Source of the DNA: a virus
Taxonomy: Duplodnaviria; Caudoviricetes
Strand: one strand, 5' to 3'
DNA: 56,482 nucleotides
Virus record (IMG/VR): IMGVR_UViG_3300033485_000014
Location: 1 to 56,482 of that record
Part shown: in pieces, positions 1 through 56,482 of the stretch
Layout of the letters: each line of letters opens with the position of its first letter
Numbering within the stretch: position 1 is the stretch's first letter
Made by a program: the position numbers and the translations under genes
Notes under the pieces: model-generated
What the model saw: the letters and a program-made list of their open reading frames with translations, nothing else
Told to the model about the DNA's origin: nothing
Databases searched by the model: none

Positions 1-127
1 GTATGAGGCGTGGCGGCGGGGGGATGAGCGATGTGAGCGTGGCGATATGTGACGATGCGCGATTGATGCTTGCGTATGAGAACGGAGGGACGTAGAGTGA
101 GGTGGAGAGAGGGAGAGAGATGATGGC
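1..127 (+). repeat. Left inverted terminal repeat, 127 bp
   Basis: Bases 1..127 are the exact reverse complement of 56356..56482; identity stops after ...GAGAGATGATGGC. Confidence 0.97.
70..98 (+). promoter_or_regulatory. sigma70-like promoter in left ITR
   Basis: TTGCGT (70-75), 17-bp spacer, TAGAGT (93-98), then a purine-rich RBS region and ATG at 120. Confidence 0.6.
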
Positions 128-368
128 AACCACGAACCACAGCGAGCTTCATTTAGCACTTCGAAATCTCGGTTGGCACGAAGACCGCCGCGTGAGCGGA
201 ACGGTTTTCTTCTATTCGCCCGCGGACGTGGTCGAGCGCATGATCCAGACCGTACCGTCGCAGTCCGATGTCGCGCTGTGTCAGGAGCGGGGTGGCGGAC
301 GCTCAGTGACCTCGCTCGAAGAAGCTCTAGCGTGGGCGACCGCGCACGAGCGCGCAGCGGGGCGGTGA
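120..368 (+). CDS. Early hypothetical protein (start codon inside ITR)
   Basis: ORF with GGAGAG RBS downstream of the ITR promoter. Confidence 0.65.
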   Translation: MMATTNHSELHLALRNLGWHEDRRVSGTVFFYSPADVVERMIQTVPSQSDVALCQERGGGRSVTSLEEALAWATAHERAAGR

Positions 369-424
369 GTGACGCTGGGCTCCCGCGGGAGCTGGACAGA
401 GAGCGGCAACAACGGAGGACGAAG

Positions 425-652
425 ATGATGACGCACGAAACTGACGAATCTTTTGCGGAGCGAGTTAAGGCAGCAACAGGAATGGATCTGAGCGCTATCG
501 ATGAAAGCGCTTGCGGGCGGGATGCGCTGTTTCCCATCTTGTGCGCTCGCAGTACGCCTGTCCACCACGAGTATGTGGTGGACCTACGAGAGGCAATCCA
601 CCCCTACGGGGGTGACGTGCAGTACATGCACGTGGTGGTCCCTCGCGCCTGA
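425..652 (+). CDS. Hypothetical protein
   Basis: GGAGG RBS upstream; part of the rightward early gene string. Confidence 0.6.
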   Translation: MMTHETDESFAERVKAATGMDLSAIDESACGRDALFPILCARSTPVHHEYVVDLREAIHPYGGDVQYMHVVVPRA

Positions 653-685
653 ATGAGTACTCACAGCACGCATCCCGCCCCGGTC

Positions 686-711
686 CGCCCCGAGCCCCGG
701 GGCTCGGGGCG
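686..711. repeat. Perfect 26-bp GC-rich palindrome
   Basis: CGCCCCGAGCCCC|GGGGCTCGGGGCG, intergenic, directly before an AGGAGG RBS. Confidence 0.9.
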
Positions 712-725
712 TTAGGAGGCACGAG

Positions 726-929
726 ATGACTAGGACCGATAGAATCATCAGTCACGTGGAGAAATCCAGGCACGCGGCGGACGCAGCGTGGAGCGCCCTG
801 GATGCGACTCCCCGGCCGCTGACCGATCTAGCGCGCCGCGGACACGATCGAGCGATGGCTCGCCTGGACACGTGGCTGAGATTGCTCAGCCGCGAGAACG
901 GCTACGGACCGGAGAGGTCTTGGCCATGA
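726..929 (+). CDS. Hypothetical protein
   Basis: AGGAGG RBS; ATGA overlap with the next gene. Confidence 0.65.
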   Translation: MTRTDRIISHVEKSRHAADAAWSALDATPRPLTDLARRGHDRAMARLDTWLRLLSRENGYGPERSWP

Positions 930-1180
930 TCGTCAGAAACGCAGCCAGTCCTGAGGGTATAGAGCCGCAGTTCTGGTACAGGACTTACGATGCCATCGGG
1001 TGGGAGCCGACGTCCACCGATTGTCGCGAGTTCCCGCCTCGCCTCGCCGCATTCGTAGAGTCGTCAGACGACGGAGTCGACGATCCCGACTCGGGGTGGC
1101 GAGAATGGGAGACTCCCGCGAACGCAGAATTCACGGTCACCCTCCCCGGAGGAGAAACGTCCGTCATTCTGCGGATGTAG
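926..1180 (+). CDS. Hypothetical acidic protein
   Basis: Translationally coupled ORF. Confidence 0.6.
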   Translation: MIVRNAASPEGIEPQFWYRTYDAIGWEPTSTDCREFPPRLAAFVESSDDGVDDPDSGWREWETPANAEFTVTLPGGETSVILRM

Positions 1181-1191
1181 CAGGTCCGCTA

Positions 1192-1392
1192 ATGCCCTAT
1201 CGATTCACTCGTCGCAGGGCGCTCGTAGCCCTACGCGATCGGAGCCACAGACTCCCGGACGATTACGCGCTGACCCGATCGGAGAAGCGAGCTGTCGTGA
1301 GCATCCTAGCCGCCGGGTACGAGTTCGTGCAAATGATGCAGCGGCGATCTGATTGTGCTACGTTGGCGCATCATGACGATGAGAAAGAATGA
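1192..1392 (+). CDS. Hypothetical protein
   Basis: Fills the gap in the operon. Confidence 0.45.
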   Translation: MPYRFTRRRALVALRDRSHRLPDDYALTRSEKRAVVSILAAGYEFVQMMQRRSDCATLAHHDDEKE

Positions 1393-1573
1393 CCGGAAGA
1401 TGAAGAAGAATGCGAAAACGAAACGGTGCGCGATCGTGGCCGACGTGCCCCCGGAGATGCTCGATGTCGTGCGCAAGGCAGCAGTTACTGATGATCGCAC
1501 GGTCGCGAGCTGGGTGCGGCGAGCTATCGCGAGAGAGCTCGAGTCTCACGGAGTGGGCGGCGAGCAGAAATGA
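1379..1573 (+). CDS. Ribbon-helix-helix (Arc/CopG-like) DNA-binding protein
   Basis: AIVADVPPEMLDVVRKAAVTDDRTVASWVRRAIAREL fits the RHH pattern; start uncertain. Confidence 0.65.
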   Translation: MRKNDRKMKKNAKTKRCAIVADVPPEMLDVVRKAAVTDDRTVASWVRRAIARELESHGVGGEQK

Positions 1574-1878
1574 GCCGTCGTCGCTCGTCGGCACCAGAGT
1601 CGGCACCGCTCTTCGCGAAGGCGAATGCGGCCGCTATCGCAACCGAGTCGCTCGTCGAATCCGCGAAGCGATGGGACGCACCGGTGACGAAAGTGGCGAC
1701 ATCGAAGGAGCCAGCATCGAAATATCACTGCTCGAAGTGCGGTTCCGAATTGGAGGCTATTGCTCCCTCGATCGAGCCGCCGTGGCCGTACGAGGGAATC
1801 GAATTGGCATGCCCGAAGTGTGAGGGTCCGCTCGAGTTGGTTGACGTAGTGAGGGGTTGGTACCGGAGGGCATCGTGA
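1570..1878 (+). CDS. Zinc-ribbon protein
   Basis: CSKC...CPKC pair. Confidence 0.55.
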   Translation: MSRRRSSAPESAPLFAKANAAAIATESLVESAKRWDAPVTKVATSKEPASKYHCSKCGSELEAIAPSIEPPWPYEGIELACPKCEGPLELVDVVRGWYRRAS

Positions 1879-2660
1879 GCGTCCTTCTCGTTGACCTCTC
1901 CTCCGTTCTTGTCCCTCACTACCACGCTCACGGCAAGCGCATCGGCGGCAACGACACGTGCGACTCGACCGTGTTCGCGATCAATTCGCTCGCGGCGGAG
2001 TACGGCCACGATGGCGTAGCAATCTGCTGCGATGCGCCGGGAGTGCCCACGTGGCGCAAAGAGCTGTGTCCGTCGTACAAGGCGGACCGGCCCCCATGGG
2101 AGGACCTGCTCATCGATCAATACGTCAAGGCCCGTGGCGCACTGGAGCACGGCGCCGGGTATGCAGTGTTCGTTGTGCCTGGGTTCGAAGGTGAGGACCT
2201 CGTTGCTTCCGTGATAGCAAAGCTGTGGAACTCACCGAATCTGCGATTCGTCGTCGCTTCGTCGGATAAGGATGTGGTGCAAATGATCTGCCCGCGCGTG
2301 ACCGTATGGTCACCCGGGAAGAAACGCTTGCTCGATGCCGCCGCCGCACTCGAGATATACGGTGTTCGTCCGAATCAGATCCGCGACTACCTATGCATGA
2401 CTGGCGATGCGAGCGATGGCATTGCGGGCATCAAGGGTATCGGTGAGGTGACAGCGAAGAAGCTGCTCGCGAAGCACGGTACGCTCGAAGAGATCTTGCG
2501 CGTAGCCGGCGGGCCAGCGGCGGCCGAGCTCGGAATCCCGCAGTCGAAAGTGGCCGCACTGCTCGCCGGTTCGGAGGCTGCTGACATAGCGCATCGACTC
2601 GTGACACTACGCAAGGACGCGCCAGTGGATGTGTCGAAAGTGAGAAGGGTAACGCGATGA
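1875..2660 (+). CDS. 5'-3' exonuclease / flap endonuclease (Pol I N-terminal-like)
   Basis: LLVD, WRKELCPSYKADR, GFEGED, SSDKD, and the H3TH motif GDASDGIAGIKGIGEVTAKKLL. Confidence 0.93.
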   Translation: MSVLLVDLSSVLVPHYHAHGKRIGGNDTCDSTVFAINSLAAEYGHDGVAICCDAPGVPTWRKELCPSYKADRPPWEDLLIDQYVKARGALEHGAGYAVFVVPGFEGEDLVASVIAKLWNSPNLRFVVASSDKDVVQMICPRVTVWSPGKKRLLDAAAALEIYGVRPNQIRDYLCMTGDASDGIAGIKGIGEVTAKKLLAKHGTLEEILRVAGGPAAAELGIPQSKVAALLAGSEAADIAHRLVTLRKDAPVDVSKVRRVTR

Positions 2661-2854
2661 AATTCAGCGGCAAAGTGGTTGGACCCGATCTGGTACAGAT
2701 TGAGCTTCAGTTTGGGCGTCAAAAGATCGTGATGCGACTGGCCGCTGACGAGGTGGCGTTGATGGGTGACTGCTTGATGAAGGTGGCGGAGGCGGCAGCG
2801 AAGGAGGCGGAGGACAACGTCTCGACGAATGCGGTCTTAAGGGTGATGTCGTGA
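2657..2854 (+). CDS. Hypothetical protein
   Basis: Coupled ORF. Confidence 0.55.
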   Translation: MKFSGKVVGPDLVQIELQFGRQKIVMRLAADEVALMGDCLMKVAEAAAKEAEDNVSTNAVLRVMS

Positions 2855-3210
2855 ACACCAAGATTCGCACCCCCTTTGGTGAATGGTCCGTCCCACGCGG
2901 GTTCGGTCGAGAGTACAGGCGTGTAGCGCGAGACCATGCCCACGTTCTCGCCAAGGGCAGCCCGGGAGAAGTCATCCGCCGGATTCAGGACATCCTAAGC
3001 CTGATCGGTTACGCGCCAACCGTTGCCGCTGTTGCGGACTGGGATGCGCGCAAACGAGTAGAGGCGTTCGTGTATGCGTCGAATGTGCACGCCCGAGCGA
3101 GCGACAATTTCATCCCGCGGCATCCACCGCTCTCATGGCTACCAGAGCCGTGGGACGGAGGATACGACAACTTCGGTGCGTTGCCGACTCCTATTGGGGG
3201 TTCCGCGTGA
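2851..3210 (+). CDS. Hypothetical protein
   Basis: Coupled ORF (GTGA overlaps). Confidence 0.6.
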   Translation: MNTKIRTPFGEWSVPRGFGREYRRVARDHAHVLAKGSPGEVIRRIQDILSLIGYAPTVAAVADWDARKRVEAFVYASNVHARASDNFIPRHPPLSWLPEPWDGGYDNFGALPTPIGGSA

Positions 3211-3404
3211 GCACCTCCGTCGGCTACAGCATGACCGATCCGTGTGCGCAATGCGGCGCCTCAGGCCCCGACCGATGGGTCGAGATCCGGCACACAGACA
3301 ACGGCGATGAGATTGGGGAGTGCATGCAATGCCGGGGGCTGACGGGCGAACGCACGGAGGCGCGGGCAGCGCCAAAGCCTGTGCAAGGAAGATTGTTCGA
3401 ATGA
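3207..3404 (+). CDS. Small zinc-ribbon protein
   Basis: CAQC...CMQC; C-terminal QGRLFE resembles a beta-clamp-binding motif. Confidence 0.5.
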   Translation: MSTSVGYSMTDPCAQCGASGPDRWVEIRHTDNGDEIGECMQCRGLTGERTEARAAPKPVQGRLFE

Positions 3405-4840
3405 CCGTCGCCGCCGTCCACCCCTACTCCGTAGGCTATTGCGGAGTCGTGATCGCGTCCGGAGATGCGCCGCCGTTCCAGGTCGTTGCCACCGAATCGC
3501 TGCCGGTGGGTCACCTCACGACCGACGGTCCGATTGCGCGCGGCAAGAATGCTCGTCGCGAATGCAGTGACGGAGAGGCGGCGGCGCTTGCGCAGACCGT
3601 CATGCGGCAATGCGTGAGCGCTGGTGTGACCCGCATCTTCGTTGAGGCTGGCGCATCGGTGGTGGGCGGCTCCGTGTCGCGTTGGGTGCAATCGCTCGCA
3701 GCAAGCAACGGAATCAGATGCGACGTAATGCCAGCCAGTCCCACTGGCCCTCGCCGCCGCCTGAACATGCATGGGCTGTTCATCGGCTGGCCAGCGCAAA
3801 GCTACACGTCGATCGAGGGCGCTGCCGAGCTGCTCGTAGCAGGGATGAGCGGAGAGGTGCCATCGATCGAGGGAGCTCTCGACCTTCCGTCACTCGACGG
3901 AATGAATGCAGATCAGGACGCGGCGGCAACCACTTTCTTTCCGGAGGCTCCTAGCGCTGCGCCTCAAGCACAAGAGGTGCCCGCGGAGCCTCCCACCACC
4001 ATCCAGTTCACAGGCCCGTGCCGCGCGGGAATCGACCCCGGATCGCGATGGGTTGCCATAGCGATCGCGGACGCAACCGGCACCGTCGTTGCGTGGCGCT
4101 CGTTTGAGGTGGGACACGATCGGCCGCTAGTGAAACCGAAGACGATCAAGCGGAAGGATGGGACCACATACCAGCGCGCAGTCGAACATGTCATCACGTC
4201 TGATGACATCGACGATCTCATCGCGAAGATCGATGAGCTACTGCGAGCATTCGGAGTCAATCGAGCGGTTGTTGAATGGATCGAGCACGCTCGAGTCCCG
4301 GTCAACAATCCAGCGGTAGCCATTGCTCGCGCCACCGAGATCGCTCGTGCGCAATGGGTCGGTGGCGAGATCTGCAGATGGTGCAAGGCGCTGGCGCTAG
4401 TCGACACCGTCATCGACGTGGAAACGGTCGTCTACAAGCAATGGGCTGGTCCCATCTCGCGGGCCTCGACGACGAAGGACATTCGAGACAAGATTCGGCC
4501 CGCCGTGCTTCAGGCGTGCCCGCAGATGACAGCAGCTGATGAGCATGAGCTCGACGCCGCCGGTATCGTCCTGTGGGACATGATGCCAGCAAAGACCGAA
4601 CCTGCAGTGACGGAGCGGAGGCACGTCCGCGCGCCAGAAGGAAGCTACGACAGGGCCGCGGCGAAACGGGAATCGATGCGAGCGCTAGCGGAGCGCAACC
4701 GAGCAAGGAAGCTAGCTGACCGAGCGGCGCGGGGATGCTCGTGTGGACTGAATTCGAATCATCGGAAGACGTGCCCACTGTATGTTCCGCGCAAATACAA
4801 GGCGCAGATGGGGCTACCGTTTGGTAGCAATGAGGAGTGA
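3401..4840 (+). CDS. Tandem RuvC/RNase H-fold protein (degenerate N copy, intact C copy) with C-terminal Zn motif
   Basis: C copy: GIDPGS...VVE...HELDAA; N copy aligns (AVHPYS, VGH, RIFVE, VGG..SRW, EGAA); CSCx5HxxxC tail. Confidence 0.75.
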   Translation: MTVAAVHPYSVGYCGVVIASGDAPPFQVVATESLPVGHLTTDGPIARGKNARRECSDGEAAALAQTVMRQCVSAGVTRIFVEAGASVVGGSVSRWVQSLAASNGIRCDVMPASPTGPRRRLNMHGLFIGWPAQSYTSIEGAAELLVAGMSGEVPSIEGALDLPSLDGMNADQDAAATTFFPEAPSAAPQAQEVPAEPPTTIQFTGPCRAGIDPGSRWVAIAIADATGTVVAWRSFEVGHDRPLVKPKTIKRKDGTTYQRAVEHVITSDDIDDLIAKIDELLRAFGVNRAVVEWIEHARVPVNNPAVAIARATEIARAQWVGGEICRWCKALALVDTVIDVETVVYKQWAGPISRASTTKDIRDKIRPAVLQACPQMTAADEHELDAAGIVLWDMMPAKTEPAVTERRHVRAPEGSYDRAAAKRESMRALAERNRARKLADRAARGCSCGLNSNHRKTCPLYVPRKYKAQMGLPFGSNEE

Positions 4841-5343
4841 CGATGTACTGGTATCGCGTAGAACTCAATTCGAGCGGCAACTGTATCACGTGCACGCAAC
4901 TCGAGCAGTGCGGCGCTCCTGAAGATCCGAATATTTTCTACGTGTGGGCGCCCGACGAGCAGCGAGCGAAAAATACGGCCTACGAGGCATACATAGCGAA
5001 TCATCGCAGGCTCTCCAACGAACGGCGTGTCCGCCTGAAGGCTGAGAGGAAGTGCACTCAATGCGGAACGGATATGCCGAAAGGGGACGACAGGGTAAGG
5101 TGCGGCACCTGCCGCGAGCGCGAGTACGATAACAAGCAGCGGATTGCAGACAGGAAAGCCGGCAAGGAAGTGGTTGCACCATCGAAGCGCATCGCATTCG
5201 CTGAAACGAAAGCGCTCCGGGAGCGAAAGCAGCGCGGAGAGGTGCTGATCGAAGTGCGAAAAGCATGGCGCAGAGCGCAGACCGACGAGCAGTTCTCGGC
5301 TTGGCTCGATGCGCGAATCAAGGAATGTGAGGCATCTCAATGA
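4837..5343 (+). CDS. Zinc-finger hypothetical protein
   Basis: CTQC...CGTC with basic helices. Confidence 0.6.
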   Translation: MTMYWYRVELNSSGNCITCTQLEQCGAPEDPNIFYVWAPDEQRAKNTAYEAYIANHRRLSNERRVRLKAERKCTQCGTDMPKGDDRVRCGTCREREYDNKQRIADRKAGKEVVAPSKRIAFAETKALRERKQRGEVLIEVRKAWRRAQTDEQFSAWLDARIKECEASQ

Positions 5344-5681
5344 GCGGACGATGGGGCTATATTGAAATTATGGGACATCGAAGCCACTTCGGTCTCGTGT
5401 CGGAGATTGATCGGTTCGGAACCAAGATGGCTCTCGTGCAGGTGCCTGACGTGAGCAACAATCCGTCGTCGTTCGTCGCTGAATTCGAATACGGCGGCTC
5501 GGCCGTCTTCTCGTTCACTGTGATGACGGAGGAAGCTGTCAAGACCAGGCTTAGGGCAGAGGCCGAAGCAGAGCGCAAGCGCAAGGAACGGGAGGCTGAG
5601 TGGAATAAGCAATTCGAGATTCCGCAGCTGACCGACGGAGATGACGACGAAGACGAAAAGGATCTCTCTGACACATTTTGA
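5340..5681 (+). CDS. Phage hypothetical protein
   Basis: Coupled ORF; EIMGHR...G motif; acidic tail. Confidence 0.65.
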   Translation: MSGRWGYIEIMGHRSHFGLVSEIDRFGTKMALVQVPDVSNNPSSFVAEFEYGGSAVFSFTVMTEEAVKTRLRAEAEAERKRKEREAEWNKQFEIPQLTDGDDDEDEKDLSDTF

Positions 5682-5689
5682 GGAGCATC

Positions 5690-6295
5690 ATGAAAACACC
5701 TGAAGAATGGGCTGGCGATATCGCTGAGGCACGATCTGACTTCCCCTTCGTCACTTTGCGACAGCTGCTCACTGAGCATGTCCGACAGATTCAGAAGGAG
5801 GCTTTCGAGGCTGGAGAGAACAGCGCGCTGAAGGCGTCAACGAGATCTCTCCGGTCTCAGCTGGTCGAGTTTCACGCAGCTTTTGACCACACCGTGAATA
5901 CGGTGCCAACGATCCCTAGCGATGAGGACGTGCGGTTGCGAGCTCGACTGATCATCGAGGAAGCCTTCGAGGCTCTTGAGTCGATGTTCGACGAAGCTGA
6001 CGGTCGAACTGAATTCGATAGACATAAGCGGGAGGTGCTAAAGGAATGCTCGTTTGGCCGAGTCAACGTCGACATGTCTGATCTGGCCGACGCGCTAGGA
6101 GATATCGACTACGTCGTTGAGGGCACTCGTCTCACGTTCGGAATTGACGGCACTCCGATCGCCGTCGAGATCCATCGGTCCAACATGGCCAAGGTGGGCG
6201 GCGTCAAGGACAAGCATGGCAAGCTCCAGAAGCCCGCTGACTGGACACCTCCGGATATCGAGGGCGAACTCCGCAAGCAGGGGTGGAAGGAGTAG
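5690..6295 (+). CDS. MazG-like / PRA-PH family nucleotide pyrophosphohydrolase
   Basis: LIIEEAFE, LADALGDIDYVVEG, EIHRSNMAK, GKLQKP motifs. Confidence 0.88.
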   Translation: MKTPEEWAGDIAEARSDFPFVTLRQLLTEHVRQIQKEAFEAGENSALKASTRSLRSQLVEFHAAFDHTVNTVPTIPSDEDVRLRARLIIEEAFEALESMFDEADGRTEFDRHKREVLKECSFGRVNVDMSDLADALGDIDYVVEGTRLTFGIDGTPIAVEIHRSNMAKVGGVKDKHGKLQKPADWTPPDIEGELRKQGWKE

Positions 6296-6298
6296 CCC

Positions 6299-7621
6299 GT
6301 GTCCGATTCCACCAAGCGAATGATCGACGCTAGGCGCCGGAAGATCGACGCGCCCCCGATTACGCCGTCGACCATCATCGTCAACGCTCAGCCAGCAAAG
6401 CGCGCATCGATACGCAACTTCATGTCGGAAGGACCCACCGAAGATGAGGGCGAAGACCAGTCCGAGCGATGGGGAAACATCCTGCTTCAAGCCCAGGCAT
6501 TTCACTCCAACCCACACATGGGCAACTTGCTGTGGGTTGATTCACGGTGCGTCGCCGCCGGCATGCACCCCATGGATGAAGTCTGGAAGCGACACTTCTG
6601 CGACTTCTACGAAAGCGGCAAGCGAATCGACGCCGGTCGCTTCGGTTTGCGAGCCGCGAAGTCCGACTCGTGCATCAGGGCTACCGTCGCAGAAGTCCTG
6701 ATGACGCAGCGGCAGCTTGAGCCTGGTCAGGCCGGCGTGTGCCCGATCATCTCTGCGAACATGTCCGAGGCGTCTGACCGGTTCGACACGGCCGTCAAGG
6801 TTCTGGCCGCATGCGGCCTCCGTGAGGCCAAGCGCAATCTGAAAGACAAGTTCGGATTCCAGCAAGCGGGCGGCGGCACTCAGGGTCACACGATCTTCAC
6901 GTTCGACTCGCAAGGGCACCCCGTCGAGATGCGGATCTATTCGTGCTCGGTTGCTGGCGTCATTGGCTACACTGGCATCGCCGGCTTCTTCGACGAGCTT
7001 GATAAGTGGGGGAAGGACCTCGGGGCGAACCCGGCCGAGCGAGTGATGGATCTCGCCTTGCAGCGATACACTACGCAACCCACTGCGCGAGTGCACGCAA
7101 TGAGCGCTTCGTACTTCGAGAAGTCGTATCACCGCCGAATGATCGATGAGGGCGACACTCCGTTGCAGCGTGTCGCAAGGCTAGGTCTGCTCGGGGCGCG
7201 CCGCGACGAGGAGTCGCGGAAGCGGCTGTACGAAGAGATCAAAGACGACCCCGCACAGAAGGGCAATCCGGATCTGGAGCTGCTACTCGAGCCCGCGGAC
7301 CCAATGTCTGTTGACATTCCGTGCTGGGTCACGAATCCGGTCGCTCCCATCGAAGAGTGCTACAAGAGCAACAAGGGCCGAATTCGGCAGATGCTGGCAC
7401 TGAGCGGAGGCCGGGCTGCATACAACGTCGGCGTGGCCGGGGTAGTCAATTTCGACGGTCTGGCCGAAGCGAACCTACGCTTGCAGTCGAGCGACCGAGG
7501 TCGCGAGCGCACAATCGACGGCGCAGAGCACCGGTACATGGGCGACGTCGGGAGATGCTACGATGGGCCATCGCATGACCCGAGGTCGTTTTCGCACGGG
7601 AGAGGGAGAGGAGTGTTGTAG
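6299..7621 (+). CDS. Terminase large subunit-like packaging ATPase, apparently lacking the nuclease domain
   Basis: Terminase-type Walker A variant GRFGLRAAKS, ANMSEASDRF, Walker B GFFDE, coupling motif MSAS, PCWVTNP; only a short tail follows. Confidence 0.7.
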   Translation: MSDSTKRMIDARRRKIDAPPITPSTIIVNAQPAKRASIRNFMSEGPTEDEGEDQSERWGNILLQAQAFHSNPHMGNLLWVDSRCVAAGMHPMDEVWKRHFCDFYESGKRIDAGRFGLRAAKSDSCIRATVAEVLMTQRQLEPGQAGVCPIISANMSEASDRFDTAVKVLAACGLREAKRNLKDKFGFQQAGGGTQGHTIFTFDSQGHPVEMRIYSCSVAGVIGYTGIAGFFDELDKWGKDLGANPAERVMDLALQRYTTQPTARVHAMSASYFEKSYHRRMIDEGDTPLQRVARLGLLGARRDEESRKRLYEEIKDDPAQKGNPDLELLLEPADPMSVDIPCWVTNPVAPIEECYKSNKGRIRQMLALSGGRAAYNVGVAGVVNFDGLAEANLRLQSSDRGRERTIDGAEHRYMGDVGRCYDGPSHDPRSFSHGRGRGVL

Positions 7622-7627
7622 CTTCAA

Positions 7628-7837
7628 ATGCTGATTCATCTGCTCAAACTACTTTGGTTGCGCATTCAATACCTCCTGCATCCAAACGCCTTTCACAGAT
7701 GCTCCGTGTGCGGTCAGTCTGACCGACACAGCGACACGTGCCTCGCTTGCACCTGCACCCTGTGCGCTTGGCGGTATGAATGCCCATCGGCGTGGGACAT
7801 GTACAATAGCGACGGTGATTGCTTGGATTTGAAGTAA
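7628..7837 (+). CDS. Small Cys-rich protein
   Basis: CSVC, CLACTCTLC; coupled to the next gene. Confidence 0.5.
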   Translation: MLIHLLKLLWLRIQYLLHPNAFHRCSVCGQSDRHSDTCLACTCTLCAWRYECPSAWDMYNSDGDCLDLK

Positions 7838-8271
7838 TGCGCAAACTCAAAACCCTTCCCCCAATGCACTGCGATCCGGGCTGCGGAGACTGTTGCGGCC
7901 CGGCGCCGTGCACGGAATCTGAGTATCAGCAGATCGTTCGTTACATCGATCGCAACGGCATCATCCCAATCAACGGCGGGCTCACGTGTCCGCTGCACAT
8001 CAATGGTCAATGTGCTGTCTACGACGTGCGCCCGCTCACGTGCAGATTGTTCGGCCACACCGAGCGGATGCCATGTCCGCGAGGGCACTCGGTCTTCGTC
8101 GACGAGCGCCAGATCGAGCGGATGTGGCGAGCGCACGGGAAAGCGACGAGGTTGCCACACGAGCTCATTCCGGGATTGATCGAGTGCCTGCCAGAGCTAT
8201 TCGAGCGCGAGCGCGAGGCTATCACGCCATCGTTCCGCGAGCTGCTCGCGAATAGAGGGGTCAATGTGTGA
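7837..8271 (+). CDS. YkgJ-family (CxxCxxCC) Fe-S/Zn cysteine-cluster protein
   Basis: CDPGCGDCCG, CPL, CAVYDVRPLTCRLFG. Confidence 0.85.
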   Translation: MRKLKTLPPMHCDPGCGDCCGPAPCTESEYQQIVRYIDRNGIIPINGGLTCPLHINGQCAVYDVRPLTCRLFGHTERMPCPRGHSVFVDERQIERMWRAHGKATRLPHELIPGLIECLPELFEREREAITPSFRELLANRGVNV

Positions 8272-8355
8272 CGCAACGAATTGGATCTCGATGTAGGTGC
8301 AGTAGTGAAAGCTCGCACGAAAGTTGATTCGATGTCTCGCGCTCGCTGGAGTTAT

Positions 8356-8371
8356 TACGTCGAATGACGTA
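8356..8371. promoter_or_regulatory. Inverted repeat (possible operator) next to a TATAGT -10-like element
   Basis: TACGTC-GAAT-GACGTA in an AT-rich intergenic stretch. Confidence 0.35.
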
Positions 8372-8390
8372 TAGTATAGATGAGGCAACG

Positions 8391-8546
8391 ATGACAACGA
8401 AACGCAACAATCTGGTAGCGCTGAAAAGGTCCACGCTTGCGATGGTGGGTGCCAACGCGAATCTGCGCTTGCATCTGTCCGACAGCAAGCATCTCTCCGC
8501 CGAAGCTCTCAACCGTCTCGCTCGAGACGTTATGAGGCCGCTGTGA
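8391..8546 (+). CDS. Hypothetical protein
   Basis: GAGG RBS; first gene of a small-gene string. Confidence 0.45.
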   Translation: MTTKRNNLVALKRSTLAMVGANANLRLHLSDSKHLSAEALNRLARDVMRPL

Positions 8547-8830
8547 GACGAATCGTGGGTTACGGGCCAGCGGTCAGCGAAGCGGAGCGGCAACTGGGCC
8601 CGTCGGGCTCATGTGTGCACAAGGCGACCCACATCGGCGTGCCACTGCCGCAACGATTGCCGCAGGTCGAACTCGTCACCGTCCTATACATGGGCGGCAA
8701 GTACCAGCTGTCGCACATCAAGATCGATGGCCGCGTCACCGGCTCCGTCAATACCAGTGGGTGGACTGGGGAGCGTGTGGACCGACTCGAGCGGATGGTC
8801 AAGCGCATCTACGCAACGGGGGCGCTCTGA
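8543..8830 (+). CDS. Hypothetical protein
   Basis: Coupled ORF. Confidence 0.55.
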   Translation: MRRIVGYGPAVSEAERQLGPSGSCVHKATHIGVPLPQRLPQVELVTVLYMGGKYQLSHIKIDGRVTGSVNTSGWTGERVDRLERMVKRIYATGAL

Positions 8831-9003
8831 TGACCCTGAACGAAATGACCGCGCTGGCGATCTGTGAGGTCCGGGCCAACCTTGTGGCTCGGTATCTGGC
8901 GGCAAAGGACATCATCGCCGCGCAGCGAGAGCGGATCAGCCTGCTGGAGTCGCTGCTGGAGAAAGCGGCCGTGGAGGTGGAGGTAGACCATGAAGTTCGT
9001 TGA
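8830..9003 (+). CDS. Short coiled-coil protein
   Basis: TGATG overlap with the previous gene. Confidence 0.5.
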   Translation: MTLNEMTALAICEVRANLVARYLAAKDIIAAQRERISLLESLLEKAAVEVEVDHEVR

Positions 9004-9367
9004 AGCGTTGACAGCTATGTGTGCGGATTCTCGCCGTCGGTTCTGGTGCCGCGTTCAAGGTGAAGTGTATTCAGGCGGAACCAAAACGCGCGACATTAGC
9101 GTCTTGTGCAGCGTCGTAGGATCCGCGCTGGTAGCTCATTCGGACCCATCTAGCCGCGACCATTACACCTCCTACCTGTCGGTCACCGACGCTCTCCGAG
9201 GGGACTGGGAGGAGTTCGTGGAGACGCACGGCTTCGAGTGGGCGAGGGAGCAGCTCAAAGCGGGACGACTAGTCGCCCGGCGGGCGACCGCAAACGTAAA
9301 GGCCTACGACGCCGCATCTCGCCTATCGCTAGAGGATATTGACGCTACCGATTGGATGCTGGCGTAA
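8990..9367 (+). CDS. Hypothetical protein (DUF2829-like ends)
   Basis: GGAGG RBS; MKFVEAL start and DIDATDW end. Confidence 0.6.
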   Translation: MKFVEALTAMCADSRRRFWCRVQGEVYSGGTKTRDISVLCSVVGSALVAHSDPSSRDHYTSYLSVTDALRGDWEEFVETHGFEWAREQLKAGRLVARRATANVKAYDAASRLSLEDIDATDWMLA

Positions 9368-9380
9368 GGACGGGACGGTC

Positions 9381-9623
9381 ATGATTCGAGGATACTGCAA
9401 AACCAACCTGGATGAATACAAGCACGAGGACTGGCCGACGGCGTTCGTGTCTCTGCCGCGAAAAGGGGATTGGGTGCAAGCCAAAAGCGGTAAGGTCCTT
9501 TGCGTGTGCCAGGTGACGCACTGCCAAGCATACTCGTCAGACACTATGCCCAGATTCGACAGGCGCCCCATCCAAGTAGGGGATCCGTTCATTATCGTGG
9601 AACTAACGGGATGGGGCCAATGA
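9381..9623 (+). CDS. Hypothetical protein
   Basis: ORF within the operon. Confidence 0.55.
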   Translation: MIRGYCKTNLDEYKHEDWPTAFVSLPRKGDWVQAKSGKVLCVCQVTHCQAYSSDTMPRFDRRPIQVGDPFIIVELTGWGQ

Positions 9624-9834
9624 TCGCTCACCACCATCCCGACGGCCAGGTCCTATCCTGCCCGTGCGGCGCGAGGCTGTTCGATCCGAAGCCTTATGCC
9701 CCTGATGTCACCGACGGATTCGTGCCGCGCGAGCGGACACAGAGATGCATGACGGGGGCTGCCGCACAAGCGGGTAAGCCGAATCGGATTCGGTCAGCCC
9801 CTCCAAACCAACAGCAACAGAAACGAGGTACCAG

Positions 9835-10365
9835 ATGCAATTATCAATAGTGCCGTACTACGCGGCGATGGCTACATGCGCATTCCTCCTGCTCGTATCA
9901 TTCACGGGTGTCGCGTGGTGCATTGCGCAGATCTGGCGCCGCACTCGCCTCACCCCCCAACAATGGGAGAAGCGCATGTCGGAGATCGCGATGCGCAGCA
10001 GCAGGGTTCAGTTCGACGTGAGTATGCTGCGATCGGGCCTGGTCCGAGGCCCGTACGAGCGTCCGTATCAGGCCTGGAAAAGATGGCAGTATGTCATCGA
10101 TAGACGAAGCGAACTCCGCTTCGCTGCCGCCCGCATCTTCTGCAAGCTGACCGGATGGTCTGCAAACACTGGAGTACGCATCGTTGTGGACAGGTTCTGG
10201 ACAGTACACATCTACTCTCCGTTCGTGCTATTACACATCAGGGAATGGGAGAAGGTCATATCTGCCGCGCTGGACGGGGCGCACGTTCGCATTCATAACC
10301 AGCCTGCCCTCCTGCCGGTGTGTTCTGAAGACGACTGCGATCGACGGGTATCCTATTCCCTATGA
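9835..10365 (+). CDS. Membrane-anchored hypothetical protein
   Basis: GAGG RBS; N-terminal hydrophobic helix. Confidence 0.6.
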   Translation: MQLSIVPYYAAMATCAFLLLVSFTGVAWCIAQIWRRTRLTPQQWEKRMSEIAMRSSRVQFDVSMLRSGLVRGPYERPYQAWKRWQYVIDRRSELRFAAARIFCKLTGWSANTGVRIVVDRFWTVHIYSPFVLLHIREWEKVISAALDGAHVRIHNQPALLPVCSEDDCDRRVSYSL

Positions 10366-10395
10366 TCGGCTCATTGTTTGAGAGGAGACAGCAAA

Positions 10396-10710
10396 ATGAG
10401 ACATCCCGACATGATCGACGAAGTTGCCATCGAGACGGGCCGGCCCAGGGGTAGCGTCCTGGGCCCTGTGCTCGGAATCACAGATGATGCCGCGTGTGTC
10501 CGAGAACAGCCGAAGGAGTCGGTCTCGACCACGAAGGTCACTATCATCGAGCATGTCCGCCAAGAACGCAACGCTTACGGAGACACGCTCGTGAGTACCG
10601 TCGATGCTCACAACATCTACACGAGAACGCTCGATCTGTTTCCGGATGTTGGGAACCAAGTAGGAACCTTCGAGATCACTGCCACTTTCACGCCGGAGCC
10701 ACCGAAATGA
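10396..10710 (+). CDS. Hypothetical protein
   Basis: GAGGAG RBS. Confidence 0.55.
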   Translation: MRHPDMIDEVAIETGRPRGSVLGPVLGITDDAACVREQPKESVSTTKVTIIEHVRQERNAYGDTLVSTVDAHNIYTRTLDLFPDVGNQVGTFEITATFTPEPPK

Positions 10711-10931
10711 GAATCACGAACCGAGGCCACAAGCCGACTCCACACAATCGTGGCACACCAGTCCCGATGCCTCCGAAGGCGGAGAGCATCGCAAAGTACG
10801 AGCGACTGTGCGGCGTCATGCCGTACAAGATCGAACTGGACGGAGTTCTGCTTGGCAGAGCTCGAACCGAACGAGCTGCGCTCGTCGCCGTGTTTGCGAT
10901 GGGACTTCCTAGGGAGTGTGTCATTCAGTGA
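10707..10931 (+). CDS. Hypothetical protein
   Basis: ATGA-coupled ORF. Confidence 0.5.
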   Translation: MRITNRGHKPTPHNRGTPVPMPPKAESIAKYERLCGVMPYKIELDGVLLGRARTERAALVAVFAMGLPRECVIQ

Positions 10932-10976
10932 CGCTGCTGGAGATTGATTGACGCAATAACCGCATCATGAGGAACC

Positions 10977-11318
10977 ATGAATCTCGCAATGGCAACCATT
11001 GTCGCGTCGTTGACACTGTCGCAGGCTGATCTGTCCGTCATGAATTCAGCGATCGAAACCACGTGTCCGCCGCTCAAGGAAGAGGCTGTCGTCATCCGGA
11101 TGATCCAGCTGGAGCGATCGAACCCAGCTGGAGTCATCGACCTTCGCAGGCTTCATGAGCTTGGAGAGGATCTGGTCGCAGTTCGTTCAGAACTGAGCGA
11201 AGCTCGGCACGCGCAAGCGAAGGGGCTTGCGCTATTCCGGCGATGGTCGGGAAAGCAGCTGGACGCCGGATTCTGCTTTGCTTGGGGTAATCGTGAGCAG
11301 GCGTCCGGAGACGATTGA
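10977..11318 (+). CDS. Hypothetical protein, possibly exported
   Basis: GAGGA RBS; signal-peptide-like N-terminus. Confidence 0.55.
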   Translation: MNLAMATIVASLTLSQADLSVMNSAIETTCPPLKEEAVVIRMIQLERSNPAGVIDLRRLHELGEDLVAVRSELSEARHAQAKGLALFRRWSGKQLDAGFCFAWGNREQASGDD

Positions 11319-11507
11319 GCGATTCCGGCACATCGTTCGACGCATGTGGCGAGAGGCGTCGAAGCGATACCGGGCCGCGCATCCTCAGCGGGTTCACGCG
11401 GCCGCAAAGCGGTATCGTGCAGCGAATCCGGAAAAGGAACGGGCTAGAAAGAGGCGGAGGCGTGATGCCTCTTGACCCCACCGTAATTCCGTCGGACACT
11501 GTCCGGC

Positions 11508-14500
11508 ATGGCGAATGCTGCATCGGACGATAGGCAGGCGAAACTTCTCGGACTCATGGCGGACGGAGTGTCTCTTCGTGCCGCTGCTGCTGCCGTAGGG
11601 ATTCCGAAGTCGACTGCTTCGGACATGGTCCGCTCATCTCGCAGCGGACCGTCCGGAATAGCATCCAATCAGGGCACACCGGGAGTCCCGTTCTCCGGAG
11701 CAATCGAGCCGCCCGCATCTGTTCCGCCGCTGGACTGGAACAACGATCAGACTGCTCCACCACCCGATCCCCTCGTGTTCCGAGAGGGATACCACGATCG
11801 GTCGTTCCGTCAGTACATGGCCCCGCTCGCGTTCGATGGGTGGGACCTTGACCGGGTACGCAACGCCATTTCGATGCACTGTCAGGGCATCTTCCTCGAG
11901 AGCTCGCAGCTGGCAATCGCGGTCTCACGATTCGGCCCGGTGACTGCCGCACTCAAGCAGCGTGTGGCGCCAGCCCTCGGGCGCCCTCGACAGGTGCACG
12001 CTGGAACCAGGGGCCTATCCAAGGTGCTAGGCCGCGAGATAGAGCGACAGCTGGCCCCTCGTCTTGGACTGCGTCCGTCTCCCTACTTCCCTCCGATTCT
12101 TTGGGGCTCGATCGGAATCGATCTGGCGATGATGGGATTCTCCGTGCTTCAGCATGCGTACGGAGCACCCAATCCGGACACCGGAATTCGCATGGTCTAC
12201 ACGCGCCGATGGCCGACGTGGGCAGTGCAGTATTGGCGCCCTCGTCGTACGTTCATTGCAATGACGACGGAGGGGCCAGTTGACATCATCTCCGGCGATG
12301 GCAAATTCACGCTCGTCGCCGATAGTGAAGAGCCGCATCTCGAGGCCGCTATCATCCCCCTCGGAGAAGAGGCACTCGACGGGAAGTCCACCCAACGGGC
12401 GCGCGCGTCGTATGTAGACAAGTACGGCAATCCGAAGTGGGTTGGCATCATGCCTCAGGGGGTTGCGGTCCGCTCCAAGGAAGGCGATGCGTTCTTCGAT
12501 GCGCTGGCCACGATTCGTGGCCCCGACGGGTACGGAGCGATTCCTTTCGGTTCCCAGCTGGACATCAGGGGGCTGACGAGCGGCCAGTCGGACACGTTCA
12601 AGGATGCGCTTGAGTCCAACTGGCAATACGTGGCGGCCATCCTGCTCGGCTCCGATGGGACAATGACCCGAGGTACCGGAGTCTACAGCGCACCGATCTT
12701 CGCTGGAGTGAGACGCGATCTCGTCGAGAGGGACCTCAAGGCAGAGATTCGAGCAGTGAACTGCGGGCACGTAGCTCCGTGGCTCGCGTTCAACTACGCA
12801 TCCTCGATCGCTGAGGCAAGAGGGTGGATAGATCCTGTGTTCGATATTCCCTTGCCTGATCCAGATGCGGACGCACGCATCGAATCAATCGGCAAGAGGA
12901 CGAAGATGTTCATTGAGATCCAGAAGGCGAAGGCTGATGCTGGATTCGAGGTCTCCCAGGACAGCGTTGACGAAGATGCTGCGACGTTCGAGATTGAAGC
13001 ACCGAAGCTTGCCGTGTCGGAGAATAAGAGAGTTCCCATCGACGTTCCGCCCACCGAGAGAGCGAAGGTCGTCAAGGTCAGGGAGCTGCGCAGCAACATG
13101 GGTCTGGAGCCGCTCGGGACCGATCGGGACGATGCGCTTTTGGCTGATCTGGACAAGACGCAACCGGAGGGTGAACAAGGCTCTGAAGCGTCGGGTGACG
13201 AACCGGTGGCAACGGAGGCCACGGAAGGCGAGCAGGAATCGTCAAGCGAGGCCACGGATCATGGGGGCACATCAACCGGCGGCAAGCAAGGTAAAGCGCT
13301 AGCTGGTGAGTTTCAGTGGATGGTCACATTCGCCCGCGATGATTGGCAGGCGGATATCATCGACGCGATCACCGATCGAACCAAGATGACGTGCCCGCAT
13401 TGCGCTGGAGTGATTCGGGACGAGTCCGACGTGATGCGTGGGTGGTATTGCATCCACTGCGGAGGCAAGTGGGAAGAATCGAAGCATCCGCGAAAGGGCG
13501 GAAAGTTCGCGAAGAAAGGTGAAGGGGACGGGGGCGCGAAGAGGGAAGCGGAACCGAAGAGGCCGGCAGCGAAGAAAACTGATGCGCAAAAGAAGAAGGA
13601 AGCGGCGAAGAAAGCCAAAGAGAAGGAGCGCGAAAAGGCCAAGCGAGCGAAGGCCAAAGAGGCAGAGAAGAAGCGCAAGGCCAAAGAGAAGACGGAGGCA
13701 GCGAAGCGGAAGACGGCGAAGAAGCCTGCCAAGAATGCGTCCGCCAAGAAGGCTCCGAAGAAGGCAGCTGCCAAGAAGCCGGCGAAGCGGAAGACGGCGA
13801 AGAAGCCTGCCAAGAATGCGGCGCCGAAAAGAAAGGCAGCGAAGAAGCCAACTGCAAAGCCGTCCGATAAGAAGCCCGGGACCGCGGAGCCGAAGAAGAA
13901 GTCACCCACGCCTGAGCCTGAGCCTGAGAAGAAACCCGAAAAGAAGAAGCTTGATCCGGACAAGTACAAGGACATTCAGGACGATCCTAAGCCAGAAAAG
14001 AAGCCAGCTAAGAGCGGTACGCACCCTCACGATCCGGAGCATTGGGAAGAGCACTACAAGCATCTAGGATATGCAGCGAAGCATGCCGCCTACGGACATG
14101 CCATGAATGAGCGCGGACTGGACATGCCGCCCAAGGAAGCCGCCGATCATCTTCGTGGAATGGCCAAGCGCAACAAGATGTTTGAGGAAGCTGTGTGGTA
14201 TCTGGAGGATCTGCACTCTAGGGGATACAAGTCTATCAGAGAACTGAAGAAAACAGATCCTGAAGCCGGCGCAGCCCTGTCGGCCATTACCGCCCTCGCG
14301 GCACACAGCAAAGAGTTGAAAGCATCCGGCGGGACCATGTCAGCCAAAGGTCAGCTCACCGTCAACAAGGAGACGATGGGCAATGAACTGGCAATGGGCA
14401 TGGTCAAGTCGGCCAGGGACTTCTATCAGACATTCGCCGCATCAGGTAGAACCTTCGGAAAGGTCAGCATTCAACTGGAGCCAGGAAGAGCTAGAGCTGC

Positions 14501-14897
14501 ATACTACCCGAGCAAGAACAAGGTTGCCTACAACGCATCGCCCGGAAGCAACCCCGCTGTGATTGAGCACGAGCTGGGGCACTGTCTGGCCGGAAACAAC
14601 AAGGACATTTCAGACGCAGCGTCTGAATTCTTTCACGCCAGAACGAAGGGTGAGACGCTTCAACCAATAAAAACCAAGAAGAAGGCCGACGAGTTCTACG
14701 GAAAGGAAGAGGTCTGTCTCCCCGACAAGTTCATGAGCAGATACATGGGTCGTGTGTACTCAGACGAAAGTAAGCCAGAAGGAACAGAGATCGTGTCAAT
14801 GGCGTGCGAGTATCTAGCCAGGGAACCTCACACGTTGTTCACCAAAGATCCGGAGATGTTCCACTTCATTCTTGGGGCACTCAAAGGAGTCAAGTGA
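11508..14897 (+). CDS. Portal protein fused to an N-terminal HTH and C-terminal Zn-ribbon, K/A-rich and HExxH metallopeptidase regions
   Basis: HTH (GVSLRAAAAAVGIPKSTASDMVR); Mu gp29/DUF935-like portal motifs (GFSV, YVDKYGNP, AAILLG, ELRSNMGLEP); WEESKHPRKGGKF; VIEHELGH...EIVSM...DPEMFHFILG. Confidence 0.8.
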   Translation: MANAASDDRQAKLLGLMADGVSLRAAAAAVGIPKSTASDMVRSSRSGPSGIASNQGTPGVPFSGAIEPPASVPPLDWNNDQTAPPPDPLVFREGYHDRSFRQYMAPLAFDGWDLDRVRNAISMHCQGIFLESSQLAIAVSRFGPVTAALKQRVAPALGRPRQVHAGTRGLSKVLGREIERQLAPRLGLRPSPYFPPILWGSIGIDLAMMGFSVLQHAYGAPNPDTGIRMVYTRRWPTWAVQYWRPRRTFIAMTTEGPVDIISGDGKFTLVADSEEPHLEAAIIPLGEEALDGKSTQRARASYVDKYGNPKWVGIMPQGVAVRSKEGDAFFDALATIRGPDGYGAIPFGSQLDIRGLTSGQSDTFKDALESNWQYVAAILLGSDGTMTRGTGVYSAPIFAGVRRDLVERDLKAEIRAVNCGHVAPWLAFNYASSIAEARGWIDPVFDIPLPDPDADARIESIGKRTKMFIEIQKAKADAGFEVSQDSVDEDAATFEIEAPKLAVSENKRVPIDVPPTERAKVVKVRELRSNMGLEPLGTDRDDALLADLDKTQPEGEQGSEASGDEPVATEATEGEQESSSEATDHGGTSTGGKQGKALAGEFQWMVTFARDDWQADIIDAITDRTKMTCPHCAGVIRDESDVMRGWYCIHCGGKWEESKHPRKGGKFAKKGEGDGGAKREAEPKRPAAKKTDAQKKKEAAKKAKEKEREKAKRAKAKEAEKKRKAKEKTEAAKRKTAKKPAKNASAKKAPKKAAAKKPAKRKTAKKPAKNAAPKRKAAKKPTAKPSDKKPGTAEPKKKSPTPEPEPEKKPEKKKLDPDKYKDIQDDPKPEKKPAKSGTHPHDPEHWEEHYKHLGYAAKHAAYGHAMNERGLDMPPKEAADHLRGMAKRNKMFEEAVWYLEDLHSRGYKSIRELKKTDPEAGAALSAITALAAHSKELKASGGTMSAKGQLTVNKETMGNELAMGMVKSARDFYQTFAASGRTFGKVSIQLEPGRARAAYYPSKNKVAYNASPGSNPAVIEHELGHCLAGNNKDISDAASEFFHARTKGETLQPIKTKKKADEFYGKEEVCLPDKFMSRYMGRVYSDESKPEGTEIVSMACEYLAREPHTLFTKDPEMFHFILGALKGVK
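13701..13820 (+). repeat. 39-bp direct repeat in the K/A-rich linker
   Basis: GCGAAGCGGAAGACGGCGAAGAAGCCTGCCAAGAATGCG at 13701-13739 and 13782-13820. Confidence 0.9.
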
Positions 14898-15202
14898 TGG
14901 CTACCTGGAAGATTGGCAAGCTCGTGGTTCGCAGTGGGGGGGAGAGTAGCGACGGGGACACCTCGAGGCGTCTCAAGAAAGGTCTTGAATTCTACAGCTA
15001 CGGACCAGCTCCCGACGGGAGGTGGCCTGTCGATCCAAAGAACGATTGGACCATTCACCGGTGGGCGACCGAACGCGCAGACAGGGACGGGGTGAAGCTC
15101 ACCACAGATTACGCCGATGTCGACGAAGACATGCCGAAGCAAGTTCGAAAGTATCTAGACGGACTCAAGTATCAACCAAAAGACAAGGGAATGGTGAACT
15201 GA
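14897..15202 (+). CDS. Small protein coupled to the portal-peptidase fusion (possible partner or immunity protein)
   Basis: AGGAG RBS; TGATG overlap. Confidence 0.6.
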   Translation: MATWKIGKLVVRSGGESSDGDTSRRLKKGLEFYSYGPAPDGRWPVDPKNDWTIHRWATERADRDGVKLTTDYADVDEDMPKQVRKYLDGLKYQPKDKGMVN

Positions 15203-15576
15203 TGTGGACGAAACAATTCGTGTCGGGTGACTGCCCGCAACACTTCGAGAATTCCGGATTCGCTGACTGGATTCGTGCAATAGGGTCCGGAACGGTGAGC
15301 GTTGTCAACGGAGACAACAGCGCGGCCACGTTCGACGTGACTGGCGGAGAGATCATTACCGGGAAGTTTCGAAGTATAACCGCCGTCACGTGCACCAGAG
15401 TTTGGGCGGGAGACGGGATCATCCCACCGGCTCCTGGCCAGAAAGGAGACAGGGGGGCCACTGGTCCAACGGGGGCCACCGGCGCAGGAGCTGGAGTGCC
15501 AACCGCTCCGACCGGAGACGGGGAATACGATCTCGTGGTCAGCAGTGGAGTGGCTACCTGGACTAGCGTAACCTAG
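15202..15576 (+). CDS. Head spike-base-like protein with short collagen-like GXY repeats
   Basis: Beta-rich N-terminus (IGSGTVSVV...ATFDVTGGEII); GQKGDRGATGPTGATG. Confidence 0.55.
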   Translation: MWTKQFVSGDCPQHFENSGFADWIRAIGSGTVSVVNGDNSAATFDVTGGEIITGKFRSITAVTCTRVWAGDGIIPPAPGQKGDRGATGPTGATGAGAGVPTAPTGDGEYDLVVSSGVATWTSVT

Positions 15577-15583
15577 GCAATCG

Positions 15584-15778
15584 CTACTGCACTAGACCAC
15601 GCTTGGCGCGGTACGCGAGACGGCGTTCGATGTGCCTTCGTCGCGATACCGCGCCAATGTGTGTGGCGAATGCGGCCGCTCGCAATCGTTTGGCGCACGA
15701 ATAGAACGCGATCGCCGTCGACTCCTCGGTGGCGCGAGCGTCAACAAGCTGTGACGACAGGGATTCGATTCTGGTCAT
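15584..15778 (-). CDS. Hypothetical protein
   Basis: ATGA-coupled to the upstream GNAT-like gene. Confidence 0.45.
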   Translation of the reverse strand: MTRIESLSSQLVDARATEESTAIAFYSCAKRLRAAAFATHIGAVSRRRHIERRLAYRAKRGLVQ

Positions 15779-16266
15779 TGTGGCATCCTTGCAGATGCGG
15801 CCACGGTCCACTTCGACGCGCACCATTGTGGTGCCCAAACTTGTTTGCGGCATGTAGGTGCCTTCTGCTTACGCACTCGAGAAGGGCGGCTCCATCCTTC
15901 GGCCTTAGTCGTGCCGACGTGAACCCACCCGGCAGCCTTCAGGCTCGTGCCGGGTTCGGTCTCTAGAATGAAAGTGAATAGCCTGTCAAAACCGAGTTCT
16001 TTACATAGCCTCGAGCAGACCCCGTAGAGAAAGGAACAGGCGTCAGGGGTGCCGTCCGTTGCAACGCGAGTGACCTCAGCCGCTCGATATTGCTCCGTCT
16101 GGCGAGCAACAGGCCGACCGATCACGGCGCATCCTACCAGGCGCTCGTCAAAAATGACACCAACCCCGTATCGATATCCAACAACCGGGCCGTGGTGGCG
16201 GTGCCAAGCGCGAATAAGCGCGTTGCACTCATCGAGTGTCATTGGGCAGGCACGCATACTCGACAT
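15775..16266 (-). CDS. XF1762-family protein (Mom-like GNAT fold; possible DNA modification enzyme)
   Basis: HRHHGPVVG, LVGCAVIGRPVAR, EVTRVATDGT..ACSFLY, FILETEPGTSLKAAGW; GGAG RBS. Confidence 0.85.
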   Translation of the reverse strand: MSSMRACPMTLDECNALIRAWHRHHGPVVGYRYGVGVIFDERLVGCAVIGRPVARQTEQYRAAEVTRVATDGTPDACSFLYGVCSRLCKELGFDRLFTFILETEPGTSLKAAGWVHVGTTKAEGWSRPSRVRKQKAPTCRKQVWAPQWCASKWTVAASARMPQ

Positions 16267-16285
16267 GATTTGAATCTCCGTGTTT

Positions 16286-16370
16286 TGGGGGATGCAACCG
16301 AGAATCGGACTCGGAGAGGGCGTGTGACGTCCTATGCCGCCAAAGCTTGCAGCTGTCAGATTGCAACATC
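16286..16370 (-). ncRNA. Degenerate tRNA-like element ending in CCA
   Basis: T-arm CCGAG-TCCGATT-CTCGG followed by TTGCATCCC-CCA; possible anticodon arm AGGAC-GTCACAC-GCCCT; acceptor pairing imperfect; 5' end uncertain. Confidence 0.3.
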
Positions 16371-16389
16371 TGACACACGATCTATCCCG

Positions 16390-16503
16390 TGGTGCGGCAC
16401 CTCCGGGTTGAACGGAGACTGCCCTGGTCACCCAGGCTCGCGGAACCATTCTCTGCACTCCCGATGCCGTCGCGCCGGGCTATGCCTCGATTATCCGTGC
16501 CGC
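16390..16503 (-). ncRNA. tRNA-like RNA, 114 nt, with perfect acceptor stem, T-arm and encoded CCA but no canonical anticodon arm
   Basis: 5' GCGGCAC pairs 7/7 with GTGCCGC-A-CCA; T-arm CTCCG-TTCAACC-CGGAG at canonical spacing; internal hairpins CCCGG/TCGGG and CCTGG-GTGA-CCAGG. Confidence 0.6.
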
Positions 16504-16559
16504 TAGGCCCACCCTCAGTGCGTTTCCTCGCTGAGTTCCGGCAAGGGGATGGGCTGTAT

Positions 16560-16769
16560 TCATATCGTTGCTGCCGACTCGATCGGCCCCTTCGGACAAT
16601 CCACCGACGAGTGTCCGTACTGTCCGCAGCTCATGCACCATTGCTGCTGCCGGATGCTCAGTTCAGTTGAGCACGATGCTTTCAGCCCGCACATCCGGCA
16701 CGCCGCATACGTAGGACCGCTCTTGTCCAAGCTATTGTAACAGTACGGTCCTTTCGTATCCTTGATCAT
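16560..16769 (-). CDS. Small CCHC zinc-knuckle protein
   Basis: CMSCGQYGHSSVDC = CX2CX4HX4C; additional CRMC. Confidence 0.6.
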   Translation of the reverse strand: MIKDTKGPYCYNSLDKSGPTYAACRMCGLKASCSTELSIRQQQWCMSCGQYGHSSVDCPKGPIESAATI

Positions 16770-17071
16770 TCCCCGGCCGCCGCACGGGCTTTCTCGGCTG
16801 AGCGATCGGCGATGAACTTGCACAGCATCGCCCGTGCGGCGTCGCTTAGTGTAATGCTCTGCAGGCCGTGCGTGGCAATCATCTCATCGCGATACTCGCG
16901 CACGGCATTCATCTTGGCCGCGTCGAGTTTGAACGAGACGCTGTCGCGCTCGGACTCAGGCTTGCGGCGCCTGGTCCTTGGCTTCTCGGGAGCTTCAGTC
17001 CCCGGATCTTCGTCGTCACCGTCGTGCGGCAGCTCTTCATCGATCGCGGTCGTGAACTTCTTTTTCGCCAT
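16766..17071 (-). CDS. RHH-like DNA-binding protein
   Basis: SVSFKLD...TLSDAARAML; AGGA RBS. Confidence 0.55.
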   Translation of the reverse strand: MAKKKFTTAIDEELPHDGDDEDPGTEAPEKPRTRRRKPESERDSVSFKLDAAKMNAVREYRDEMIATHGLQSITLSDAARAMLCKFIADRSAEKARAAAGE

Positions 17072-17237
17072 GACTGTCCTCTCTCTGCGCAAACCACGCC
17101 TCGAGCGCCTCCGTAACTACGGAGGATATCGATCGCCGCTCAATTGCGTGGACTTCTCTGACTCTGGTCGCTAGGCAGACTGGCACGTAGGCAGTAATCT
17201 GCTCGCTGCCGGTAGCCTCCTCTGAGCGACTTTTCAT
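17037..17237 (-). CDS. Ribbon-helix-helix protein
   Basis: QITAYVPVCLATRVR...RRSISSVVTEALEAWF. Confidence 0.65.
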   Translation of the reverse strand: MKSRSEEATGSEQITAYVPVCLATRVREVHAIERRSISSVVTEALEAWFAQREDSHGEKEVHDRDR

Positions 17238-17239
17238 CC

Positions 17240-17358
17240 TGGGCACGAGGTCATCATAGAAAGCACGCAAGTCAATTCAACCAGAAACGCATACGTCCAC
17301 ATAATGACACGACATGTATTGCCTTGACAACTCACAGATTGTCAGTCCAAAGTGACTG
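17240..17358. promoter_or_regulatory. Divergent promoter region (leftward regulator operon / rightward morphogenesis operon)
   Basis: AT-richer; TTGACA at 17324-17329 overlapped by the inverted repeat TGACAA-N8-TTGTCA (17325-17344). Confidence 0.5.
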
Positions 17359-17359
17359 C

Positions 17360-19264
17360 GTGCTGAAAGGCCGCCCGATCCCGTACCGGCTGACCGAAGC
17401 GATCATCGCTGAATGCGCCGGCTCGTCAGTGATCTGCTTGGCCGAAAGTGCGGTTGGGAAGCGATTCCGGCTGCACGCTAACCGGCCAGGGCCAGAGATC
17501 AACGAATTGATCGACGCCTCGGAGAGGGGTGTCGGGCTGCCGCAAAGTCCGATTCAACCCTCGGACGATCTATCCGCTGCCCAGGAGACGGGCACTCCTC
17601 TCGCTGTCGTTCGCATTCGTGGCGTGATCGAGCAGCGGGCGGAGCGCCACGAGTGCGGATGGTCCGACGGTCACGACGCCGTCGCCGATCGGATCTGCGA
17701 TGCTCTCGAAAAGGGTAACGTACTCGTATTGTTCGACTCGCCCGGCGGCTCGCATGCCGGACTCGAGTCCGCGGTGGCGCGAGTGCTCGATGCTAAGCGG
17801 AAGCACGATCGGTTGATCTACTCCTACGCCGATGAGATGATCGGCAGTGCCGCGTATTGGTGGGCAGCTACCATCTCGAACGAGATCTGGGGCCCTTCGT
17901 CGATGATCGTCGGCAGCATTGGTGCTCGATCGGCGCATCAATCGGTGTCGGCCAAGCTTGCGAAGGAGGGTGTTTCGACTACGTACTTCGCGTGGCCGAA
18001 CGACGGCAAGATTGCGTTCGCTCCAGAGCTGCCTTTATCTAAGCTCGGGAAGCAGCGCGGCGAGCGTGATGTGGCAATGGCCGGAGAGGCGTTCGCTTCA
18101 GCAGTGAGCAAAGCTCGCCCGAGGCTCAACCGAAAAGCGATCGTGCAACTCAGCGCCGATGCGCTACCTGGTCAATTGGCAGTCAAGGCCGGCCTCGTTG
18201 ATGGCGTTGGCTCGCTGGAAGAGATGATTGAATACGCTCTGGAGGAAGGGCGACGGAGAGACGCGACGATGAAGATCAAGAAGAAGGGCCCCGTGGCCAC
18301 CGCAACCAGTCCAGCGATCAAGAGCGAAACTGCTCCCGCTCGCTCCGAGGAAGAGAATCCTGAGACCCCCGAGGAAGAGGACGCTGCCGAAGGTGGCGAC
18401 GATGATGGCAAAGAAGGTGGAGATCGGCCCCCCACGGAAGACTCGGCCTGCGAGGGATGTGGAGAGGACCTGCCTGAGGGCGTGAAGTATTGTCCCAACT
18501 GCGGCCAAAAGGCTGAGGCTGAGGATGATGAGCCCAACGAGGGCGAGCAGCCGGAGGAAGACGACGAAGATGAAGACGAGCCGATGGCCGAGGATCACGG
18601 CAGCGTTCCTCGTGCGGCGTCGCATCGCGACGCTGGCACCGTGTCGCTCACGTCGATCTTCAGCCTGCGCGCAGACGCCTCCCAGCTGGCCATTCGAACA
18701 GCCGCCAAAGCCTACGTGGAATTGGGCCGGGCCGTGATGGCAGCCACTGGCGAGCGCACTCCCACTCGCGCGCTCGGCGGATTCCGGACGATCATCGAGG
18801 AGGCCAAGCGTGCCGCAGACTTGGGCGTAGAGGTCAAGGCTCTGCGCAAGCAGGGCCAATTCCGACAACGAATGGATCTGCTTCGCACTCTCTCCGCGCT
18901 CAAGATTCCAGGCTACTCCCCCGGAGAGCTGTTCGTCGATCGTGAGATCTCGCCGGGGAAGTTTGCGCGCGGCCCGGCGGCGCTCTTCGCAAGCGTCAAG
19001 CTCGCGGAGCTCAGAGGGCTCGTGGCCAGCAAGCAAAAACTGGTCAGAGAGGGAGGCGTGTCCGTCGACGCGAATCCGTTCGAGCCGAGCCAGAAGCTCG
19101 CCGAGGACGTCAGCGATCGAGCTGGAATTGACGCGATCCAAGGCACTGACGAGGTGCGCGCAATCGCCGATCGAATCGATCAACCAGTCGACAAGGTCGC
19201 CGAGTCGGTGGCCTACTTCACCAAAAACCCCTCAAGCTCGAAACTCGCAGGAGTGACCCGATAA
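17360..19264 (+). CDS. S49-family prohead protease fused to an acidic, Zn-ribbon scaffold region
   Basis: FDSPGGS, GSAAYW, VGSIG, AVKAGLVDGVGSLEE; CEGC...CPNC; start uncertain. Confidence 0.88.
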   Translation: MLKGRPIPYRLTEAIIAECAGSSVICLAESAVGKRFRLHANRPGPEINELIDASERGVGLPQSPIQPSDDLSAAQETGTPLAVVRIRGVIEQRAERHECGWSDGHDAVADRICDALEKGNVLVLFDSPGGSHAGLESAVARVLDAKRKHDRLIYSYADEMIGSAAYWWAATISNEIWGPSSMIVGSIGARSAHQSVSAKLAKEGVSTTYFAWPNDGKIAFAPELPLSKLGKQRGERDVAMAGEAFASAVSKARPRLNRKAIVQLSADALPGQLAVKAGLVDGVGSLEEMIEYALEEGRRRDATMKIKKKGPVATATSPAIKSETAPARSEEENPETPEEEDAAEGGDDDGKEGGDRPPTEDSACEGCGEDLPEGVKYCPNCGQKAEAEDDEPNEGEQPEEDDEDEDEPMAEDHGSVPRAASHRDAGTVSLTSIFSLRADASQLAIRTAAKAYVELGRAVMAATGERTPTRALGGFRTIIEEAKRAADLGVEVKALRKQGQFRQRMDLLRTLSALKIPGYSPGELFVDREISPGKFARGPAALFASVKLAELRGLVASKQKLVREGGVSVDANPFEPSQKLAEDVSDRAGIDAIQGTDEVRAIADRIDQPVDKVAESVAYFTKNPSSSKLAGVTR

Positions 19265-20199
19265 TGACTGCAACGGCTCGGTACAACATCGGCTTCAAGC
19301 CCACCAGCGATCACAACCCAATCCCCGCCAAACTCGATCGCCCGCTCGCTGCCAGCCAGCAAGTCGGCAAGGGCCAATTCGTCACAATCGACGCGACCTA
19401 CGGGCGGGCATCACTCAACGACGGCACGGTCCCTGGCCTGATCTGCGCTGGCGTTGGCGACTACGCGGAGCTTTCCGAAACGAGCGCCACGGCAGGGCTC
19501 GCATTCGCCCGTCTTGGACAGCGATTCTTCTCGGGAGTTCCGGCGAGCACTATCGCCAACGACGGTTTCACGAATGCCGACTTCGGGATTCCGTTCTACA
19601 TCGCCGACGAAAACACGCCCGGCAAGCTTGCCAGCTACAGCACGAGCCACCGCTCACTGGGCGGACTCGTGTTCGGACTCGATCGTTCCGACGAGACCGG
19701 AGATACGCCGGTTCTGTGGCCGGGCCCGATCGCGGCGCTCATTGCTCGCGGCGTCATCGTCGCCGGCAACTTCTGCGTCGCTGGCGACAGCCGGGCACTG
19801 CTGCTCAAGACAGCGGTCGCCGAAACGCAGATGCAGAAGCGTGGCGCATATCACGGCGTGATCACCGGGTGCAAGATCGTTGTTGCTGCCGATCTGACGG
19901 GGAGCGACTCCGATTACTGGACCGTGACGGTGGCTCGCCGAACCTATGCGGCCCCCGGCACTGCCGTGACGATTGCCACGGGAGCAACCATCGCTGCCGC
20001 GGGCGCTACGCACATCGGCGCAGCTACCACTGGCACTCTGACTGCCTGGAAGGAATACGATATCCCGCTCACATCAACGGCGGCAGATCTCGTGTTCAAT
20101 TCCACGGACACATTCACGATTGCGTTCGCTACTTCAGGCAGCACAGGCGGCCCAGCGAATGCGCAAGTCAACGTTCAACTCCTAGCAAAGGTTGGGTAA
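19264..20199 (+). CDS. Head decoration/cement protein
   Basis: Lies between protease and capsid genes; Gly/Ala/Thr-rich; FYIADENT motif. Confidence 0.6.
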   Translation: MTATARYNIGFKPTSDHNPIPAKLDRPLAASQQVGKGQFVTIDATYGRASLNDGTVPGLICAGVGDYAELSETSATAGLAFARLGQRFFSGVPASTIANDGFTNADFGIPFYIADENTPGKLASYSTSHRSLGGLVFGLDRSDETGDTPVLWPGPIAALIARGVIVAGNFCVAGDSRALLLKTAVAETQMQKRGAYHGVITGCKIVVAADLTGSDSDYWTVTVARRTYAAPGTAVTIATGATIAAAGATHIGAATTGTLTAWKEYDIPLTSTAADLVFNSTDTFTIAFATSGSTGGPANAQVNVQLLAKVG

Positions 20200-20205
20200 G
20201 CAACA

Positions 20206-21474
20206 ATGGATCTCTTCCCCGGACTCTCCTACTACGGAGTTGCGTCGGCTTCGGTACGCGAACTGCTGGTGCAGTTCAACCTCGAGGCACTCGCCTCTCT
20301 CAGCGGCGTTCCCGAGCAAGCGGTGCGATGGGGCGACATCGCTACCAGGGTCAGCGGCGGCTTCAGCCCGCTGTCGACTGTCGCGATCCCTGTTCGTCTC
20401 CTTCCGCTGCTCGGCTTCGAGCCGTTCGAGGGGGAGCGCAAGTACAAGCAGGTCTCCGTCGCTCGCATCACGACGAAGATCAATCCCTACCAATTGAACA
20501 TGGAGTGGCCAGTCGACCTGGCAAAGTCTCCAGTTGGTGGAATCTACGACTTCGGTGGCATCGGCCAGACCGTCGTCGAAGCCGCGAGACAGCACAAGTG
20601 CCGAATGCTCGCGCAGATCCTCGCTTCCGGATTCACGTCGGCGACCATCGCGGCGACGTCCGGAGTCAAAGCTACCGATGCGCGCGGCTACGCCGTGACA
20701 ATCGATCAGCCCGGATACGCCGCTGCCTCCGCGCTCCCGCTGTTCTCTGGGGGCGTTGCGTCAGGAGGTTCCGACGAGACCTCGCCCATCACCGCCAAGC
20801 ACTTCGCGAACCCGCTAGATCCGAACTCCGCTCGCTTCGCGAACCTGTTCTACGGTATCGGCAAGATCACGGATGCAGCCTGCGCCCGCAACGTTACCGG
20901 GCAGATGTCGACGGCTGACTCCGTGTTCGGAACGATGCTCACCAGAATGAGCCAAGTCCCGCATCCAACGTATCGCGGGATGTCGTTGGGCCTTGCCGTC
21001 ACCGATGTCATCGGACCCACGTGGATGCTGATGCCCTTCTGGCAAGTCGCCATCCAACAGCTGTCGCTCCAGATTTCGAATCCGACCGGATCGACATACG
21101 TGGCCGGCGCGACCACGAACGTGTTCAACCCGGATCGGGTCAAGGAAGCTGGCGCGGATATGCTGATGGGAGCGAGCGGGCTCGCTCCGTGGCGCTTCTG
21201 GATTGCTCCCCAGTTGGACCTGCATCCGTACGCGATCGCCAATGCCGGTAAGCAGATGTGGTTCGCGATCTCTCGATCGAAGCCGTCGCTCTCGTGGGCC
21301 GAGCTTGCCGCTCCGACGAAGCAATACACGCCGAAGATCACACTGCTCGGCGAGAATACAGAGGAAGCGCTCAAGAGCCGAATGATCCGGCTGCTCGGAG
21401 ATCTGGACGCTGGCGGCGCCGCCGGGCTACCGCACTGCATCCAGATGTACACCGAGACGGCTCCGGCGTCGTAA
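20206..21474 (+). CDS. Major capsid protein, Mu gpT-like
   Basis: FEPFEGERKYKQV...INPYQLNMEWPVD and PLFS...H resemble Mu gpT; position after the protease. Confidence 0.75.
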   Translation: MDLFPGLSYYGVASASVRELLVQFNLEALASLSGVPEQAVRWGDIATRVSGGFSPLSTVAIPVRLLPLLGFEPFEGERKYKQVSVARITTKINPYQLNMEWPVDLAKSPVGGIYDFGGIGQTVVEAARQHKCRMLAQILASGFTSATIAATSGVKATDARGYAVTIDQPGYAAASALPLFSGGVASGGSDETSPITAKHFANPLDPNSARFANLFYGIGKITDAACARNVTGQMSTADSVFGTMLTRMSQVPHPTYRGMSLGLAVTDVIGPTWMLMPFWQVAIQQLSLQISNPTGSTYVAGATTNVFNPDRVKEAGADMLMGASGLAPWRFWIAPQLDLHPYAIANAGKQMWFAISRSKPSLSWAELAAPTKQYTPKITLLGENTEEALKSRMIRLLGDLDAGGAAGLPHCIQMYTETAPAS

Positions 21475-21491
21475 CGGAAGGGAGCGCCCTC

Positions 21492-22181
21492 GTGCTACTC
21501 GAGGGATACTGCACGCGCGACGAGCTCTTCGCTCTGGCCTTGCCGGCAGCAGCGTTCGTCGCGCGAGCGCGCCCCATCGAAGACGGAGATGTTTCCGCCG
21601 CATCCGCGACGATTCGCCTGAAGGCGCACGGCCTTACCGCACTCGACTCGATCATGTTCGAGTGTACCCTGGGAGGATCTCTGCCAACGGGCATTTCCGC
21701 GTTCACTGTGTACTATCCCATTCCTGTGAGCGTCGACCTCTTTCGTGTGGCCACTACCCGAGGGGGAACTCCGATCGCGTCTTGGGCGTCGGTTGGATCT
21801 GGGTGGTCAATCGCTGTCGACACTTCACGCCGAGTCGACATGCAGATCATTGATGCCCGCGCACGAATCGACGAGTGCCTTACGGCGCACGAGTTGCCGA
21901 TCGCTCGAGACGCGGACGGATATTACCCTCCGGTGCTTCGAGGAATCAATGCGCGGATGGCAGCACGACAGATGATCGCTACGCTGCAATTCGAGAATGA
22001 GCAGTACAAGTACGCCGCCGATCGCCTTGCTGCGCAAGAAAAGACCGACGACGAGATGCTCAAGGCGTGGAAGGACGGGAAGCCCATTCAGCCGCGTCCG
22101 GTGGACGCCGACGAGCTTGCGGACAACGCGCCTCGGGTTTCATCGGGCACCAGAATGCCCTGGACGACAGGAACGCTCTGA
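21492..22181 (+). CDS. Head-tail adaptor (Mu gp36-like) with inserted domain
   Basis: YCTRDEL start, DARARIDECL...LPI; directly after the capsid gene. Confidence 0.6.
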   Translation: MLLEGYCTRDELFALALPAAAFVARARPIEDGDVSAASATIRLKAHGLTALDSIMFECTLGGSLPTGISAFTVYYPIPVSVDLFRVATTRGGTPIASWASVGSGWSIAVDTSRRVDMQIIDARARIDECLTAHELPIARDADGYYPPVLRGINARMAARQMIATLQFENEQYKYAADRLAAQEKTDDEMLKAWKDGKPIQPRPVDADELADNAPRVSSGTRMPWTTGTL

Positions 22182-22480
22182 TGTTCGATCGTGTCAAGCT
22201 TCGAATCAAGGCCGCCAACGAAGCAGTGTCCAAGATTGCTGCCGCCGCCGCGCCGTTGGTGCAAGAGCGTTTCAGATCTGATGCCACAACCAACAGAGGT
22301 AACGTGCCGTCGTTTGGACGCATGGGAGACGTTCCGATTGTTGCGGAGGCTCGCCCGCATATGATTGCTGTATCCGGGCCGGCATGGTGCGTGGAGAAAG
22401 CTCGGCAGCGTGGCCAAACGAAAGAGTGGCGCAACATCGTTCAGGGTGAAGCTCGCAGAATCATGCGGGGTGCTCGGTGA
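22181..22480 (+). CDS. Neck / virion morphogenesis protein
   Basis: Position; coupled ORF. Confidence 0.5.
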   Translation: MFDRVKLRIKAANEAVSKIAAAAAPLVQERFRSDATTNRGNVPSFGRMGDVPIVAEARPHMIAVSGPAWCVEKARQRGQTKEWRNIVQGEARRIMRGAR

Positions 22481-23034
22481 GCATCAAGAGCAGTTCCCTA
22501 GCTGGTCCCAATCTGTCTGATATCATCAGACACATTCGTGATTGCTACAATACATTGGGGTACAACACTCCAATCTTCGTTGGTGAAAAGTACTTGAAGA
22601 ATGGCGGTGAAGCGCCGCGCATCGTCATCGTTCCAGACTACGAAGATGGATCGATAGAGCATCCGTTGGTAATGGGCCACGGAGCAACCCATGTACACAC
22701 GTGCAAGGTGATAGTCTTCGCGAAAGAAGGCGGAGACGACATTACTCGCTTGGATCATCTCTACGTGATGTCAGATCGCGTCGTTGCCATCCTGGCCGCC
22801 GCAATGCCTGGGCGAATCGAATGGGGCGCGGTGCGCAGGTACCGACCGACCACCGCCGACGCTTTCGGGGTTGGACTTGAGCTCAATTTCCGCTACCGTA
22901 GAGATATCGAACACGATCTGAGGCGATGGCTGGTGGCAGATCAGCAGCCGCTTGTCACGAAGAAACCGCTTCCGCCCCCCGGCGAGCCTACGGAAATAGG
23001 CGACGTCGAGGCCACAGTAGAGCCCGCCGAATAA
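22477..23034 (+). CDS. Tail terminator-like protein
   Basis: Immediately before the sheath gene; PRIVIVP motif. Confidence 0.5.
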   Translation: MSIKSSSLAGPNLSDIIRHIRDCYNTLGYNTPIFVGEKYLKNGGEAPRIVIVPDYEDGSIEHPLVMGHGATHVHTCKVIVFAKEGGDDITRLDHLYVMSDRVVAILAAAMPGRIEWGAVRRYRPTTADAFGVGLELNFRYRRDIEHDLRRWLVADQQPLVTKKPLPPPGEPTEIGDVEATVEPAE

Positions 23035-23046
23035 AGGAGCCATCTC

Positions 23047-24966
23047 ATGTCAGGGACGCTGGTCATTAACGTACAAGAAGAGCGCGGATTCGTGGCGGTA
23101 CCCACGGACCTAGATCGGCTCGCCGTGGTCATCGGGTGCGCCTCCGGGCGGGCAGCGGTGCACGTCTCATCGTTCTACGCCAACGGCTCCGTCGCCGTTA
23201 CGGGTGAAGGATACGGCGACGCGGTGGATACTCTGTGCGCTATCATCGAGCAACGGCTCGGCAGTGCGCGAGGCCAGAAGATTCCCGCCGCTCTGTGCGC
23301 AGTGCCGCCGACGACGACAGGCGCATACGGAACGATCGACGCGACTGGAGTTACAGGAACCGCCGTTGTCACCAACGACGCTTCGGTGCATCCCTACGGG
23401 ACATACCAGGCGCAGCTTCGGGCTCTGAACAACATCACGATCGGAACAACGGGAGGCCTCATCCAGTGGTCTCTCGACGGCGGCAATTCGTGGTCAACGA
23501 CCGTGTCGCTCGGAACGGCGTCCACATACACGATTCCGAATTCAAACGTCAAGTTCGTGTTCAGTCCAGCATCGGCCGAACTGACCGAGCTGAACACTCT
23601 GATCAATGAGATCTACGGGGATCTCAACGCTCACGTAATCCTCACGTCCGGATCTGTTCACGGGGCTGCTGACACGGCGGACGTGGTGTCCGACACGACG
23701 GCCAGTGATACTGCGACGAGAGTCGCTAGGGTGAACGATCTGCGCGCGGCGTACGAACTTCACCGTATCAAGACTGCCAGCGGAGTGCACGGAGCGGCGG
23801 ATACCGTTCACGTGTGTACCGTCGCGGCTGCCTCGGATGATTCGACTGCGCTCGCGTTGGCTCTGGAGTTGAAGCGGGTCATCAATCTCCACATCGCATA
23901 CACTACTGGAGCCGTACACGGGGCAGCCGACAGCGCCAATGCCGTCACGACTTCAGCTCCGTCTATGGGGACTCTTCTTGCCAATGACGTGGTCAAGGTT
24001 GCAACCACGGCGCCCGCTCCCACGGCATCTGATATCGATGATGCTTTTGATGCGCTCGCTGCCTCATCCCTCGTATTCCGATACGTGGTGCTCGACTTCC
24101 CGATGACGTCCGCTCTGTTGGCTCACGTGTCAACCGGTCTCGATACGCTGGCGGATAGAGGCATGGTCGTGAAAGCTATCTGCCGCTCGCGCACTCCTAC
24201 CGCTGGAGAGTCTGACGCGGATTGGCTTGTCGCAGTGGCCGCCGAATTCTCCGGTGAAGAGGATTCCAGGGTTCATGTGCGGGCCACCTACGGTCAGCTC
24301 ACCGACGCGATGACGTCGCGCAAATACATTCGAAGCGACTTGGCCGACTTCGCTGCGAACAAGATGCGAGTCGGTCGAGGCAAATGGCCATGCTGCCCAG
24401 CTGACAGGCCGATGCCGAACTTCAGTCTCGTCAATTCCCTTGGGGCTGACGTGGGGCATGACGAGGGCCCCCGTGGCGCGTCCACTGGCCTGTCGAACAA
24501 TTCGCAGGGGAATCGGCTCGGATGCAATCAGAGATTGCCCGACGAGTCTGCTCCAGAGGAAGTGTTCACAACGGTCCCGTGGGTTCTGTTCGCGAGTGAT
24601 GAGCGAATTCGAACGCTCATGACGCGCGAGACGTGCGATGCGTTGGAACAGGCTGCACGAGCCGCTGGCAAGTCTGTACTCGGCGCGGACGTATTCACAT
24701 ACCAGGTCGATCCGACGAATCCAGCGTCACCCCGTCTGCTCACCGTGGCTTCGCGCAACGCGATCCACTCCAAGATCTTTGCTGCCATCAGTCAACCGTT
24801 CAAGGACGAGATCGAGAATTGGGCTGACGCCTCGATCGAGACGGGGCTACTTCAGATCGATCCGGCGGTCACAGAAGTGGACGAGACGGTTTCAATCTCC
24901 CTGCGACTGGCCCCGAGCGTTGCCAAGCGAGTCATCGAACTCAACATCAAACTGTCGGTCCAGTAA
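23047..24966 (+). CDS. Contractile tail sheath (DUF2586-like) with three 43-aa VHGAAD repeats
   Basis: AVVIGCAS start, QWSLDGGNSWS, terminal beta strands; AGGAG RBS; position. Confidence 0.75.
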   Translation: MSGTLVINVQEERGFVAVPTDLDRLAVVIGCASGRAAVHVSSFYANGSVAVTGEGYGDAVDTLCAIIEQRLGSARGQKIPAALCAVPPTTTGAYGTIDATGVTGTAVVTNDASVHPYGTYQAQLRALNNITIGTTGGLIQWSLDGGNSWSTTVSLGTASTYTIPNSNVKFVFSPASAELTELNTLINEIYGDLNAHVILTSGSVHGAADTADVVSDTTASDTATRVARVNDLRAAYELHRIKTASGVHGAADTVHVCTVAAASDDSTALALALELKRVINLHIAYTTGAVHGAADSANAVTTSAPSMGTLLANDVVKVATTAPAPTASDIDDAFDALAASSLVFRYVVLDFPMTSALLAHVSTGLDTLADRGMVVKAICRSRTPTAGESDADWLVAVAAEFSGEEDSRVHVRATYGQLTDAMTSRKYIRSDLADFAANKMRVGRGKWPCCPADRPMPNFSLVNSLGADVGHDEGPRGASTGLSNNSQGNRLGCNQRLPDESAPEEVFTTVPWVLFASDERIRTLMTRETCDALEQAARAAGKSVLGADVFTYQVDPTNPASPRLLTVASRNAIHSKIFAAISQPFKDEIENWADASIETGLLQIDPAVTEVDETVSISLRLAPSVAKRVIELNIKLSVQ

Positions 24967-24990
24967 GACCGTCAAGGAAGGATCATTCAC

Positions 24991-25473
24991 ATGACGATCC
25001 GAAGAATCGACCGAACAGCCGCAGACGGAACGACGCTCACGATCACGTTTGGGCGTCACCAGATCCCCGTGCAATCGATCTCGTACGGAGACAAGATCGA
25101 GACACAGCAGGGCTCGAATACGGGGTCCCAAAAGATCGACTGGGAAACTCCGGGGTCATACTCCACAGAGGAAGCCGCATGTAAGATGGAGGCTATTCTG
25201 TTCCGCGAGTTGATGACTCCGTTGATGGCATCCGACGGGATCTCGGCCGATACGTTCTCGATCGTGGTAACGGACTCACATCCAGGATTCGGCGACGATT
25301 CCGACTTGCTCGAGGGCGCTCACTTCGTCGGGCTCAAGGCAGCCCGAGACAACAGCAACAACGCGGCAATGGTCGAGTTTGGAATCAAATTCAAACAGAT
25401 CTACTGGACGAACAGCCGCTTCACGATCAATCGCCGCGACATGCGCAAACCAATCGCTTCGTCGCAATTCTGA
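24991..25473 (+). CDS. Tail tube protein
   Basis: Follows the sheath; ISYGDKIE...TPGSYSTE tube-like pattern. Confidence 0.7.
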   Translation: MTIRRIDRTAADGTTLTITFGRHQIPVQSISYGDKIETQQGSNTGSQKIDWETPGSYSTEEAACKMEAILFRELMTPLMASDGISADTFSIVVTDSHPGFGDDSDLLEGAHFVGLKAARDNSNNAAMVEFGIKFKQIYWTNSRFTINRRDMRKPIASSQF

Positions 25474-25493
25474 CGCTACGCAAGGAGGACACC

Positions 25494-26021
25494 ATGGGAT
25501 TGCAGGATAGAATTGCTGCCGCAAGGCAGGCGCTTGACGCGGCAGCGTTGTCGGATGTTGACAGCTCAGAGATCGATCTCCGCGAAGAGTTGGCACGCAT
25601 CGAGGCTGACGCCGCCGCATTGAAGCGAAAGAAGAGGGAGCTGGAACTCGCGCGTCAATTGGACGATGCGGCAACAGCGCTCGAAGGCAAGGCCCGCGTC
25701 AAGCCGGTCACGATCGTGGGACTGGATGACACGTTCATCATCATGTCGAATCCTGCGGCGCACAAGACCATGACGTCTGAGCTCACCAGGATCGCACATG
25801 CCGAAGCGAACGGCCAGAAGACGAGCGGCGACCGAGAGGCAATCCGAGTGCGATACGCCATCGCTACCGTGTACGCCTGGAACGGCGTCGTGGGCGGTGA
25901 CGCCGAGTTCTCATCGAAGCTAGGAAGGTTCCTTCGCGACGAATACCCGGGCGCAGCTGTCGCGATCACGAACGCGGCAAGCGAGCTGGCAGGGACGATC
26001 GCGGAGGAGAGAAAAAGCTGA
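25494..26021 (+). CDS. Tail assembly chaperone
   Basis: Between tube and tape measure genes; ends AGA AAA AGC TGA. Confidence 0.7.
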   Translation: MGLQDRIAAARQALDAAALSDVDSSEIDLREELARIEADAAALKRKKRELELARQLDDAATALEGKARVKPVTIVGLDDTFIIMSNPAAHKTMTSELTRIAHAEANGQKTSGDREAIRVRYAIATVYAWNGVVGGDAEFSSKLGRFLRDEYPGAAVAITNAASELAGTIAEERKS

Positions 26022-26238
26022 GATTGAGAAGACAGTTCAGTCTGCAGTCGACGGAGACCTCGTCGTCAGAGCTCGCGCCGTGACGGCGTATCGGGTACGA
26101 CTGCGCGCTCCGGAAGCAGAAGAATTCGAAGACTTGCCGCCGCTTGCTGCTGCCGGTGCTATACTGGAAGCGCGAGCTCAGCATGACGTCTATCGCGTAT
26201 ACATGGCCCTGGAGAACTTGATCAAGGCTCTCAACTGA
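26014..26238 (+). CDS. Frameshift extension of the tail assembly chaperone (+1/-2 frame)
   Basis: Open frame KAEIEKTVQSAVDGDLVV...LENLIKALN entered across GAAAAAG; fills the gap to the tape measure RBS; no start codon near its 5' end. Confidence 0.65.
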   Translation, partial: KAEIEKTVQSAVDGDLVVRARAVTAYRVRLRAPEAEEFEDLPPLAAAGAILEARAQHDVYRVYMALENLIKALN

Positions 26239-26257
26239 GGAGGCGTAGGATTCGGAG

Positions 26258-28438
26258 ATGTACGAGGATACCGCAGTCGAAAAGGTAATCCTCGCTCTCG
26301 AGGATCAGATCTCCGGCGGTGCCGCATCTTCTATGGATGCCCTTGCTCGCCTGGAGGGGCAGATTGTGCGTGAGCAAGCAGCGCTTGGCCGGCTGGAGAC
26401 GGAGCTAGCGCGGGCCAGTGCCAAACTGCAGGCCATGGCTGAGGGCGCGCCGGATGACCGTGTGGTTGCTGCCTTCGAAAAGCAGAAGCTTGCCGTCGTT
26501 GACCTCGAGAAGAAGCTATCGGATGTCAATGACACCCTGGCTATCATGTCGCAAGCTCACGTGCGAGATGAGGATCTCCGGAAGGTAAGAGCGGAAGCGG
26601 AGAGGCTGAGCGACAAGCTGGATGTTGCGCGCCTGAAGCAAGCTGAGCTTGCGGAGAAGATGAGCGCCAAGTCCGTCAACGTAGAGACCTACCGAAAGCA
26701 GGCCGACACGGTGGCGAAGCTTGGCGATGCCGCAGCGAACCAGCGCGACAAGATCGCCGGCATGGGCGAGCGAATGTCGAGGGCGGAAGGGAAGGCGAAG
26801 TCGTTCAAGGAACGGCTGGAGCTGATGGGGAAAACGCTCAAGGCTAATGGCGCGGATCTGGGAATTGTCGATTCGCAAGCCACGAAGCTCATTGCGTCAC
26901 TGTCGAAGATGGGGCCCGAAGTGGCAGCGGTAGCTGCCGGCATTCTCATCCTTACAGCAGTAGTCTCCGGATTCATAGGCATCGTAGCGAAAGGCATTGT
27001 TTCATCCGGAGAGATGCGCGACGAATTCTTGCGCCTGAAGGGGGAAGTGAAGTCACTGTGGATGACCTGGAACGGGTTCTTTCGCGGGGCCACCGTTTCG
27101 GCAACGCAGCTACAGGCAGCCATCAACGGAGTTGATCAGAAGACGAACGGGCTGTCTCGAGACAAGATCGAGGGATACGCTTTGCAGTTGGCGCGTGCTC
27201 GCATCCCAGCAAAGGATCTCCAGAATGCTCTGAATACGATGGTCATTGCCGGCACTGGCGGCACAGACAAGATGGCGCAGCGATTCCTCTCGCTGGCCAC
27301 AACGTACCGAATGTTCGGAAAGTCGGTCACTGGATTGGCCGAAGTGTTCAAGAAACAATTCGGTCAGGTAGCTGCCGAGAAAACGCTGGCACTAGGAATT
27401 CAGCTCACCAAGCTACGCGAAAACATTACGTTCCTGTTCTCTGGTGCCGACGTGGAACCGTTCCTTCGAGGACTACAGTCTATACTAGGAATCTTCGATC
27501 GGAACACATCGTCAGCAAAGGGAATGAGAGACATCATCACTGCCCTAGTAGAGAAGGGGATCAACCTATTCCTTCGGTTGGCTATCGTGCTCGTAAAAAC
27601 GTATCTGTGGATTCGAGAGCACGAGACGGCGTGGAAGGCTCTCAAGGTCATCGTTGGAGGCATCGGCCTGGCAATGGCCGCACTGGTAGGAGTTGTGCTT
27701 GTCGCCGTCGGTGTCATCGGCCTGGCTATGGCTGCAATCTCAGCTCCAGTAGTTGGATTCTTGGCGCTGGTAGGAATGGCTGTAAAGAATCTTTCTGAAC
27801 GATGGGACGCAATCTCTAGGTCTACATCGGAGATGGCTAAGACGGTGGGGGGGTGGTTCAGCCTCGTCGGAGAGTGGGTATCCGCAGCGCTGAACAAGCT
27901 TCGCAACATAGACCTATCGGACATCGGGAAGAAGATGATCGAGGGTCTAGTGAAAGGCATCAGCGACTCGATCACGGCTGTCGAAGATGCCGTCAAGAAG
28001 ACAGGCGAAGCCGCGCTGAAGAAATTCAAGGATGTGCTCGGGATCCACTCCCCGGCCCTGGCCGCGCGGATTGAGGTGGGTCGCCCAATCGGTCAAGGGG
28101 TGGCGATGGGCATCTCAGACACCAGGGCCATGGTCGATCGAGCTACGCGCTCCCTGTCGCTACAGGCTGTAGCCAACGACAATTCGACCCCGGCGTTGCC
28201 CACTGCCGCTGCGCAGGGGGCCGCTCCGGTAGCGTCCGCCTCGCTTCCCTCCAACCCCGCCCCGCCTCCTTCCGCGGCCGCCTCGCTTCCCTCCAACCCC
28301 GCCGAGTCACAGGCGGGGCCGACGTTCGTGTTTCATGGCTGCACATTCGGAGGGCAGCTCACAGAGGACGACGTGCGAACCATGATGGCCCACGTGTTCG
28401 AGCAGGCGCGCCGGGCCGCGCCAACGAGGGCGGCCTGA
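26258..28438 (+). CDS. Tape measure protein
   Basis: Helical and Ala-rich with a hydrophobic segment; LGIHSP motif. Confidence 0.85.
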   Translation: MYEDTAVEKVILALEDQISGGAASSMDALARLEGQIVREQAALGRLETELARASAKLQAMAEGAPDDRVVAAFEKQKLAVVDLEKKLSDVNDTLAIMSQAHVRDEDLRKVRAEAERLSDKLDVARLKQAELAEKMSAKSVNVETYRKQADTVAKLGDAAANQRDKIAGMGERMSRAEGKAKSFKERLELMGKTLKANGADLGIVDSQATKLIASLSKMGPEVAAVAAGILILTAVVSGFIGIVAKGIVSSGEMRDEFLRLKGEVKSLWMTWNGFFRGATVSATQLQAAINGVDQKTNGLSRDKIEGYALQLARARIPAKDLQNALNTMVIAGTGGTDKMAQRFLSLATTYRMFGKSVTGLAEVFKKQFGQVAAEKTLALGIQLTKLRENITFLFSGADVEPFLRGLQSILGIFDRNTSSAKGMRDIITALVEKGINLFLRLAIVLVKTYLWIREHETAWKALKVIVGGIGLAMAALVGVVLVAVGVIGLAMAAISAPVVGFLALVGMAVKNLSERWDAISRSTSEMAKTVGGWFSLVGEWVSAALNKLRNIDLSDIGKKMIEGLVKGISDSITAVEDAVKKTGEAALKKFKDVLGIHSPALAARIEVGRPIGQGVAMGISDTRAMVDRATRSLSLQAVANDNSTPALPTAAAQGAAPVASASLPSNPAPPPSAAASLPSNPAESQAGPTFVFHGCTFGGQLTEDDVRTMMAHVFEQARRAAPTRAA
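28236..28303 (+). repeat. 26-bp direct repeat near the tape measure 3' end
   Basis: CCGCCTCGCTTCCCTCCAACCCCGCC at 28236-28261 and 28278-28303. Confidence 0.85.
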
Positions 28439-28959
28439 TGGCAGCGCTCAATCCGCACGTTGACCCCGAGCCATTCTATCAGATCCGGCTCGGAGGCATC
28501 CTCCTTCCGGGGCACATCATCCCCCCTATTGAGAACTTGAAGAAGCCTCAGCGCTGGAACGTGCAGCACGGCATCGGCATGTTCAACGGCTTCACGATCT
28601 GGCGAGGCGTAATGCTCGCGGAAAAGATCGGAGTCAACATCTGTCTTCCAACGGCCAAAGACTTCGAAGACTATATGAACGTGCGCAAGGTACTCCTACC
28701 AAAGCTTGGCAATAAACCGCCTGCGCTGCTCGTACAGAATGCGCTATTTCAGATCGCTGGAGTGACCCGCGTATCCGTGGTTGACCCAGGCACTCCGCAG
28801 TGGGCACCGACGAACAACTGGATCGTCCAGATCGTTCTCAACGAATACGGAGAGCCAAAAGAGATCAAGCCTGGTCCACAGGACCCGCCAAAGCAGAAGA
28901 CCGAAAATGATCGACTCGCCGATCAACTGGAAGAGCTCATGAGGAAGGTGCACAAGTGA
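28438..28959 (+). CDS. Tail tube initiator / baseplate-proximal protein
   Basis: Follows the tape measure gene; IRLGGILLPG. Confidence 0.55.
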   Translation: MAALNPHVDPEPFYQIRLGGILLPGHIIPPIENLKKPQRWNVQHGIGMFNGFTIWRGVMLAEKIGVNICLPTAKDFEDYMNVRKVLLPKLGNKPPALLVQNALFQIAGVTRVSVVDPGTPQWAPTNNWIVQIVLNEYGEPKEIKPGPQDPPKQKTENDRLADQLEELMRKVHK

Positions 28960-30446
28960 GCGGCATCGGCACCCAAAAGGCTCTAAGTGTCAACCTCGTG
29001 CTCCCGGAGGCTGGAGCGTGGAGCGCTTCCGTGGTGCTTGATAGCGGCGCGGCCCCTTCTGGTAAGGTGACGCTTACCGTCAGCGATCTTGAGCTTCACG
29101 GGACCGTGGCGCGTTCGGGTCTCGACTACACAGGCAAACCGTCCGCCACCGTGTTCGGAGGCTACGGATGGGACTCGCTGGTCAGTGCACCCATATCGTT
29201 CCAGAGCGACGCAGGGGTGAAGCTGTCCACTGTCTTGAAGGCGCTAGGCACTGCCGCTGAAGAGCCCGTAGAGCAACCAACAGACAAGGTCATCGGCAAC
29301 TACTACGAGTGCGTGGCCAGCAGAGCTGGTGCAGAAACAAGATACGCCGATGCTCTCAATGAATTGCTGCATGCTGGCCACATTGCCACATGGCGAGTCG
29401 ATCCGGACGGTGTGACACGATTCACTGCCCGTACGTCCGCCCCCGTGACCTCGCGCGCAACCCCGATGCGCATCGACGCGAAGATGGGGAAGACGGTGTA
29501 TGGCGTGGATTCGGTCGCATCACTGCTGCCGGGAAACACAATCAACGGGGCAGCAATAGGAAGAGTCCACATCGACGAGACTCCAACGAAACTCGAGGCA
29601 ACGATCCATCTTCCTGGAGTCAATTCGGTCTCGAGCATCCTCGATTCTGTTCGACGCATGGTAGCGAGCGAATTGTCGGATCGATTGCGCACGTACCGGG
29701 TCGCTAAGTGCGGCACCGACGGGCGCCTAGACCTGGTCCCTCCGCAGGATGCTTCGCATCTTCCGGAGATGCACAACGTGGAGCAGTGGTGCCTCGGGGG
29801 CACGAAGATCTTTCCGCGAGAAGGAGCGGAGATCTTGGTGCTATTCCGAGATGACAACCACACTCGCCCGGTGGCATTCGCCTGCCGAAGTGACGAGAAC
29901 GAAGCGGACGGACAATGGCTTTCGCGACAGATCAAGCTTGAGACGTACGGGCAAGCGAGTGCGTACTTCAGAGAAGACGGGCAAGCTTCACTGCTGACCA
30001 CTGAAGACAACAAGTACAACGGCCGGCCCGTATTCTTCACGGTGGCCCCATCCGGATTCATGTGGCAATCCCCGTATGGCCGGATGCGACTTGACGCCGC
30101 TGGGCTTCACTACCGGGATCATGTGGGAGCCCGATTCGACGTTGGATCCCTGGGAATGCCGGCGCCATTGAACCAGATGTCTACTTACTTCAGTGCCACC
30201 GCGGCAACGATCAGTCTCAACGCTTCGCTTGTTTGCCTGGGTGCACCACTGTCTGCAAAGGATGCTGTAGCGCTATCTACTCCAATCAACACATTCTGCA
30301 CTGCTCTGGTTACGGCGGCGGCGACCGCGATAGGAGCGGCTGGCCCAGGCGGGCCTGCAGCTGCGACAACTTTTGCGTCAACGATGTCTGCGGCATTGCT
30401 CGCCCTGACGTTGGCCATGCCGTCCAAGTCTACTAGTGCCTCATAG
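28956..30446 (+). CDS. Baseplate hub fused to a spike (gpV-like) region
   Basis: Hub-like N half (WRVDPDG); PREGAEILVLFRDDNHTRPV spike OB-fold-like motif. Confidence 0.65.
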   Translation: MSGIGTQKALSVNLVLPEAGAWSASVVLDSGAAPSGKVTLTVSDLELHGTVARSGLDYTGKPSATVFGGYGWDSLVSAPISFQSDAGVKLSTVLKALGTAAEEPVEQPTDKVIGNYYECVASRAGAETRYADALNELLHAGHIATWRVDPDGVTRFTARTSAPVTSRATPMRIDAKMGKTVYGVDSVASLLPGNTINGAAIGRVHIDETPTKLEATIHLPGVNSVSSILDSVRRMVASELSDRLRTYRVAKCGTDGRLDLVPPQDASHLPEMHNVEQWCLGGTKIFPREGAEILVLFRDDNHTRPVAFACRSDENEADGQWLSRQIKLETYGQASAYFREDGQASLLTTEDNKYNGRPVFFTVAPSGFMWQSPYGRMRLDAAGLHYRDHVGARFDVGSLGMPAPLNQMSTYFSATAATISLNASLVCLGAPLSAKDAVALSTPINTFCTALVTAAATAIGAAGPGGPAAATTFASTMSAALLALTLAMPSKSTSAS

Positions 30447-30455
30447 GAGAGACCA

Positions 30456-30731
30456 GTGACCCCCTGTGTATTGGTTGTTATCCCATCTCCTCCAACGCTG
30501 CCGACTGGATTCTCGTGGGTGCTTCCGTTGCCCCATATTCCAGATCCGTCGCTCAAGTTGTGCTGTCAATATAAGCTGTCAGACTTCCTTCCGATTCATG
30601 CGTGGCCGCCCAATCTAGCATTCGTTCTGAGCGTGGGAACGCTAGCAACAATCAATGCGATCCTGCTAGCTGGGCAGCAGGCAGTGCAAGACATTATCGA
30701 TCAGTTCATTCCCGTCTGTCCGAGGTTCTGA
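30456..30731 (+). CDS. Pro-rich small baseplate-region protein
   Basis: AGGAG RBS. Confidence 0.5.
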   Translation: MTPCVLVVIPSPPTLPTGFSWVLPLPHIPDPSLKLCCQYKLSDFLPIHAWPPNLAFVLSVGTLATINAILLAGQQAVQDIIDQFIPVCPRF

Positions 30732-31073
30732 ATGGCACTATCAACCGGAACGGTGACAATTGCTGACGACGGATCCCATACGGGATCTGGGTTCGCGCTG
30801 GTTCTGTACGAACGTTTCATTGACGGACTGCAATTACCGGAGACTGAGTTCGAGACGCAGGTTCAATTGGACGCGAAGCGCGCAAGCGCCGCGCAATGCG
30901 TGAAGATGGCTGGGGCCATCATCGACTATTTCAAAAACAATGCGGAGTTGTCCGGCAACGCAACAGTCAGCACCCAAAGCGTAGGAAGGACTCCGGACCC
31001 GAATATTGCCAACACTGCGATACAAGCACCATCGAGTCCGGTGACTATTCCGATCTCCGGAGGGATCCTCTGA
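30732..31073 (+). CDS. Hypothetical baseplate-region protein
   Basis: ORF within the operon. Confidence 0.55.
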   Translation: MALSTGTVTIADDGSHTGSGFALVLYERFIDGLQLPETEFETQVQLDAKRASAAQCVKMAGAIIDYFKNNAELSGNATVSTQSVGRTPDPNIANTAIQAPSSPVTIPISGGIL

Positions 31074-31258
31074 TGTGCCACTGGGTTCGTTGCCCCAACT
31101 GCCTGAAGGCGCGCATCGGTGGGTGCGGCGACGAGGAACACGAGCAGGCATTGCTTGCCGGAGTCTCCGGGGATAGACTCTGCAGATGCAAGGAGCAACA
31201 GCTGGCTGAGATGGCGGCACAAGAAGAGCGTAACGCCCGGAAGGACGGATCGGGATGA
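31073..31258 (+). CDS. Small Cys-containing protein
   Basis: Coupled at both ends; CPNC, CRC. Confidence 0.45.
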   Translation: MCHWVRCPNCLKARIGGCGDEEHEQALLAGVSGDRLCRCKEQQLAEMAAQEERNARKDGSG

Positions 31259-31659
31259 GCGGAGCTGACGCTATCTACGGCAAGACGATTCGGTGCGTCA
31301 GGGACGCTGATGCAATATTCTCTTCATGCTCCGGGCTGGACGTAGTATTCCAGGACGTGATTCACCGATTGACGACTAGCACGGTGCTTGGGCCCGGAGG
31401 GGACGACTGGGGCTACGATTGTCGGAAGATGGTTGGGATGAAGGTGTCAGAAGTGGCAATCATGGGACCAGTGCTTTCGGAGATTGTGTGCAGAGATCGG
31501 CGCATTCTCACGGCTGATATCTCAATTCTCACAGAGGACAACGGCGACGGGGTTACGTCCAGCGCCACAATCTCAGGAGACTGCACAACTGACGTGGGTC
31601 CATTCTCGTTCGTGCTTCCTGTCAACGAAGTCTCAGAAGCCACGTTCGCGTCTCAGTAA
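31255..31659 (+). CDS. Baseplate wedge protein (gp25/Mu gp46-like)
   Basis: QDVIHRLTT...DWGYD...DRRI. Confidence 0.7.
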   Translation: MSGADAIYGKTIRCVRDADAIFSSCSGLDVVFQDVIHRLTTSTVLGPGGDDWGYDCRKMVGMKVSEVAIMGPVLSEIVCRDRRILTADISILTEDNGDGVTSSATISGDCTTDVGPFSFVLPVNEVSEATFASQ

Positions 31660-31672
31660 TGAGTGACACACA

Positions 31673-32947
31673 ATGAGCTTTCTATCCAATCTTCTACAGC
31701 CAGAAACCGAGAGCTCGGTACGAGCCAAGATATTCGGCATTGCATCCGCATGCAAGCTCGCAGTCACCAATTGGATTGTCGGTGACGTATCTCAGCAGAT
31801 TCTTGAGACCATTGTATCGGCAGCCTTTGCGTACGCATCCGGAGTATCGAAGATCATTCGTGGCCATATCAGTCTCGACACGTCCGTAGATCCTGGTGAC
31901 GTAGACACGTACGATTCAACGAACGAGACAATGGATCCCGAATATGGGATGCTGAGCGCGCTCGGTGAGAACGTGTTCGGAACGCAGCGACCGGACGACA
32001 CCTTCGCCACGTGCTCTTTTCAGATCGACAATGCTGGCCCAAGTGCGCGAGACATCATGCCAGAGTCTCTGGTGTTCACGAAGACTACCGGCACTGACAA
32101 CCCGACGTACACCAATGTTGCTGACGATTCAGTCTACACGAACCCAAACGGAAGCGTCACCGTAGCCGCCGGGACCAGCGTGACGATTCCAATTCAGTGT
32201 CAACTGAAGGGACTGATTGGAGCGGCTGAAGCTGGGGCTATCAGTCTGACCACTACTGTCAACGGCCTTAGCGGCACCAACACTACTGCAGCAGTGGGCA
32301 CTGTTCGCATGACCGCTGATGCCTTTCGAGCATTGTGCAGGCAAGCCGCCGGAAGACTGTCGTTTGCTACCCCTGAAGATGCGTATCTGTTTCTTGCCAC
32401 ACACAATCTTGATGGCACATTGCTCCAAAACGGAAACGGAGACAGCGTGGCTATAAGTAGAGTAGACATCGCTGGAGACCCGTCGTATGGCACCGAAACT
32501 GTATACTACGCATCCCCGAGCGGAGCGGCCATCGCCGTAGATGTTACTGCAGCAAACAACAACATTCAGATGGCCGCGTTTGCCGTTGCTGATTGCATCA
32601 CGTTCACCGGATCGGCAGCCGTGCCGCAAACAGTAACCGTTGCTGGTACCGCCAGAGTCAGAAGACGTCAGGGCACTTCCGATGTGGCGCTTGCCGCCGA
32701 GATTGCGGCCGGTCTTGCGGCGGGCGTAATCGTCGGATTCCCGACGATACCAGTTGGCGGATTCGATCGAGGGGTCACGTACGGATACATCTACGTGAGA
32801 GACTTGGAGGCATACGCCCGATCCGGAGCCCTAACCGCTTACGATGTGCAAGTGATCACCCCGAGTTCAACCGTACAATTGACCGAGGGGCACGTGGCGG
32901 TGCCCAGCACCGCCGCTGGAAGCTGGACGGTGACGGTGGTCCCATGA
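31673..32947 (+). CDS. Baseplate J-like protein
   Basis: FGTQR...FAT, NTTAAVG...FRALC, ATPEDAY. Confidence 0.8.
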   Translation: MSFLSNLLQPETESSVRAKIFGIASACKLAVTNWIVGDVSQQILETIVSAAFAYASGVSKIIRGHISLDTSVDPGDVDTYDSTNETMDPEYGMLSALGENVFGTQRPDDTFATCSFQIDNAGPSARDIMPESLVFTKTTGTDNPTYTNVADDSVYTNPNGSVTVAAGTSVTIPIQCQLKGLIGAAEAGAISLTTTVNGLSGTNTTAAVGTVRMTADAFRALCRQAAGRLSFATPEDAYLFLATHNLDGTLLQNGNGDSVAISRVDIAGDPSYGTETVYYASPSGAAIAVDVTAANNNIQMAAFAVADCITFTGSAAVPQTVTVAGTARVRRRQGTSDVALAAEIAAGLAAGVIVGFPTIPVGGFDRGVTYGYIYVRDLEAYARSGALTAYDVQVITPSSTVQLTEGHVAVPSTAAGSWTVTVVP

Positions 32948-33834
32948 GCGTGTTCGTGGGTCGCATCCAGAAGCTCATCGGAAACATTGGGCCGTGGTAT
33001 GTGCACGGAACCAACATTGGCAGGTTTCTGGAAACGTTCGGAATCGTCCTGGACGATGCTATGACCACCCTGCAGATAGGTCTCAGTCAGGCATATCCTC
33101 TAGAGTGCGATAGAGAATCGTTGGCTACGATTGCGTACGATAGATCCATGAGATTCTACGGAACGGAACCGGAGGAATCGACCCGCTATCGCCTGTCGCG
33201 TTGGCTTCAGCTGCACAGGCAGCGCGGCACGCACCAGGGAGAACTTCGGCACGCTCAGCTATATTTCTATCCGAATGCGCCAGTGATGAGAATCGTGCAT
33301 CAGGATGGCGCAGGATCATCGGCGACATGGCACACATTGAATGCTGCCGGCGAGTATTCAGTCTACCGAAAGACTCCGTCGAATTGGAACTACGATGGGG
33401 CTACATCCAGATGGGGAAGATTCTGGGTGATCCTGTATCCTCCTACAGGCTTTCTGTCAGGCAGCAATCCGCAAGACAATCTGGCTCACTATGGCGGAAC
33501 GCACTCAGGTGGATACCTGACGGCAGAAATGGTTTATGGCGGATACTATACAGGTGGCCACGTATCATCGCTACGGAATTATGACGGGCTTTCCGCGGCG
33601 GTGCTATCCGATCTTGTGGACATGATTCGAGAATGGTCACGACGTCGAGAGATGCTGTGGGGGTACATTGTGGCCACAGATTCAGGAATGTTTGATCCGA
33701 TATCTACATCGGTAACAATGCCATCCGGATACACTACGATGCCAGTCGGAAACTGGGGTTCGCCCATGTCATCGACAGGAGTTCGAACGCGCCCACCGGG
33801 AGCTCTGTGGGTTTACGATAAGGGTCAAGGTTGA
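32944..33834 (+). CDS. Baseplate wedge protein (gpI-like)
   Basis: LATIAYDR...EPEESTRYRL...RGT. Confidence 0.7.
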   Translation: MSVFVGRIQKLIGNIGPWYVHGTNIGRFLETFGIVLDDAMTTLQIGLSQAYPLECDRESLATIAYDRSMRFYGTEPEESTRYRLSRWLQLHRQRGTHQGELRHAQLYFYPNAPVMRIVHQDGAGSSATWHTLNAAGEYSVYRKTPSNWNYDGATSRWGRFWVILYPPTGFLSGSNPQDNLAHYGGTHSGGYLTAEMVYGGYYTGGHVSSLRNYDGLSAAVLSDLVDMIREWSRRREMLWGYIVATDSGMFDPISTSVTMPSGYTTMPVGNWGSPMSSTGVRTRPPGALWVYDKGQG

Positions 33835-33843
33835 GGTGCGACA

Positions 33844-34662
33844 ATGACGATCGGAACAATCACTCTAGGAGACTACGTAACAGTCACCCCTGACACGTCT
33901 CCGCTCCCATATGCGAGCTTGCAGGGGCCGTCACCATCGATGCCGGTTGTATCTGACGACATCCTATCTATCATCCAGGCGGTTCTCAACGTGCAATCAG
34001 TGGCATCGGGCTACGCGGCGCTAGCACAATCCGTCGCCATCGGCGCAGCTACAAGCCTTGCGGCGCTAGCTTCTGCCGTTGGAACGATCGATGGCTCTGG
34101 CGATTCTGGTGTTACGACGACGGCCAGATTCCACTTTATTCGTGTGACAGGCACAGGATCAGGAAGCGGTTCCTTCCAGCTCGACTGGGGCTCATTGCTG
34201 CCGGCAAACTCGATCCTGTTCTTGATGAACGCTGGCAGCGGGGCGCTGACAGTGCGCAGATACGGCGGCTCACTGGTCAACACACTGCAACCCGGCGAAC
34301 TCGGAGTCTATCGACACGACCAGACTTCCACTGACCCGCTAGCCGTGTGCACAGTATACAGCGTCCCGCACGTAACCACGTACGTAACAGATGACGGAAA
34401 CCGAAACATCAACGGGATCTATCACAAGCATACCGTGTTTGCTGACGCTGGGGGCAGCTACACATCAGCCACGTACACCATCTTGGGCGGGACGTCCGGG
34501 AACGAACTCACTGTTGTCAACATTGGATTCTCTGACGGGATTCAGATGTATCACAACGGCGGCAACATCTCGGTGCCAATTCCCCAGAACGGAGCACAGC
34601 GACTGATCTACGACGGAACCACGTGGCGCGTTGCCGGATTCTCTTCTGCACTACACGGGTGA
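33844..34662 (+). CDS. Tail fibre-related protein
   Basis: Beta-rich; LIYDGTTWRV end; position. Confidence 0.6.
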   Translation: MTIGTITLGDYVTVTPDTSPLPYASLQGPSPSMPVVSDDILSIIQAVLNVQSVASGYAALAQSVAIGAATSLAALASAVGTIDGSGDSGVTTTARFHFIRVTGTGSGSGSFQLDWGSLLPANSILFLMNAGSGALTVRRYGGSLVNTLQPGELGVYRHDQTSTDPLAVCTVYSVPHVTTYVTDDGNRNINGIYHKHTVFADAGGSYTSATYTILGGTSGNELTVVNIGFSDGIQMYHNGGNISVPIPQNGAQRLIYDGTTWRVAGFSSALHG

Positions 34663-34666
34663 GCAC

Positions 34667-35821
34667 ATGCCTAACATCACTGGATGCATTGAGATTGTGG
34701 ACGCCAATGGGCAGACCGTAAACGTGGTCAACAGGAGCGGAGTGTACCCTCCGTTTCGGATCAAACTCGGAAGCGGTATCAGCGCCACCGCATCGGAGAA
34801 CGGGTCCGTTGTCGACGTGGAGCTAAGTTCCACGGTGACAGGGTCTAGCCAGGTGGAAGTACAGGTCGACGGAACGGAGGTGAGCACGCATTCGATCATC
34901 GATATCCGCGGACCCATGAAGCCGGAAGTAACAGACTACCCCGAAAGCGTAGTGCTAGACTTCGAGCCAGCGCCCGTGCGGAGCGGTTCAACCATATACC
35001 ATCCGGAGGAGGTCGAATTCTCTGGAACTGGAGTGTCTGTGGCCGCAAAGACCGGCGGCGTCAATATCACAATCAACCGTCTAGAGGTTCAGGATGAGGG
35101 CTCCGCAGTCACATCACGCCCGACTATCAACTTCATCGGCGACGGAGTCACGGTCGCTGATGACTCAGGGGGTAGCCGAACTAATGTCACAATAACTGGT
35201 TCGTCAGGAATTCTTGAATGCAACTACGTGCTTGAATACACAGTCAATCCAGCTGAGGTCGACTTCAACGAAGTCAATGCTGACGGAATGATCCCTCAAG
35301 CTGGGATGAAGCTCCTGCTAACTCACCAGAATGGGGAGGAGGGTAACGGACCATACCTGGTTTCATCATATGATGATGAAACTGGGATCGCTGCGCTAAC
35401 TCCTCTTTGGAGTGGGACGATCACGCCTTATAACCAGATTCGCATTATCGGCGGCACCAAGTGGATTCACTCGATGTGGGCCAATTATTGGCCTGGAACA
35501 TACGGAACCGACAATCTAGCGATTGTTCCAGTAGAGTATACAATCAGCAACGTGCTGCTTACGTCTGGCACTGTTCAGATTGAGAACGTGTATGCTGTGA
35601 GCAACGACATACAGGCTAACGTTGTCAAGGTCCGGCCCAGTGGCGCGACGAACTCCCGCTCCTGGTTGGTGACTCATATAGGCAATTCATACGTGCAACT
35701 ATATCGGGCGCATGTGGTCGTGGAAGCGCAAGACGCCTCAGGCACACTGAACACTGCAGACGGCTCTCGCGTAGACGTGCACATCATCAATCGGCAAGGC
35801 GTGTGGACGATACCGGTGTAG
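34667..35821 (+). CDS. Tail fibre / receptor-binding-like protein
   Basis: VQDEG...TINFIGDGVTV modules; LLLTHQ...NGPY. Confidence 0.6.
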   Translation: MPNITGCIEIVDANGQTVNVVNRSGVYPPFRIKLGSGISATASENGSVVDVELSSTVTGSSQVEVQVDGTEVSTHSIIDIRGPMKPEVTDYPESVVLDFEPAPVRSGSTIYHPEEVEFSGTGVSVAAKTGGVNITINRLEVQDEGSAVTSRPTINFIGDGVTVADDSGGSRTNVTITGSSGILECNYVLEYTVNPAEVDFNEVNADGMIPQAGMKLLLTHQNGEEGNGPYLVSSYDDETGIAALTPLWSGTITPYNQIRIIGGTKWIHSMWANYWPGTYGTDNLAIVPVEYTISNVLLTSGTVQIENVYAVSNDIQANVVKVRPSGATNSRSWLVTHIGNSYVQLYRAHVVVEAQDASGTLNTADGSRVDVHIINRQGVWTIPV

Positions 35822-35873
35822 TGCTGATATGGGACCACGCAAGCACGAAGAACTCGCGTGATGCCTAAGCGAA

Positions 35874-36221
35874 CTATCGGTCAAGATCGACGTAGGAGAT
35901 CACTTCCCGATCGACCACGCGGGCCGGTATTGGCGGCTCCGAAGTCCAGTCCGCCGCGAGCTTGCACACTTCAGCACCCGCCGGCAGTTTGAGCTTCTTT
36001 CCTCCGTGTCCATCGTCTTCGTCCTCTAAGCCGCACGACGGATAAGCCCACTTGTTTTGCGTGGGGTGCTTGATCGGCACAGCGTATCGGACTGTCGCTT
36101 GATGCACATGAGGGCCGGCGCCAATGAACGCGGTCGGTTGCCATGGCATCCCGAGCAGCTCGTCGGTGTCGGTTGATAGCTTGTCGGCATGAGCTTGGTT
36201 GTTTACGACGATGTGTTTCAT
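35874..36221 (-). CDS. Hypothetical protein (possible fibre chaperone)
   Basis: ATGA-coupled to the upstream LamG-like gene. Confidence 0.55.
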   Translation of the reverse strand: MKHIVVNNQAHADKLSTDTDELLGMPWQPTAFIGAGPHVHQATVRYAVPIKHPTQNKWAYPSCGLEDEDDGHGGKKLKLPAGAEVCKLAADWTSEPPIPARVVDREVISYVDLDR

Positions 36222-36910
36222 GTTACCCCGAATCTGGTCATGAGCCATCGGGTGACACGAAACTCTGTGGAGTCGTCATCTATACCGTCGTGCATTAGCA
36301 TTGCTGCCCACAGCCCCTTGGACGAGTAGTTCGTCCCAAACACACCCATGTCTATACCACTTATCCCGTTGTATCCTCCTGCGCCAGTCATAGTCTTTCG
36401 TGTACCATCCACAGAAAATGTGACCGGCGTAGTCGTCTTGAAACAGAATATGTGTACACTGGTGAGCGTTGACACTGTCGTCGAAGCGCCAGAGCCCTCC
36501 TCGAATGTAACGGTGGTGCCGCTGGCATTCACAGGGTACCTAGTAGACACACCGTCTATAATCATACCAAAACCGGTGCCGGGCTTTCTCATCGCCAGAT
36601 ACATTGTGAATGGCTGCGCTGAGGTCCGGACAGGCCCGCTAATGCGCATCCCCGCAGCCGATGAACCCAAACCGGAGAAGTCGACGCACGGTTGGCCTCC
36701 GAACGTGGCGCTGGAAGGAGTCCAAATGCCTTGTCGATCACTGACAGCTTGCGTTGCGACCAACACGTTCCCCGTCACAACGTCCGCCCACGCGCTGACA
36801 TTCGAACCTACCAGCGTGATCCCCCGGTCTGCAAGCAGTACGCGCCACGTCGACCGGCCACCCTCGTTGACCCAGGGGAGGTACCTCCTACCCAACCGAG
36901 ACCAGAGCAT
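36218..36910 (-). CDS. LamG/concanavalin-like sugar-binding structural protein
   Basis: VSAWADVVTGN, FGGQPCVDF, WLMTRFG C-terminus. Confidence 0.65.
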   Translation of the reverse strand: MLWSRLGRRYLPWVNEGGRSTWRVLLADRGITLVGSNVSAWADVVTGNVLVATQAVSDRQGIWTPSSATFGGQPCVDFSGLGSSAAGMRISGPVRTSAQPFTMYLAMRKPGTGFGMIIDGVSTRYPVNASGTTVTFEEGSGASTTVSTLTSVHIFCFKTTTPVTFSVDGTRKTMTGAGGYNGISGIDMGVFGTNYSSKGLWAAMLMHDGIDDDSTEFRVTRWLMTRFGVT

Positions 36911-37728
36911 TACGCGCGCCCCTGGAAGGCCTCAATCGTGCACGTGAACGTCGTGCTGTTTGCTGACGGCGTGAACGCTGTCAGCGTCTGCAACAATCCG
37001 TAGAGAGTCTTGGCTCCTGACGTTGGCCGAACCATCAGGTCAGCCCCATCTTCCGGAACGCACGTCGCGACCGAGCCATCTGAGAACAGTCTGAACGATC
37101 CCGTGAGCGACCCCACGAAAGAGCCTTGTTTCGTGCTGAATGCGGCGTTATCGCCACCGACCACGCCAGAACTGGCCGTCGGATCGCTGCGATACAACCA
37201 GATTCGGAACGTCGCACTTGCGGTCCCTGGACCAGTATCCGTGCTGGCAATGCGGATGCGCCGCACCACAACGGGCGCGTCGTTCGTGTCCGACACGGTC
37301 CACACAATTGGCGTTACACTGCCCGCGGTCGCGCTGTTCGACACAGCATCATTCGCCGCGTAGGCATCCGTGTTCGCTGGACGAGTCACCGCCGATGCGT
37401 CAGCCACTGCGGTGCGCGCGAGCCCCGTAACGGCAGCAATCTCGGTTGACTGATTCGTCGCCGTAGCCAAGCCGGCGTCGGACGCAGGAACAACAGACAT
37501 GCTTGCGGCGCCCGTCGTCTGCCCTAGCGCAGCCGGAAGCTTTGCAGACATTGCGGTAACGTGACCGTCAAGAGCGTCTTGTTTTGCTGATGTGGCAATC
37601 CCCGATGTGCCAACTACGACCGTAGCTGACACCGGAAGCGGATTGTCACTGTCTACTTCGATGACGTCGTTGTCTGAATTGCGGAACGAGGCCGGTGTAG
37701 TGGGCCTGAAGTCTCTTGTTTTTGCCAT
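36910..37728 (-). CDS. Structural-like protein (Ala/Thr/Ser-rich linker plus beta-sandwich)
   Basis: NPLPVS, ATSAKQD, TRPANTDAYAAND, LYGLL. Confidence 0.6.
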   Translation of the reverse strand: MAKTRDFRPTTPASFRNSDNDVIEVDSDNPLPVSATVVVGTSGIATSAKQDALDGHVTAMSAKLPAALGQTTGAASMSVVPASDAGLATATNQSTEIAAVTGLARTAVADASAVTRPANTDAYAANDAVSNSATAGSVTPIVWTVSDTNDAPVVVRRIRIASTDTGPGTASATFRIWLYRSDPTASSGVVGGDNAAFSTKQGSFVGSLTGSFRLFSDGSVATCVPEDGADLMVRPTSGAKTLYGLLQTLTAFTPSANSTTFTCTIEAFQGRA

Positions 37729-37803
37729 GTACCAGGCTCCCTTTTGGCTTGACTTGCCCGGAGCGTAGCGCAAAACTCAAGGCGTGTCACCCCAGGAAAC
37801 AGC

Positions 37804-38154
37804 ATGATCCTGATGAATTCAGACTCGAGAAGAGAGCGGATTGAGCAGCTGGCGCTCACGCGAGCCGACCAGGTGTCGAGGCTCGGCGGAGCGCTCAAGG
37901 TGGCCATCGGAGCAGCGCTCGGGCTTTCCGCGGGCCTGGCATCTGCCTACGCCTGGGCACACGGGAAAGTGGACAGGTCCGAGGTTGCAACTGTCCAAAC
38001 GTCGATGCATGCACTATCGGAGCGAATGGCGAAGCTGGAAGGGAAGACGGACGCTATTATCACTCAGAATGAGCAAGCGTTGCGATTGCTCAAGACACTC
38101 GACGGATGCGACGTTAGGCACACGCTTCGATTCGAAGCAGAAGGATCACGGTAA
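37804..38154 (+). CDS. Single-TM coiled-coil protein (lysis cassette)
   Basis: One hydrophobic helix followed by a coiled coil. Confidence 0.55.
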   Translation: MILMNSDSRRERIEQLALTRADQVSRLGGALKVAIGAALGLSAGLASAYAWAHGKVDRSEVATVQTSMHALSERMAKLEGKTDAIITQNEQALRLLKTLDGCDVRHTLRFEAEGSR

Positions 38155-38819
38155 TGAACACAAGTATTGCGATTCTGGTTGGCATAGCAAACACGATCAT
38201 TCTCACGCTAATTACGGCGCTGGGCCCGAGCACAAATAGGTTCCGCACCATCCCTGTCGCATGGCGAGCCGTGATCGTTGCCGTGCTGTCAATCGCGTCA
38301 GGTGGCCTCGAACACGTGCTGAACGACGGTTCTACGTGGCAGATGGCATTCCTTACGGCGGTGGCGTCGGGAATAGGTGGGCTCGTCAAGGTGCTCATTG
38401 AAGCGCTAGACTCGAGTCCAGCAGCGTCGTCAGCAATTCGGAATTCATCAGCAAGAATCGGCGGTGTTCTGTTGCTCGCACTTGCTAGCATCGGATGCGG
38501 AGGGAGCTTCGAAGAGGCCAAGGTGGCTGGACGAGCCTATCGAGCGACGGGGGCCACAACTGCTCCGGACGGTGTCACATGCATCCAGCTCGATGACTCA
38601 AGGTTGTTCTGGAGTGGGACGGCAAAGGTTGCTGCCACACTCTCTGGCGCTCAAGGGATCGCTATTCTTCCAATCCCATACGCCAACGACGGAGCTCGAA
38701 TCGCACTGGCCGCGGGTGCGCTAGGGGCCACATCGATAGCCGTGTTTGCTGCCGTTGTGTCTGACGGCAAGGCCGCGCAGTGGGCCCGCTACTGTAGTGA
38801 CATGGGAGGTGCACAATGA
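38154..38819 (+). CDS. Multi-TM holin-like protein with internal lipobox-like segment
   Basis: About three N-terminal hydrophobic helices; LLLALASIGC. Confidence 0.5.
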   Translation: MNTSIAILVGIANTIILTLITALGPSTNRFRTIPVAWRAVIVAVLSIASGGLEHVLNDGSTWQMAFLTAVASGIGGLVKVLIEALDSSPAASSAIRNSSARIGGVLLLALASIGCGGSFEEAKVAGRAYRATGATTAPDGVTCIQLDDSRLFWSGTAKVAATLSGAQGIAILPIPYANDGARIALAAGALGATSIAVFAAVVSDGKAAQWARYCSDMGGAQ

Positions 38820-39628
38820 AGATCGGTCGTTACCACGGCGGATGCGTCCCTTCTCCCGAAGGCGTTCGTGGAACCCACGAGTCATCGCGCATGCTCGGCA
38901 TGCTCCTATCAACCCCGAACGAAGTTGACCAGTCTCATCTATTGCCTGAAGTTCTTGATCAGGGAGGGAAGGGGGCTTGCACTGGATTCGGCGGTTCAAC
39001 AGAACCGATCTGGGCAGCAATGAACGCAGCTGCGTTCGCGGCCGGATTGCCAGTCGTTGAACGACCATCGCCCGATTGGGCGTATCTGATCGGTCGATCG
39101 CTCGGCGGGAATCTGTCCGAGGATTCCGGTGCGTCAATCTCAAACGTACTCGACGGCGCTAGACTGATGGGTTCTGTCAAGGAATCGCAATGTCCCTATC
39201 TCGACTCTCGTCTCAATCCAGACAGGGACGCATGGCCGGCATTGGGGAGACTTGCCAACGACCAGCGAATTCTTGACGGCACCGCTCGCATCACGGAGAC
39301 GGGTCCGGCAATGATCGATGCGCTTCGGGCCGCGCTTGCCGGCGGGTATCTACCGGCGTTCGGGACCGATGTGGACGATGCGTTCGAATCGCTCGCCGCG
39401 AAAACGGTATGGCTTGGATGCAGGGGCCAGTCGCTCGGAGGTCACGCTCTTTGCTTGACAGGATACAGGACCGTCAACAGTCGTACGCAGTTCCGCATAC
39501 GAAACAGCTGGGGAGTCGGATGGGGCGACGGGGGCTCATGCTGGTGCGACCAGAGCGCCGTGGCCGGATTCTGGGATGTGTGGATCGTGAAGAGTGCTCC
39601 GTCTTGGAGCGGGACGGAGGACAAATGA
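38816..39628 (+). CDS. Papain-family (C1) cysteine peptidase
   Basis: DQGGKGACTGF (Cys), GGHALCLTGY (His), RNSWGVGWGDGG (Asn). Confidence 0.93.
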   Translation: MKIGRYHGGCVPSPEGVRGTHESSRMLGMLLSTPNEVDQSHLLPEVLDQGGKGACTGFGGSTEPIWAAMNAAAFAAGLPVVERPSPDWAYLIGRSLGGNLSEDSGASISNVLDGARLMGSVKESQCPYLDSRLNPDRDAWPALGRLANDQRILDGTARITETGPAMIDALRAALAGGYLPAFGTDVDDAFESLAAKTVWLGCRGQSLGGHALCLTGYRTVNSRTQFRIRNSWGVGWGDGGSCWCDQSAVAGFWDVWIVKSAPSWSGTEDK

Positions 39629-39978
39629 AAGCGTCAATCGTTGCTGCAATTGTGCTGTCCGGACTGAGCGCTCAGGGCTGCCCTCCCTCACCCGTGACGC
39701 CAGACGGAGGCGGCGGCGGGGCAGGGGGAGCCATCGTGCAAGACGGTGGGCCCGTAGTGGGCACCGGCGGATCTGCTCCGATCTGCACTACGCCGTGCTG
39801 CGCAACGTGCGCGATCCTGGCCTCCCACGGCTGTCCCGAGAGCAAGCCGACCGCGAAGGGAACCTCGTGTGAGGTCGTTTGCGGCAACGCTGAGAACGTG
39901 CTGCCATGGCCAAAGCTCCGCAGCGATCCAGCGCTATCAGTGATTCGAGTGGATTACAGGTGCTCTGGCGGATACTGA
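39625..39978 (+). CDS. Cys/Gly-rich lipoprotein
   Basis: Signal peptide MKASIVAAIVLSGLSAQG-C; poly-Gly linker; multiple Cys. Confidence 0.65.
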   Translation: MKASIVAAIVLSGLSAQGCPPSPVTPDGGGGGAGGAIVQDGGPVVGTGGSAPICTTPCCATCAILASHGCPESKPTAKGTSCEVVCGNAENVLPWPKLRSDPALSVIRVDYRCSGGY

Positions 39979-40014
39979 CTGCTCGATGTCCGTCCGTACG
40001 AAAGAGAGGCGTGT

Positions 40015-40635
40015 ATGCGGTACTCGTGGCGTATCGACGCGGAGACTCGACTCATCATCGTTCGAACGGACGACGGGCCCGAGTGGACCCCCAAGACCGA
40101 GAAGTACGCGGCGGCGCTCGCCAAGGTCGATCAGCAGTGGCGAGCGCTAGCAACCCCAATCGCCGAGCGGCACGGCCTCGACGTGGAAGGCGTCCTTGCC
40201 CAGGTCATGCAGGAGAGCAGCGGAAACCCTCGCGCGTTCCGGCGAGAGCCAAACGGCTGGACGGGCGTTGGGCTCATGCAGATCACCCATCCCTCGATCA
40301 AGGCCGGGCACACGGATGCCGAGCTCTTCGAGCCCGCTCGGAACCTGGAGATCGGGACGAGCTACACAGCAGCGCTCGCCCGCCGGTACCAGACTGAGCA
40401 GGGCTTGCCGGACTGGCCGTGCGTGTTCGCTGCCTTCAATGCGGGCAGCTGTCGCCCGAACCCAAAGAGCCCGTGGAACCTCTTCTGTTACGGCAACCAC
40501 GTCGACGCTGAAGTTGCATTCTACAATACGCTCATTCTGGCGCGATTAACAGAGACGAGCGATATGGCGCAGCGTGCAGCCGAGTTGCAGTTTGACCTAG
40601 CGTCAACGCTGGATCTGACGCCACACCATTCATAA
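40015..40635 (+). CDS. SLT-type lytic transglycosylase (endolysin)
   Basis: QESSGNP, GLMQI, NLEIGTSY, AAFNAG. Confidence 0.92.
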   Translation: MRYSWRIDAETRLIIVRTDDGPEWTPKTEKYAAALAKVDQQWRALATPIAERHGLDVEGVLAQVMQESSGNPRAFRREPNGWTGVGLMQITHPSIKAGHTDAELFEPARNLEIGTSYTAALARRYQTEQGLPDWPCVFAAFNAGSCRPNPKSPWNLFCYGNHVDAEVAFYNTLILARLTETSDMAQRAAELQFDLASTLDLTPHHS

Positions 40636-40666
40636 GCAAAGGGCCCCTTTCGAGGCCCAGTGCTTT
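40634..40666. terminator. Hairpin between convergent genes, probable terminator
   Basis: GGGCC-N8-GGCCC flanked by AAGCA/TGCTT. Confidence 0.5.
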
Positions 40667-40759
40667 CTGGTCGACTGAATTTTTCAGGTAGCTTTGGGGC
40701 TGGTCGCGTACCTTTCTTTGGTTGATGTTTCGTTCACCGCCGGCGGATGCCGGAGGAGT

Positions 40760-41707
40760 CTACGCTGGCATCCTCGCTTTCGCGACGTCGCTAGCCTGCT
40801 TCAGCTTTGCCTTCTGTTCATTCGAGGCACGAGGCCAGAAAAGTTGCCGATCCTTCTCTCGCGCATCGAAGTCGGCTTGTGTTTTCGCGTTTGCGTACCC
40901 GCTGACAATCGCCTTGATGTCGCCATCGTTCGGAGTGCCGGTGCACCACTTGGCTAGATCCTCCCCAATCTGCTCGTTCAGTTGGACGTCGTCGTTCGGG
41001 AAGATGTGGCGGAACTGGTTCGGAAGCTTGAACACCTCACGCTCCGCTTGCTGCTCCGCTGTCCAGCGAGGTTTACCATCGGAGCCAGGCGGCAGTAGGC
41101 AACGGAGCATCATCTCGTAGACCAGATCGTCGGCCGTGATCGGTTGCCATCCAAGGTCGACCGCCTCACGCTTGCCACCGAGCTTCGTTGCCTTGATCGT
41201 CATCTTCGGCTTACTGCGGAAGCACATGACAGTCATGACGTTGGAGCGAGTGATCGCCTGTCGGAATCGGCCATGTTCAGCTTTGGGACGGGCCCATGCG
41301 GGGAAGTTCATTCGTTCGCGCTTCCCCATGTCCTCCCCGCACATCCGGTCAAGCTCGGCCTCGTGCATGTCGAGCACCCCGCCCTCGCCTTCCCACTCAT
41401 GGGAAGCCGAATCGTAGACCACGACGGTAGCGCCGTTGCGCACGGCGACATCGAACGCAGCAGTGTATCGGGCTGGCGTGTATGGCGGATCGAATGGGAT
41501 GTGGCGGAACTTGAAGTCGCTCGCGTAGTGAAGTCCGCGCTTGTTCTCGGTGTCGATCATCGTGATGTGGCCGCCGATAATGCGAACGATGCCGGTGGCA
41601 AGACGCATTGCGGAGTAGGTTTTACCAGATCCGGACGGGCCCACGAGACCGATGAGGAGCGACGTAGGGCCGCGAACGGCGAGAGATTCGGTGAATTCGG
41701 GGATCAC
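40760..41707 (-). CDS. Sak4-like AAA ATPase (phage single-strand-annealing recombinase)
   Basis: GPSGSGKT, IDTEN, DSASHEWEG.GG; adjacent exonuclease. Confidence 0.85.
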   Translation of the reverse strand: MIPEFTESLAVRGPTSLLIGLVGPSGSGKTYSAMRLATGIVRIIGGHITMIDTENKRGLHYASDFKFRHIPFDPPYTPARYTAAFDVAVRNGATVVVYDSASHEWEGEGGVLDMHEAELDRMCGEDMGKRERMNFPAWARPKAEHGRFRQAITRSNVMTVMCFRSKPKMTIKATKLGGKREAVDLGWQPITADDLVYEMMLRCLLPPGSDGKPRWTAEQQAEREVFKLPNQFRHIFPNDDVQLNEQIGEDLAKWCTGTPNDGDIKAIVSGYANAKTQADFDAREKDRQLFWPRASNEQKAKLKQASDVAKARMPA

Positions 41708-41949
41708 TTCTCCTCCAATCCCAACAGGTAATCACTTGTGACGCCGAGCGCTTTCGAGAGCCAAATGATCGTCATCGTGCCTGGGAGCACGTGGTCATGC
41801 TCGTATGTAGATATCGATGACGACTTGATCCCGCACTGAAACTCGAGTTCCTTTTCGCTCATTCCGGCGCGCATCCGAGCGCCCCGAAGTCGCGCACCGA
41901 ATCCGGGAAGCGCACCGCGGCGCTTGGACATGAGCACGTAGTTCCTCAT
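41704..41949 (-). CDS. XRE-family HTH regulator
   Basis: FGARLRGAR...ISTYE...P...LSKALGVTSDYLLG. Confidence 0.9.
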   Translation of the reverse strand: MRNYVLMSKRRGALPGFGARLRGARMRAGMSEKELEFQCGIKSSSISTYEHDHVLPGTMTIIWLSKALGVTSDYLLGLEEK

Positions 41950-42752
41950 TCTCCCAACTCCGCGTAGAACTCAGCGTCCGCATTCATCTCTTCGGTGAAC
42001 GCCCATGGTTGTGGCGCAATGTCGACGATGCCGGTTGTGTACTCTGGCCACATGTTGCACGCGAGACAGGCGTCCCATATGCGCAATGCGCGTGCCCACC
42101 GCTGTCGCCCCATCTGCTTGAACAGCGCATCCGGCCGCCCGATCGTGATGCAGTGTGGCGGCTCAATCTCAGCGAACACCCAAACGAAGTCCGGATCCTG
42201 TGCCCAGCCCTGCGCCACGAACGCATCGCAATAACCGGCGTATTGGATGTCGTAGCCGAGATTATAGATGTCCCTGGACACGTGCTTCGGATGCGCGCAG
42301 GACGTCGTCTTCAGTTCGACGATGCGCGGGTAGTCCAGGTGATCCATCTCGCAGTGGCAGAGAACGGAGCCTGCACGAGTCGGCTGACGCCACTCGAATC
42401 TTCGGTTCGATTCCCCGGCCAGAACGATCCCCTCTCGGCGCATCCGATCGATGATGCGGTTCGCGATCTCGAGCAGCTCGTCCAGTTGCCGTTGCAACAT
42501 CGGGATCCGATGTGCGGCTCGCTGCTCAGCGCGCCAGATCTGCGCCTCCTTCGTCCTCCAATCCGGCTTGTCGATAGCCACGATTCTGTGGCCCCCGAAC
42601 ACGAGCTCGTGGATGGCGTTGCCGGTGTCCATCTCCGAGGAAGGCTCGCGGTACGGCTCATTCCCCAGATCGCGCTTTGCAAGATAGGCGTGCCTTGCCG
42701 AATCGAGCAGCAGCGTGCGCGCGATCGTTGGATTGAACGCGACCTCGGTCAC
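41946..42752 (-). CDS. PD-(D/E)XK exonuclease, RecE/DUF3799-like
   Basis: GNAIHELV, D...IVELKTT, GYDIQYAGY, FVWVFAE. Confidence 0.85.
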   Translation of the reverse strand: MTEVAFNPTIARTLLLDSARHAYLAKRDLGNEPYREPSSEMDTGNAIHELVFGGHRIVAIDKPDWRTKEAQIWRAEQRAAHRIPMLQRQLDELLEIANRIIDRMRREGIVLAGESNRRFEWRQPTRAGSVLCHCEMDHLDYPRIVELKTTSCAHPKHVSRDIYNLGYDIQYAGYCDAFVAQGWAQDPDFVWVFAEIEPPHCITIGRPDALFKQMGRQRWARALRIWDACLACNMWPEYTTGIVDIAPQPWAFTEEMNADAEFYAELGE

Positions 42753-43153
42753 AGCGGGGCCTCGTCGTCCGATTCGACGGGTTTCAGCTCGCTCACGTCC
42801 GTGTCGTGCTGCTCGGCCGGGGGAGGCTCGGGGGCGCGGTAGAGTGAGTATTCGCTGGTCGACTTCCGAATCGAGATAAGACGATCGAGTGGACAACCGT
42901 ACGGCTGTATCGCATCCTTCAGATCGTTGAGACAGTACCCGATCGCTTTCGCCAAAGCATCGTCGAGAATATTGCGGACCAGTTGCCGCGCCGGGCCTGC
43001 CACGGAGGCAAGCGTTTGCGCTCGTCCCACTAGATCGTGATAGTCGTCGACGGATGGCTCCTTGTTATCATCGGCAATCTGCTCGACGCTCTCCAGTGCG
43101 CTCAGCAGCTCGCCCCGCTCACGGATCTTCCCTCTCTCGCTCTCGCTCAGCAT
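42749..43153 (-). CDS. Hypothetical protein
   Basis: GAGG RBS; coupled to the exonuclease gene. Confidence 0.6.
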   Translation of the reverse strand: MLSESERGKIRERGELLSALESVEQIADDNKEPSVDDYHDLVGRAQTLASVAGPARQLVRNILDDALAKAIGYCLNDLKDAIQPYGCPLDRLISIRKSTSEYSLYRAPEPPPAEQHDTDVSELKPVESDDEAPL

Positions 43154-43159
43154 GTGGCA

Positions 43160-43250
43160 CCTCAATTGGTGCAGGTGTGCACCGCGCAGCGCGCCAAGTC
43201 AAGCACAATTTTTTGCTTGACACGTGGCATGGCGCTCGCGCACATTCACG
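43160..43250. promoter_or_regulatory. Divergent promoter/switch region
   Basis: Between the leftward recombination operon and a rightward HTH gene; TTGACA; AAGCA-N8-TGCTT. Confidence 0.5.
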
Positions 43251-43252
43251 CG

Positions 43253-43483
43253 ATGAAAAACGAAACATCGTTCCAGCGCCGCGTTCGTGCGGCGCTGGAA
43301 AATAAAACACGGGTCGAACTCGCGGCGGAGGTCGGCGTCGATCGATCCGTGGTCAGCAAATGGCTAACCGGAATCACGTTCCCAGGTGTGTCGCATCTTG
43401 CGGCGGTGGCTCGAGCGTTCGGGGTGAGCCTGGAATCGCTCACGAACATCATCGAGGAGAGCAGGGGGAAGCGATGCCGGTAG
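43253..43483 (+). CDS. Cro/CI-type HTH regulator
   Basis: ELAAEVGVDRSVVSKWLTG..FP...LAAVARAFGVSLESL. Confidence 0.88.
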   Translation: MKNETSFQRRVRAALENKTRVELAAEVGVDRSVVSKWLTGITFPGVSHLAAVARAFGVSLESLTNIIEESRGKRCR

Positions 43484-43700
43484 TGCCCTTCAACGGAGCG
43501 CACGTCATCGGCAGCGGTTACGACAGCTTCGCGCGGGCCATCTTCGGCGTACTCCACTGCCAGGAGATCGTCGGTCACTGCGAACGACCGGAGCAGTTTC
43601 AGCAAGTGCGAGACTTCGCGTTCGACCAGTCGCCGGGCGGCGTTCAGGCAGAGCTGAACCGGCTCGCTCGATACATCGATGATACGTTTGGACACGGTGG

Positions 43701-45152
43701 GTGGTGAGCGTGGGCACCTACGAAGAATTCATTGCTTCCAAGCGGTTCGCCGATCCTCCGACAGGAATCACGCACGACGTCGACATCAATCCGATGCTCT
43801 TCGAATGGCAGCGTGACATCGTGCGATGGGCGTTGCGCCGAGGACGCGCAGCGATGTTCGAGGACTGCGGCCTAGGGAAAACTGGGCAACAGCTCGAATG
43901 GGCCAAGCATGTCGCGTACTCCTCGGACCCGGGAGGCCACGTCCTCATTCTGACTCCTCTTGCTGTAGCTCAGCAGACAGTGCGCGAGGCCGAGAAGTTC
44001 GGAATCCAACGGGTCAACTACGTCCGATCTCAGGAGGAGATCGGGGGCGACTTCGGCATCTGGATCACGAACTACGAGATGCTGGACCGGTTCGATCCGT
44101 CGATGTTCCGTGGAGTGGTGCTTGACGAGTCAAGCATACTCAAGAGTTTCGACGGCTCCACTCGGACGAAGCTCATCGAAGCGTTTCGCGAGACTCCGTT
44201 CCGACTCGCGTGCACCGCCACGCCCGCACCTAATGACCATATGGAGCTCGGTAACCACGCCGAGTTTCTTGGCGTCATGACGCGCGCTGAGATGTTGTCG
44301 ATGTTCTTCGTTCACGACGGGGGCGAGACTCAGAAGTGGCGCATCAAGGGCCATGCTCGCGACGCATTCTGGAAGTGGGTATGCAGCTGGGCGGTGAACC
44401 TGCGGAAACCGTCAGACCTGGGCTATTCTGATGACGGGTTCATACTTCCGAAGCTACACATCCACCACCACGTCGTCGAGTCCGATATGGAAACGGCCCG
44501 TCAGCAAGGACTTCTGTTCCAACTCGAGGCTCGCACATTGGCCGAGCGCCGCAGTGCGCGGAAGGCTTCGACGGACGCAAGAGTGGCTCTCATCGCCGAG
44601 ATGGTGAACCACTCAACAGATCCGTGGCTCGTATGGTGCAACCTGAACGCGGAAGGCGACGCACTCGAGAAGGCAATACCGGACTCGGTGCAGGTGGCTG
44701 GCTCAGATTCGATTGATGACAAGTCAGAACGGTTGCTAGGGTTTGCTGCTGACAAGTACCGCGTACTCGTTACCAAAAGTAAAATAGCAGGTTTTGGCAT
44801 GAATTGGCAACACTGCGCAAACGTCGCATTCTGCGGACTCTCCGATTCCTGGGAACAGTACTACCAGGCCATTCGGCGATGCTGGCGCTTTGGCCAGAAG
44901 AACGAGGTCCACTGCCACATCGTGACGAGCGACGCAGAGGGGGCCGTTGTGGCGAACATCCAGCGGAAGGAAGCGGAGGCGGCGGAGATGGCGGCGGAGA
45001 TGATCGCGAACATGTCGGTTGCCAACTCAGAAGCGCTGCGAGGAACGCGCAGGGACTCGGTGGCGTATGAGCCGAGGGTGGAGATGCGAATACCGGAATG
45101 GCTGAAGGGAGGATGCGGTGAAACTGACGGACTTCCGACGATCGAACACTAG
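43701..45152 (+). CDS. SNF2-like SF2 helicase (methyltransferase-associated)
   Basis: DCGLGKT, LDESS, TATPAPND, GFGMNWQ, QAIRRCWRFGQ. Confidence 0.93.
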   Translation: MVSVGTYEEFIASKRFADPPTGITHDVDINPMLFEWQRDIVRWALRRGRAAMFEDCGLGKTGQQLEWAKHVAYSSDPGGHVLILTPLAVAQQTVREAEKFGIQRVNYVRSQEEIGGDFGIWITNYEMLDRFDPSMFRGVVLDESSILKSFDGSTRTKLIEAFRETPFRLACTATPAPNDHMELGNHAEFLGVMTRAEMLSMFFVHDGGETQKWRIKGHARDAFWKWVCSWAVNLRKPSDLGYSDDGFILPKLHIHHHVVESDMETARQQGLLFQLEARTLAERRSARKASTDARVALIAEMVNHSTDPWLVWCNLNAEGDALEKAIPDSVQVAGSDSIDDKSERLLGFAADKYRVLVTKSKIAGFGMNWQHCANVAFCGLSDSWEQYYQAIRRCWRFGQKNEVHCHIVTSDAEGAVVANIQRKEAEAAEMAAEMIANMSVANSEALRGTRRDSVAYEPRVEMRIPEWLKGGCGETDGLPTIEH

Positions 45153-45312
45153 ACAGTGGCTGTCGGTCAAGGAGATGTTATGCGAACTTGACTGTCAGCC
45201 GTGGATCACTTTCGTTCCAGTGTTTGCTAATGATAACAGTATTCGATGGGGCAAGGTGTTTCCGTTCGGTCTTCATTGTGCGATGATGCGAACTTTGGGC
45301 GCCTTGAGATAG
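45118..45312 (+). CDS. Small hypothetical protein between helicase and MTase
   Basis: GGAGG RBS; AT-richer than its neighbours. Confidence 0.4.
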   Translation: MKLTDFRRSNTRQWLSVKEMLCELDCQPWITFVPVFANDNSIRWGKVFPFGLHCAMMRTLGALR

Positions 45313-45313
45313 G

Positions 45314-46219
45314 GTGAATTACATGAATGTGAACAATCAATGTGAAGGCAACGGATGGTGGATGTATCACGCTGACAACGTGGAAGTGATGCGTTCACTG
45401 CCAGAGAACAGCGTTGGCTTCTCCGTCTACTCACCACCTTTTGCTAGCCTATATTGTTACAGCGCTTCAGATCGCGACATGGGGAATTGCCGCACGCATC
45501 AAGAATTTTATGACCACATTGCGTTCCTGATGCCCGAGCTTCTTCGCGTTACGGCGCCAGGCCGCAACATGAGCATTCACGCCATGGATCTCCCTACATC
45601 CAAAACTCGCGACGGAGTCATTGGGCTATCCGACTTCCCGGGCGAACTCATTCGCGCTGCCGAGCGCGCTGGTTGGATCTGGCATTCGAAGGTGACCATC
45701 TGGAAGGATCCGGTCACCGCCATGCAGCGAACGAAGGCCCTCGGGCTGCTCTGGAAGCAGCTATGCAAGGACTCGACGATGTCCCGCATGGGCATCCCCG
45801 ACTACGTGCTGACCTTCCGCAAACCGGGCACGAACGCGAATCCTGTGGCGCATACGAAGGAAGAGTTCCCTGTGTCGCTTTGGCAGAAGTGGGCCTCGCC
45901 AATCTGGGACGATATCAATCCCAACGACACGCTTCAGTATCGGAGCGCTCGCGAGGAAAAGGATGAGAAACATTTGTGCCCATTGCAGTTGGAAGTGATT
46001 CGTCGTTGCGTCCAGCTCTGGTCCAACCCAGGCGATGTGGTACTGTCGCCGTTCGCTGGCATCGGCTCCGAGGGAGTGATCGCCGTCGAGAACGGGCGCA
46101 AGTTCGTCGGCGTCGAGCTCAAGCAATCGTACTATGAACAGGCTGTTAAAAACATCCAGGCGGCCGAGCCGAAGGCGGCAGGGAAGCAAATGTCACTGCT
46201 GGAAGCGTGCGAGGAATGA
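45314..46219 (+). CDS. DNA amino-methyltransferase (N4-C/N6-A, beta class)
   Basis: SPPF catalytic motif preceding the PFAGIGS SAM-binding motif; HLCPLQ. Confidence 0.92.
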   Translation: MNYMNVNNQCEGNGWWMYHADNVEVMRSLPENSVGFSVYSPPFASLYCYSASDRDMGNCRTHQEFYDHIAFLMPELLRVTAPGRNMSIHAMDLPTSKTRDGVIGLSDFPGELIRAAERAGWIWHSKVTIWKDPVTAMQRTKALGLLWKQLCKDSTMSRMGIPDYVLTFRKPGTNANPVAHTKEEFPVSLWQKWASPIWDDINPNDTLQYRSAREEKDEKHLCPLQLEVIRRCVQLWSNPGDVVLSPFAGIGSEGVIAVENGRKFVGVELKQSYYEQAVKNIQAAEPKAAGKQMSLLEACEE

Positions 46220-46336
46220 ACGCAACGGAGGAAATACGTAAACGCTGGAGCCTGCTGCGACTCATGCGGGACAGCGGAGGCGAAGCGATGAAAGACGAGC
46301 GTGGTCCTCTTCCGAGGACTGAAAGGAGCGAGCGAC

Positions 46337-46666
46337 ATGAGAGGTGTGAGGATACCATTGGAGAAACCGAAGTCGATCACGGCACGCAGAATCGATACGG
46401 GAATGGTCGAGACATCCGTATCAAGTGCCACCGCCGCGCCGAATGCGGAGACGACTGCTGGCCCTGCCCATACGACGCCATTGACTGATCTCGCTCGCGA
46501 ATGCGACGCAGCCAATGATGCAGTGGGTGCGGCTCGGCGGGCGCACAACGACGCGCAGCGGCTTCTGGCGAATGCGCTGGTGGAATTGCGCAACGCCGAG
46601 ATTCGCGCCGCTGCCGCGAAACATGCGCTGGAGATGGCGCTGAAGAATGGATCGGTGGGTGAGTGA
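46337..46666 (+). CDS. Coiled-coil hypothetical protein
   Basis: AGGAG RBS. Confidence 0.5.
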   Translation: MRGVRIPLEKPKSITARRIDTGMVETSVSSATAAPNAETTAGPAHTTPLTDLARECDAANDAVGAARRAHNDAQRLLANALVELRNAEIRAAAAKHALEMALKNGSVGE

Positions 46667-46681
46667 CTTTTGGAGGACACT

Positions 46682-47581
46682 ATGACGACGAACGAGCAAG
46701 TCGTGAAACGACTGGCGGAGAAATTGTACGGCGCATTCTGGCGCGGCGGGGGCAGTTTCACTCGTGGAAGGGGAGAAGGAAAGAGCCCAACCAACCTATG
46801 TTGGCTGGCAGTGGCGTCGGCCGCCATCGATGAGATGCAGCCCCCGCCGGCCACCGTGGAGAGAGTGCGGGAGGCGCTGCCCAAGATTGTACAGAATTGG
46901 TCAGCATACGCTTGGAACAAGAACGACACCCGTGCATGGGCGATTCTTACTTGGGCACGCAACTTCGCCCCCGATGCCGCGGAGATGCTCGGCGTGCTGC
47001 CTCACAACGCTTGCGATTGCCCGAACGCCGAATACCAGGCCGCGGAATGCGAGCGACTCACCCGCGAGCGCGACGAGGCCATCCGGCGCGCCGAGAAGGC
47101 AGAGCGTGAGCGAGATGCTGCCATCAAGCGAGCCAACGAGTCTGACCGGCTTGTCGTTGAGCGGAGAGATCGCGCCCTCGGGACAGAGCTAGACGGGAAC
47201 GATACAAGCGATTACGCCGTCGCAGTGAACGCGCTTCGCCAGCGCGACGCGGCCAGGTTGGAGCGTAACGTCGCTATCGGGCGAGCTGAGCTGGCCGAGC
47301 GCGCGCTGGAGCAAGAGGTGAAGACGCGCGACGAATACCACGAATGGGCGGACCAGCTCGCGTACGCAATCGCTCCCGTGGAGCAGATCGGCGAGCACTC
47401 GAGTTCAAACAACCCGTGGGAGAATGCGATTCGTGTAGCCGGTGAGGACGCCAAGCGGGCATCCGAGGCCGAGAACATGCTCCACGCGACCGAGGCTCAA
47501 CTACGAGCGCTCCGGGACACGGTCGTCCAATGCACCGTGGCCCTACGGCACGAAGTCGATGCGCCATCGACCGCAGAGTAG
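46682..47581 (+). CDS. Coiled-coil hypothetical protein
   Basis: GGAGG RBS; ERDEA-type heptads; IGEHSS.NNPW. Confidence 0.7.
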   Translation: MTTNEQVVKRLAEKLYGAFWRGGGSFTRGRGEGKSPTNLCWLAVASAAIDEMQPPPATVERVREALPKIVQNWSAYAWNKNDTRAWAILTWARNFAPDAAEMLGVLPHNACDCPNAEYQAAECERLTRERDEAIRRAEKAERERDAAIKRANESDRLVVERRDRALGTELDGNDTSDYAVAVNALRQRDAARLERNVAIGRAELAERALEQEVKTRDEYHEWADQLAYAIAPVEQIGEHSSSNNPWENAIRVAGEDAKRASEAENMLHATEAQLRALRDTVVQCTVALRHEVDAPSTAE

Positions 47582-47609
47582 AATGCCACGCGCATGACAC
47601 CACGAATCG

Positions 47610-49253
47610 ATGTACTCACTATACAACTATCAGAGTGAATGCATTCGCCGGGTCCAGTGGTTGATACGCAACGGAACTAGACGGATTGTCATCGTTCTTC
47701 CTACGGGCGGAGGAAAAACTCTTGTGGGTGCATCGATCATCATGTCTGCACTGCAGAAGGGGAATCAGTCAATTTTCCTTGCGCATCGACGTGAGCTCAT
47801 CAAACAGAGCTTTTGCAAGCTGGTCCGTTCAGGCGTCGGCCCGGATGACATCGGTATCATCATGGCTGACGCCGGGCTTGGACATCAGCCGGAGACAAGC
47901 ATTGACCCGTCACAGCTTGACGATGCGCAACTGTGGAAGCTTGGGGCCCGATCTCGATCCTCCGCCCCGGTACACATCGCATCGATCGACACGCTTCGCA
48001 ATCGGCGCGCGCCACCGGCCAAGATCGTGATGATCGATGAAGCGCACCGCGCGCTATCGCCGTCCTATCTACGAATGCTCGATATCTACACCGATGCCGT
48101 GCATATCGGCCTCACGGCTACCCCATGGCGAGCGGACGGCCGAGGGCTCGAGGAGTACTATCAAGCGCTCGTGGTAGGAGCCACACCATCGAAGCTCATC
48201 GCTGAAGGCTTCATCCTTGAGCCTCGAGTGTTCCTGCCGCCGCGAGAGGACCTTCCCGACCTATCTCGCATCCGTATCGTCGCAGGAGACTACGACGAGC
48301 GTCAGCTGTCTGTTGCTGTCGATCAGGATCGGCTCGTCGGGAACATCGTTGACCACTGGTTCCGCGAGGCTCGCGGAATACGAACCGTGGTGTTCCCCAC
48401 ATCGATCGCGCACAGCAAGCATCTCGTCGAACGCTTCAATGATGCCGGGGCCAGGTTCGAGCATCTCGACGGCGGAACGCCAGCACGAGAGCGAGACGCA
48501 ATTCTGGCTCGCCTAGATCGACACGAGATCGATGGCGTGTCGTCGTGTGACGCTCTGTCCGAAGGGTGGGACCAGCCGCCAGTGAAGTGCGCGATCTTGG
48601 CCAAGCCAACCCGATCGCTGACGAAGTATCTGCAGAAGGCGGGGCGCATTCTACGCCCTTGCCCCGGGGCGCCACAGCCGATCATTCTCGACCATGCTGG
48701 ATGCTCCCTGGATCTGAATTGCCTTCCACAGGATGACCAGGATTACTCGCTTCAGCCGCCGCCGAAGCGCAAGCGAAGCCAGGCTCAAGTGCCCAGAACA
48801 TCGTGGTGTCCGAAGTGCTGGGCAATGCTTCCCGCGGGGACGAAGGTGTGCCCTCGGTGCGGGTTCGTGTTCCCAAAGGAAGCGACGCCCAAGGTAGACG
48901 TATCGGAGTCCGACGGGACGCTCGTTGAAGTGCGCGCCATCACGATCGAAGAGAAGCGTCAGGTGTGGGAATCTCTGTGCAGGAAGGCAGTTGAGGCTGG
49001 GTATGCTGACGGATGGATCCGACATCAGTTCTCGGGCAGATTCGGATGCAAGCCTCCAGACGGATTCGCTCTGCCGAAGCGTGAACGACCGCCAGCAACC
49101 GACGAAGAGAAGCAGGTGGCGCTGGCATCGCTGAACGACCTGGCCAAAGCGAAGGGATACAAGCCCTACTGGGTGCTCAGGAGATTCGTGGCAAAGTTTG
49201 GGTGCCCTCCGCCGAAGCTGGAGGAGAGTAAGCAAGTGGAGATGAAGACATGA
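47610..49253 (+). CDS. DEAD/DEAH-box SF2 helicase with Zn ribbon
   Basis: PTGGGKT, DEAH, TAT, EGWD, QKAGRILR, CPKC...CPRC. Confidence 0.95.
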   Translation: MYSLYNYQSECIRRVQWLIRNGTRRIVIVLPTGGGKTLVGASIIMSALQKGNQSIFLAHRRELIKQSFCKLVRSGVGPDDIGIIMADAGLGHQPETSIDPSQLDDAQLWKLGARSRSSAPVHIASIDTLRNRRAPPAKIVMIDEAHRALSPSYLRMLDIYTDAVHIGLTATPWRADGRGLEEYYQALVVGATPSKLIAEGFILEPRVFLPPREDLPDLSRIRIVAGDYDERQLSVAVDQDRLVGNIVDHWFREARGIRTVVFPTSIAHSKHLVERFNDAGARFEHLDGGTPARERDAILARLDRHEIDGVSSCDALSEGWDQPPVKCAILAKPTRSLTKYLQKAGRILRPCPGAPQPIILDHAGCSLDLNCLPQDDQDYSLQPPPKRKRSQAQVPRTSWCPKCWAMLPAGTKVCPRCGFVFPKEATPKVDVSESDGTLVEVRAITIEEKRQVWESLCRKAVEAGYADGWIRHQFSGRFGCKPPDGFALPKRERPPATDEEKQVALASLNDLAKAKGYKPYWVLRRFVAKFGCPPPKLEESKQVEMKT

Positions 49254-49456
49254 TTCGAAACAGAGAAACGAACATTACCGTGGATGAAGCCACTAGAAGA
49301 GCAAAATCGGATGTTGACGCTTTTCGCGGTCCTCTATTCCGACGAACTTACTTCGGAATTGTGCCGATGCGGTCATACCCTACTGCAGACCATCCTAGCG
49401 CAGAGAATTGGTCCGATGCTGCTCGTAGGGCATATGTTGACGAATATTCTAGGTGA
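49250..49456 (+). CDS. Hypothetical protein
   Basis: ATGA-coupled ORF. Confidence 0.45.
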   Translation: MIRNRETNITVDEATRRAKSDVDAFRGPLFRRTYFGIVPMRSYPTADHPSAENWSDAARRAYVDEYSR

Positions 49457-49463
49457 TGACGAC

Positions 49464-49904
49464 ATGGTCGAGTTCAATCCGCCCCTGTGGCCGCCTCCGC
49501 CACCCCCGTCGGACACTCTCGAGATCCCGTTCATGGTCAGCCTAGAGCTTGCTCTTGGTGCAAGGCGTGACATTACCATATGGCGTCAGAACGCGGGTGG
49601 CGTGGTCAAGCGCACCAAGTCGGGCAAGCCGATCGGCCGATTCGATGCGGGTCCCCACAAGGGCATCGCTGACATCTGCGGGATTGCTGACGGAGGCGTG
49701 TTTTTGGCCATTGAAACCAAGTCGGCCAGGGGAGTACAGTCTGACGCTCAGGCGGTATTTCAGCAGGTGGTCCAGAGTCACGGTGGCATCTACGTCAGGC
49801 CGATCTACGACGAGACTCTCTCGATGGCCGACAATGTGGCCGCCGCCGTGAAGAAGATCGAGCAGGCTATCGCTGACTGGAGAAATTCATGTTCCAAGCG
49901 TTGA
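49464..49904 (+). CDS. VRR-NUC domain nuclease
   Basis: GIADI...FLAIETK...G.QSDAQ..F. Confidence 0.88.
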   Translation: MVEFNPPLWPPPPPPSDTLEIPFMVSLELALGARRDITIWRQNAGGVVKRTKSGKPIGRFDAGPHKGIADICGIADGGVFLAIETKSARGVQSDAQAVFQQVVQSHGGIYVRPIYDETLSMADNVAAAVKKIEQAIADWRNSCSKR

Positions 49905-49951
49905 GTGCCATTCGTAGGATTGACATGGTCAACATTCGTTGACGTCACCCC

Positions 49952-51832
49952 ATGCCGGCCCAAGTTGTGAAACTCAGGGGGGCCGGAATCAGCGGGACGC
50001 CTCGCCGAAGCAGCGGCGGACCAGGAGACACGATCGACGATCGTCCAACGATTCGGATCGTTGAAGGCGACTTCAAGCGGATGGTGGAGCAAGCTACCTC
50101 AGCGCTCACTCGCGACGAATATGTGTATCAACGAGCTGGGGATCTGGTAGCGCTCACCAAAGAACCGGACCTGTTGCAGGAGCTGGAAGCTGGTCGAACG
50201 AATGATGTGCTCACCGCTCCCGGTGCACCTGTTCTTCGCAAGCTCAACGTGGCGTCACTTCGCGTTCGTTTGGCTACGGTGGCAAAGTGGGAAAAGTGGC
50301 AGAGACCTAGAGCAACGGGGGATGATGGGGAATGGGTTCCGTCGCATCCGTGCAGGGACACTACGTCCGCAGTGCTCGAGGCGACCACGTCGGGAGGATG
50401 GCCAGGCATTCGTCCCATCCGGGGAATCATCGAAGCCCCAACGCTTGCGCCGTCAGGACGAATCATATCCAAGCCCGGGTACGACAGGGAGACGGGCTAC
50501 GTGCTTATTCCGTCGATTCAGGTTCCAGACATCGGGGAGCATCCAACACGGGAGCGAGCGCGTGCCGCCCTTCGGTATCTATGGATCGAACTGTTCAGTG
50601 ACTTCCCGTACGTGTCTCTAGGAGAGGCGCATCCAAGGGACGTTGACCGAAACGAGCGATACAAGAAGGCTTGCCTGGTGCCAGATGCTTTCGTCGGCAT
50701 AGCAGCGCTTCTCACGATGTTCGCAAGACCGGCCGTCTGCGGAGCGACCCCAGGATTCGTTTTCGAGGCTGCGTCGCAAGGCTCCGGCAAGTCACTACAG
50801 ATGGATGTTGTTTCGATGGTGACCGTGGGACGATCGGCGGACATGCGCACATTCCCGTCGCACGATGGGAAGGTCGACGATCCGGAGCTCGAAAAGATTC
50901 TTGCTTCATGTGCACTATCTAACAGACGCATGATCGCGTTCGACAACGTCAAGGGCACGGTCGGAGGAGCTGCGCTCGAGCAGCGTATGACGGCCACGGA
51001 TAGATCCTCTTTCCGAGTGCTAGGCCGCACTGAAGAGCAATCTCTGCCATGGTCGGCCGTCATGCTGTTCTCAGGAAACAACATGACCATGTCCGACGAC
51101 GTGGCGCAACGCACTGTTGTCTCTCGGCTTGAGTCCTCTCGAGAGGATCCGCGATCGAGGGACCCTTCGGAATTCAGGCATCCACAACTGCTCGAGTGGA
51201 TCCGAAACAATCGACCCAAGTTGGCGCAGGCGTGCCTGACCATACTTCGGGCCGCGTCGATCGGGCAAAAGGCCAACGCTGGCAGCTGGGGCAGCTTCGA
51301 ACCTTGGGCGAACATCGTGGCGAACGCGATTGTGTTTGCCGGCGGGCCAAGTGTGCTCAATGCTAGACCGAAGCAGGATTCGGCCGATGCTGGCGAGGGT
51401 GGTGCGCATTCGACGCTGATGCGATGCTGGCCAGAGGAGTTCCTGTCCGAGGGCGTACGATCGGCAGCACTAGTGCGTAAGGCATTCGCCGAGGAAGCCG
51501 CGATCATGAAAGGCACTTCTCCGGACGATGGCATGGGCGACCTTCGCGATGCACTAAGAGAACTGACTGAGACTCCAGACAACCGGATACCAAGCGCCAT
51601 CAAGCTAGGACAGATCCTCCGACGGTTACGCGGCAAGTGGCGCGACAATCGGAAATTGAATTCGTCAAAGGACGGAAAGGGCTTCACCCTATGGATCGTG
51701 CAGGAGAAGGAAAACGCAATCATCAGAGCGGAAGATCAGACCGACCTGCCGATGGCGCTGCCGCCTCCGACCGAAGAGCAAACTCCGGAGCAGGCAATGG
51801 CAGACCCGGCGGAGGAATGGGGCAGGGAGTAG
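49952..51832 (+). CDS. Replication P-loop ATPase/helicase of the primase-associated type, no primase domain recognised
   Basis: GIIEAPTL...PGYDRETG, QGSGKS, FDNV, SGNN, QR. Confidence 0.75.
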   Translation: MPAQVVKLRGAGISGTPRRSSGGPGDTIDDRPTIRIVEGDFKRMVEQATSALTRDEYVYQRAGDLVALTKEPDLLQELEAGRTNDVLTAPGAPVLRKLNVASLRVRLATVAKWEKWQRPRATGDDGEWVPSHPCRDTTSAVLEATTSGGWPGIRPIRGIIEAPTLAPSGRIISKPGYDRETGYVLIPSIQVPDIGEHPTRERARAALRYLWIELFSDFPYVSLGEAHPRDVDRNERYKKACLVPDAFVGIAALLTMFARPAVCGATPGFVFEAASQGSGKSLQMDVVSMVTVGRSADMRTFPSHDGKVDDPELEKILASCALSNRRMIAFDNVKGTVGGAALEQRMTATDRSSFRVLGRTEEQSLPWSAVMLFSGNNMTMSDDVAQRTVVSRLESSREDPRSRDPSEFRHPQLLEWIRNNRPKLAQACLTILRAASIGQKANAGSWGSFEPWANIVANAIVFAGGPSVLNARPKQDSADAGEGGAHSTLMRCWPEEFLSEGVRSAALVRKAFAEEAAIMKGTSPDDGMGDLRDALRELTETPDNRIPSAIKLGQILRRLRGKWRDNRKLNSSKDGKGFTLWIVQEKENAIIRAEDQTDLPMALPPPTEEQTPEQAMADPAEEWGRE

Positions 51833-52659
51833 CGTTTCAGCGACACGAATTGGCGCAGGTCATCGAGACTATCCGCGGGGAGATGCGACACTACTACTGG
51901 TACTCACGTCCCGATATTCCTTGGACCGACGCCGCGGTATGCCCCGTCGATCTGACCTCGGAGCGGTACGTGCTGTCATCGATGTGGGAAGGTACTATGG
52001 CGCCGCCGTGGCTACGCGCCGAGCACTTCGTTCCCAAGCTTCACTCGGATGTGTTCGAGTGCTTGAAAGCTCGATCGAAACCACTGGAATTGGCCAACGC
52101 CACCGAGATCCAAAGGGCCATGTACGCACGAGGATGGCCCCCGGGGATCGACATGGCCGAGCTTCTGCGGTCAATTGAGGCATGGCCGTGCTGCCCGATC
52201 GAGGCCCCCGCTCTGATCGTGGTCGAAATGGCCGTACGAAGACAAGCGATTCAAGAGATCACTCGAGTGCGGCATATGCTGCACCTTTTCGAATACGAGG
52301 ATCTGGATGGGGCAGCGGAGTCGCTGACGAAACTGGCGGAGTCGCTTCGCAAGGCCGCCTTGCGAGCCAAGCGTGTTCCTAGTAGGTATGGGTTCAGGAA
52401 CACCTACGCGACCGCGAAAGAGCTCGCTGCCATCCAGGGTATGGCCGTAGCCTCAGGGAAGACGGATGGCTGGAGCGTCGACGAGAGGACGATGATCGAG
52501 GCTTCCAATGAGGCCATCTCAGATGGCCCCAGGGCGCTCAGGACGGACGTCGACCCAATCGAGGCGGCGGTGAGCTGGGCTGACCCGGCGGGCAATCCCA
52601 CTGACGGAGACAGGCCGCCGCAAGCCCAGCAAAAGGCTGCCCCAGCGCAACAGCGGTGA
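51817..52659 (+). CDS. DnaB N-terminal-like domain protein
   Basis: SERYVLSSM...LRAEHF..LHSDVF...KPL...MAVRRQAI. Confidence 0.55.
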   Translation: MGQGVAFQRHELAQVIETIRGEMRHYYWYSRPDIPWTDAAVCPVDLTSERYVLSSMWEGTMAPPWLRAEHFVPKLHSDVFECLKARSKPLELANATEIQRAMYARGWPPGIDMAELLRSIEAWPCCPIEAPALIVVEMAVRRQAIQEITRVRHMLHLFEYEDLDGAAESLTKLAESLRKAALRAKRVPSRYGFRNTYATAKELAAIQGMAVASGKTDGWSVDERTMIEASNEAISDGPRALRTDVDPIEAAVSWADPAGNPTDGDRPPQAQQKAAPAQQR

Positions 52660-52718
52660 GCTGAGGATCGGTGGCGGGAGTGGCGCAGGCCCGCGCTTGG
52701 GGCGCATCCAGTGGTACA

Positions 52719-52919
52719 TTACACATTCGTGCTAGGCGGCTCATTGGTCAGTCCTTTCAGATATGCGTCCCCAGCCGCCTCCGCCTGATGTCGGAAGTCG
52801 AATGGGCCGATGTATTTTTGGAGGATACGCCCGTTATGTTGCGGCGGAACATACCAGTATTTGACGCCACGCTTGCGTATGGATCCGGTTCCTTTGGTTC
52901 GTTTGGGGCCAGCGCTCAT
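52719..52919 (-). CDS. Stand-alone integrase arm-type / AP2-like DNA-binding domain
   Basis: KRTKGTGSIRKRG..YW...KYIGPF..RHQAEAA. Confidence 0.55.
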   Translation of the reverse strand: MSAGPKRTKGTGSIRKRGVKYWYVPPQHNGRILQKYIGPFDFRHQAEAAGDAYLKGLTNEPPSTNV

Positions 52920-53221
52920 TTGAGTTTCCTTTCCGTGAACAGGACACATCCCGACTCGCAACGCATGTAGCACGAGGTCCTGCCGTCGGCCCGAGGAATC
53001 TTGTGCATGCAATGCGATTGTAGATAGCGGTTGTCTTTTGATTGGAAGGCTAGAACCGGCAGATAGTGCCGTGGAGGGACGGGCGGAGGAGGCTTCCTTG
53101 GTTCGATCGCTCCCGGGTGACGCTCGATCCGTTTCCTTAGCCATTCGACTGGGTACGAAAGCAGTATTGCTGTTACCAGCAACACGAACGCGAGCCAAGC
53201 GTAGTCTGCAACGTGAGTCAT
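52916..53221 (-). CDS. Membrane-anchored Cys-containing protein
   Basis: AGGAGG RBS; N-terminal TM helix. Confidence 0.6.
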   Translation of the reverse strand: MTHVADYAWLAFVLLVTAILLSYPVEWLRKRIERHPGAIEPRKPPPPVPPRHYLPVLAFQSKDNRYLQSHCMHKIPRADGRTSCYMRCESGCVLFTERKLK

Positions 53222-53301
53222 GCAACACCTCCTACACTATCACACATCCTGACACTTATTATTGATAGCGACTTGAGTTTTGATGATAGCGTCCGTATCC
53301 T

Positions 53302-53604
53302 ATGGTCATGAACGCTATCGACATGAACCACGGCGAAGTCCAATTGCACATCGTTTTCACAGTGTGTGATGGCCCAGCCAATGACAATGTGTCGGACCTG
53401 CTCGCTCAGTGTGAGCAGGAATTGCTTGCTATCCACGGGCGCACGTTCCCCGGCAAGAAGTTCCGTGTCACCGTTCGGTACGAATGCACCATGACTAGTG
53501 ACGTTCGGCTGCTCGCGTTCACAGGCCGCCGCGTCGAGGTGTGGCACGCCGAGCTCGAGGAAGTGGTTGGGTACAGCCTGCAGCAATTCTACCTACCGCT
53601 CTGA
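53302..53604 (+). CDS. Hypothetical protein, lone gene opposing the right-arm direction
   Basis: ORF after an AT-rich divergent spacer. Confidence 0.5.
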   Translation: MVMNAIDMNHGEVQLHIVFTVCDGPANDNVSDLLAQCEQELLAIHGRTFPGKKFRVTVRYECTMTSDVRLLAFTGRRVEVWHAELEEVVGYSLQQFYLPL

Positions 53605-53870
53605 AGCAAGACGGGGACGGTCAGAGTCCCTGCTAACTCCAACCGCCCCCATCTTCCCGGAGGCACCGTAACCACGAACCAACAGCAATTGAGATAGCAG
53701 GTTTTCATGGGTACGTCAACGAAATAGGGCCCCGTATGCACAGGGAGACGGGGCGGCTCCCGGACTCGGCAGCGAGCGCGGCATGCGTCATTCGTACCGC
53801 ACCCACACTCGAGGGTCATCACTTCGACCCTTGCGCCCGCTAGTAGACGCTCTGCCAGAAAGCGACTCAC
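53589..53870 (-). CDS. Hypothetical Cys-containing protein
   Basis: GTGA-coupled to the upstream gene. Confidence 0.45.
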   Translation of the reverse strand: MSRFLAERLLAGARVEVMTLECGCGTNDACRARCRVREPPRLPVHTGPYFVDVPMKTCYLNCCWFVVTVPPGRWGRLELAGTLTVPVLLQSGR

Positions 53871-54361
53871 TGGTTGGTGGTTTCGGCGGGCTCGGGTACC
53901 GCCGTGGCTTCCGCGACTGGATACGGAACAGAGAGGGCAGTAATAGCTCCCACCTCAGCGAAAGCCTTTCTGATCTTCTCCGCTTTCGTCGCGCTCACTT
54001 TTGCGACAACGCGCGTGGGGCACGATTCGACCAGATCCTTGGCCTCCGCCAGACCCATTCCCGTTAGAGCGCGCACGGTCCTGACGCACGGAATCTTGTT
54101 GCCGCCTGCGTCCACGAGCATGACGTCGAACTTCGGGGCGGACACGTCGGTCGCGGCCTCGACCTCACTCAGCTCAGCCCGCAGGCCAGCGATGGTCGCG
54201 TTTGCCCGGGACAGCTCCTCCCTGGCAGCGAAGAGGCCGCATTCCGCGCTCTCGCGAGCGCTGTTGCAGCGGTCCAATTTCGTTCGCAGCGACTCCGTCT
54301 CGGTCACGGCAGCTTCATACTTGCCGAGTAGCAGCCTGAACATATCGATGGTGGTATCCAT
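53867..54361 (-). CDS. Ribosomal protein bL12 (L7/L12) C-terminal-domain protein with N-terminal coiled coil
   Basis: KFDVMLVDAGGNKIPCVRTVRALTGMGLAEAKDLVESCP...KAEKIRKAFAEVGA closely follows the bL12 CTD consensus; AGGAG RBS. Confidence 0.88.
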   Translation of the reverse strand: MDTTIDMFRLLLGKYEAAVTETESLRTKLDRCNSARESAECGLFAAREELSRANATIAGLRAELSEVEAATDVSAPKFDVMLVDAGGNKIPCVRTVRALTGMGLAEAKDLVESCPTRVVAKVSATKAEKIRKAFAEVGAITALSVPYPVAEATAVPEPAETTNQ

Positions 54362-54417
54362 GGTGTCTCCTATTGATTGGGGTTGGTGCGCTCCCGGCAA
54401 TAGCCCCATATGTGGAA

Positions 54418-55323
54418 CTATTTTTGGTTTAGGACTTTTGCCTGGTCGCGTACGCTGCCGACGCTGGCGGAGCCGTATACGCTGCCGACGCTGGCGGAGC
54501 CGTATACGCTGCCGACGCTGGCGGAGTCGCGTACGCTGCCGACGCTGGCGGAGCCGTATACGCTGCCGACGCGGGCGGAGCCGTATACGCTGCCGACGCG
54601 GGCGGAGCCGTATACGCTGCCGACGCGGGCGGAGTCGCGTACGCTGTCGACGCGGGCGGAGTCGCATACGCTGTCGACGCGGGCGGAGCCGTATACGCTG
54701 CCGACGCGGGCGGAGTCGCATACGCTGTCGACGCGGGCGGAGTCGCATACGCTGTCGACGCGGGCGGAGTCGCGTACGCTGTCGACGCTGGCGGAGCCGT
54801 ATACGCTGCCGACGCGGGCGGAGTCGCGTACGCTGTCGACGCGGGCGGAGCCGTATACGCTGCCGACGCGGGCGGAGTCGCGTACGCTGTCGACGCGGGC
54901 GGAGTCGCATACGCTGTCGACGCGGGCGGAGTCGCGTACGCTATAAATTCTAGCGTTTGACACCTTTTGGACGCTGGCGGAGCCACACACGATCCAGCAT
55001 CCCCCAAGAATCAGTCTGCGATCGTCGCACACAATCATTCGCGAGGCTCGCTCTTGCATTTTGGCCGTCACGTCCTCCACGTTAAACCACTCCGGCATGA
55101 AATCTTCATCGACTCGTAGTGACCACTTCTGAGGGTCGTCTATTGACGACGATCCATCCGGTGGAATGAATTCCACTCGGACCCAATCGCGTCCGCCGGC
55201 TCCAAGCGCTCCCTGATCGCGCAACCCATACACGACAACAAGATCCTCATGGGAGTCTGTGTGCTCAGGATCACACAGGATGTCCCCGTTGCGGCAAACG
55301 ATGGCAGAGATGAAATTGCACAT
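54418..55323 (-). CDS. Phage protein with a C-terminal 9-aa repeat (beta-solenoid-like)
   Basis: AAGGAG RBS; globular N domain (MCNFIS...SHEDL...RVEFIPP...D..PEWF), then SV[RCY][DG]SA[RS]V[DG] x18. Confidence 0.8.
   Translation of the reverse strand: MCNFISAIVCRNGDILCDPEHTDSHEDLVVVYGLRDQGALGAGGRDWVRVEFIPPDGSSSIDDPQKWSLRVDEDFMPEWFNVEDVTAKMQERASRMIVCDDRRLILGGCWIVCGSASVQKVSNARIYSVRDSARVDSVCDSARVDSVRDSARVGSVYGSARVDSVRDSARVGSVYGSASVDSVRDSARVDSVCDSARVDSVCDSARVGSVYGSARVDSVCDSARVDSVRDSARVGSVYGSARVGSVYGSARVGSVYGSASVGSVRDSASVGSVYGSASVGSVYGSASVGSVRDQAKVLNQK
54445..54942 (-). repeat. 27-bp tandem repeat, 18 full units plus a partial unit
   Basis: Unit such as AGCGTACGCGACTCCGCCCGCGTCGAC, varying at only a few positions. 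Confidence 0.95.
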
Positions 55324-55350
55324 TTTTCGCTACTCCTTCGTCAAATTGGT

Positions 55351-55431
55351 TGGTGCGCTCGAAGGACGGTCAGGCCACGGGAGAAGGGGAATTTGAGAGC
55401 CGCGGACTCTGACCGTCGTTGGGGCGCGCCA
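55351..55431. other. Long intergenic stem-loop
   Basis: GACGGTCAG (55365-73) pairs with CTGACCGTC (55409-17); outer stem TGGTGCGCTC/GGGCGCGCCA. Confidence 0.5.
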
Positions 55432-55451
55432 CTCGGCGCGCGATCGAAGTG

Positions 55452-55727
55452 TCACGCCCATCCCCTTGCCACTCTCTTCAGTATGACCATGCCGCGAGTG
55501 GCTTCGCGGTCGCTCCCGTCGAGGAGCTCCAGCCACACCGCTCCCTCGGTTTGGCTGATGTTGACGAGCCACCGCTCACTGGGTGGCGTTGCCATCTCAG
55601 CTTTGGCTGCTATCTCGTGCAGTGTGGCACTCACGATGCGCGACGATCGATCCGCGAACTGCATACGTAGCGTCGGTTGCAGCGTTCCGTACTCACCCCG
55701 CTCCAGCGTCACCGTTGCTCGTGCCAT
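55452..55727 (-). CDS. Early hypothetical protein
   Basis: GAGG RBS; right-arm gene string. Confidence 0.55.
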   Translation of the reverse strand: MARATVTLERGEYGTLQPTLRMQFADRSSRIVSATLHEIAAKAEMATPPSERWLVNISQTEGAVWLELLDGSDREATRGMVILKRVARGWA

Positions 55728-55728
55728 C

Positions 55729-55941
55729 TCACCCCTCCCTAACATTCTCGACCTCGCCGTCGACGCCTAGCTGCAATTGCCCACTCCGTCCAGCGAGCAG
55801 CTTCCGCGCCTCGTTGCGGTCCCGTTCTGCTCCTACCCAGAACATATCCCACTCTGCGCGGCCTCGGGAGACCTCGTCCGCAGTGGGGTATCGGTAGACG
55901 TTCCACATGTGGCGCATTGCGAATTTGCCTACGGTTCTCAT
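55729..55941 (-). CDS. Early hypothetical protein
   Basis: AAGGA RBS. Confidence 0.55.
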   Translation of the reverse strand: MRTVGKFAMRHMWNVYRYPTADEVSRGRAEWDMFWVGAERDRNEARKLLAGRSGQLQLGVDGEVENVREG

Positions 55942-55967
55942 CTTCGTGTCCTTCCGCCGTCCTGCGT

Positions 55968-56363
55968 CTACAGCCACGCGACCTCATTGTTGGCTACATA
56001 GGTGAATCGCCCGACTACCGCATCAGCAACAAGAGCCTCAAACACCCACTTTCCCGCGTTCTGCGTACCCGTGTTGCGCGCTCGGACCTCGACAACGTCT
56101 CCACCTGGAGCAATCACATTGCCAGTCCAGCAATTCGCGCGTCGGAGCTCGGCTACCGTGCGAACAACGGGCGCCCCACGGACCTTGGTAACGGTGAACC
56201 GCTTGGCGGCGCAGCCTTCGCCCCAAATCTGGCCGTTACTCATGTGCGCCAAACGGCGGATGTTGCGACCGCAGTGAGCGCACTGCGCATCAGGCTCATC
56301 CTTGTGATGCTCGTCATTTAGCGTTGAGCGGCCGATAACTCGTAGCGTCTCGCGCGCCATCAT
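55968..56363 (-). CDS. Early Zn-binding hypothetical protein (start codon inside ITR)
   Basis: CAHCGR...GEGCAAK; ATG mirrors position 120. Confidence 0.65.
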   Translation of the reverse strand: MMARETLRVIGRSTLNDEHHKDEPDAQCAHCGRNIRRLAHMSNGQIWGEGCAAKRFTVTKVRGAPVVRTVAELRRANCWTGNVIAPGGDVVEVRARNTGTQNAGKWVFEALVADAVVGRFTYVANNEVAWL

Positions 56364-56482
56364 CTCTCTCCCTCTCTCCACCTCACTCTACGTCCCTCCG
56401 TTCTCATACGCAAGCATCAATCGCGCATCGTCACATATCGCCACGCTCACATCGCTCATCCCCCCGCCGCCACGCCTCATAC
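56356..56482 (-). repeat. Right inverted terminal repeat, 127 bp
   Basis: Reverse complement matches 1..127 base for base. Confidence 0.97.
56385..56413 (-). promoter_or_regulatory. sigma70-like promoter in right ITR (mirror copy)
   Basis: Identical copy of 70..98 on the minus strand, upstream of the ATG at 56363. Confidence 0.6.

Follow-up and report, generated by a model that had tools for sequence, protein, structure and literature searches.

A tandem RuvC-like phage protein with one degenerate and one predicted intact active site, encoded near an ATPase-only large terminase

The known RuvC resolvases are symmetric homodimers, and the RuvC-like poxvirus resolvase A22 is a single-domain homodimer. 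Asymmetric cleavage by a duplicated nuclease fold with a single catalytic copy is the concept behind the heterodimeric structure-selective nucleases Mus81-Eme1 and XPF-ERCC1, each with one dead subunit, and the single-chain pseudo-dimeric LAGLIDADG endonucleases.

In textbook tailed-phage packaging, ATPase and nuclease reside on one polypeptide, the large terminase (TerL; excerpt of PMC5389665), and the TerL nuclease domain is itself RuvC-like, an RNase H/RuvC-like two-metal nuclease of genome maturation (excerpt of PMC5389553). The packaging motor of phi29 works on unit-length genomes and needs no nuclease (excerpt of PMC13595956), and its packaging ATPase gp16 is described as lacking nuclease activity (excerpts of PMC13595956 and PMC7672431). 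In Skunavirus, an HNH gene adjoins the packaging genes (excerpt of PMC12967558).

The DNA analyzed here, referred to as the window, is the complete 56,482-nt stretch of the tailed-phage record IMGVR_UViG_3300033485_000014. It encodes a tandem RuvC-family protein whose architecture is unusual and which is genetically tied to a nuclease-less TerL. The literature searched, supplements aside, contained nothing relevant on a phage RuvC pseudo-dimer or tandem, nor, under that description, on a terminase without a nuclease domain; no description of an ATPase-only motor with a trans-acting asymmetric RuvC-type endonuclease was found there either.

Architecture and family of the tandem RuvC-like protein

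The gene and its parts are located as follows.

3401..4840, + strand: tandem RuvC-like protein P0001, 479 aa (ORF and translation; AF2 model with mean pLDDT 86.8)
3401..3853, + strand: N-terminal degenerate RuvC-like domain, residues 1-151 (hhalign against the C-domain profile; VIA; family columns)
3854..4012, + strand: Pro/Ala-rich linker, residues ~152-204, predicted disordered (pLDDT <50 at residues 158-185; length varies across the family alignment)
4013..4597, + strand: C-terminal intact RuvC domain, residues 205-399 (VIA against 6lw3; conserved D212, E292, H382 and D385)
4643..4729, + strand: basic alpha-helix, residues 415-443 (DSSP; pLDDT ~94; Arg/Lys-rich in the family alignment)
4736..4774, + strand: CCHC zinc knuckle C446-x-C448-x5-H454-x3-C458, residues 446-458 (family conservation)

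The start at 3401 is backed by the N-termini of relatives (M-x-x-A-A-[VI]-x-P); AGGAAG precedes it by 10 nt, and through an ATGA overlap the start is joined to the stop of the preceding ORF. The 24 extra aa in the longer version proposed by the gene caller (P0002) probably do not belong to the protein. A preliminary description of this DNA had read an internal duplication from five motif pairs, followed by a basic helix and a CxCx5Hx3C motif, with a Pro/Ala linker between the copies. All of these elements were located in the 479-aa protein, and the five pairs are present in its translation: AVHPYS (residues 5-10) and GIDPGS (210-215), VVATESLPVGH (28-38) and VVAWRSFEVGH (229-239), GVTRIFVE (75-82) and GVNRAVVE (285-292), VGGSVSRW (87-94) and VGGEICRW (320-327), and IEGAA (138-142) and ELDAA (383-387). 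Within the family the knuckle is kept, with C446, C448 and C458 in 104 and H454 in 101 of 107 members.

Within P0001 alone the repeat is marginal: a BLASTP comparison of the N half with the full-length protein returned 82 aa at 27% identity and E 0.006. At the family level it is decisive: hhalign aligned the N profile (residues 1-150, 71 sequences) with the C profile (residues 205-400) at 99.5% probability and E 2.5e-23, and the 142 columns span the whole domain. Control profiles reached 0.2-0.3% (TerL ATPase) and 8-25% (TerL nuclease). The N domain is thus a true duplicate of the C domain. The model of residues 1-151 matched YqgF/RuvX (7w89) with a VIA Z of 11.4 (114 residues aligned, rmsd 3.3), and the RuvC region of Cas12g was matched with Z 10.7 (model 1-151/161). 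Together with the homology to the C half, the YqgF match predicts an RNase H/RuvC-like fold for the N half.

The AF2 model of the C domain matched P. aeruginosa RuvC (6lw3) with VIA Z 19.2 and rmsd 2.2 Å over 150 of 153 residues, predicting a RuvC fold, and six further bacterial RuvC entries with Z 17-18.5. Matches also include RuvC of T. thermophilus, D. radiodurans and E. coli, MOC1, the RuvC of phage bIL67 and poxvirus resolvases (Z 13-18.5), and the best 10 Foldseek matches were all RuvC or MOC1. The model shows an uninterrupted RuvC domain, with D212, E292, H382 and D385 placed at strand 1, strand 4 and the last helix. Conservation of these residues is nearly complete: D385 is present in 107 of 107 sequences, E292 and D212 in all non-gap sequences (105/105 and 101/101), and position 382 is His in 101 and Asp in 6. 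In the model, the C domain has a RuvC fold over the whole catalytic domain with a full D-E-H-D tetrad, and catalysis is predicted.

The alignment equates H7, E82, S137 and G140 of the N copy with D212, E292, H382 and D385. In the preliminary description, His and Gly of the N copy stood in place of catalytic Asp residues of the C copy, which is correct because H7 aligns to D212 and G140 to D385. No complete catalytic tetrad is present in the N domain of P0001, which has H7, E82, S137 and G140 instead. Among the 71 tandem members, the first position is never Asp or Glu and the third never His, the second is Glu in 51, and the fourth is Asp or Glu in 8. Three members of the metal-binding tetrad are thus gone from the N copy: its first and last Asp and its His. 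The combination of one dead (N) and one intact (C) active site proposed earlier therefore applies family-wide (71 tandem members; 107 relatives for the C domain).

The search for relatives returned 107 sequences at E<=1e-3 among 1.84 billion representatives, and P0001 is a member of a metagenomic phage family of ~100 clusters. Pfam returned 0 families for P0001 at E<=10, the RuvC model PF02075 included; this model matches 3 of the 107 members at E<=0.01 (best E 9.5e-4). The family profile matched RuvC in the PDB at E 3.8e-4, and P0001 matched phrog_1770 at E 0.018. In the PDB, phmmer with P0001 returned acyl-CoA dehydrogenases at chance level only (E 0.018), which were discarded. By tblastn, P0001 had no match in 50,697 GenBank phage records. 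Loci of relatives were sought in viral contigs with P0001, P0004, P0021 and alignment A4, in genome contigs with P0003 and in metagenome contigs with P0004, and none was obtained from these searches. No BFVD viral protein matched both domains (TMq <=0.30), and the best 50 were nearly all single-domain RuvC-like proteins of ~150-240 aa. Two-domain ASKHA phosphatases and kinases matched by Foldseek over 420-478 columns were rejected as a model of the arrangement (TM 0.15-0.26, rmsd 17-24 Å). One family member is named 'Holliday junction resolvasome RuvABC endonuclease subunit' by IMG.

Single-domain members make up 28 of the 107 sequences, although gene calls cut short may account for some of them (P0023 shares its cluster with a 487-aa protein). 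In the tree of 104 C domains, which is a quick and poorly resolved one (12 of 101 branches starred) and carries no order of events, they interleave with the tandem forms, and at least 5 changes are forced. This suggests that a C domain is able to function on its own.

An ATPase-only large terminase and its linkage to the RuvC-like gene

The features surrounding the RuvC-like gene are the following.

1857..2660, + strand: 5'-3' exonuclease / flap endonuclease (Pfam 5_3_exonuc_N 1.2e-20, 5_3_exonuc 1.2e-19)
3231..3404, + strand: 57-aa CxxC...CxxC ORF, its stop overlapping the RuvC start (ATGA)
4837..6295, + strand: three ORFs between the RuvC gene and TerL, with a 4-nt overlap with each neighbor; the first two encode 168 aa (CxxC pairs) and 113 aa (phrog_29525; PHROG)
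5678-6295, + strand: MazG-like pyrophosphatase (PHROG)
6299..7621, + strand: ATPase-only large terminase P0114, 440 aa (VIA; nuclease region of six longer relatives absent)

The preliminary description had mentioned a nuclease missing from the terminase, and this was borne out, as ORF 6299-7621 matches large-terminase ATPase domains only. Residues 70-376 of its model matched chain residues 1-273 of 479 of HK97 TerL (VIA Z 20.2, 244 aligned), followed by the P74-26 ATPase domain (19.6), D6E (18.2), T4 gp17 (17.9) and Sf6 (16.0). The matches end at model residue ~376, and residues 376-440 are of low confidence. Walker A (K121/S122) and Walker B (D232/E233) residues are present, and K121, D232 and E233 are invariant in 32 sequences. 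Alignment A4 also shows a conserved motif in the C-terminal tail of TerL; farther along the window, 11508-14897 is a portal candidate. Six longer relatives (476-604 aa) contain an extra 200-260 residues which are deleted in the window TerL. This extra region matches TerL nuclease domains of known structure (5m1q, E 2.3e-6), and no counterpart to it occurs in any of the six frames of the window. The Pfam models Terminase_6C, TerL_nuclease and Terminase_3C (PF17289, PF20441 and PF17288) and HNH gave 0 matches each at E<=1. At least 57 further clusters of similar size are homologous to the window TerL. The 56-60 kb contigs of the short-TerL clade carry P0117, P0119, P0122, P0128, P0130, P0138, P0142, P0161 and P0167.

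The RuvC and TerL genes of the window are 1.46 kb apart and joined by a chain of ORFs with 4-nt overlaps; the string of overlapping genes that includes RuvC ends in the ATPase-only TerL. At two further loci (L003, L002), a short TerL only 29% identical to that of the window is located 0.5 kb upstream of a tandem RuvC gene. The RuvC and short TerL genes are linked in two divergent lineages. Further pairs were found on contigs of equal size (P0004/P0115, 17,229 bp; P0007/P0131, 12,903 bp), a pairing that matched 2 of 20 RuvC clusters and is indirect and no measure of absence, most contigs being too short for both genes. Overall, the linkage sample is small, consisting of two independent TerL lineages and one metagenome-assembled genome (MAG).

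This MAG, G001, was the center of a co-occurrence survey of 201 Myxococcota genomes. It contained the sole strong RuvC-family match (433.9 bits) and was also the sole genome with a full-length short TerL (733 bits), the two genes being on different contigs (C288 and C158). Among the 22 genomes with longer TerL relatives, no strong RuvC-family match was found. Equal presence of the family in phages with a full-length TerL, which the preliminary description had named as counting against its reading, was accordingly not seen in this small sample of 201 genomes. The related phage contig L004 has no RuvC-family gene in the 4.1 kb that lie upstream of its TerL gene. On contig C288 of G001, the RuvC-family gene is located 1.1 kb upstream of a HerA/FtsK-type ATPase gene and near a DNA methyltransferase gene. 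Among the scanned ORFs of the window, a primase-helicase and two helicases were the only replication genes of this kind, with no phage DNA polymerase, and no protelomerase was noticed.

Candidate roles of the tandem protein

The lack of a nuclease domain in the TerL of this phage leaves a role which the tandem protein may fill. We consider it slightly better than an even bet (probability about 0.55) that P0001 is the putative DNA-maturation endonuclease of the phage, working with the nuclease-less packaging ATPase, and a putative coupling of the protein to packaging is given the same weight. The C domain would perform two-metal RuvC-type phosphodiester cleavage of branched or junction DNA in the replicating phage DNA, and the basic helix and zinc knuckle may add DNA affinity. 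If the protein is coupled to packaging, two versions appear about equally likely: it would clear branches beside the packaging ATPase in the manner of T4 endonuclease VII, or it would serve as a trans-acting terminase nuclease that makes the cuts otherwise made by a normal TerL nuclease domain.

The preliminary description had proposed an asymmetric pseudo-dimer that nicks one strand, possibly to process ITR junctions or to supply the nuclease missing from the terminase. The parts of that reading which stand are the duplication, both predicted folds, the dead and intact sites, the nuclease-less TerL and the terminal inverted repeats; whether the dead N domain replaces the second subunit of a RuvC dimer is put at about even odds. 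A pseudo-dimer would be an asymmetric enzyme with one active site, cutting one strand per binding event; in the other version, the C domains would homodimerize and the N domain would be an accessory DNA-binding or partner-binding module. The full-chain AF2 model, with a pTM of 0.56 and a disordered linker of ~48 residues, counts against the pseudo-dimer, and so do the 28 single-domain family members. Complex prediction of the N half (1-157) with the C half (200-402), both with alignments, scored 0.00 and gives no verdict either way. That a 56-60 kb tailed-phage clade, probably infecting Myxococcota, has deleted the TerL nuclease and relies for cutting on a single-chain live/dead RuvC pseudo-dimer is a tentative proposal, which we regard as doubtful in this complete form.

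The strongest competitor, in our estimate somewhat unlikely, is a generic phage Holliday-junction resolvase of the recombination and replication module, for which the proximity to TerL would be incidental and the N domain accessory. Canonical resolvases are the best fold matches, the flap endonuclease gene is located 0.7 kb upstream of the RuvC gene, and single-domain members occur; the IMG name quoted above and contig L004, without a RuvC-family gene beside TerL, point in the same direction. If the genomes are truly of unit length with inverted repeats, the motor would need no nuclease, as in phi29, and the resolvase could be a general recombination enzyme; the lack of a phage DNA polymerase among the scanned ORFs argues against phi29-type protein-primed unit-length replication and is a reason why cutting may be required. 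Arguments against an incidental position are that the gene adjoins short TerL genes in two lineages with only 29% TerL identity, the overlaps of translational-coupling type in the window and the result for the 22 genomes with longer TerL relatives.

A role at the genome ends, as a telomere or concatemer-junction resolvase, is less probable still. In this case, a linear genome with inverted repeats, possibly with hairpin ends, would form head-to-head junctions resolved as cruciforms in the manner of poxvirus A22; the packaging ATPase would need no nuclease because RuvC would resolve the junctions into unit genomes. The record does end in inverted repeats, as had been noted before, and these are real in the assembly graph.

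1..127, no strand: terminal inverted repeat, left arm; its 127 nt are 100% complementary to those of 56356-56482
56356..56482, no strand: right arm of the terminal inverted repeat, complementary to 1..127

The perfectly matching arms part at nt 128. Each arm closes with one and the same RBS-like GGAGAGAGGGAGAGAG plus ATGATGGC, and the inward ORFs that come next differ between the two sides. The record is of IMG/VR class ITR with a CheckV completeness of 100%, and the same branch point occurs in Logan contigs of three runs (X1, X3, X4); the four runs covered are contigs of one study, from which molecule ends are not readable. The poxvirus resolvases among the matches of the C domain (Z 13.2-14.0) and the absence of a noticed polymerase or protelomerase among the scanned ORFs also fit this role. 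However, 127 is presumably the largest k-mer of the metaSPAdes settings used for JGI assemblies. As the repeat size equals this k-mer, the repeat need not give the true genome ends, and the same picture would arise from an invertible segment or from a longer repeat that had collapsed. In addition, there is no sign of hairpin ends, and an enzyme with one active site is a poor fit to symmetric junction resolution.

It is very improbable that the protein has no maturation role and is instead a nuclease that is RNA-guided or belongs to a mobile element (TnpB/IscB/IS110-like RuvC), or one that serves host takeover or anti-defence. In favor of this reading, the fold matches include RuvC domains of Cas12g, the IS621 recombinase, IscB and IsrB (Z 10.7-13.1), the RuvC domain is followed by a zinc finger, and the gene on G001:C288 has the ATPase and methyltransferase neighbors given above. 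Against it, these fold matches rank well under canonical RuvC (Z 17-19), the domain lacks TnpB or IscB insertions, the gene is flanked by neither repeats nor transposon ends, and Rfam has 0 matches in the window, where novel RNAs would escape it.

Comparison with known systems

A conservative reading still defines an uncharacterized RuvC family with a conserved CCHC knuckle, of which Pfam detects 3 of 107 members and misses P0001. If the link between the RuvC and TerL genes is functional, the phage would be a natural case of translocation physically separated from cutting, which would help to dissect packaging-termination signaling. It would also provide a natural example of a resolvase made one-active-site by duplication and decay, a route otherwise known from the eukaryotic Mus81-Eme1 or XPF-ERCC1. 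The comparison of P0001 with these two and with LAGLIDADG is an analogy of concept only, as they have other folds and belong to other lineages.

The closest relation is to bacterial RuvC and the RuvC of phage bIL67, with which the C domain shares the fold over nearly the whole RuvC chain (Z 15-19), and the D-E-H/D-D catalytic arrangement. What sets P0001 apart from them is the additional dead N copy together with the long linker, the basic helix and the CCHC knuckle; its sequence is also too divergent for the Pfam RuvC model. The RuvC fold is also shared with the A22-type resolvases of fowlpox and canarypox (Z 13.2-14.0), and like poxviruses the virus record of P0001 ends in inverted repeats; A22 differs in having a single domain.

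With the TerL nuclease, represented by the C-terminal domain of G20c/P74-26, P0001 shares the RNase H/RuvC-like nuclease class. However, it is not detectably derived from this domain, with hhalign probabilities against the nuclease profile of the longer TerL relatives of 7.9% for the C domain and 24.5% over 48 columns for the N domain, and a detached TerL nuclease was rejected on the C-domain value; canonical RuvC outranks the TerL nuclease by far as a structural match. The window TerL itself resembles phi29 gp16 in being a packaging ATPase without nuclease. The two differ in that gp16 keeps a vestigial nuclease domain, whereas the window TerL has no counterpart of the nuclease region of its six longer relatives, and in that phi29 replicates by protein priming, whereas the scanned ORFs of the window include no protein-primed polymerase.

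The duplicated RuvC-like protein and its active sites

The tandem RuvC-like protein P0001 (479 amino acids) is encoded by one open reading frame:

3401-4840, +, tandem RuvC-like gene (ORF call)

Sequence features support the ATG at 3401 as its probable start: relatives open straight with M-x-x-A-A-[VI]-x-P, AGGAAG is positioned 10 nt upstream, and the codon shares ATGA with the stop codon of the preceding 57-aa zinc-ribbon ORF. All motif pairs quoted in the preliminary description were found in the translation, and the internal duplication proposed there was borne out at the family level, although P0001 on its own shows it only weakly (BLASTP over 82 aa, 27% identity, E 0.006). When 1.84 billion representative proteins were searched exhaustively with HMMER, 107 relatives scored E≤1e-3, including 77 with E≤1e-10; P0002 represents this gene called from an earlier start, and P0049, a repetitive protein of 1,624 aa, was removed as spurious. 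The 106 matches kept and the RuvC-family relative P0003 formed an alignment of 107 sequences, comprising 71 tandem proteins, 28 single-domain proteins beginning a few residues upstream of the GIDPGS motif, and 8 fragments or proteins with other N-termini. The N-domain profile (71 sequences, residues 1-150) aligned with that of the C domain (residues 205-400) over 142 columns, i.e., the entire domain (hhalign 99.5%, E 2.5e-23), while the same profiles reached only 0.2% and 0.3% against the phage TerL ATPase family as a control. Judged from these profiles, the duplication is therefore real.

Conservation of C-terminal residues in the family alignment
D212: 101/101 non-gap
G214: almost invariant
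E292: 105/105 non-gap
H382: 101 His and 6 Asp
D385: 107/107
A386: almost invariant
C446, C448 and C458: each 104/107
H454: 101/107

The C domain thus harbors one intact RuvC active site, and a basic helix and a zinc knuckle are present. The N-domain partners of D212, E292, H382 and D385 in the hhalign register are H7, E82, S137 and G140. Across the 71 tandem proteins, the D212 equivalent is never acidic (mostly Ile, Val or Leu), that of H382 is never His, and that of D385 is acidic in eight; only the E292 equivalent is retained as a catalytic residue (Glu in 51, Asp in 5 more). As the equivalents of the tetrad are mostly lost, the N-terminal site is dead across the family and not just in this phage, and the conservation counts in the 71 tandem and 107 family members agree with the earlier claim of one dead and one intact site.

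The AlphaFold2 model of P0001, built on the 107-sequence alignment (mean pLDDT 86.8, pTM 0.56), displayed a disordered stretch at residues 158-185 and a long helix at 415-443, and its best Foldseek matches in the PDB were RuvC and the chloroplast resolvase MOC1. In line with the two RuvC-like halves described before, residues 205-396 superimposed on Pseudomonas aeruginosa RuvC (VIA-align Z 19.2, rmsd 2.2 Å, 150/153 residues) and, at Z 13-18.5, the C domain on other RuvC entries, MOC1, phage bIL67 RuvC and poxvirus resolvases. For the N domain (residues 1-151), the matches were YqgF/RuvX (Z 11.4 over 114 residues, rmsd 3.3) and the RuvC part of Cas12g (Z 10.7). Its fold and active site make the C domain a RuvC-family nuclease; curated sequence models leave it outside Pfam RuvC. 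Pfam gave zero matches for P0001, PF02075 (Pfam RuvC) matches 3 of the 107 family members, and the family profile reached PDB RuvC at E 3.8e-4 at best. Almost all of the top 50 BFVD matches were single-domain RuvC-like proteins of ~150-240 aa, and none of these 50 covered both domains (TMq ≤0.30).

An ATPase-only terminase and its linkage to the RuvC gene

The large terminase is located downstream:

6299-7621, +, large terminase TerL (440 aa)

It had no Pfam or PHROG matches; at least 57 homologs besides its own cluster are similarly short, many on contigs of 56-60 kb. In its AlphaFold2 model (pLDDT 81.7, pTM 0.74) the final 64 residues were of low confidence, and the region matched to large terminases comprised the ATPase domains only.

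Structural matches of the TerL model
HK97 TerL: Z 20.2, model 70-376 on chain residues 1-273 of 479
P74-26 TerL ATPase domain: Z 19.6
D6E TerL: Z 18.2
T4 gp17: Z 17.9, chain residues 81-360
Sf6 gp2: Z 16.0

More distant relatives of the ATPase occurred in 22 further genomes among 201 Myxococcota genomes sampled around a related Polyangiaceae MAG (G001), mostly in open frames of ~460-700 aa. In an alignment of six of these (476-604 aa) with the window TerL, the relatives are longer by 200-260 residues that contain D...D/E...HDD motifs and have no counterpart in the window protein. The profile of this extra region matched TerL nuclease domains of known structure (5m1q and 5m1f, E 2.3e-6; 5tge, 1e-5), and one of the six reached Pfam Terminase_6C at 21.7 bits. 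Searched against the six frames of the window, the nuclease region gave a best E of 0.39 by tblastn and nothing by hmmsearch, and Pfam Terminase_6C, TerL_nuclease, Terminase_3C and HNH gave 0 matches at E≤1. The window TerL has lost its nuclease domain, which the distant Myxococcota relatives retain, and the nuclease-less terminase of the preliminary description therefore holds.

The tandem RuvC is genetically coupled to this ATPase-only terminase. The 57-aa ORF, the tandem RuvC gene, ORFs of 168 and 113 aa and a MazG-like pyrophosphatase gene are all co-directional with a 4-nt overlap at every junction, and TerL starts 3 nt past the MazG-like gene. On two mutually close metagenome contigs (L002 and L003), a tandem RuvC 38% identical to that of the window over the C half is located 0.5 kb downstream of an equally short TerL (396 aa, 29% identity). 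The RuvC relative P0004 and the TerL homolog P0115 occur on contigs of 17,229 bp, P0007 and P0131 on contigs of 12,903 bp. No TerL-RuvC fusion occurred among the 107 matches of the length-unrestricted protein search.

In G001, however, the two genes are not adjacent, which counts against the link: contig C158 carries the short TerL, shares synteny with the window from that gene on and has no RuvC-family gene in the 4.1 kb upstream of it, while the sole strong RuvC-family match in the 201 genomes is on contig C288, 1.1 kb upstream of a HerA/FtsK-type ATPase gene cut off by the contig end. This RuvC (6506-8005) is a diverged tandem protein 23% identical to that of the window; the ATPase (9089-10162) is labeled 'terminase large subunit' in PHROGs (phrog_2666), with a DNA methyltransferase nearby. 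The alternative that the family is equally common with full-length TerL was not favored in this small sample, as the 22 genomes with longer relatives gave no strong RuvC-family match in a first, stricter look that may have missed weak ones. Around the RuvC and TerL genes are several small ORFs with zinc-ribbon-like Cys pairs (3231-3404, 4837-5343 and 7819-8271), the last of which matches Pfam CxxCxxCC.

Genome ends and gene content

The window is a complete virus record, which IMG/VR classifies as having inverted terminal repeats at its ends (56,482 bp, CheckV completeness 100%). The repeats noted earlier are present: nt 1-127 match the complement of 56356-56482 without a mismatch, and the arms part at nt 128. 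Both arms end in an RBS-like purine run, GGAGAGAGGGAGAGAG, and then ATGATGGC, from which a different inward ORF begins at each end. The topology is reproducible, since in other runs of the study the Logan contigs likewise stop or fork at precisely the divergence: in run X1 a contig stops at nt 98, 30 nt before it, and in runs X3 and X4 loose ends past nt 127 continue into the right arm. The repeat length coincides with a common assembler k-mer, 127 being the largest used in JGI metaSPAdes assemblies; the true repeat may be longer than 127 nt, its outer part missing from the record.

Further genes identified in the window
1857-2660: flap endonuclease
43701-45152: SNF2-type helicase
47610-49253: ResIII-type helicase
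49952-51832: primase-helicase
Between the RuvC gene and TerL: MazG-like pyrophosphatase
Elsewhere: tail sheath, tape measure and baseplate (structural genes of a tailed phage); head maturation protease; DNA methylase; lytic transglycosylase

No small terminase subunit was identified in the window. Four regions make up a 1,129-aa protein (11508-14897): an HTH at the N-terminus, a section conserved in the related phage contig C158 that hints weakly at a portal (Atlas score 0.86, a lead only), a stretch of repeats rich in Lys, Ala and Pro (direct repeats 13696-13877), and a C-terminal part that has a HELGH motif and matches phrog_33618. At 54343-55044, a 27-nt unit occurs in at least 18 tandem copies; in the minus-strand ORF 54418-55323 these encode repeats of nine residues such as SARVDSVRD/SARVGSVYG.

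Possible role and comparison with known systems

Some enzyme would have to trim or debranch the phage DNA, and the C domain may cut branched or junction DNA by a two-metal RuvC mechanism, serving packaging. We put the chance that the dead N copy stands in for the second subunit of a RuvC dimer at about even. To our knowledge, all characterised RuvC relatives are homodimers, which speaks for such a pseudo-dimer, as does conservation of the N copy in 71 of 107 members; however, the linker is long and disordered, the pTM is 0.56, and single-domain relatives are interleaved in a poorly resolved tree. The observation made in the preliminary description is confirmed, and its interpretation is partly supported. 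Packaging motors that lack a nuclease are known from protein-primed unit-length replication (PMC13595956); such replication seems unlikely here, because the phage has a primase-helicase and the ORFs scanned in the window yielded no DNA polymerase. The tandem protein as a detached TerL nuclease was rejected (hhalign 7.9% for the C and 24.5% for the N domain against the TerL nuclease profile); if it fills that role, it would have been recruited from the resolvase lineage.

No tandem live/dead RuvC with CCHC knuckle and nuclease-less terminase was found in searches covering 8.1 million PMC papers and 0.36 million preprints, and no match to the tandem protein occurred among GenBank phage records. 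The RuvC fold itself is known, and the C domain shares fold and active site with RuvC nucleases; the tandem live/dead architecture with its CCHC knuckle, tied to a nuclease-less terminase, appears to be new.

Follow-up and report, generated by a model that had tools for sequence, protein, structure and literature searches.

The ORF at positions 6299–7621 of the 56,482-nt viral record analyzed here (the window) encodes, on the plus strand and from a GTG start, a 440-residue protein (P0001) that is a genuine TerL-type DNA-packaging motor from which the nuclease domain is absent. A sequence-only reading of this DNA had taken the product for an ATPase-only terminase large subunit, and this is borne out by the fold (AF2, VIA-align and Foldseek), by motifs conserved in 58 homologues and by the missing nuclease domain. 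Specifically, the protein has the ASCE ATPase domain with its lid, the conserved Walker A, Walker B and third motifs and the gene position next to the portal that are expected of a TerL protein, and it lacks both the C-terminal RNase H-like nuclease domain and recognition by the curated terminase models. The RNase H-like nuclease domain of other tailed-phage terminases cuts concatemers. With a motor that has no cutting part, the virus must therefore make its genome ends in some other way, and the cut-free packaging of unit-length DNA is plausible. The best explanation, to which we give roughly even odds (about 0.5), is that of a translocation-only TerL-type motor with genome ends that are made by something else, most likely as a linear, unit-length substrate bounded by repeats.

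The ORF is real, conserved and not cut short by a sequencing error. A Logan contig (X1), possibly from the source sample, spans positions 98–8000 with zero differences from the record, and contigs from two other samples of the same study match exactly over 6264–7351 and 7381–7818 (X3) and over 6344–6765 and 6972–7496 (X4). There is no frameshift near 7450–7620, as the contigs from other samples are identical there, and in the nearest relatives the C-terminal motif likewise stays in frame as far as the stop codon. The first ~50 residues are disordered, residues 70–378 form the ATPase core and lid, and residues 379–440 form a short conserved tail. All four of the motifs read from the sequence lie where they were placed, on the plus strand: GLRAAKS (residues 116–122, with G116, R118, K121 and S122; 6644–6664), GFFDE (residues 229–233; 6983–6997), MSAS (residues 268–271; 7100–7111) and PCWVTNP (residues 341–347; 7319–7339). 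We take the first two to be the Walker A motif (P-loop) and the Walker B motif, and the MSAS site to be the terminase coupling motif (motif III). Across the 58 homologues G116, R118, K121, D232, E233, D235, W237, S269, A270 and W343 are invariant and P341, V344 and P347 are nearly so, and the motifs are thus not due to chance. The Walker A motif itself varies among them (GLRAAKS in 29, GVRAAKS in 10, GLRGGKS in 9, GLRGAKS in 6 and other forms in 4), such that the residue before the lysine is alanine in 46 of the 58 and glycine in 12. PCWVTNP does not mark a domain boundary but sits in the helical lid, within the stretch that aligns with terminase ATPase domains. Fewer than 100 residues were said to follow its NP, and the count is 93.

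The AF2 model of the ATPase has a pLDDT of 85.9 and matches the ATPase domains of large terminases. When aligned with the ATPase domain of the P74-26 TerL by VIA-align (Z 20.9, rmsd 2.7, 224 residues aligned), residues 70–376 of the model correspond to 2–255 of the chain, and the alignments to the D6E terminase (87–377 to 9–234), T4 gp17 (43–377 to 82–360) and the Sf6 terminase (92–378 to 4–211) likewise cover the ATPase domain only. Among the best 50 fold matches, ranks 1 to 21 are all large terminases (Z 14.7–20.9) and everything else scores 13.7 or less, with DEAD-box helicases further down at Z ~12; no FtsK/HerA-fold chain is among these 50, which does not exclude that fold. The top Foldseek matches in the PDB and BFVD are also terminases. 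The folded part of the model ends near residue 378. The remaining 62 residues (379–440; 7433–7618, plus strand) are of low confidence, with a pLDDT of 48–69 per 10-residue block, and contain conserved columns, one helix (384–397) and a conserved D-P-R-S segment at the end. Structure prediction therefore gives a terminase ATPase fold with no room for a nuclease domain. At the sequence level the protein has no family matches in Pfam, PHROGs or NCBIfam; a profile of 20 homologues found only chance matches, and no packaging ATPase, among PDB sequences, and a search of the same sequences with one relative (P0130) gave nothing relevant. Six of 10 tested relatives do match phrog_2, "terminase large subunit" (P0130 with E 2.6e-21 over residues 17–446), and the sequence link of P0001 to curated terminase models is only transitive, via these relatives.

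No nuclease domain was found in the ATPase ORF, in shifted frames or elsewhere in the record. The C-terminal parts of 73 longer relatives, searched by tblastn against all six frames of the 56.5 kb, gave scattered matches with a best E of 0.005, and HMMs of the tails that are dead (8) or active (19) had no match in the six frames at E ≤ 1. Pfam nuclease or terminase families were absent from the 72 ORFs that were scanned, no second terminase candidate was found in the record, and a search of some 150 kb of related loci turned up no separate ORF for a nuclease domain.

The 58 homologues end at the same place as the window protein, and the tail is 51–101 residues long (median 87) in 57 of them. 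At E ≤ 1e-3 the family profile recovers 749 proteins (cluster representatives), many of them ATPase-only, and in the tree P0001 falls within a clade of 52 rows, all ATPase-only and drawn from many assemblies, with an SH-aLRT of 98. More distant, full-length relatives keep both the motif I Asp and the motif II Asp (19 of 19), and the motif I Asp is missing from all eight in-group relatives that carry a long tail of ~200 residues. Judged from sequence, these eight tails without the catalytic Asp are probably remnants of a nuclease, comparable to that of phi29 gp16, and the profile match that links them to nuclease domains is weak (hhalign E 0.0033, probability 9.6%). The long and short states of the tail switch at least seven times on the tree. 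Most relatives also have an extra HTH-like segment at the N-terminus of the ATPase; as a candidate for the same segment in a separate ORF of the window, ORF 173–652 was rejected, the match being weak (E 0.24). By tblastn the ATPase had no match in 50,697 phage records, scans of IMG/VR with the ATPase alignment, the portal alignment and a 40-nt piece of the repeat recovered no relatives, and in a sample of the phylum of G001 the homologue was present in one of 401 genomes, G001 itself. Given these results, the family is not a common prophage among those searched. One relative is carried by a Polyangiaceae MAG, a weak indication of the host because it depends on binning. Full-text literature searches on nuclease-less or split terminases, and on terminases in genomes with inverted terminal repeats, brought up nothing pertinent, and we claim no wider absence.

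The gene order around the ATPase is that of a packaging and head module. The portal gene (11508–14897, plus strand, 1129 residues) was identified by the match of a four-homologue profile to the PDB portal 9khx_X (E 8e-6) and lies downstream of the ATPase gene in the window, in C158 and in loci L003, L004, L005 and L008; the order ATPase, portal, S49 protease and capsid genes is syntenic in C158, L003, L004 and L008. In the portal protein an HTH at the N-terminus is followed by a linker of Lys/Ala/Pro-rich repeats, and the C-terminal domain resembles minor head proteins (residues 989–1123 match phrog_33618 and phrog_19443, minor head protein). The fusion of an HTH to the portal that had been read from the sequence thus exists, and the HTH_23 match on which it stands (E 2.7e-4) is below the Pfam cutoff. 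The record holds head, tail, lysis and replication modules, with contractile-tail genes among them, and no tRNAs were found in the window. The replication genes encode a primase-helicase-like protein, which is the only replication enzyme of polymerase-like size in the scans, SNF2 and ResIII helicases, a PD-(D/E)XK exonuclease and an AAA_24 protein. This set fits phages that make concatemers, and hence cutting would be needed.

A tandem RuvC protein had also been claimed, and VIA-align and hhalign of its two domains establish it as a single-chain RuvC-like endonuclease encoded at 3320–4840 on the plus strand, 1.5 kb upstream of the ATPase. We consider it the best candidate for the end-maker. 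Its C domain (232–426) has D239, E319, H409 and D412, invariant in five sequences, which match the active-site tetrad of RuvC (here Asp, Glu, His, Asp), and aligns over residues 232–423 with Pseudomonas aeruginosa RuvC (6lw3_A; Z 18.8, rmsd 2.3, 150 of 153 residues); a Cys/His motif follows this domain at the C-terminus. In the N domain (~25–181) the first catalytic Asp is replaced by Ala or Ile and there is no His...Asp motif. The N domain resembles the RuvC region of Cas12k (Z 13.5) and the nuclease domains of TerL proteins (Z 11.1), although in structure it is no closer to the latter (Z 10–11) than to YqgF or Cas12 RuvC. The two domains are paralogous (hhalign probability 98.7%, E 2e-16). 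RuvC resolvases are homodimers with two active sites, and here one chain carries two related domains and one intact site. The canarypox resolvase is among the structural matches (Z 13.5). The N domain was rejected as a detached terminase nuclease, as it duplicates the C domain of the same protein and its hhalign match to terminase tails is not significant. A homologue of the tandem RuvC is also present on contig C288 of G001, which abuts C158. A HerA/FtsK-like ATPase adjoins the RuvC gene in relatives L003, L008 and G001, and the HerA-like ATPase of L003 and L008 has no homologue in the window.

The record is bounded by an inverted repeat with arms at 1–127 and 56356–56482 that are 100% complementary over 127 nt, classed in IMG/VR as inverted terminal repeats. 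The terminal repeats of the sequence-only reading are therefore present at both ends of the record, as its boundary. The left arm is rich in G (61) and poor in C (14). At its inner end the repeat has a purine-rich, Shine-Dalgarno-like tract and ATGATGGC, the start of an inward-reading ORF on each arm. In contigs from the two other samples (X3 and X4) the repeat is continuous with the right-arm sequence, and the X1 contig ends 30 nt inside the repeat. The length of exactly 127 nt, which is the top k-mer size in standard JGI metaSPAdes assemblies, suggests an assembly-graph boundary rather than a physical end. Most likely the repeat either extends past the record or lies on both sides of a segment that is missing from a circular genome. 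There is no evident conservation of the end position, because upstream of the RuvC gene the L003 contig reaches at least 8.4 kb, as opposed to 3.3 kb in the window.

We propose that the motor would only translocate DNA and that its substrate would be a linear, unit-length molecule with the inverted repeat at its bounds, made before or independently of the motor. The tandem RuvC endonuclease would act on replication or recombination junctions to produce this molecule. The HTH, which is on the portal in this phage and on the N-terminus of the ATPase in most relatives, may recognize the repeat. It should be noted that several observations count against this translocation-only explanation, namely the assembly-like length of the 127-nt repeat, the searches that found no protein-primed polymerase, terminal protein or pRNA, the replication genes of concatemer type and an end position that is not evidently conserved. 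The single intact active site of the tandem RuvC, which is odd for a junction resolvase, and the weakness of the profile match between the eight long tails and nuclease domains also count against it.

A less probable but serious alternative is that the terminase is split, with an ATPase-only motor and a second subunit, a nuclease, that would cut concatemers both when packaging starts and at its headful or site-specific termination, such that the packaging logic would be conventional. The nuclease would be either the tandem RuvC or a second candidate structure-specific nuclease encoded at 49284–49904 (plus strand), a PD-(D/E)xK-like protein with a D...ExK motif that matches phrog_5702, "Holliday junction resolvase" (E 2.2e-5), and phrog_93, "endonuclease" (E 6.5e-4), and has no Pfam match. 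The tandem RuvC gene is upstream of the ATPase and on its strand in the window, L003, L005 and L008, the C domain keeps its catalytic residues, the replication genes suggest concatemers, and the repeated switching of the tail is what one would predict for a function that is readily provided in trans. However, the RuvC-like gene that is upstream in L009/L010 is on the opposite strand, none was found within 10 kb on either side of the long-tail ATPase of L017, and the N domain arose by duplication of the C domain and not from a terminase. RuvC-type resolvases are, moreover, common in phages with complete terminases, and the vestigial tails of the eight relatives suggest that cutting by the motor complex became dispensable, not that it was relocated. 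A predicted complex of the ATPase and the tandem RuvC (score 0.08) favors neither side.

That the record is incomplete accounts for the missing nuclease only improbably. The 56.5 kb would then be the unique part of a slightly larger genome, and a second terminase, a small terminase or a nuclease would be encoded in a collapsed repeat or between two internal inverted repeats. A repeat of exactly 127 nt fits a de Bruijn graph boundary, the X1 contig stops within the repeat, and the contigs that carry homologues, at 56.6–59.8 kb, are slightly longer than this record. Nevertheless, at most a few kb would be missing, the modules listed above are all there, and no separate nuclease ORF was found in the related loci, either. 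Indeed, the ATPase-only architecture is independent of this record, since it is common to the 52 tree rows, which come from many assemblies. Finally, that the ORF is a gene in decay, or encodes some other ATPase of ASCE or helicase-like type, can be dismissed as very improbable: it would agree with the lack of direct family matches and the presence of DEAD-box helicases in the fold lists, but not with the terminases that fill fold ranks 1–21, the canonical pre-portal position in all syntenic loci, the absence of any other terminase candidate or the strong conservation in 58 homologues.

Returning to the translocation-only motor, we tentatively sketch a joint reading, which taken as a whole is rather unlikely to hold in every part. 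A widespread, unannotated lineage of ~57 kb, contractile-tailed phages may have given up cutting by the terminase, with the nuclease being inactivated and then deleted several times; the tandem RuvC would mature repeat-bounded, unit-length linear DNA as in poxviruses and rudiviruses, and the TerL-derived motor would load it, with the HTH on motor or portal targeting the ends. In the usual account, tailed phages and herpesviruses, with the small phi29-like phages as the exception, package by means of a cut-and-pump terminase. Here a large family, many of whose 749 representatives are ATPase-only, keeps the pump and has lost the cutter, in phages of ordinary genome size with contractile tails. 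This points to a so far undescribed route by which the ends of phage genomes are formed, and with the apparent dead-nuclease intermediates in the family one can test directly how a terminase loses its nuclease function. Annotation pipelines miss these ATPase genes entirely, and phages of this kind would be misclassified by tools that derive the packaging strategy from a TerL tree.

Compared with the canonical TerL proteins (P74-26, D6E, HK97, T4 gp17 and Sf6 gp2), the motor has the same ATPase fold and lid (Z 16–21), the same conserved Walker A, Walker B and third motifs and a gene just upstream of that of the portal. It differs in having a tail of only ~60 residues in place of their RNase H-like C-terminal nuclease, in being missed by the Pfam, PHROG and NCBIfam terminase models and in the HTH-like segment that most of its relatives add at the N-terminus. 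The packaging ATPase of phi29, gp16, is also a terminase-type ATPase that does not cut DNA, and its C-terminal domain is a vestigial nuclease (PMC7672431), which resembles the Asp-less tails of the eight in-group relatives. In P0001 even the vestigial domain is gone and no folded C-terminal domain is left, and the profile search of the PDB detected no sequence relationship between the two. The phi29 genome is about one third the size of this one, and the present phage also has contractile-tail genes. The genome of phi29 is linear with inverted terminal repeats. In the window no Rfam family, including pRNA, reached the gathering score, which a divergent RNA would escape, and no family B polymerase or terminal protein was present in the Pfam scans of the 72 ORFs, the terminal-protein models being weak. 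In poxviruses and rudiviruses a RuvC- or Hjc-type resolvase cuts the inverted-repeat junctions of concatemers and a nuclease-free ATPase packages the product. The motor described here is of TerL type, not of FtsK/HerA type, its phage has the capsid and tail typical of tailed phages, and the hairpin ends and palindromic junctions of those viruses were not observed in the record. The likeness to them is thus one of analogy only, and it consists of an inverted repeat at the record ends, an endonuclease of the RuvC family and a packaging ATPase that does not cut.

The gene at 6299-7621 (+), which starts with GTG four bases past the stop of a MazG-like pyrophosphohydrolase gene, encodes a TerL-type ATPase of 440 residues, here termed P0001. 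The sequence-only reading had described it as a terminase large subunit too short to hold a nuclease domain, and the four motifs that it named were all located: GLRAAKS (Walker A) at residues 116-122, GFFDE at 229-233, MSAS at 268-271 and PCWVTNP at 341-347, the last followed by 93 residues to the C-terminus, within the limit of 100 it had given. A word-indexed search of 5.8 billion proteins returned 58 homologues (37-66% identity), none of which has a Pfam domain; those with a source name are all labelled "hypothetical protein", and many come from contigs 56.6-59.8 kb long. The residue before the Walker A Lys is Ala in 46 of the 58 and Gly in 12, so the reported replacement of Gly by Ala is real and is tolerated within the family. 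Aligned as a subset of 20 or in full, the sequences have a common C-terminal end with a conserved C-terminal segment, and the tail past W-x-x-N-P measures 51-101 residues (median 87) in 57 of the 58, one being missed by the regular expression. No frameshift is seen in the Logan contigs aligned to window 1-8000: that of X1, a run possibly from the source sample, spans 98-8000 with zero differences, and those of two other samples from the same study, X3 (6264-7351 and 7381-7818) and X4 (6344-6765 and 6972-7496), agree with the window at every base. A further X1 contig, short and low in depth, carries a diverged version of the ATPase tail region. Directly 3' of the ATPase lie two Cys-rich ORFs, 7628-7837 and 7819-8271, the second matching the Pfam CxxCxxCC putative Zn/Fe-chelating domain (E 3.6e-5).

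P0001 itself has no match in Pfam, PHROGs or NCBIfam, and its family profile gives chance matches only against PDB sequences. Its identity as a terminase-type ATPase is settled by the predicted structure. The AlphaFold2 model, built from the 58-sequence alignment, has a mean pLDDT of 85.9, with confidence above 90 over most of 50-370 and 48-69 per 10-residue block from 371 on. Its top Foldseek matches in the PDB are the large terminases of D6E, P74-26, HK97 and T4 (gp17), and large terminases also head the list among predicted viral structures. In VIA-align, ranks 1-21 are all terminases (Z 14.7-20.9; best non-terminase Z 13.7). Specifically, model residues 70-376 align to the isolated P74-26 TerL ATPase domain (2-255; Z 20.9, rmsd 2.7, 224 aligned) and match the ATPase domain only of D6E (chain 9-234), T4 gp17 (82-360) and Sf6 gp2 (4-211). 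Since the model aligns to terminase ATPase domains alone, the whole folded part is predicted to be ATPase core plus lid, with the "NP motif" within the lid and no possible RNase H-like domain after it. A profile of the 58 sequences run against 1.84 billion cluster representatives found 749 proteins at E<=1e-3, of which 190 reach E<=1e-30, and more distant relatives of about 490-520 residues match it through the ATPase core only. Six of ten relatives scanned (P0130, P0148, P0150, P0097, P0101 and P0105) match phrog_2, "terminase large subunit" (P0130 at 2.6e-21 over residues 17-446), while PHROGs gave nothing for the other four (P0069, P0072, P0073 and P0081) and Pfam placed TerL_ATPase sub-threshold in one of the ten. 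In most relatives the ATPase begins with an HTH-like extension, which is absent from P0001 and its nearest relative.

Fewer than 120 residues follow the profile match in 120 of 195 family proteins and at least 150 in 73. A quick maximum-likelihood tree of the ATPase region was made from 125 of the 181 proteins covering the core (every one of the 100 with E<1e-55, plus the best 25 of the remaining 81; 56 were left out). P0001 falls in a clade of 52 rows, all short (SH-aLRT 98), nested in one of 92 rows (support 99; 84 short, 8 long), and the remaining 33 rows comprise 17 long and 16 short. The long/short label changes at least nine times, seven of them forced by starred branches; as the tree is unrooted, gain and loss can be distinguished only by taking the nuclease domain to be the ancestral state of terminases, which is the established view. 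In a C-terminal alignment, all 19 out-group long proteins keep the Asp of nuclease motifs 1 and 2, and 18 of them an acidic residue in the third. In the 8 long proteins of the in-group, Ala, Arg or Ser stands at the first-Asp position (in segments like G-V-A-P), and no second Asp aligns. Given the weak hhalign match of these tails to the active domains (E 0.0033, probability 9.6%, 125 colinear columns), we regard them as a probable, not proven, vestigial nuclease.

A nuclease could instead act in trans as part of a split terminase, which we consider possible but hold only tentatively. The nucleases encoded in the window are a FEN-type 5'-3' exonuclease (1857-2660); the tandem RuvC protein of 506 residues (3320-4840); a PD-(D/E)XK protein on the minus strand at 41946-42896; and, at 49284-49904, a PD-(D/E)xK-like protein whose PHROG match is named Holliday junction resolvase. 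Neither tblastn with the tails of the 73 long relatives nor HMMs of 19 active and 8 inactive tails gave a convincing match in six frames of the window, whether in the P0001 C-terminus or in a shifted frame; the dead-tail HMM did retrieve the long-tail ATPase of loci L011/L017. No second terminase or HNH was found in the window by Pfam (72 ORFs) or PHROG (30 ORFs).

The AlphaFold2 model of the tandem RuvC protein (pLDDT 70.1, from 5 sequences only) contains two RNase H-like domains. The C domain (232-426) matches RuvC of P. aeruginosa (Z 18.8) and T. thermophilus (Z 17.5), lactococcal phage RuvC (Z 14.3) and canarypox resolvase (Z 13.5), and retains D239, E319, H409 and D412; an ESM Atlas structure search independently names RuvC for residues 231-427. 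The N domain (25-181) matches Cas12 RuvC regions (Z up to 13.5), terminase nuclease domains (about 10-11) and YqgF, and has lost the catalytic Asp and the His...Asp motif. Compared by hhalign (probability 98.7%, E 2e-16), the two domains are paralogues. A terminase origin of the N domain was rejected: it is paralogous to its own C domain and shows no significant hhalign similarity to terminase tails. Loci L003, L005 and L008 have homologues upstream of the ATPase, and L009/L010 have one on the opposite strand. A further homologue is on contig C288 of a Polyangiaceae MAG (G001); the end of C288 overlaps the start of contig C158 by 19 bases. In L017 none was seen up to 10 kb from the long-tail ATPase. 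In one subgroup of relatives a HerA/FtsK-like ATPase gene (Pfam DUF87, E 1.7e-8 to 6.6e-8) directly follows the tandem RuvC gene (L003:4614-6482; L008:3870-5756; G001:C288:9083-10141), with no homologue in the window.

The window, 56,482 bases, is an entire IMG/VR virus record that IMG/VR classes as having inverted terminal repeats, and the repeat already noticed is present: bases 1-127 and 56356-56482 are perfectly complementary, with identity stopping sharply at 127. Contigs of X3 and X4 continue from the repeat into right-arm sequence, so it is real DNA, in more than one sample. The X1 contig stops 30 bases inside the repeat, and 127 is also the highest k normally used in JGI metaSPAdes assemblies; taken together, this suggests a record made up of unique sequence plus k-mer overlaps. 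The full repeat probably exceeds 127 bases, and the physical termini probably lie outside the record; the genome may also be circular, with a pair of internal inverted repeats and a small segment missing from the record. That missing sequence hides the nuclease we judge unlikely. At its inner end (96-127 and 56356-56387) each arm has a Shine-Dalgarno-like tract rich in purines and an identical ATGATGGC start, so that each begins an inward-reading ORF, 120-365 (+) and 55968-56381 (-), whose first residues M-M-A are repeat-encoded; no sigma-70-like promoter was found in window 1-400.

Portal, S49 protease fusion, capsid and contractile-tail genes follow 3' of the ATPase, and the order ATPase-portal-S49 protease-capsid is kept in C158, L003, L004 and L008; that 6299-7621 is not the packaging ATPase is very improbable. 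The 1129-residue portal (11508-14897) was matched by a profile of four homologues to PDB portal 9khx_X (E 8e-6). The proposed HTH-portal fusion is present, though its N-terminal HTH_23 is sub-threshold; the C-terminal domain is minor-head-protein-like, joined through a Lys/Ala/Pro-rich repeat linker (repeats 13548-13877). By tblastn, the portal match covers no more than the first ~595 residues in C158, L003 and L004 and the first ~509 in L008. Replication genes include an SNF2-like helicase, a ResIII helicase, a methylase and a primase-helicase-like protein, with no DNA polymerase recognised in the window and no tRNAs or Rfam families anywhere in it. Nearly all large ORFs are on the + strand, and cumulative GC skew climbs almost monotonically from left to right. 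In ORF 53867-54910 (-), the N-terminal half consists of the Arg-rich 9-residue unit R-L-R-P-R-R-Q-R-T, repeated ~20 times and encoded by a 27-bp repeat array (tandem repeat 54343-55044), and the C-terminal part resembles the ribosomal L7/L12 C-terminal domain; a Pfam Ribosomal_L12 match (E 8.3e-20) among 42 scanned ORFs was given to it by reading its sequence. L005 has protease and scaffold genes (2-2126) upstream of, and on the opposite strand to, its RuvC-ATPase-portal block (6080-14908), and L017 has its helicase, methylase and FEN genes flipped with respect to the ATPase; from these gene orders, large inversions distinguish group members. A relative of ~53 kb (L002) is split over C158 and C288 of the Polyangiaceae MAG, the only host hint, by binning alone; 0 of 400 other genomes sampled from that phylum had a homologue.

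The model shows P0001 as a terminase-type motor that would be unable to cut, and we infer that the genome ends are made by something else. We propose, with a probability of about 0.5, that this motor would package unit-length molecules that are formed beforehand and bounded by the repeat, and that the tandem RuvC protein is their likely maturation enzyme. Cut-free unit-length packaging, as first suggested, is plausible. The P0001 family is large and unannotated, and a full-text search of a limited literature collection found no description of it. To our knowledge, the only counterpart of such a nuclease-less motor architecture is in phi29-like phages; none of the other phi29 hallmarks was found in the window.
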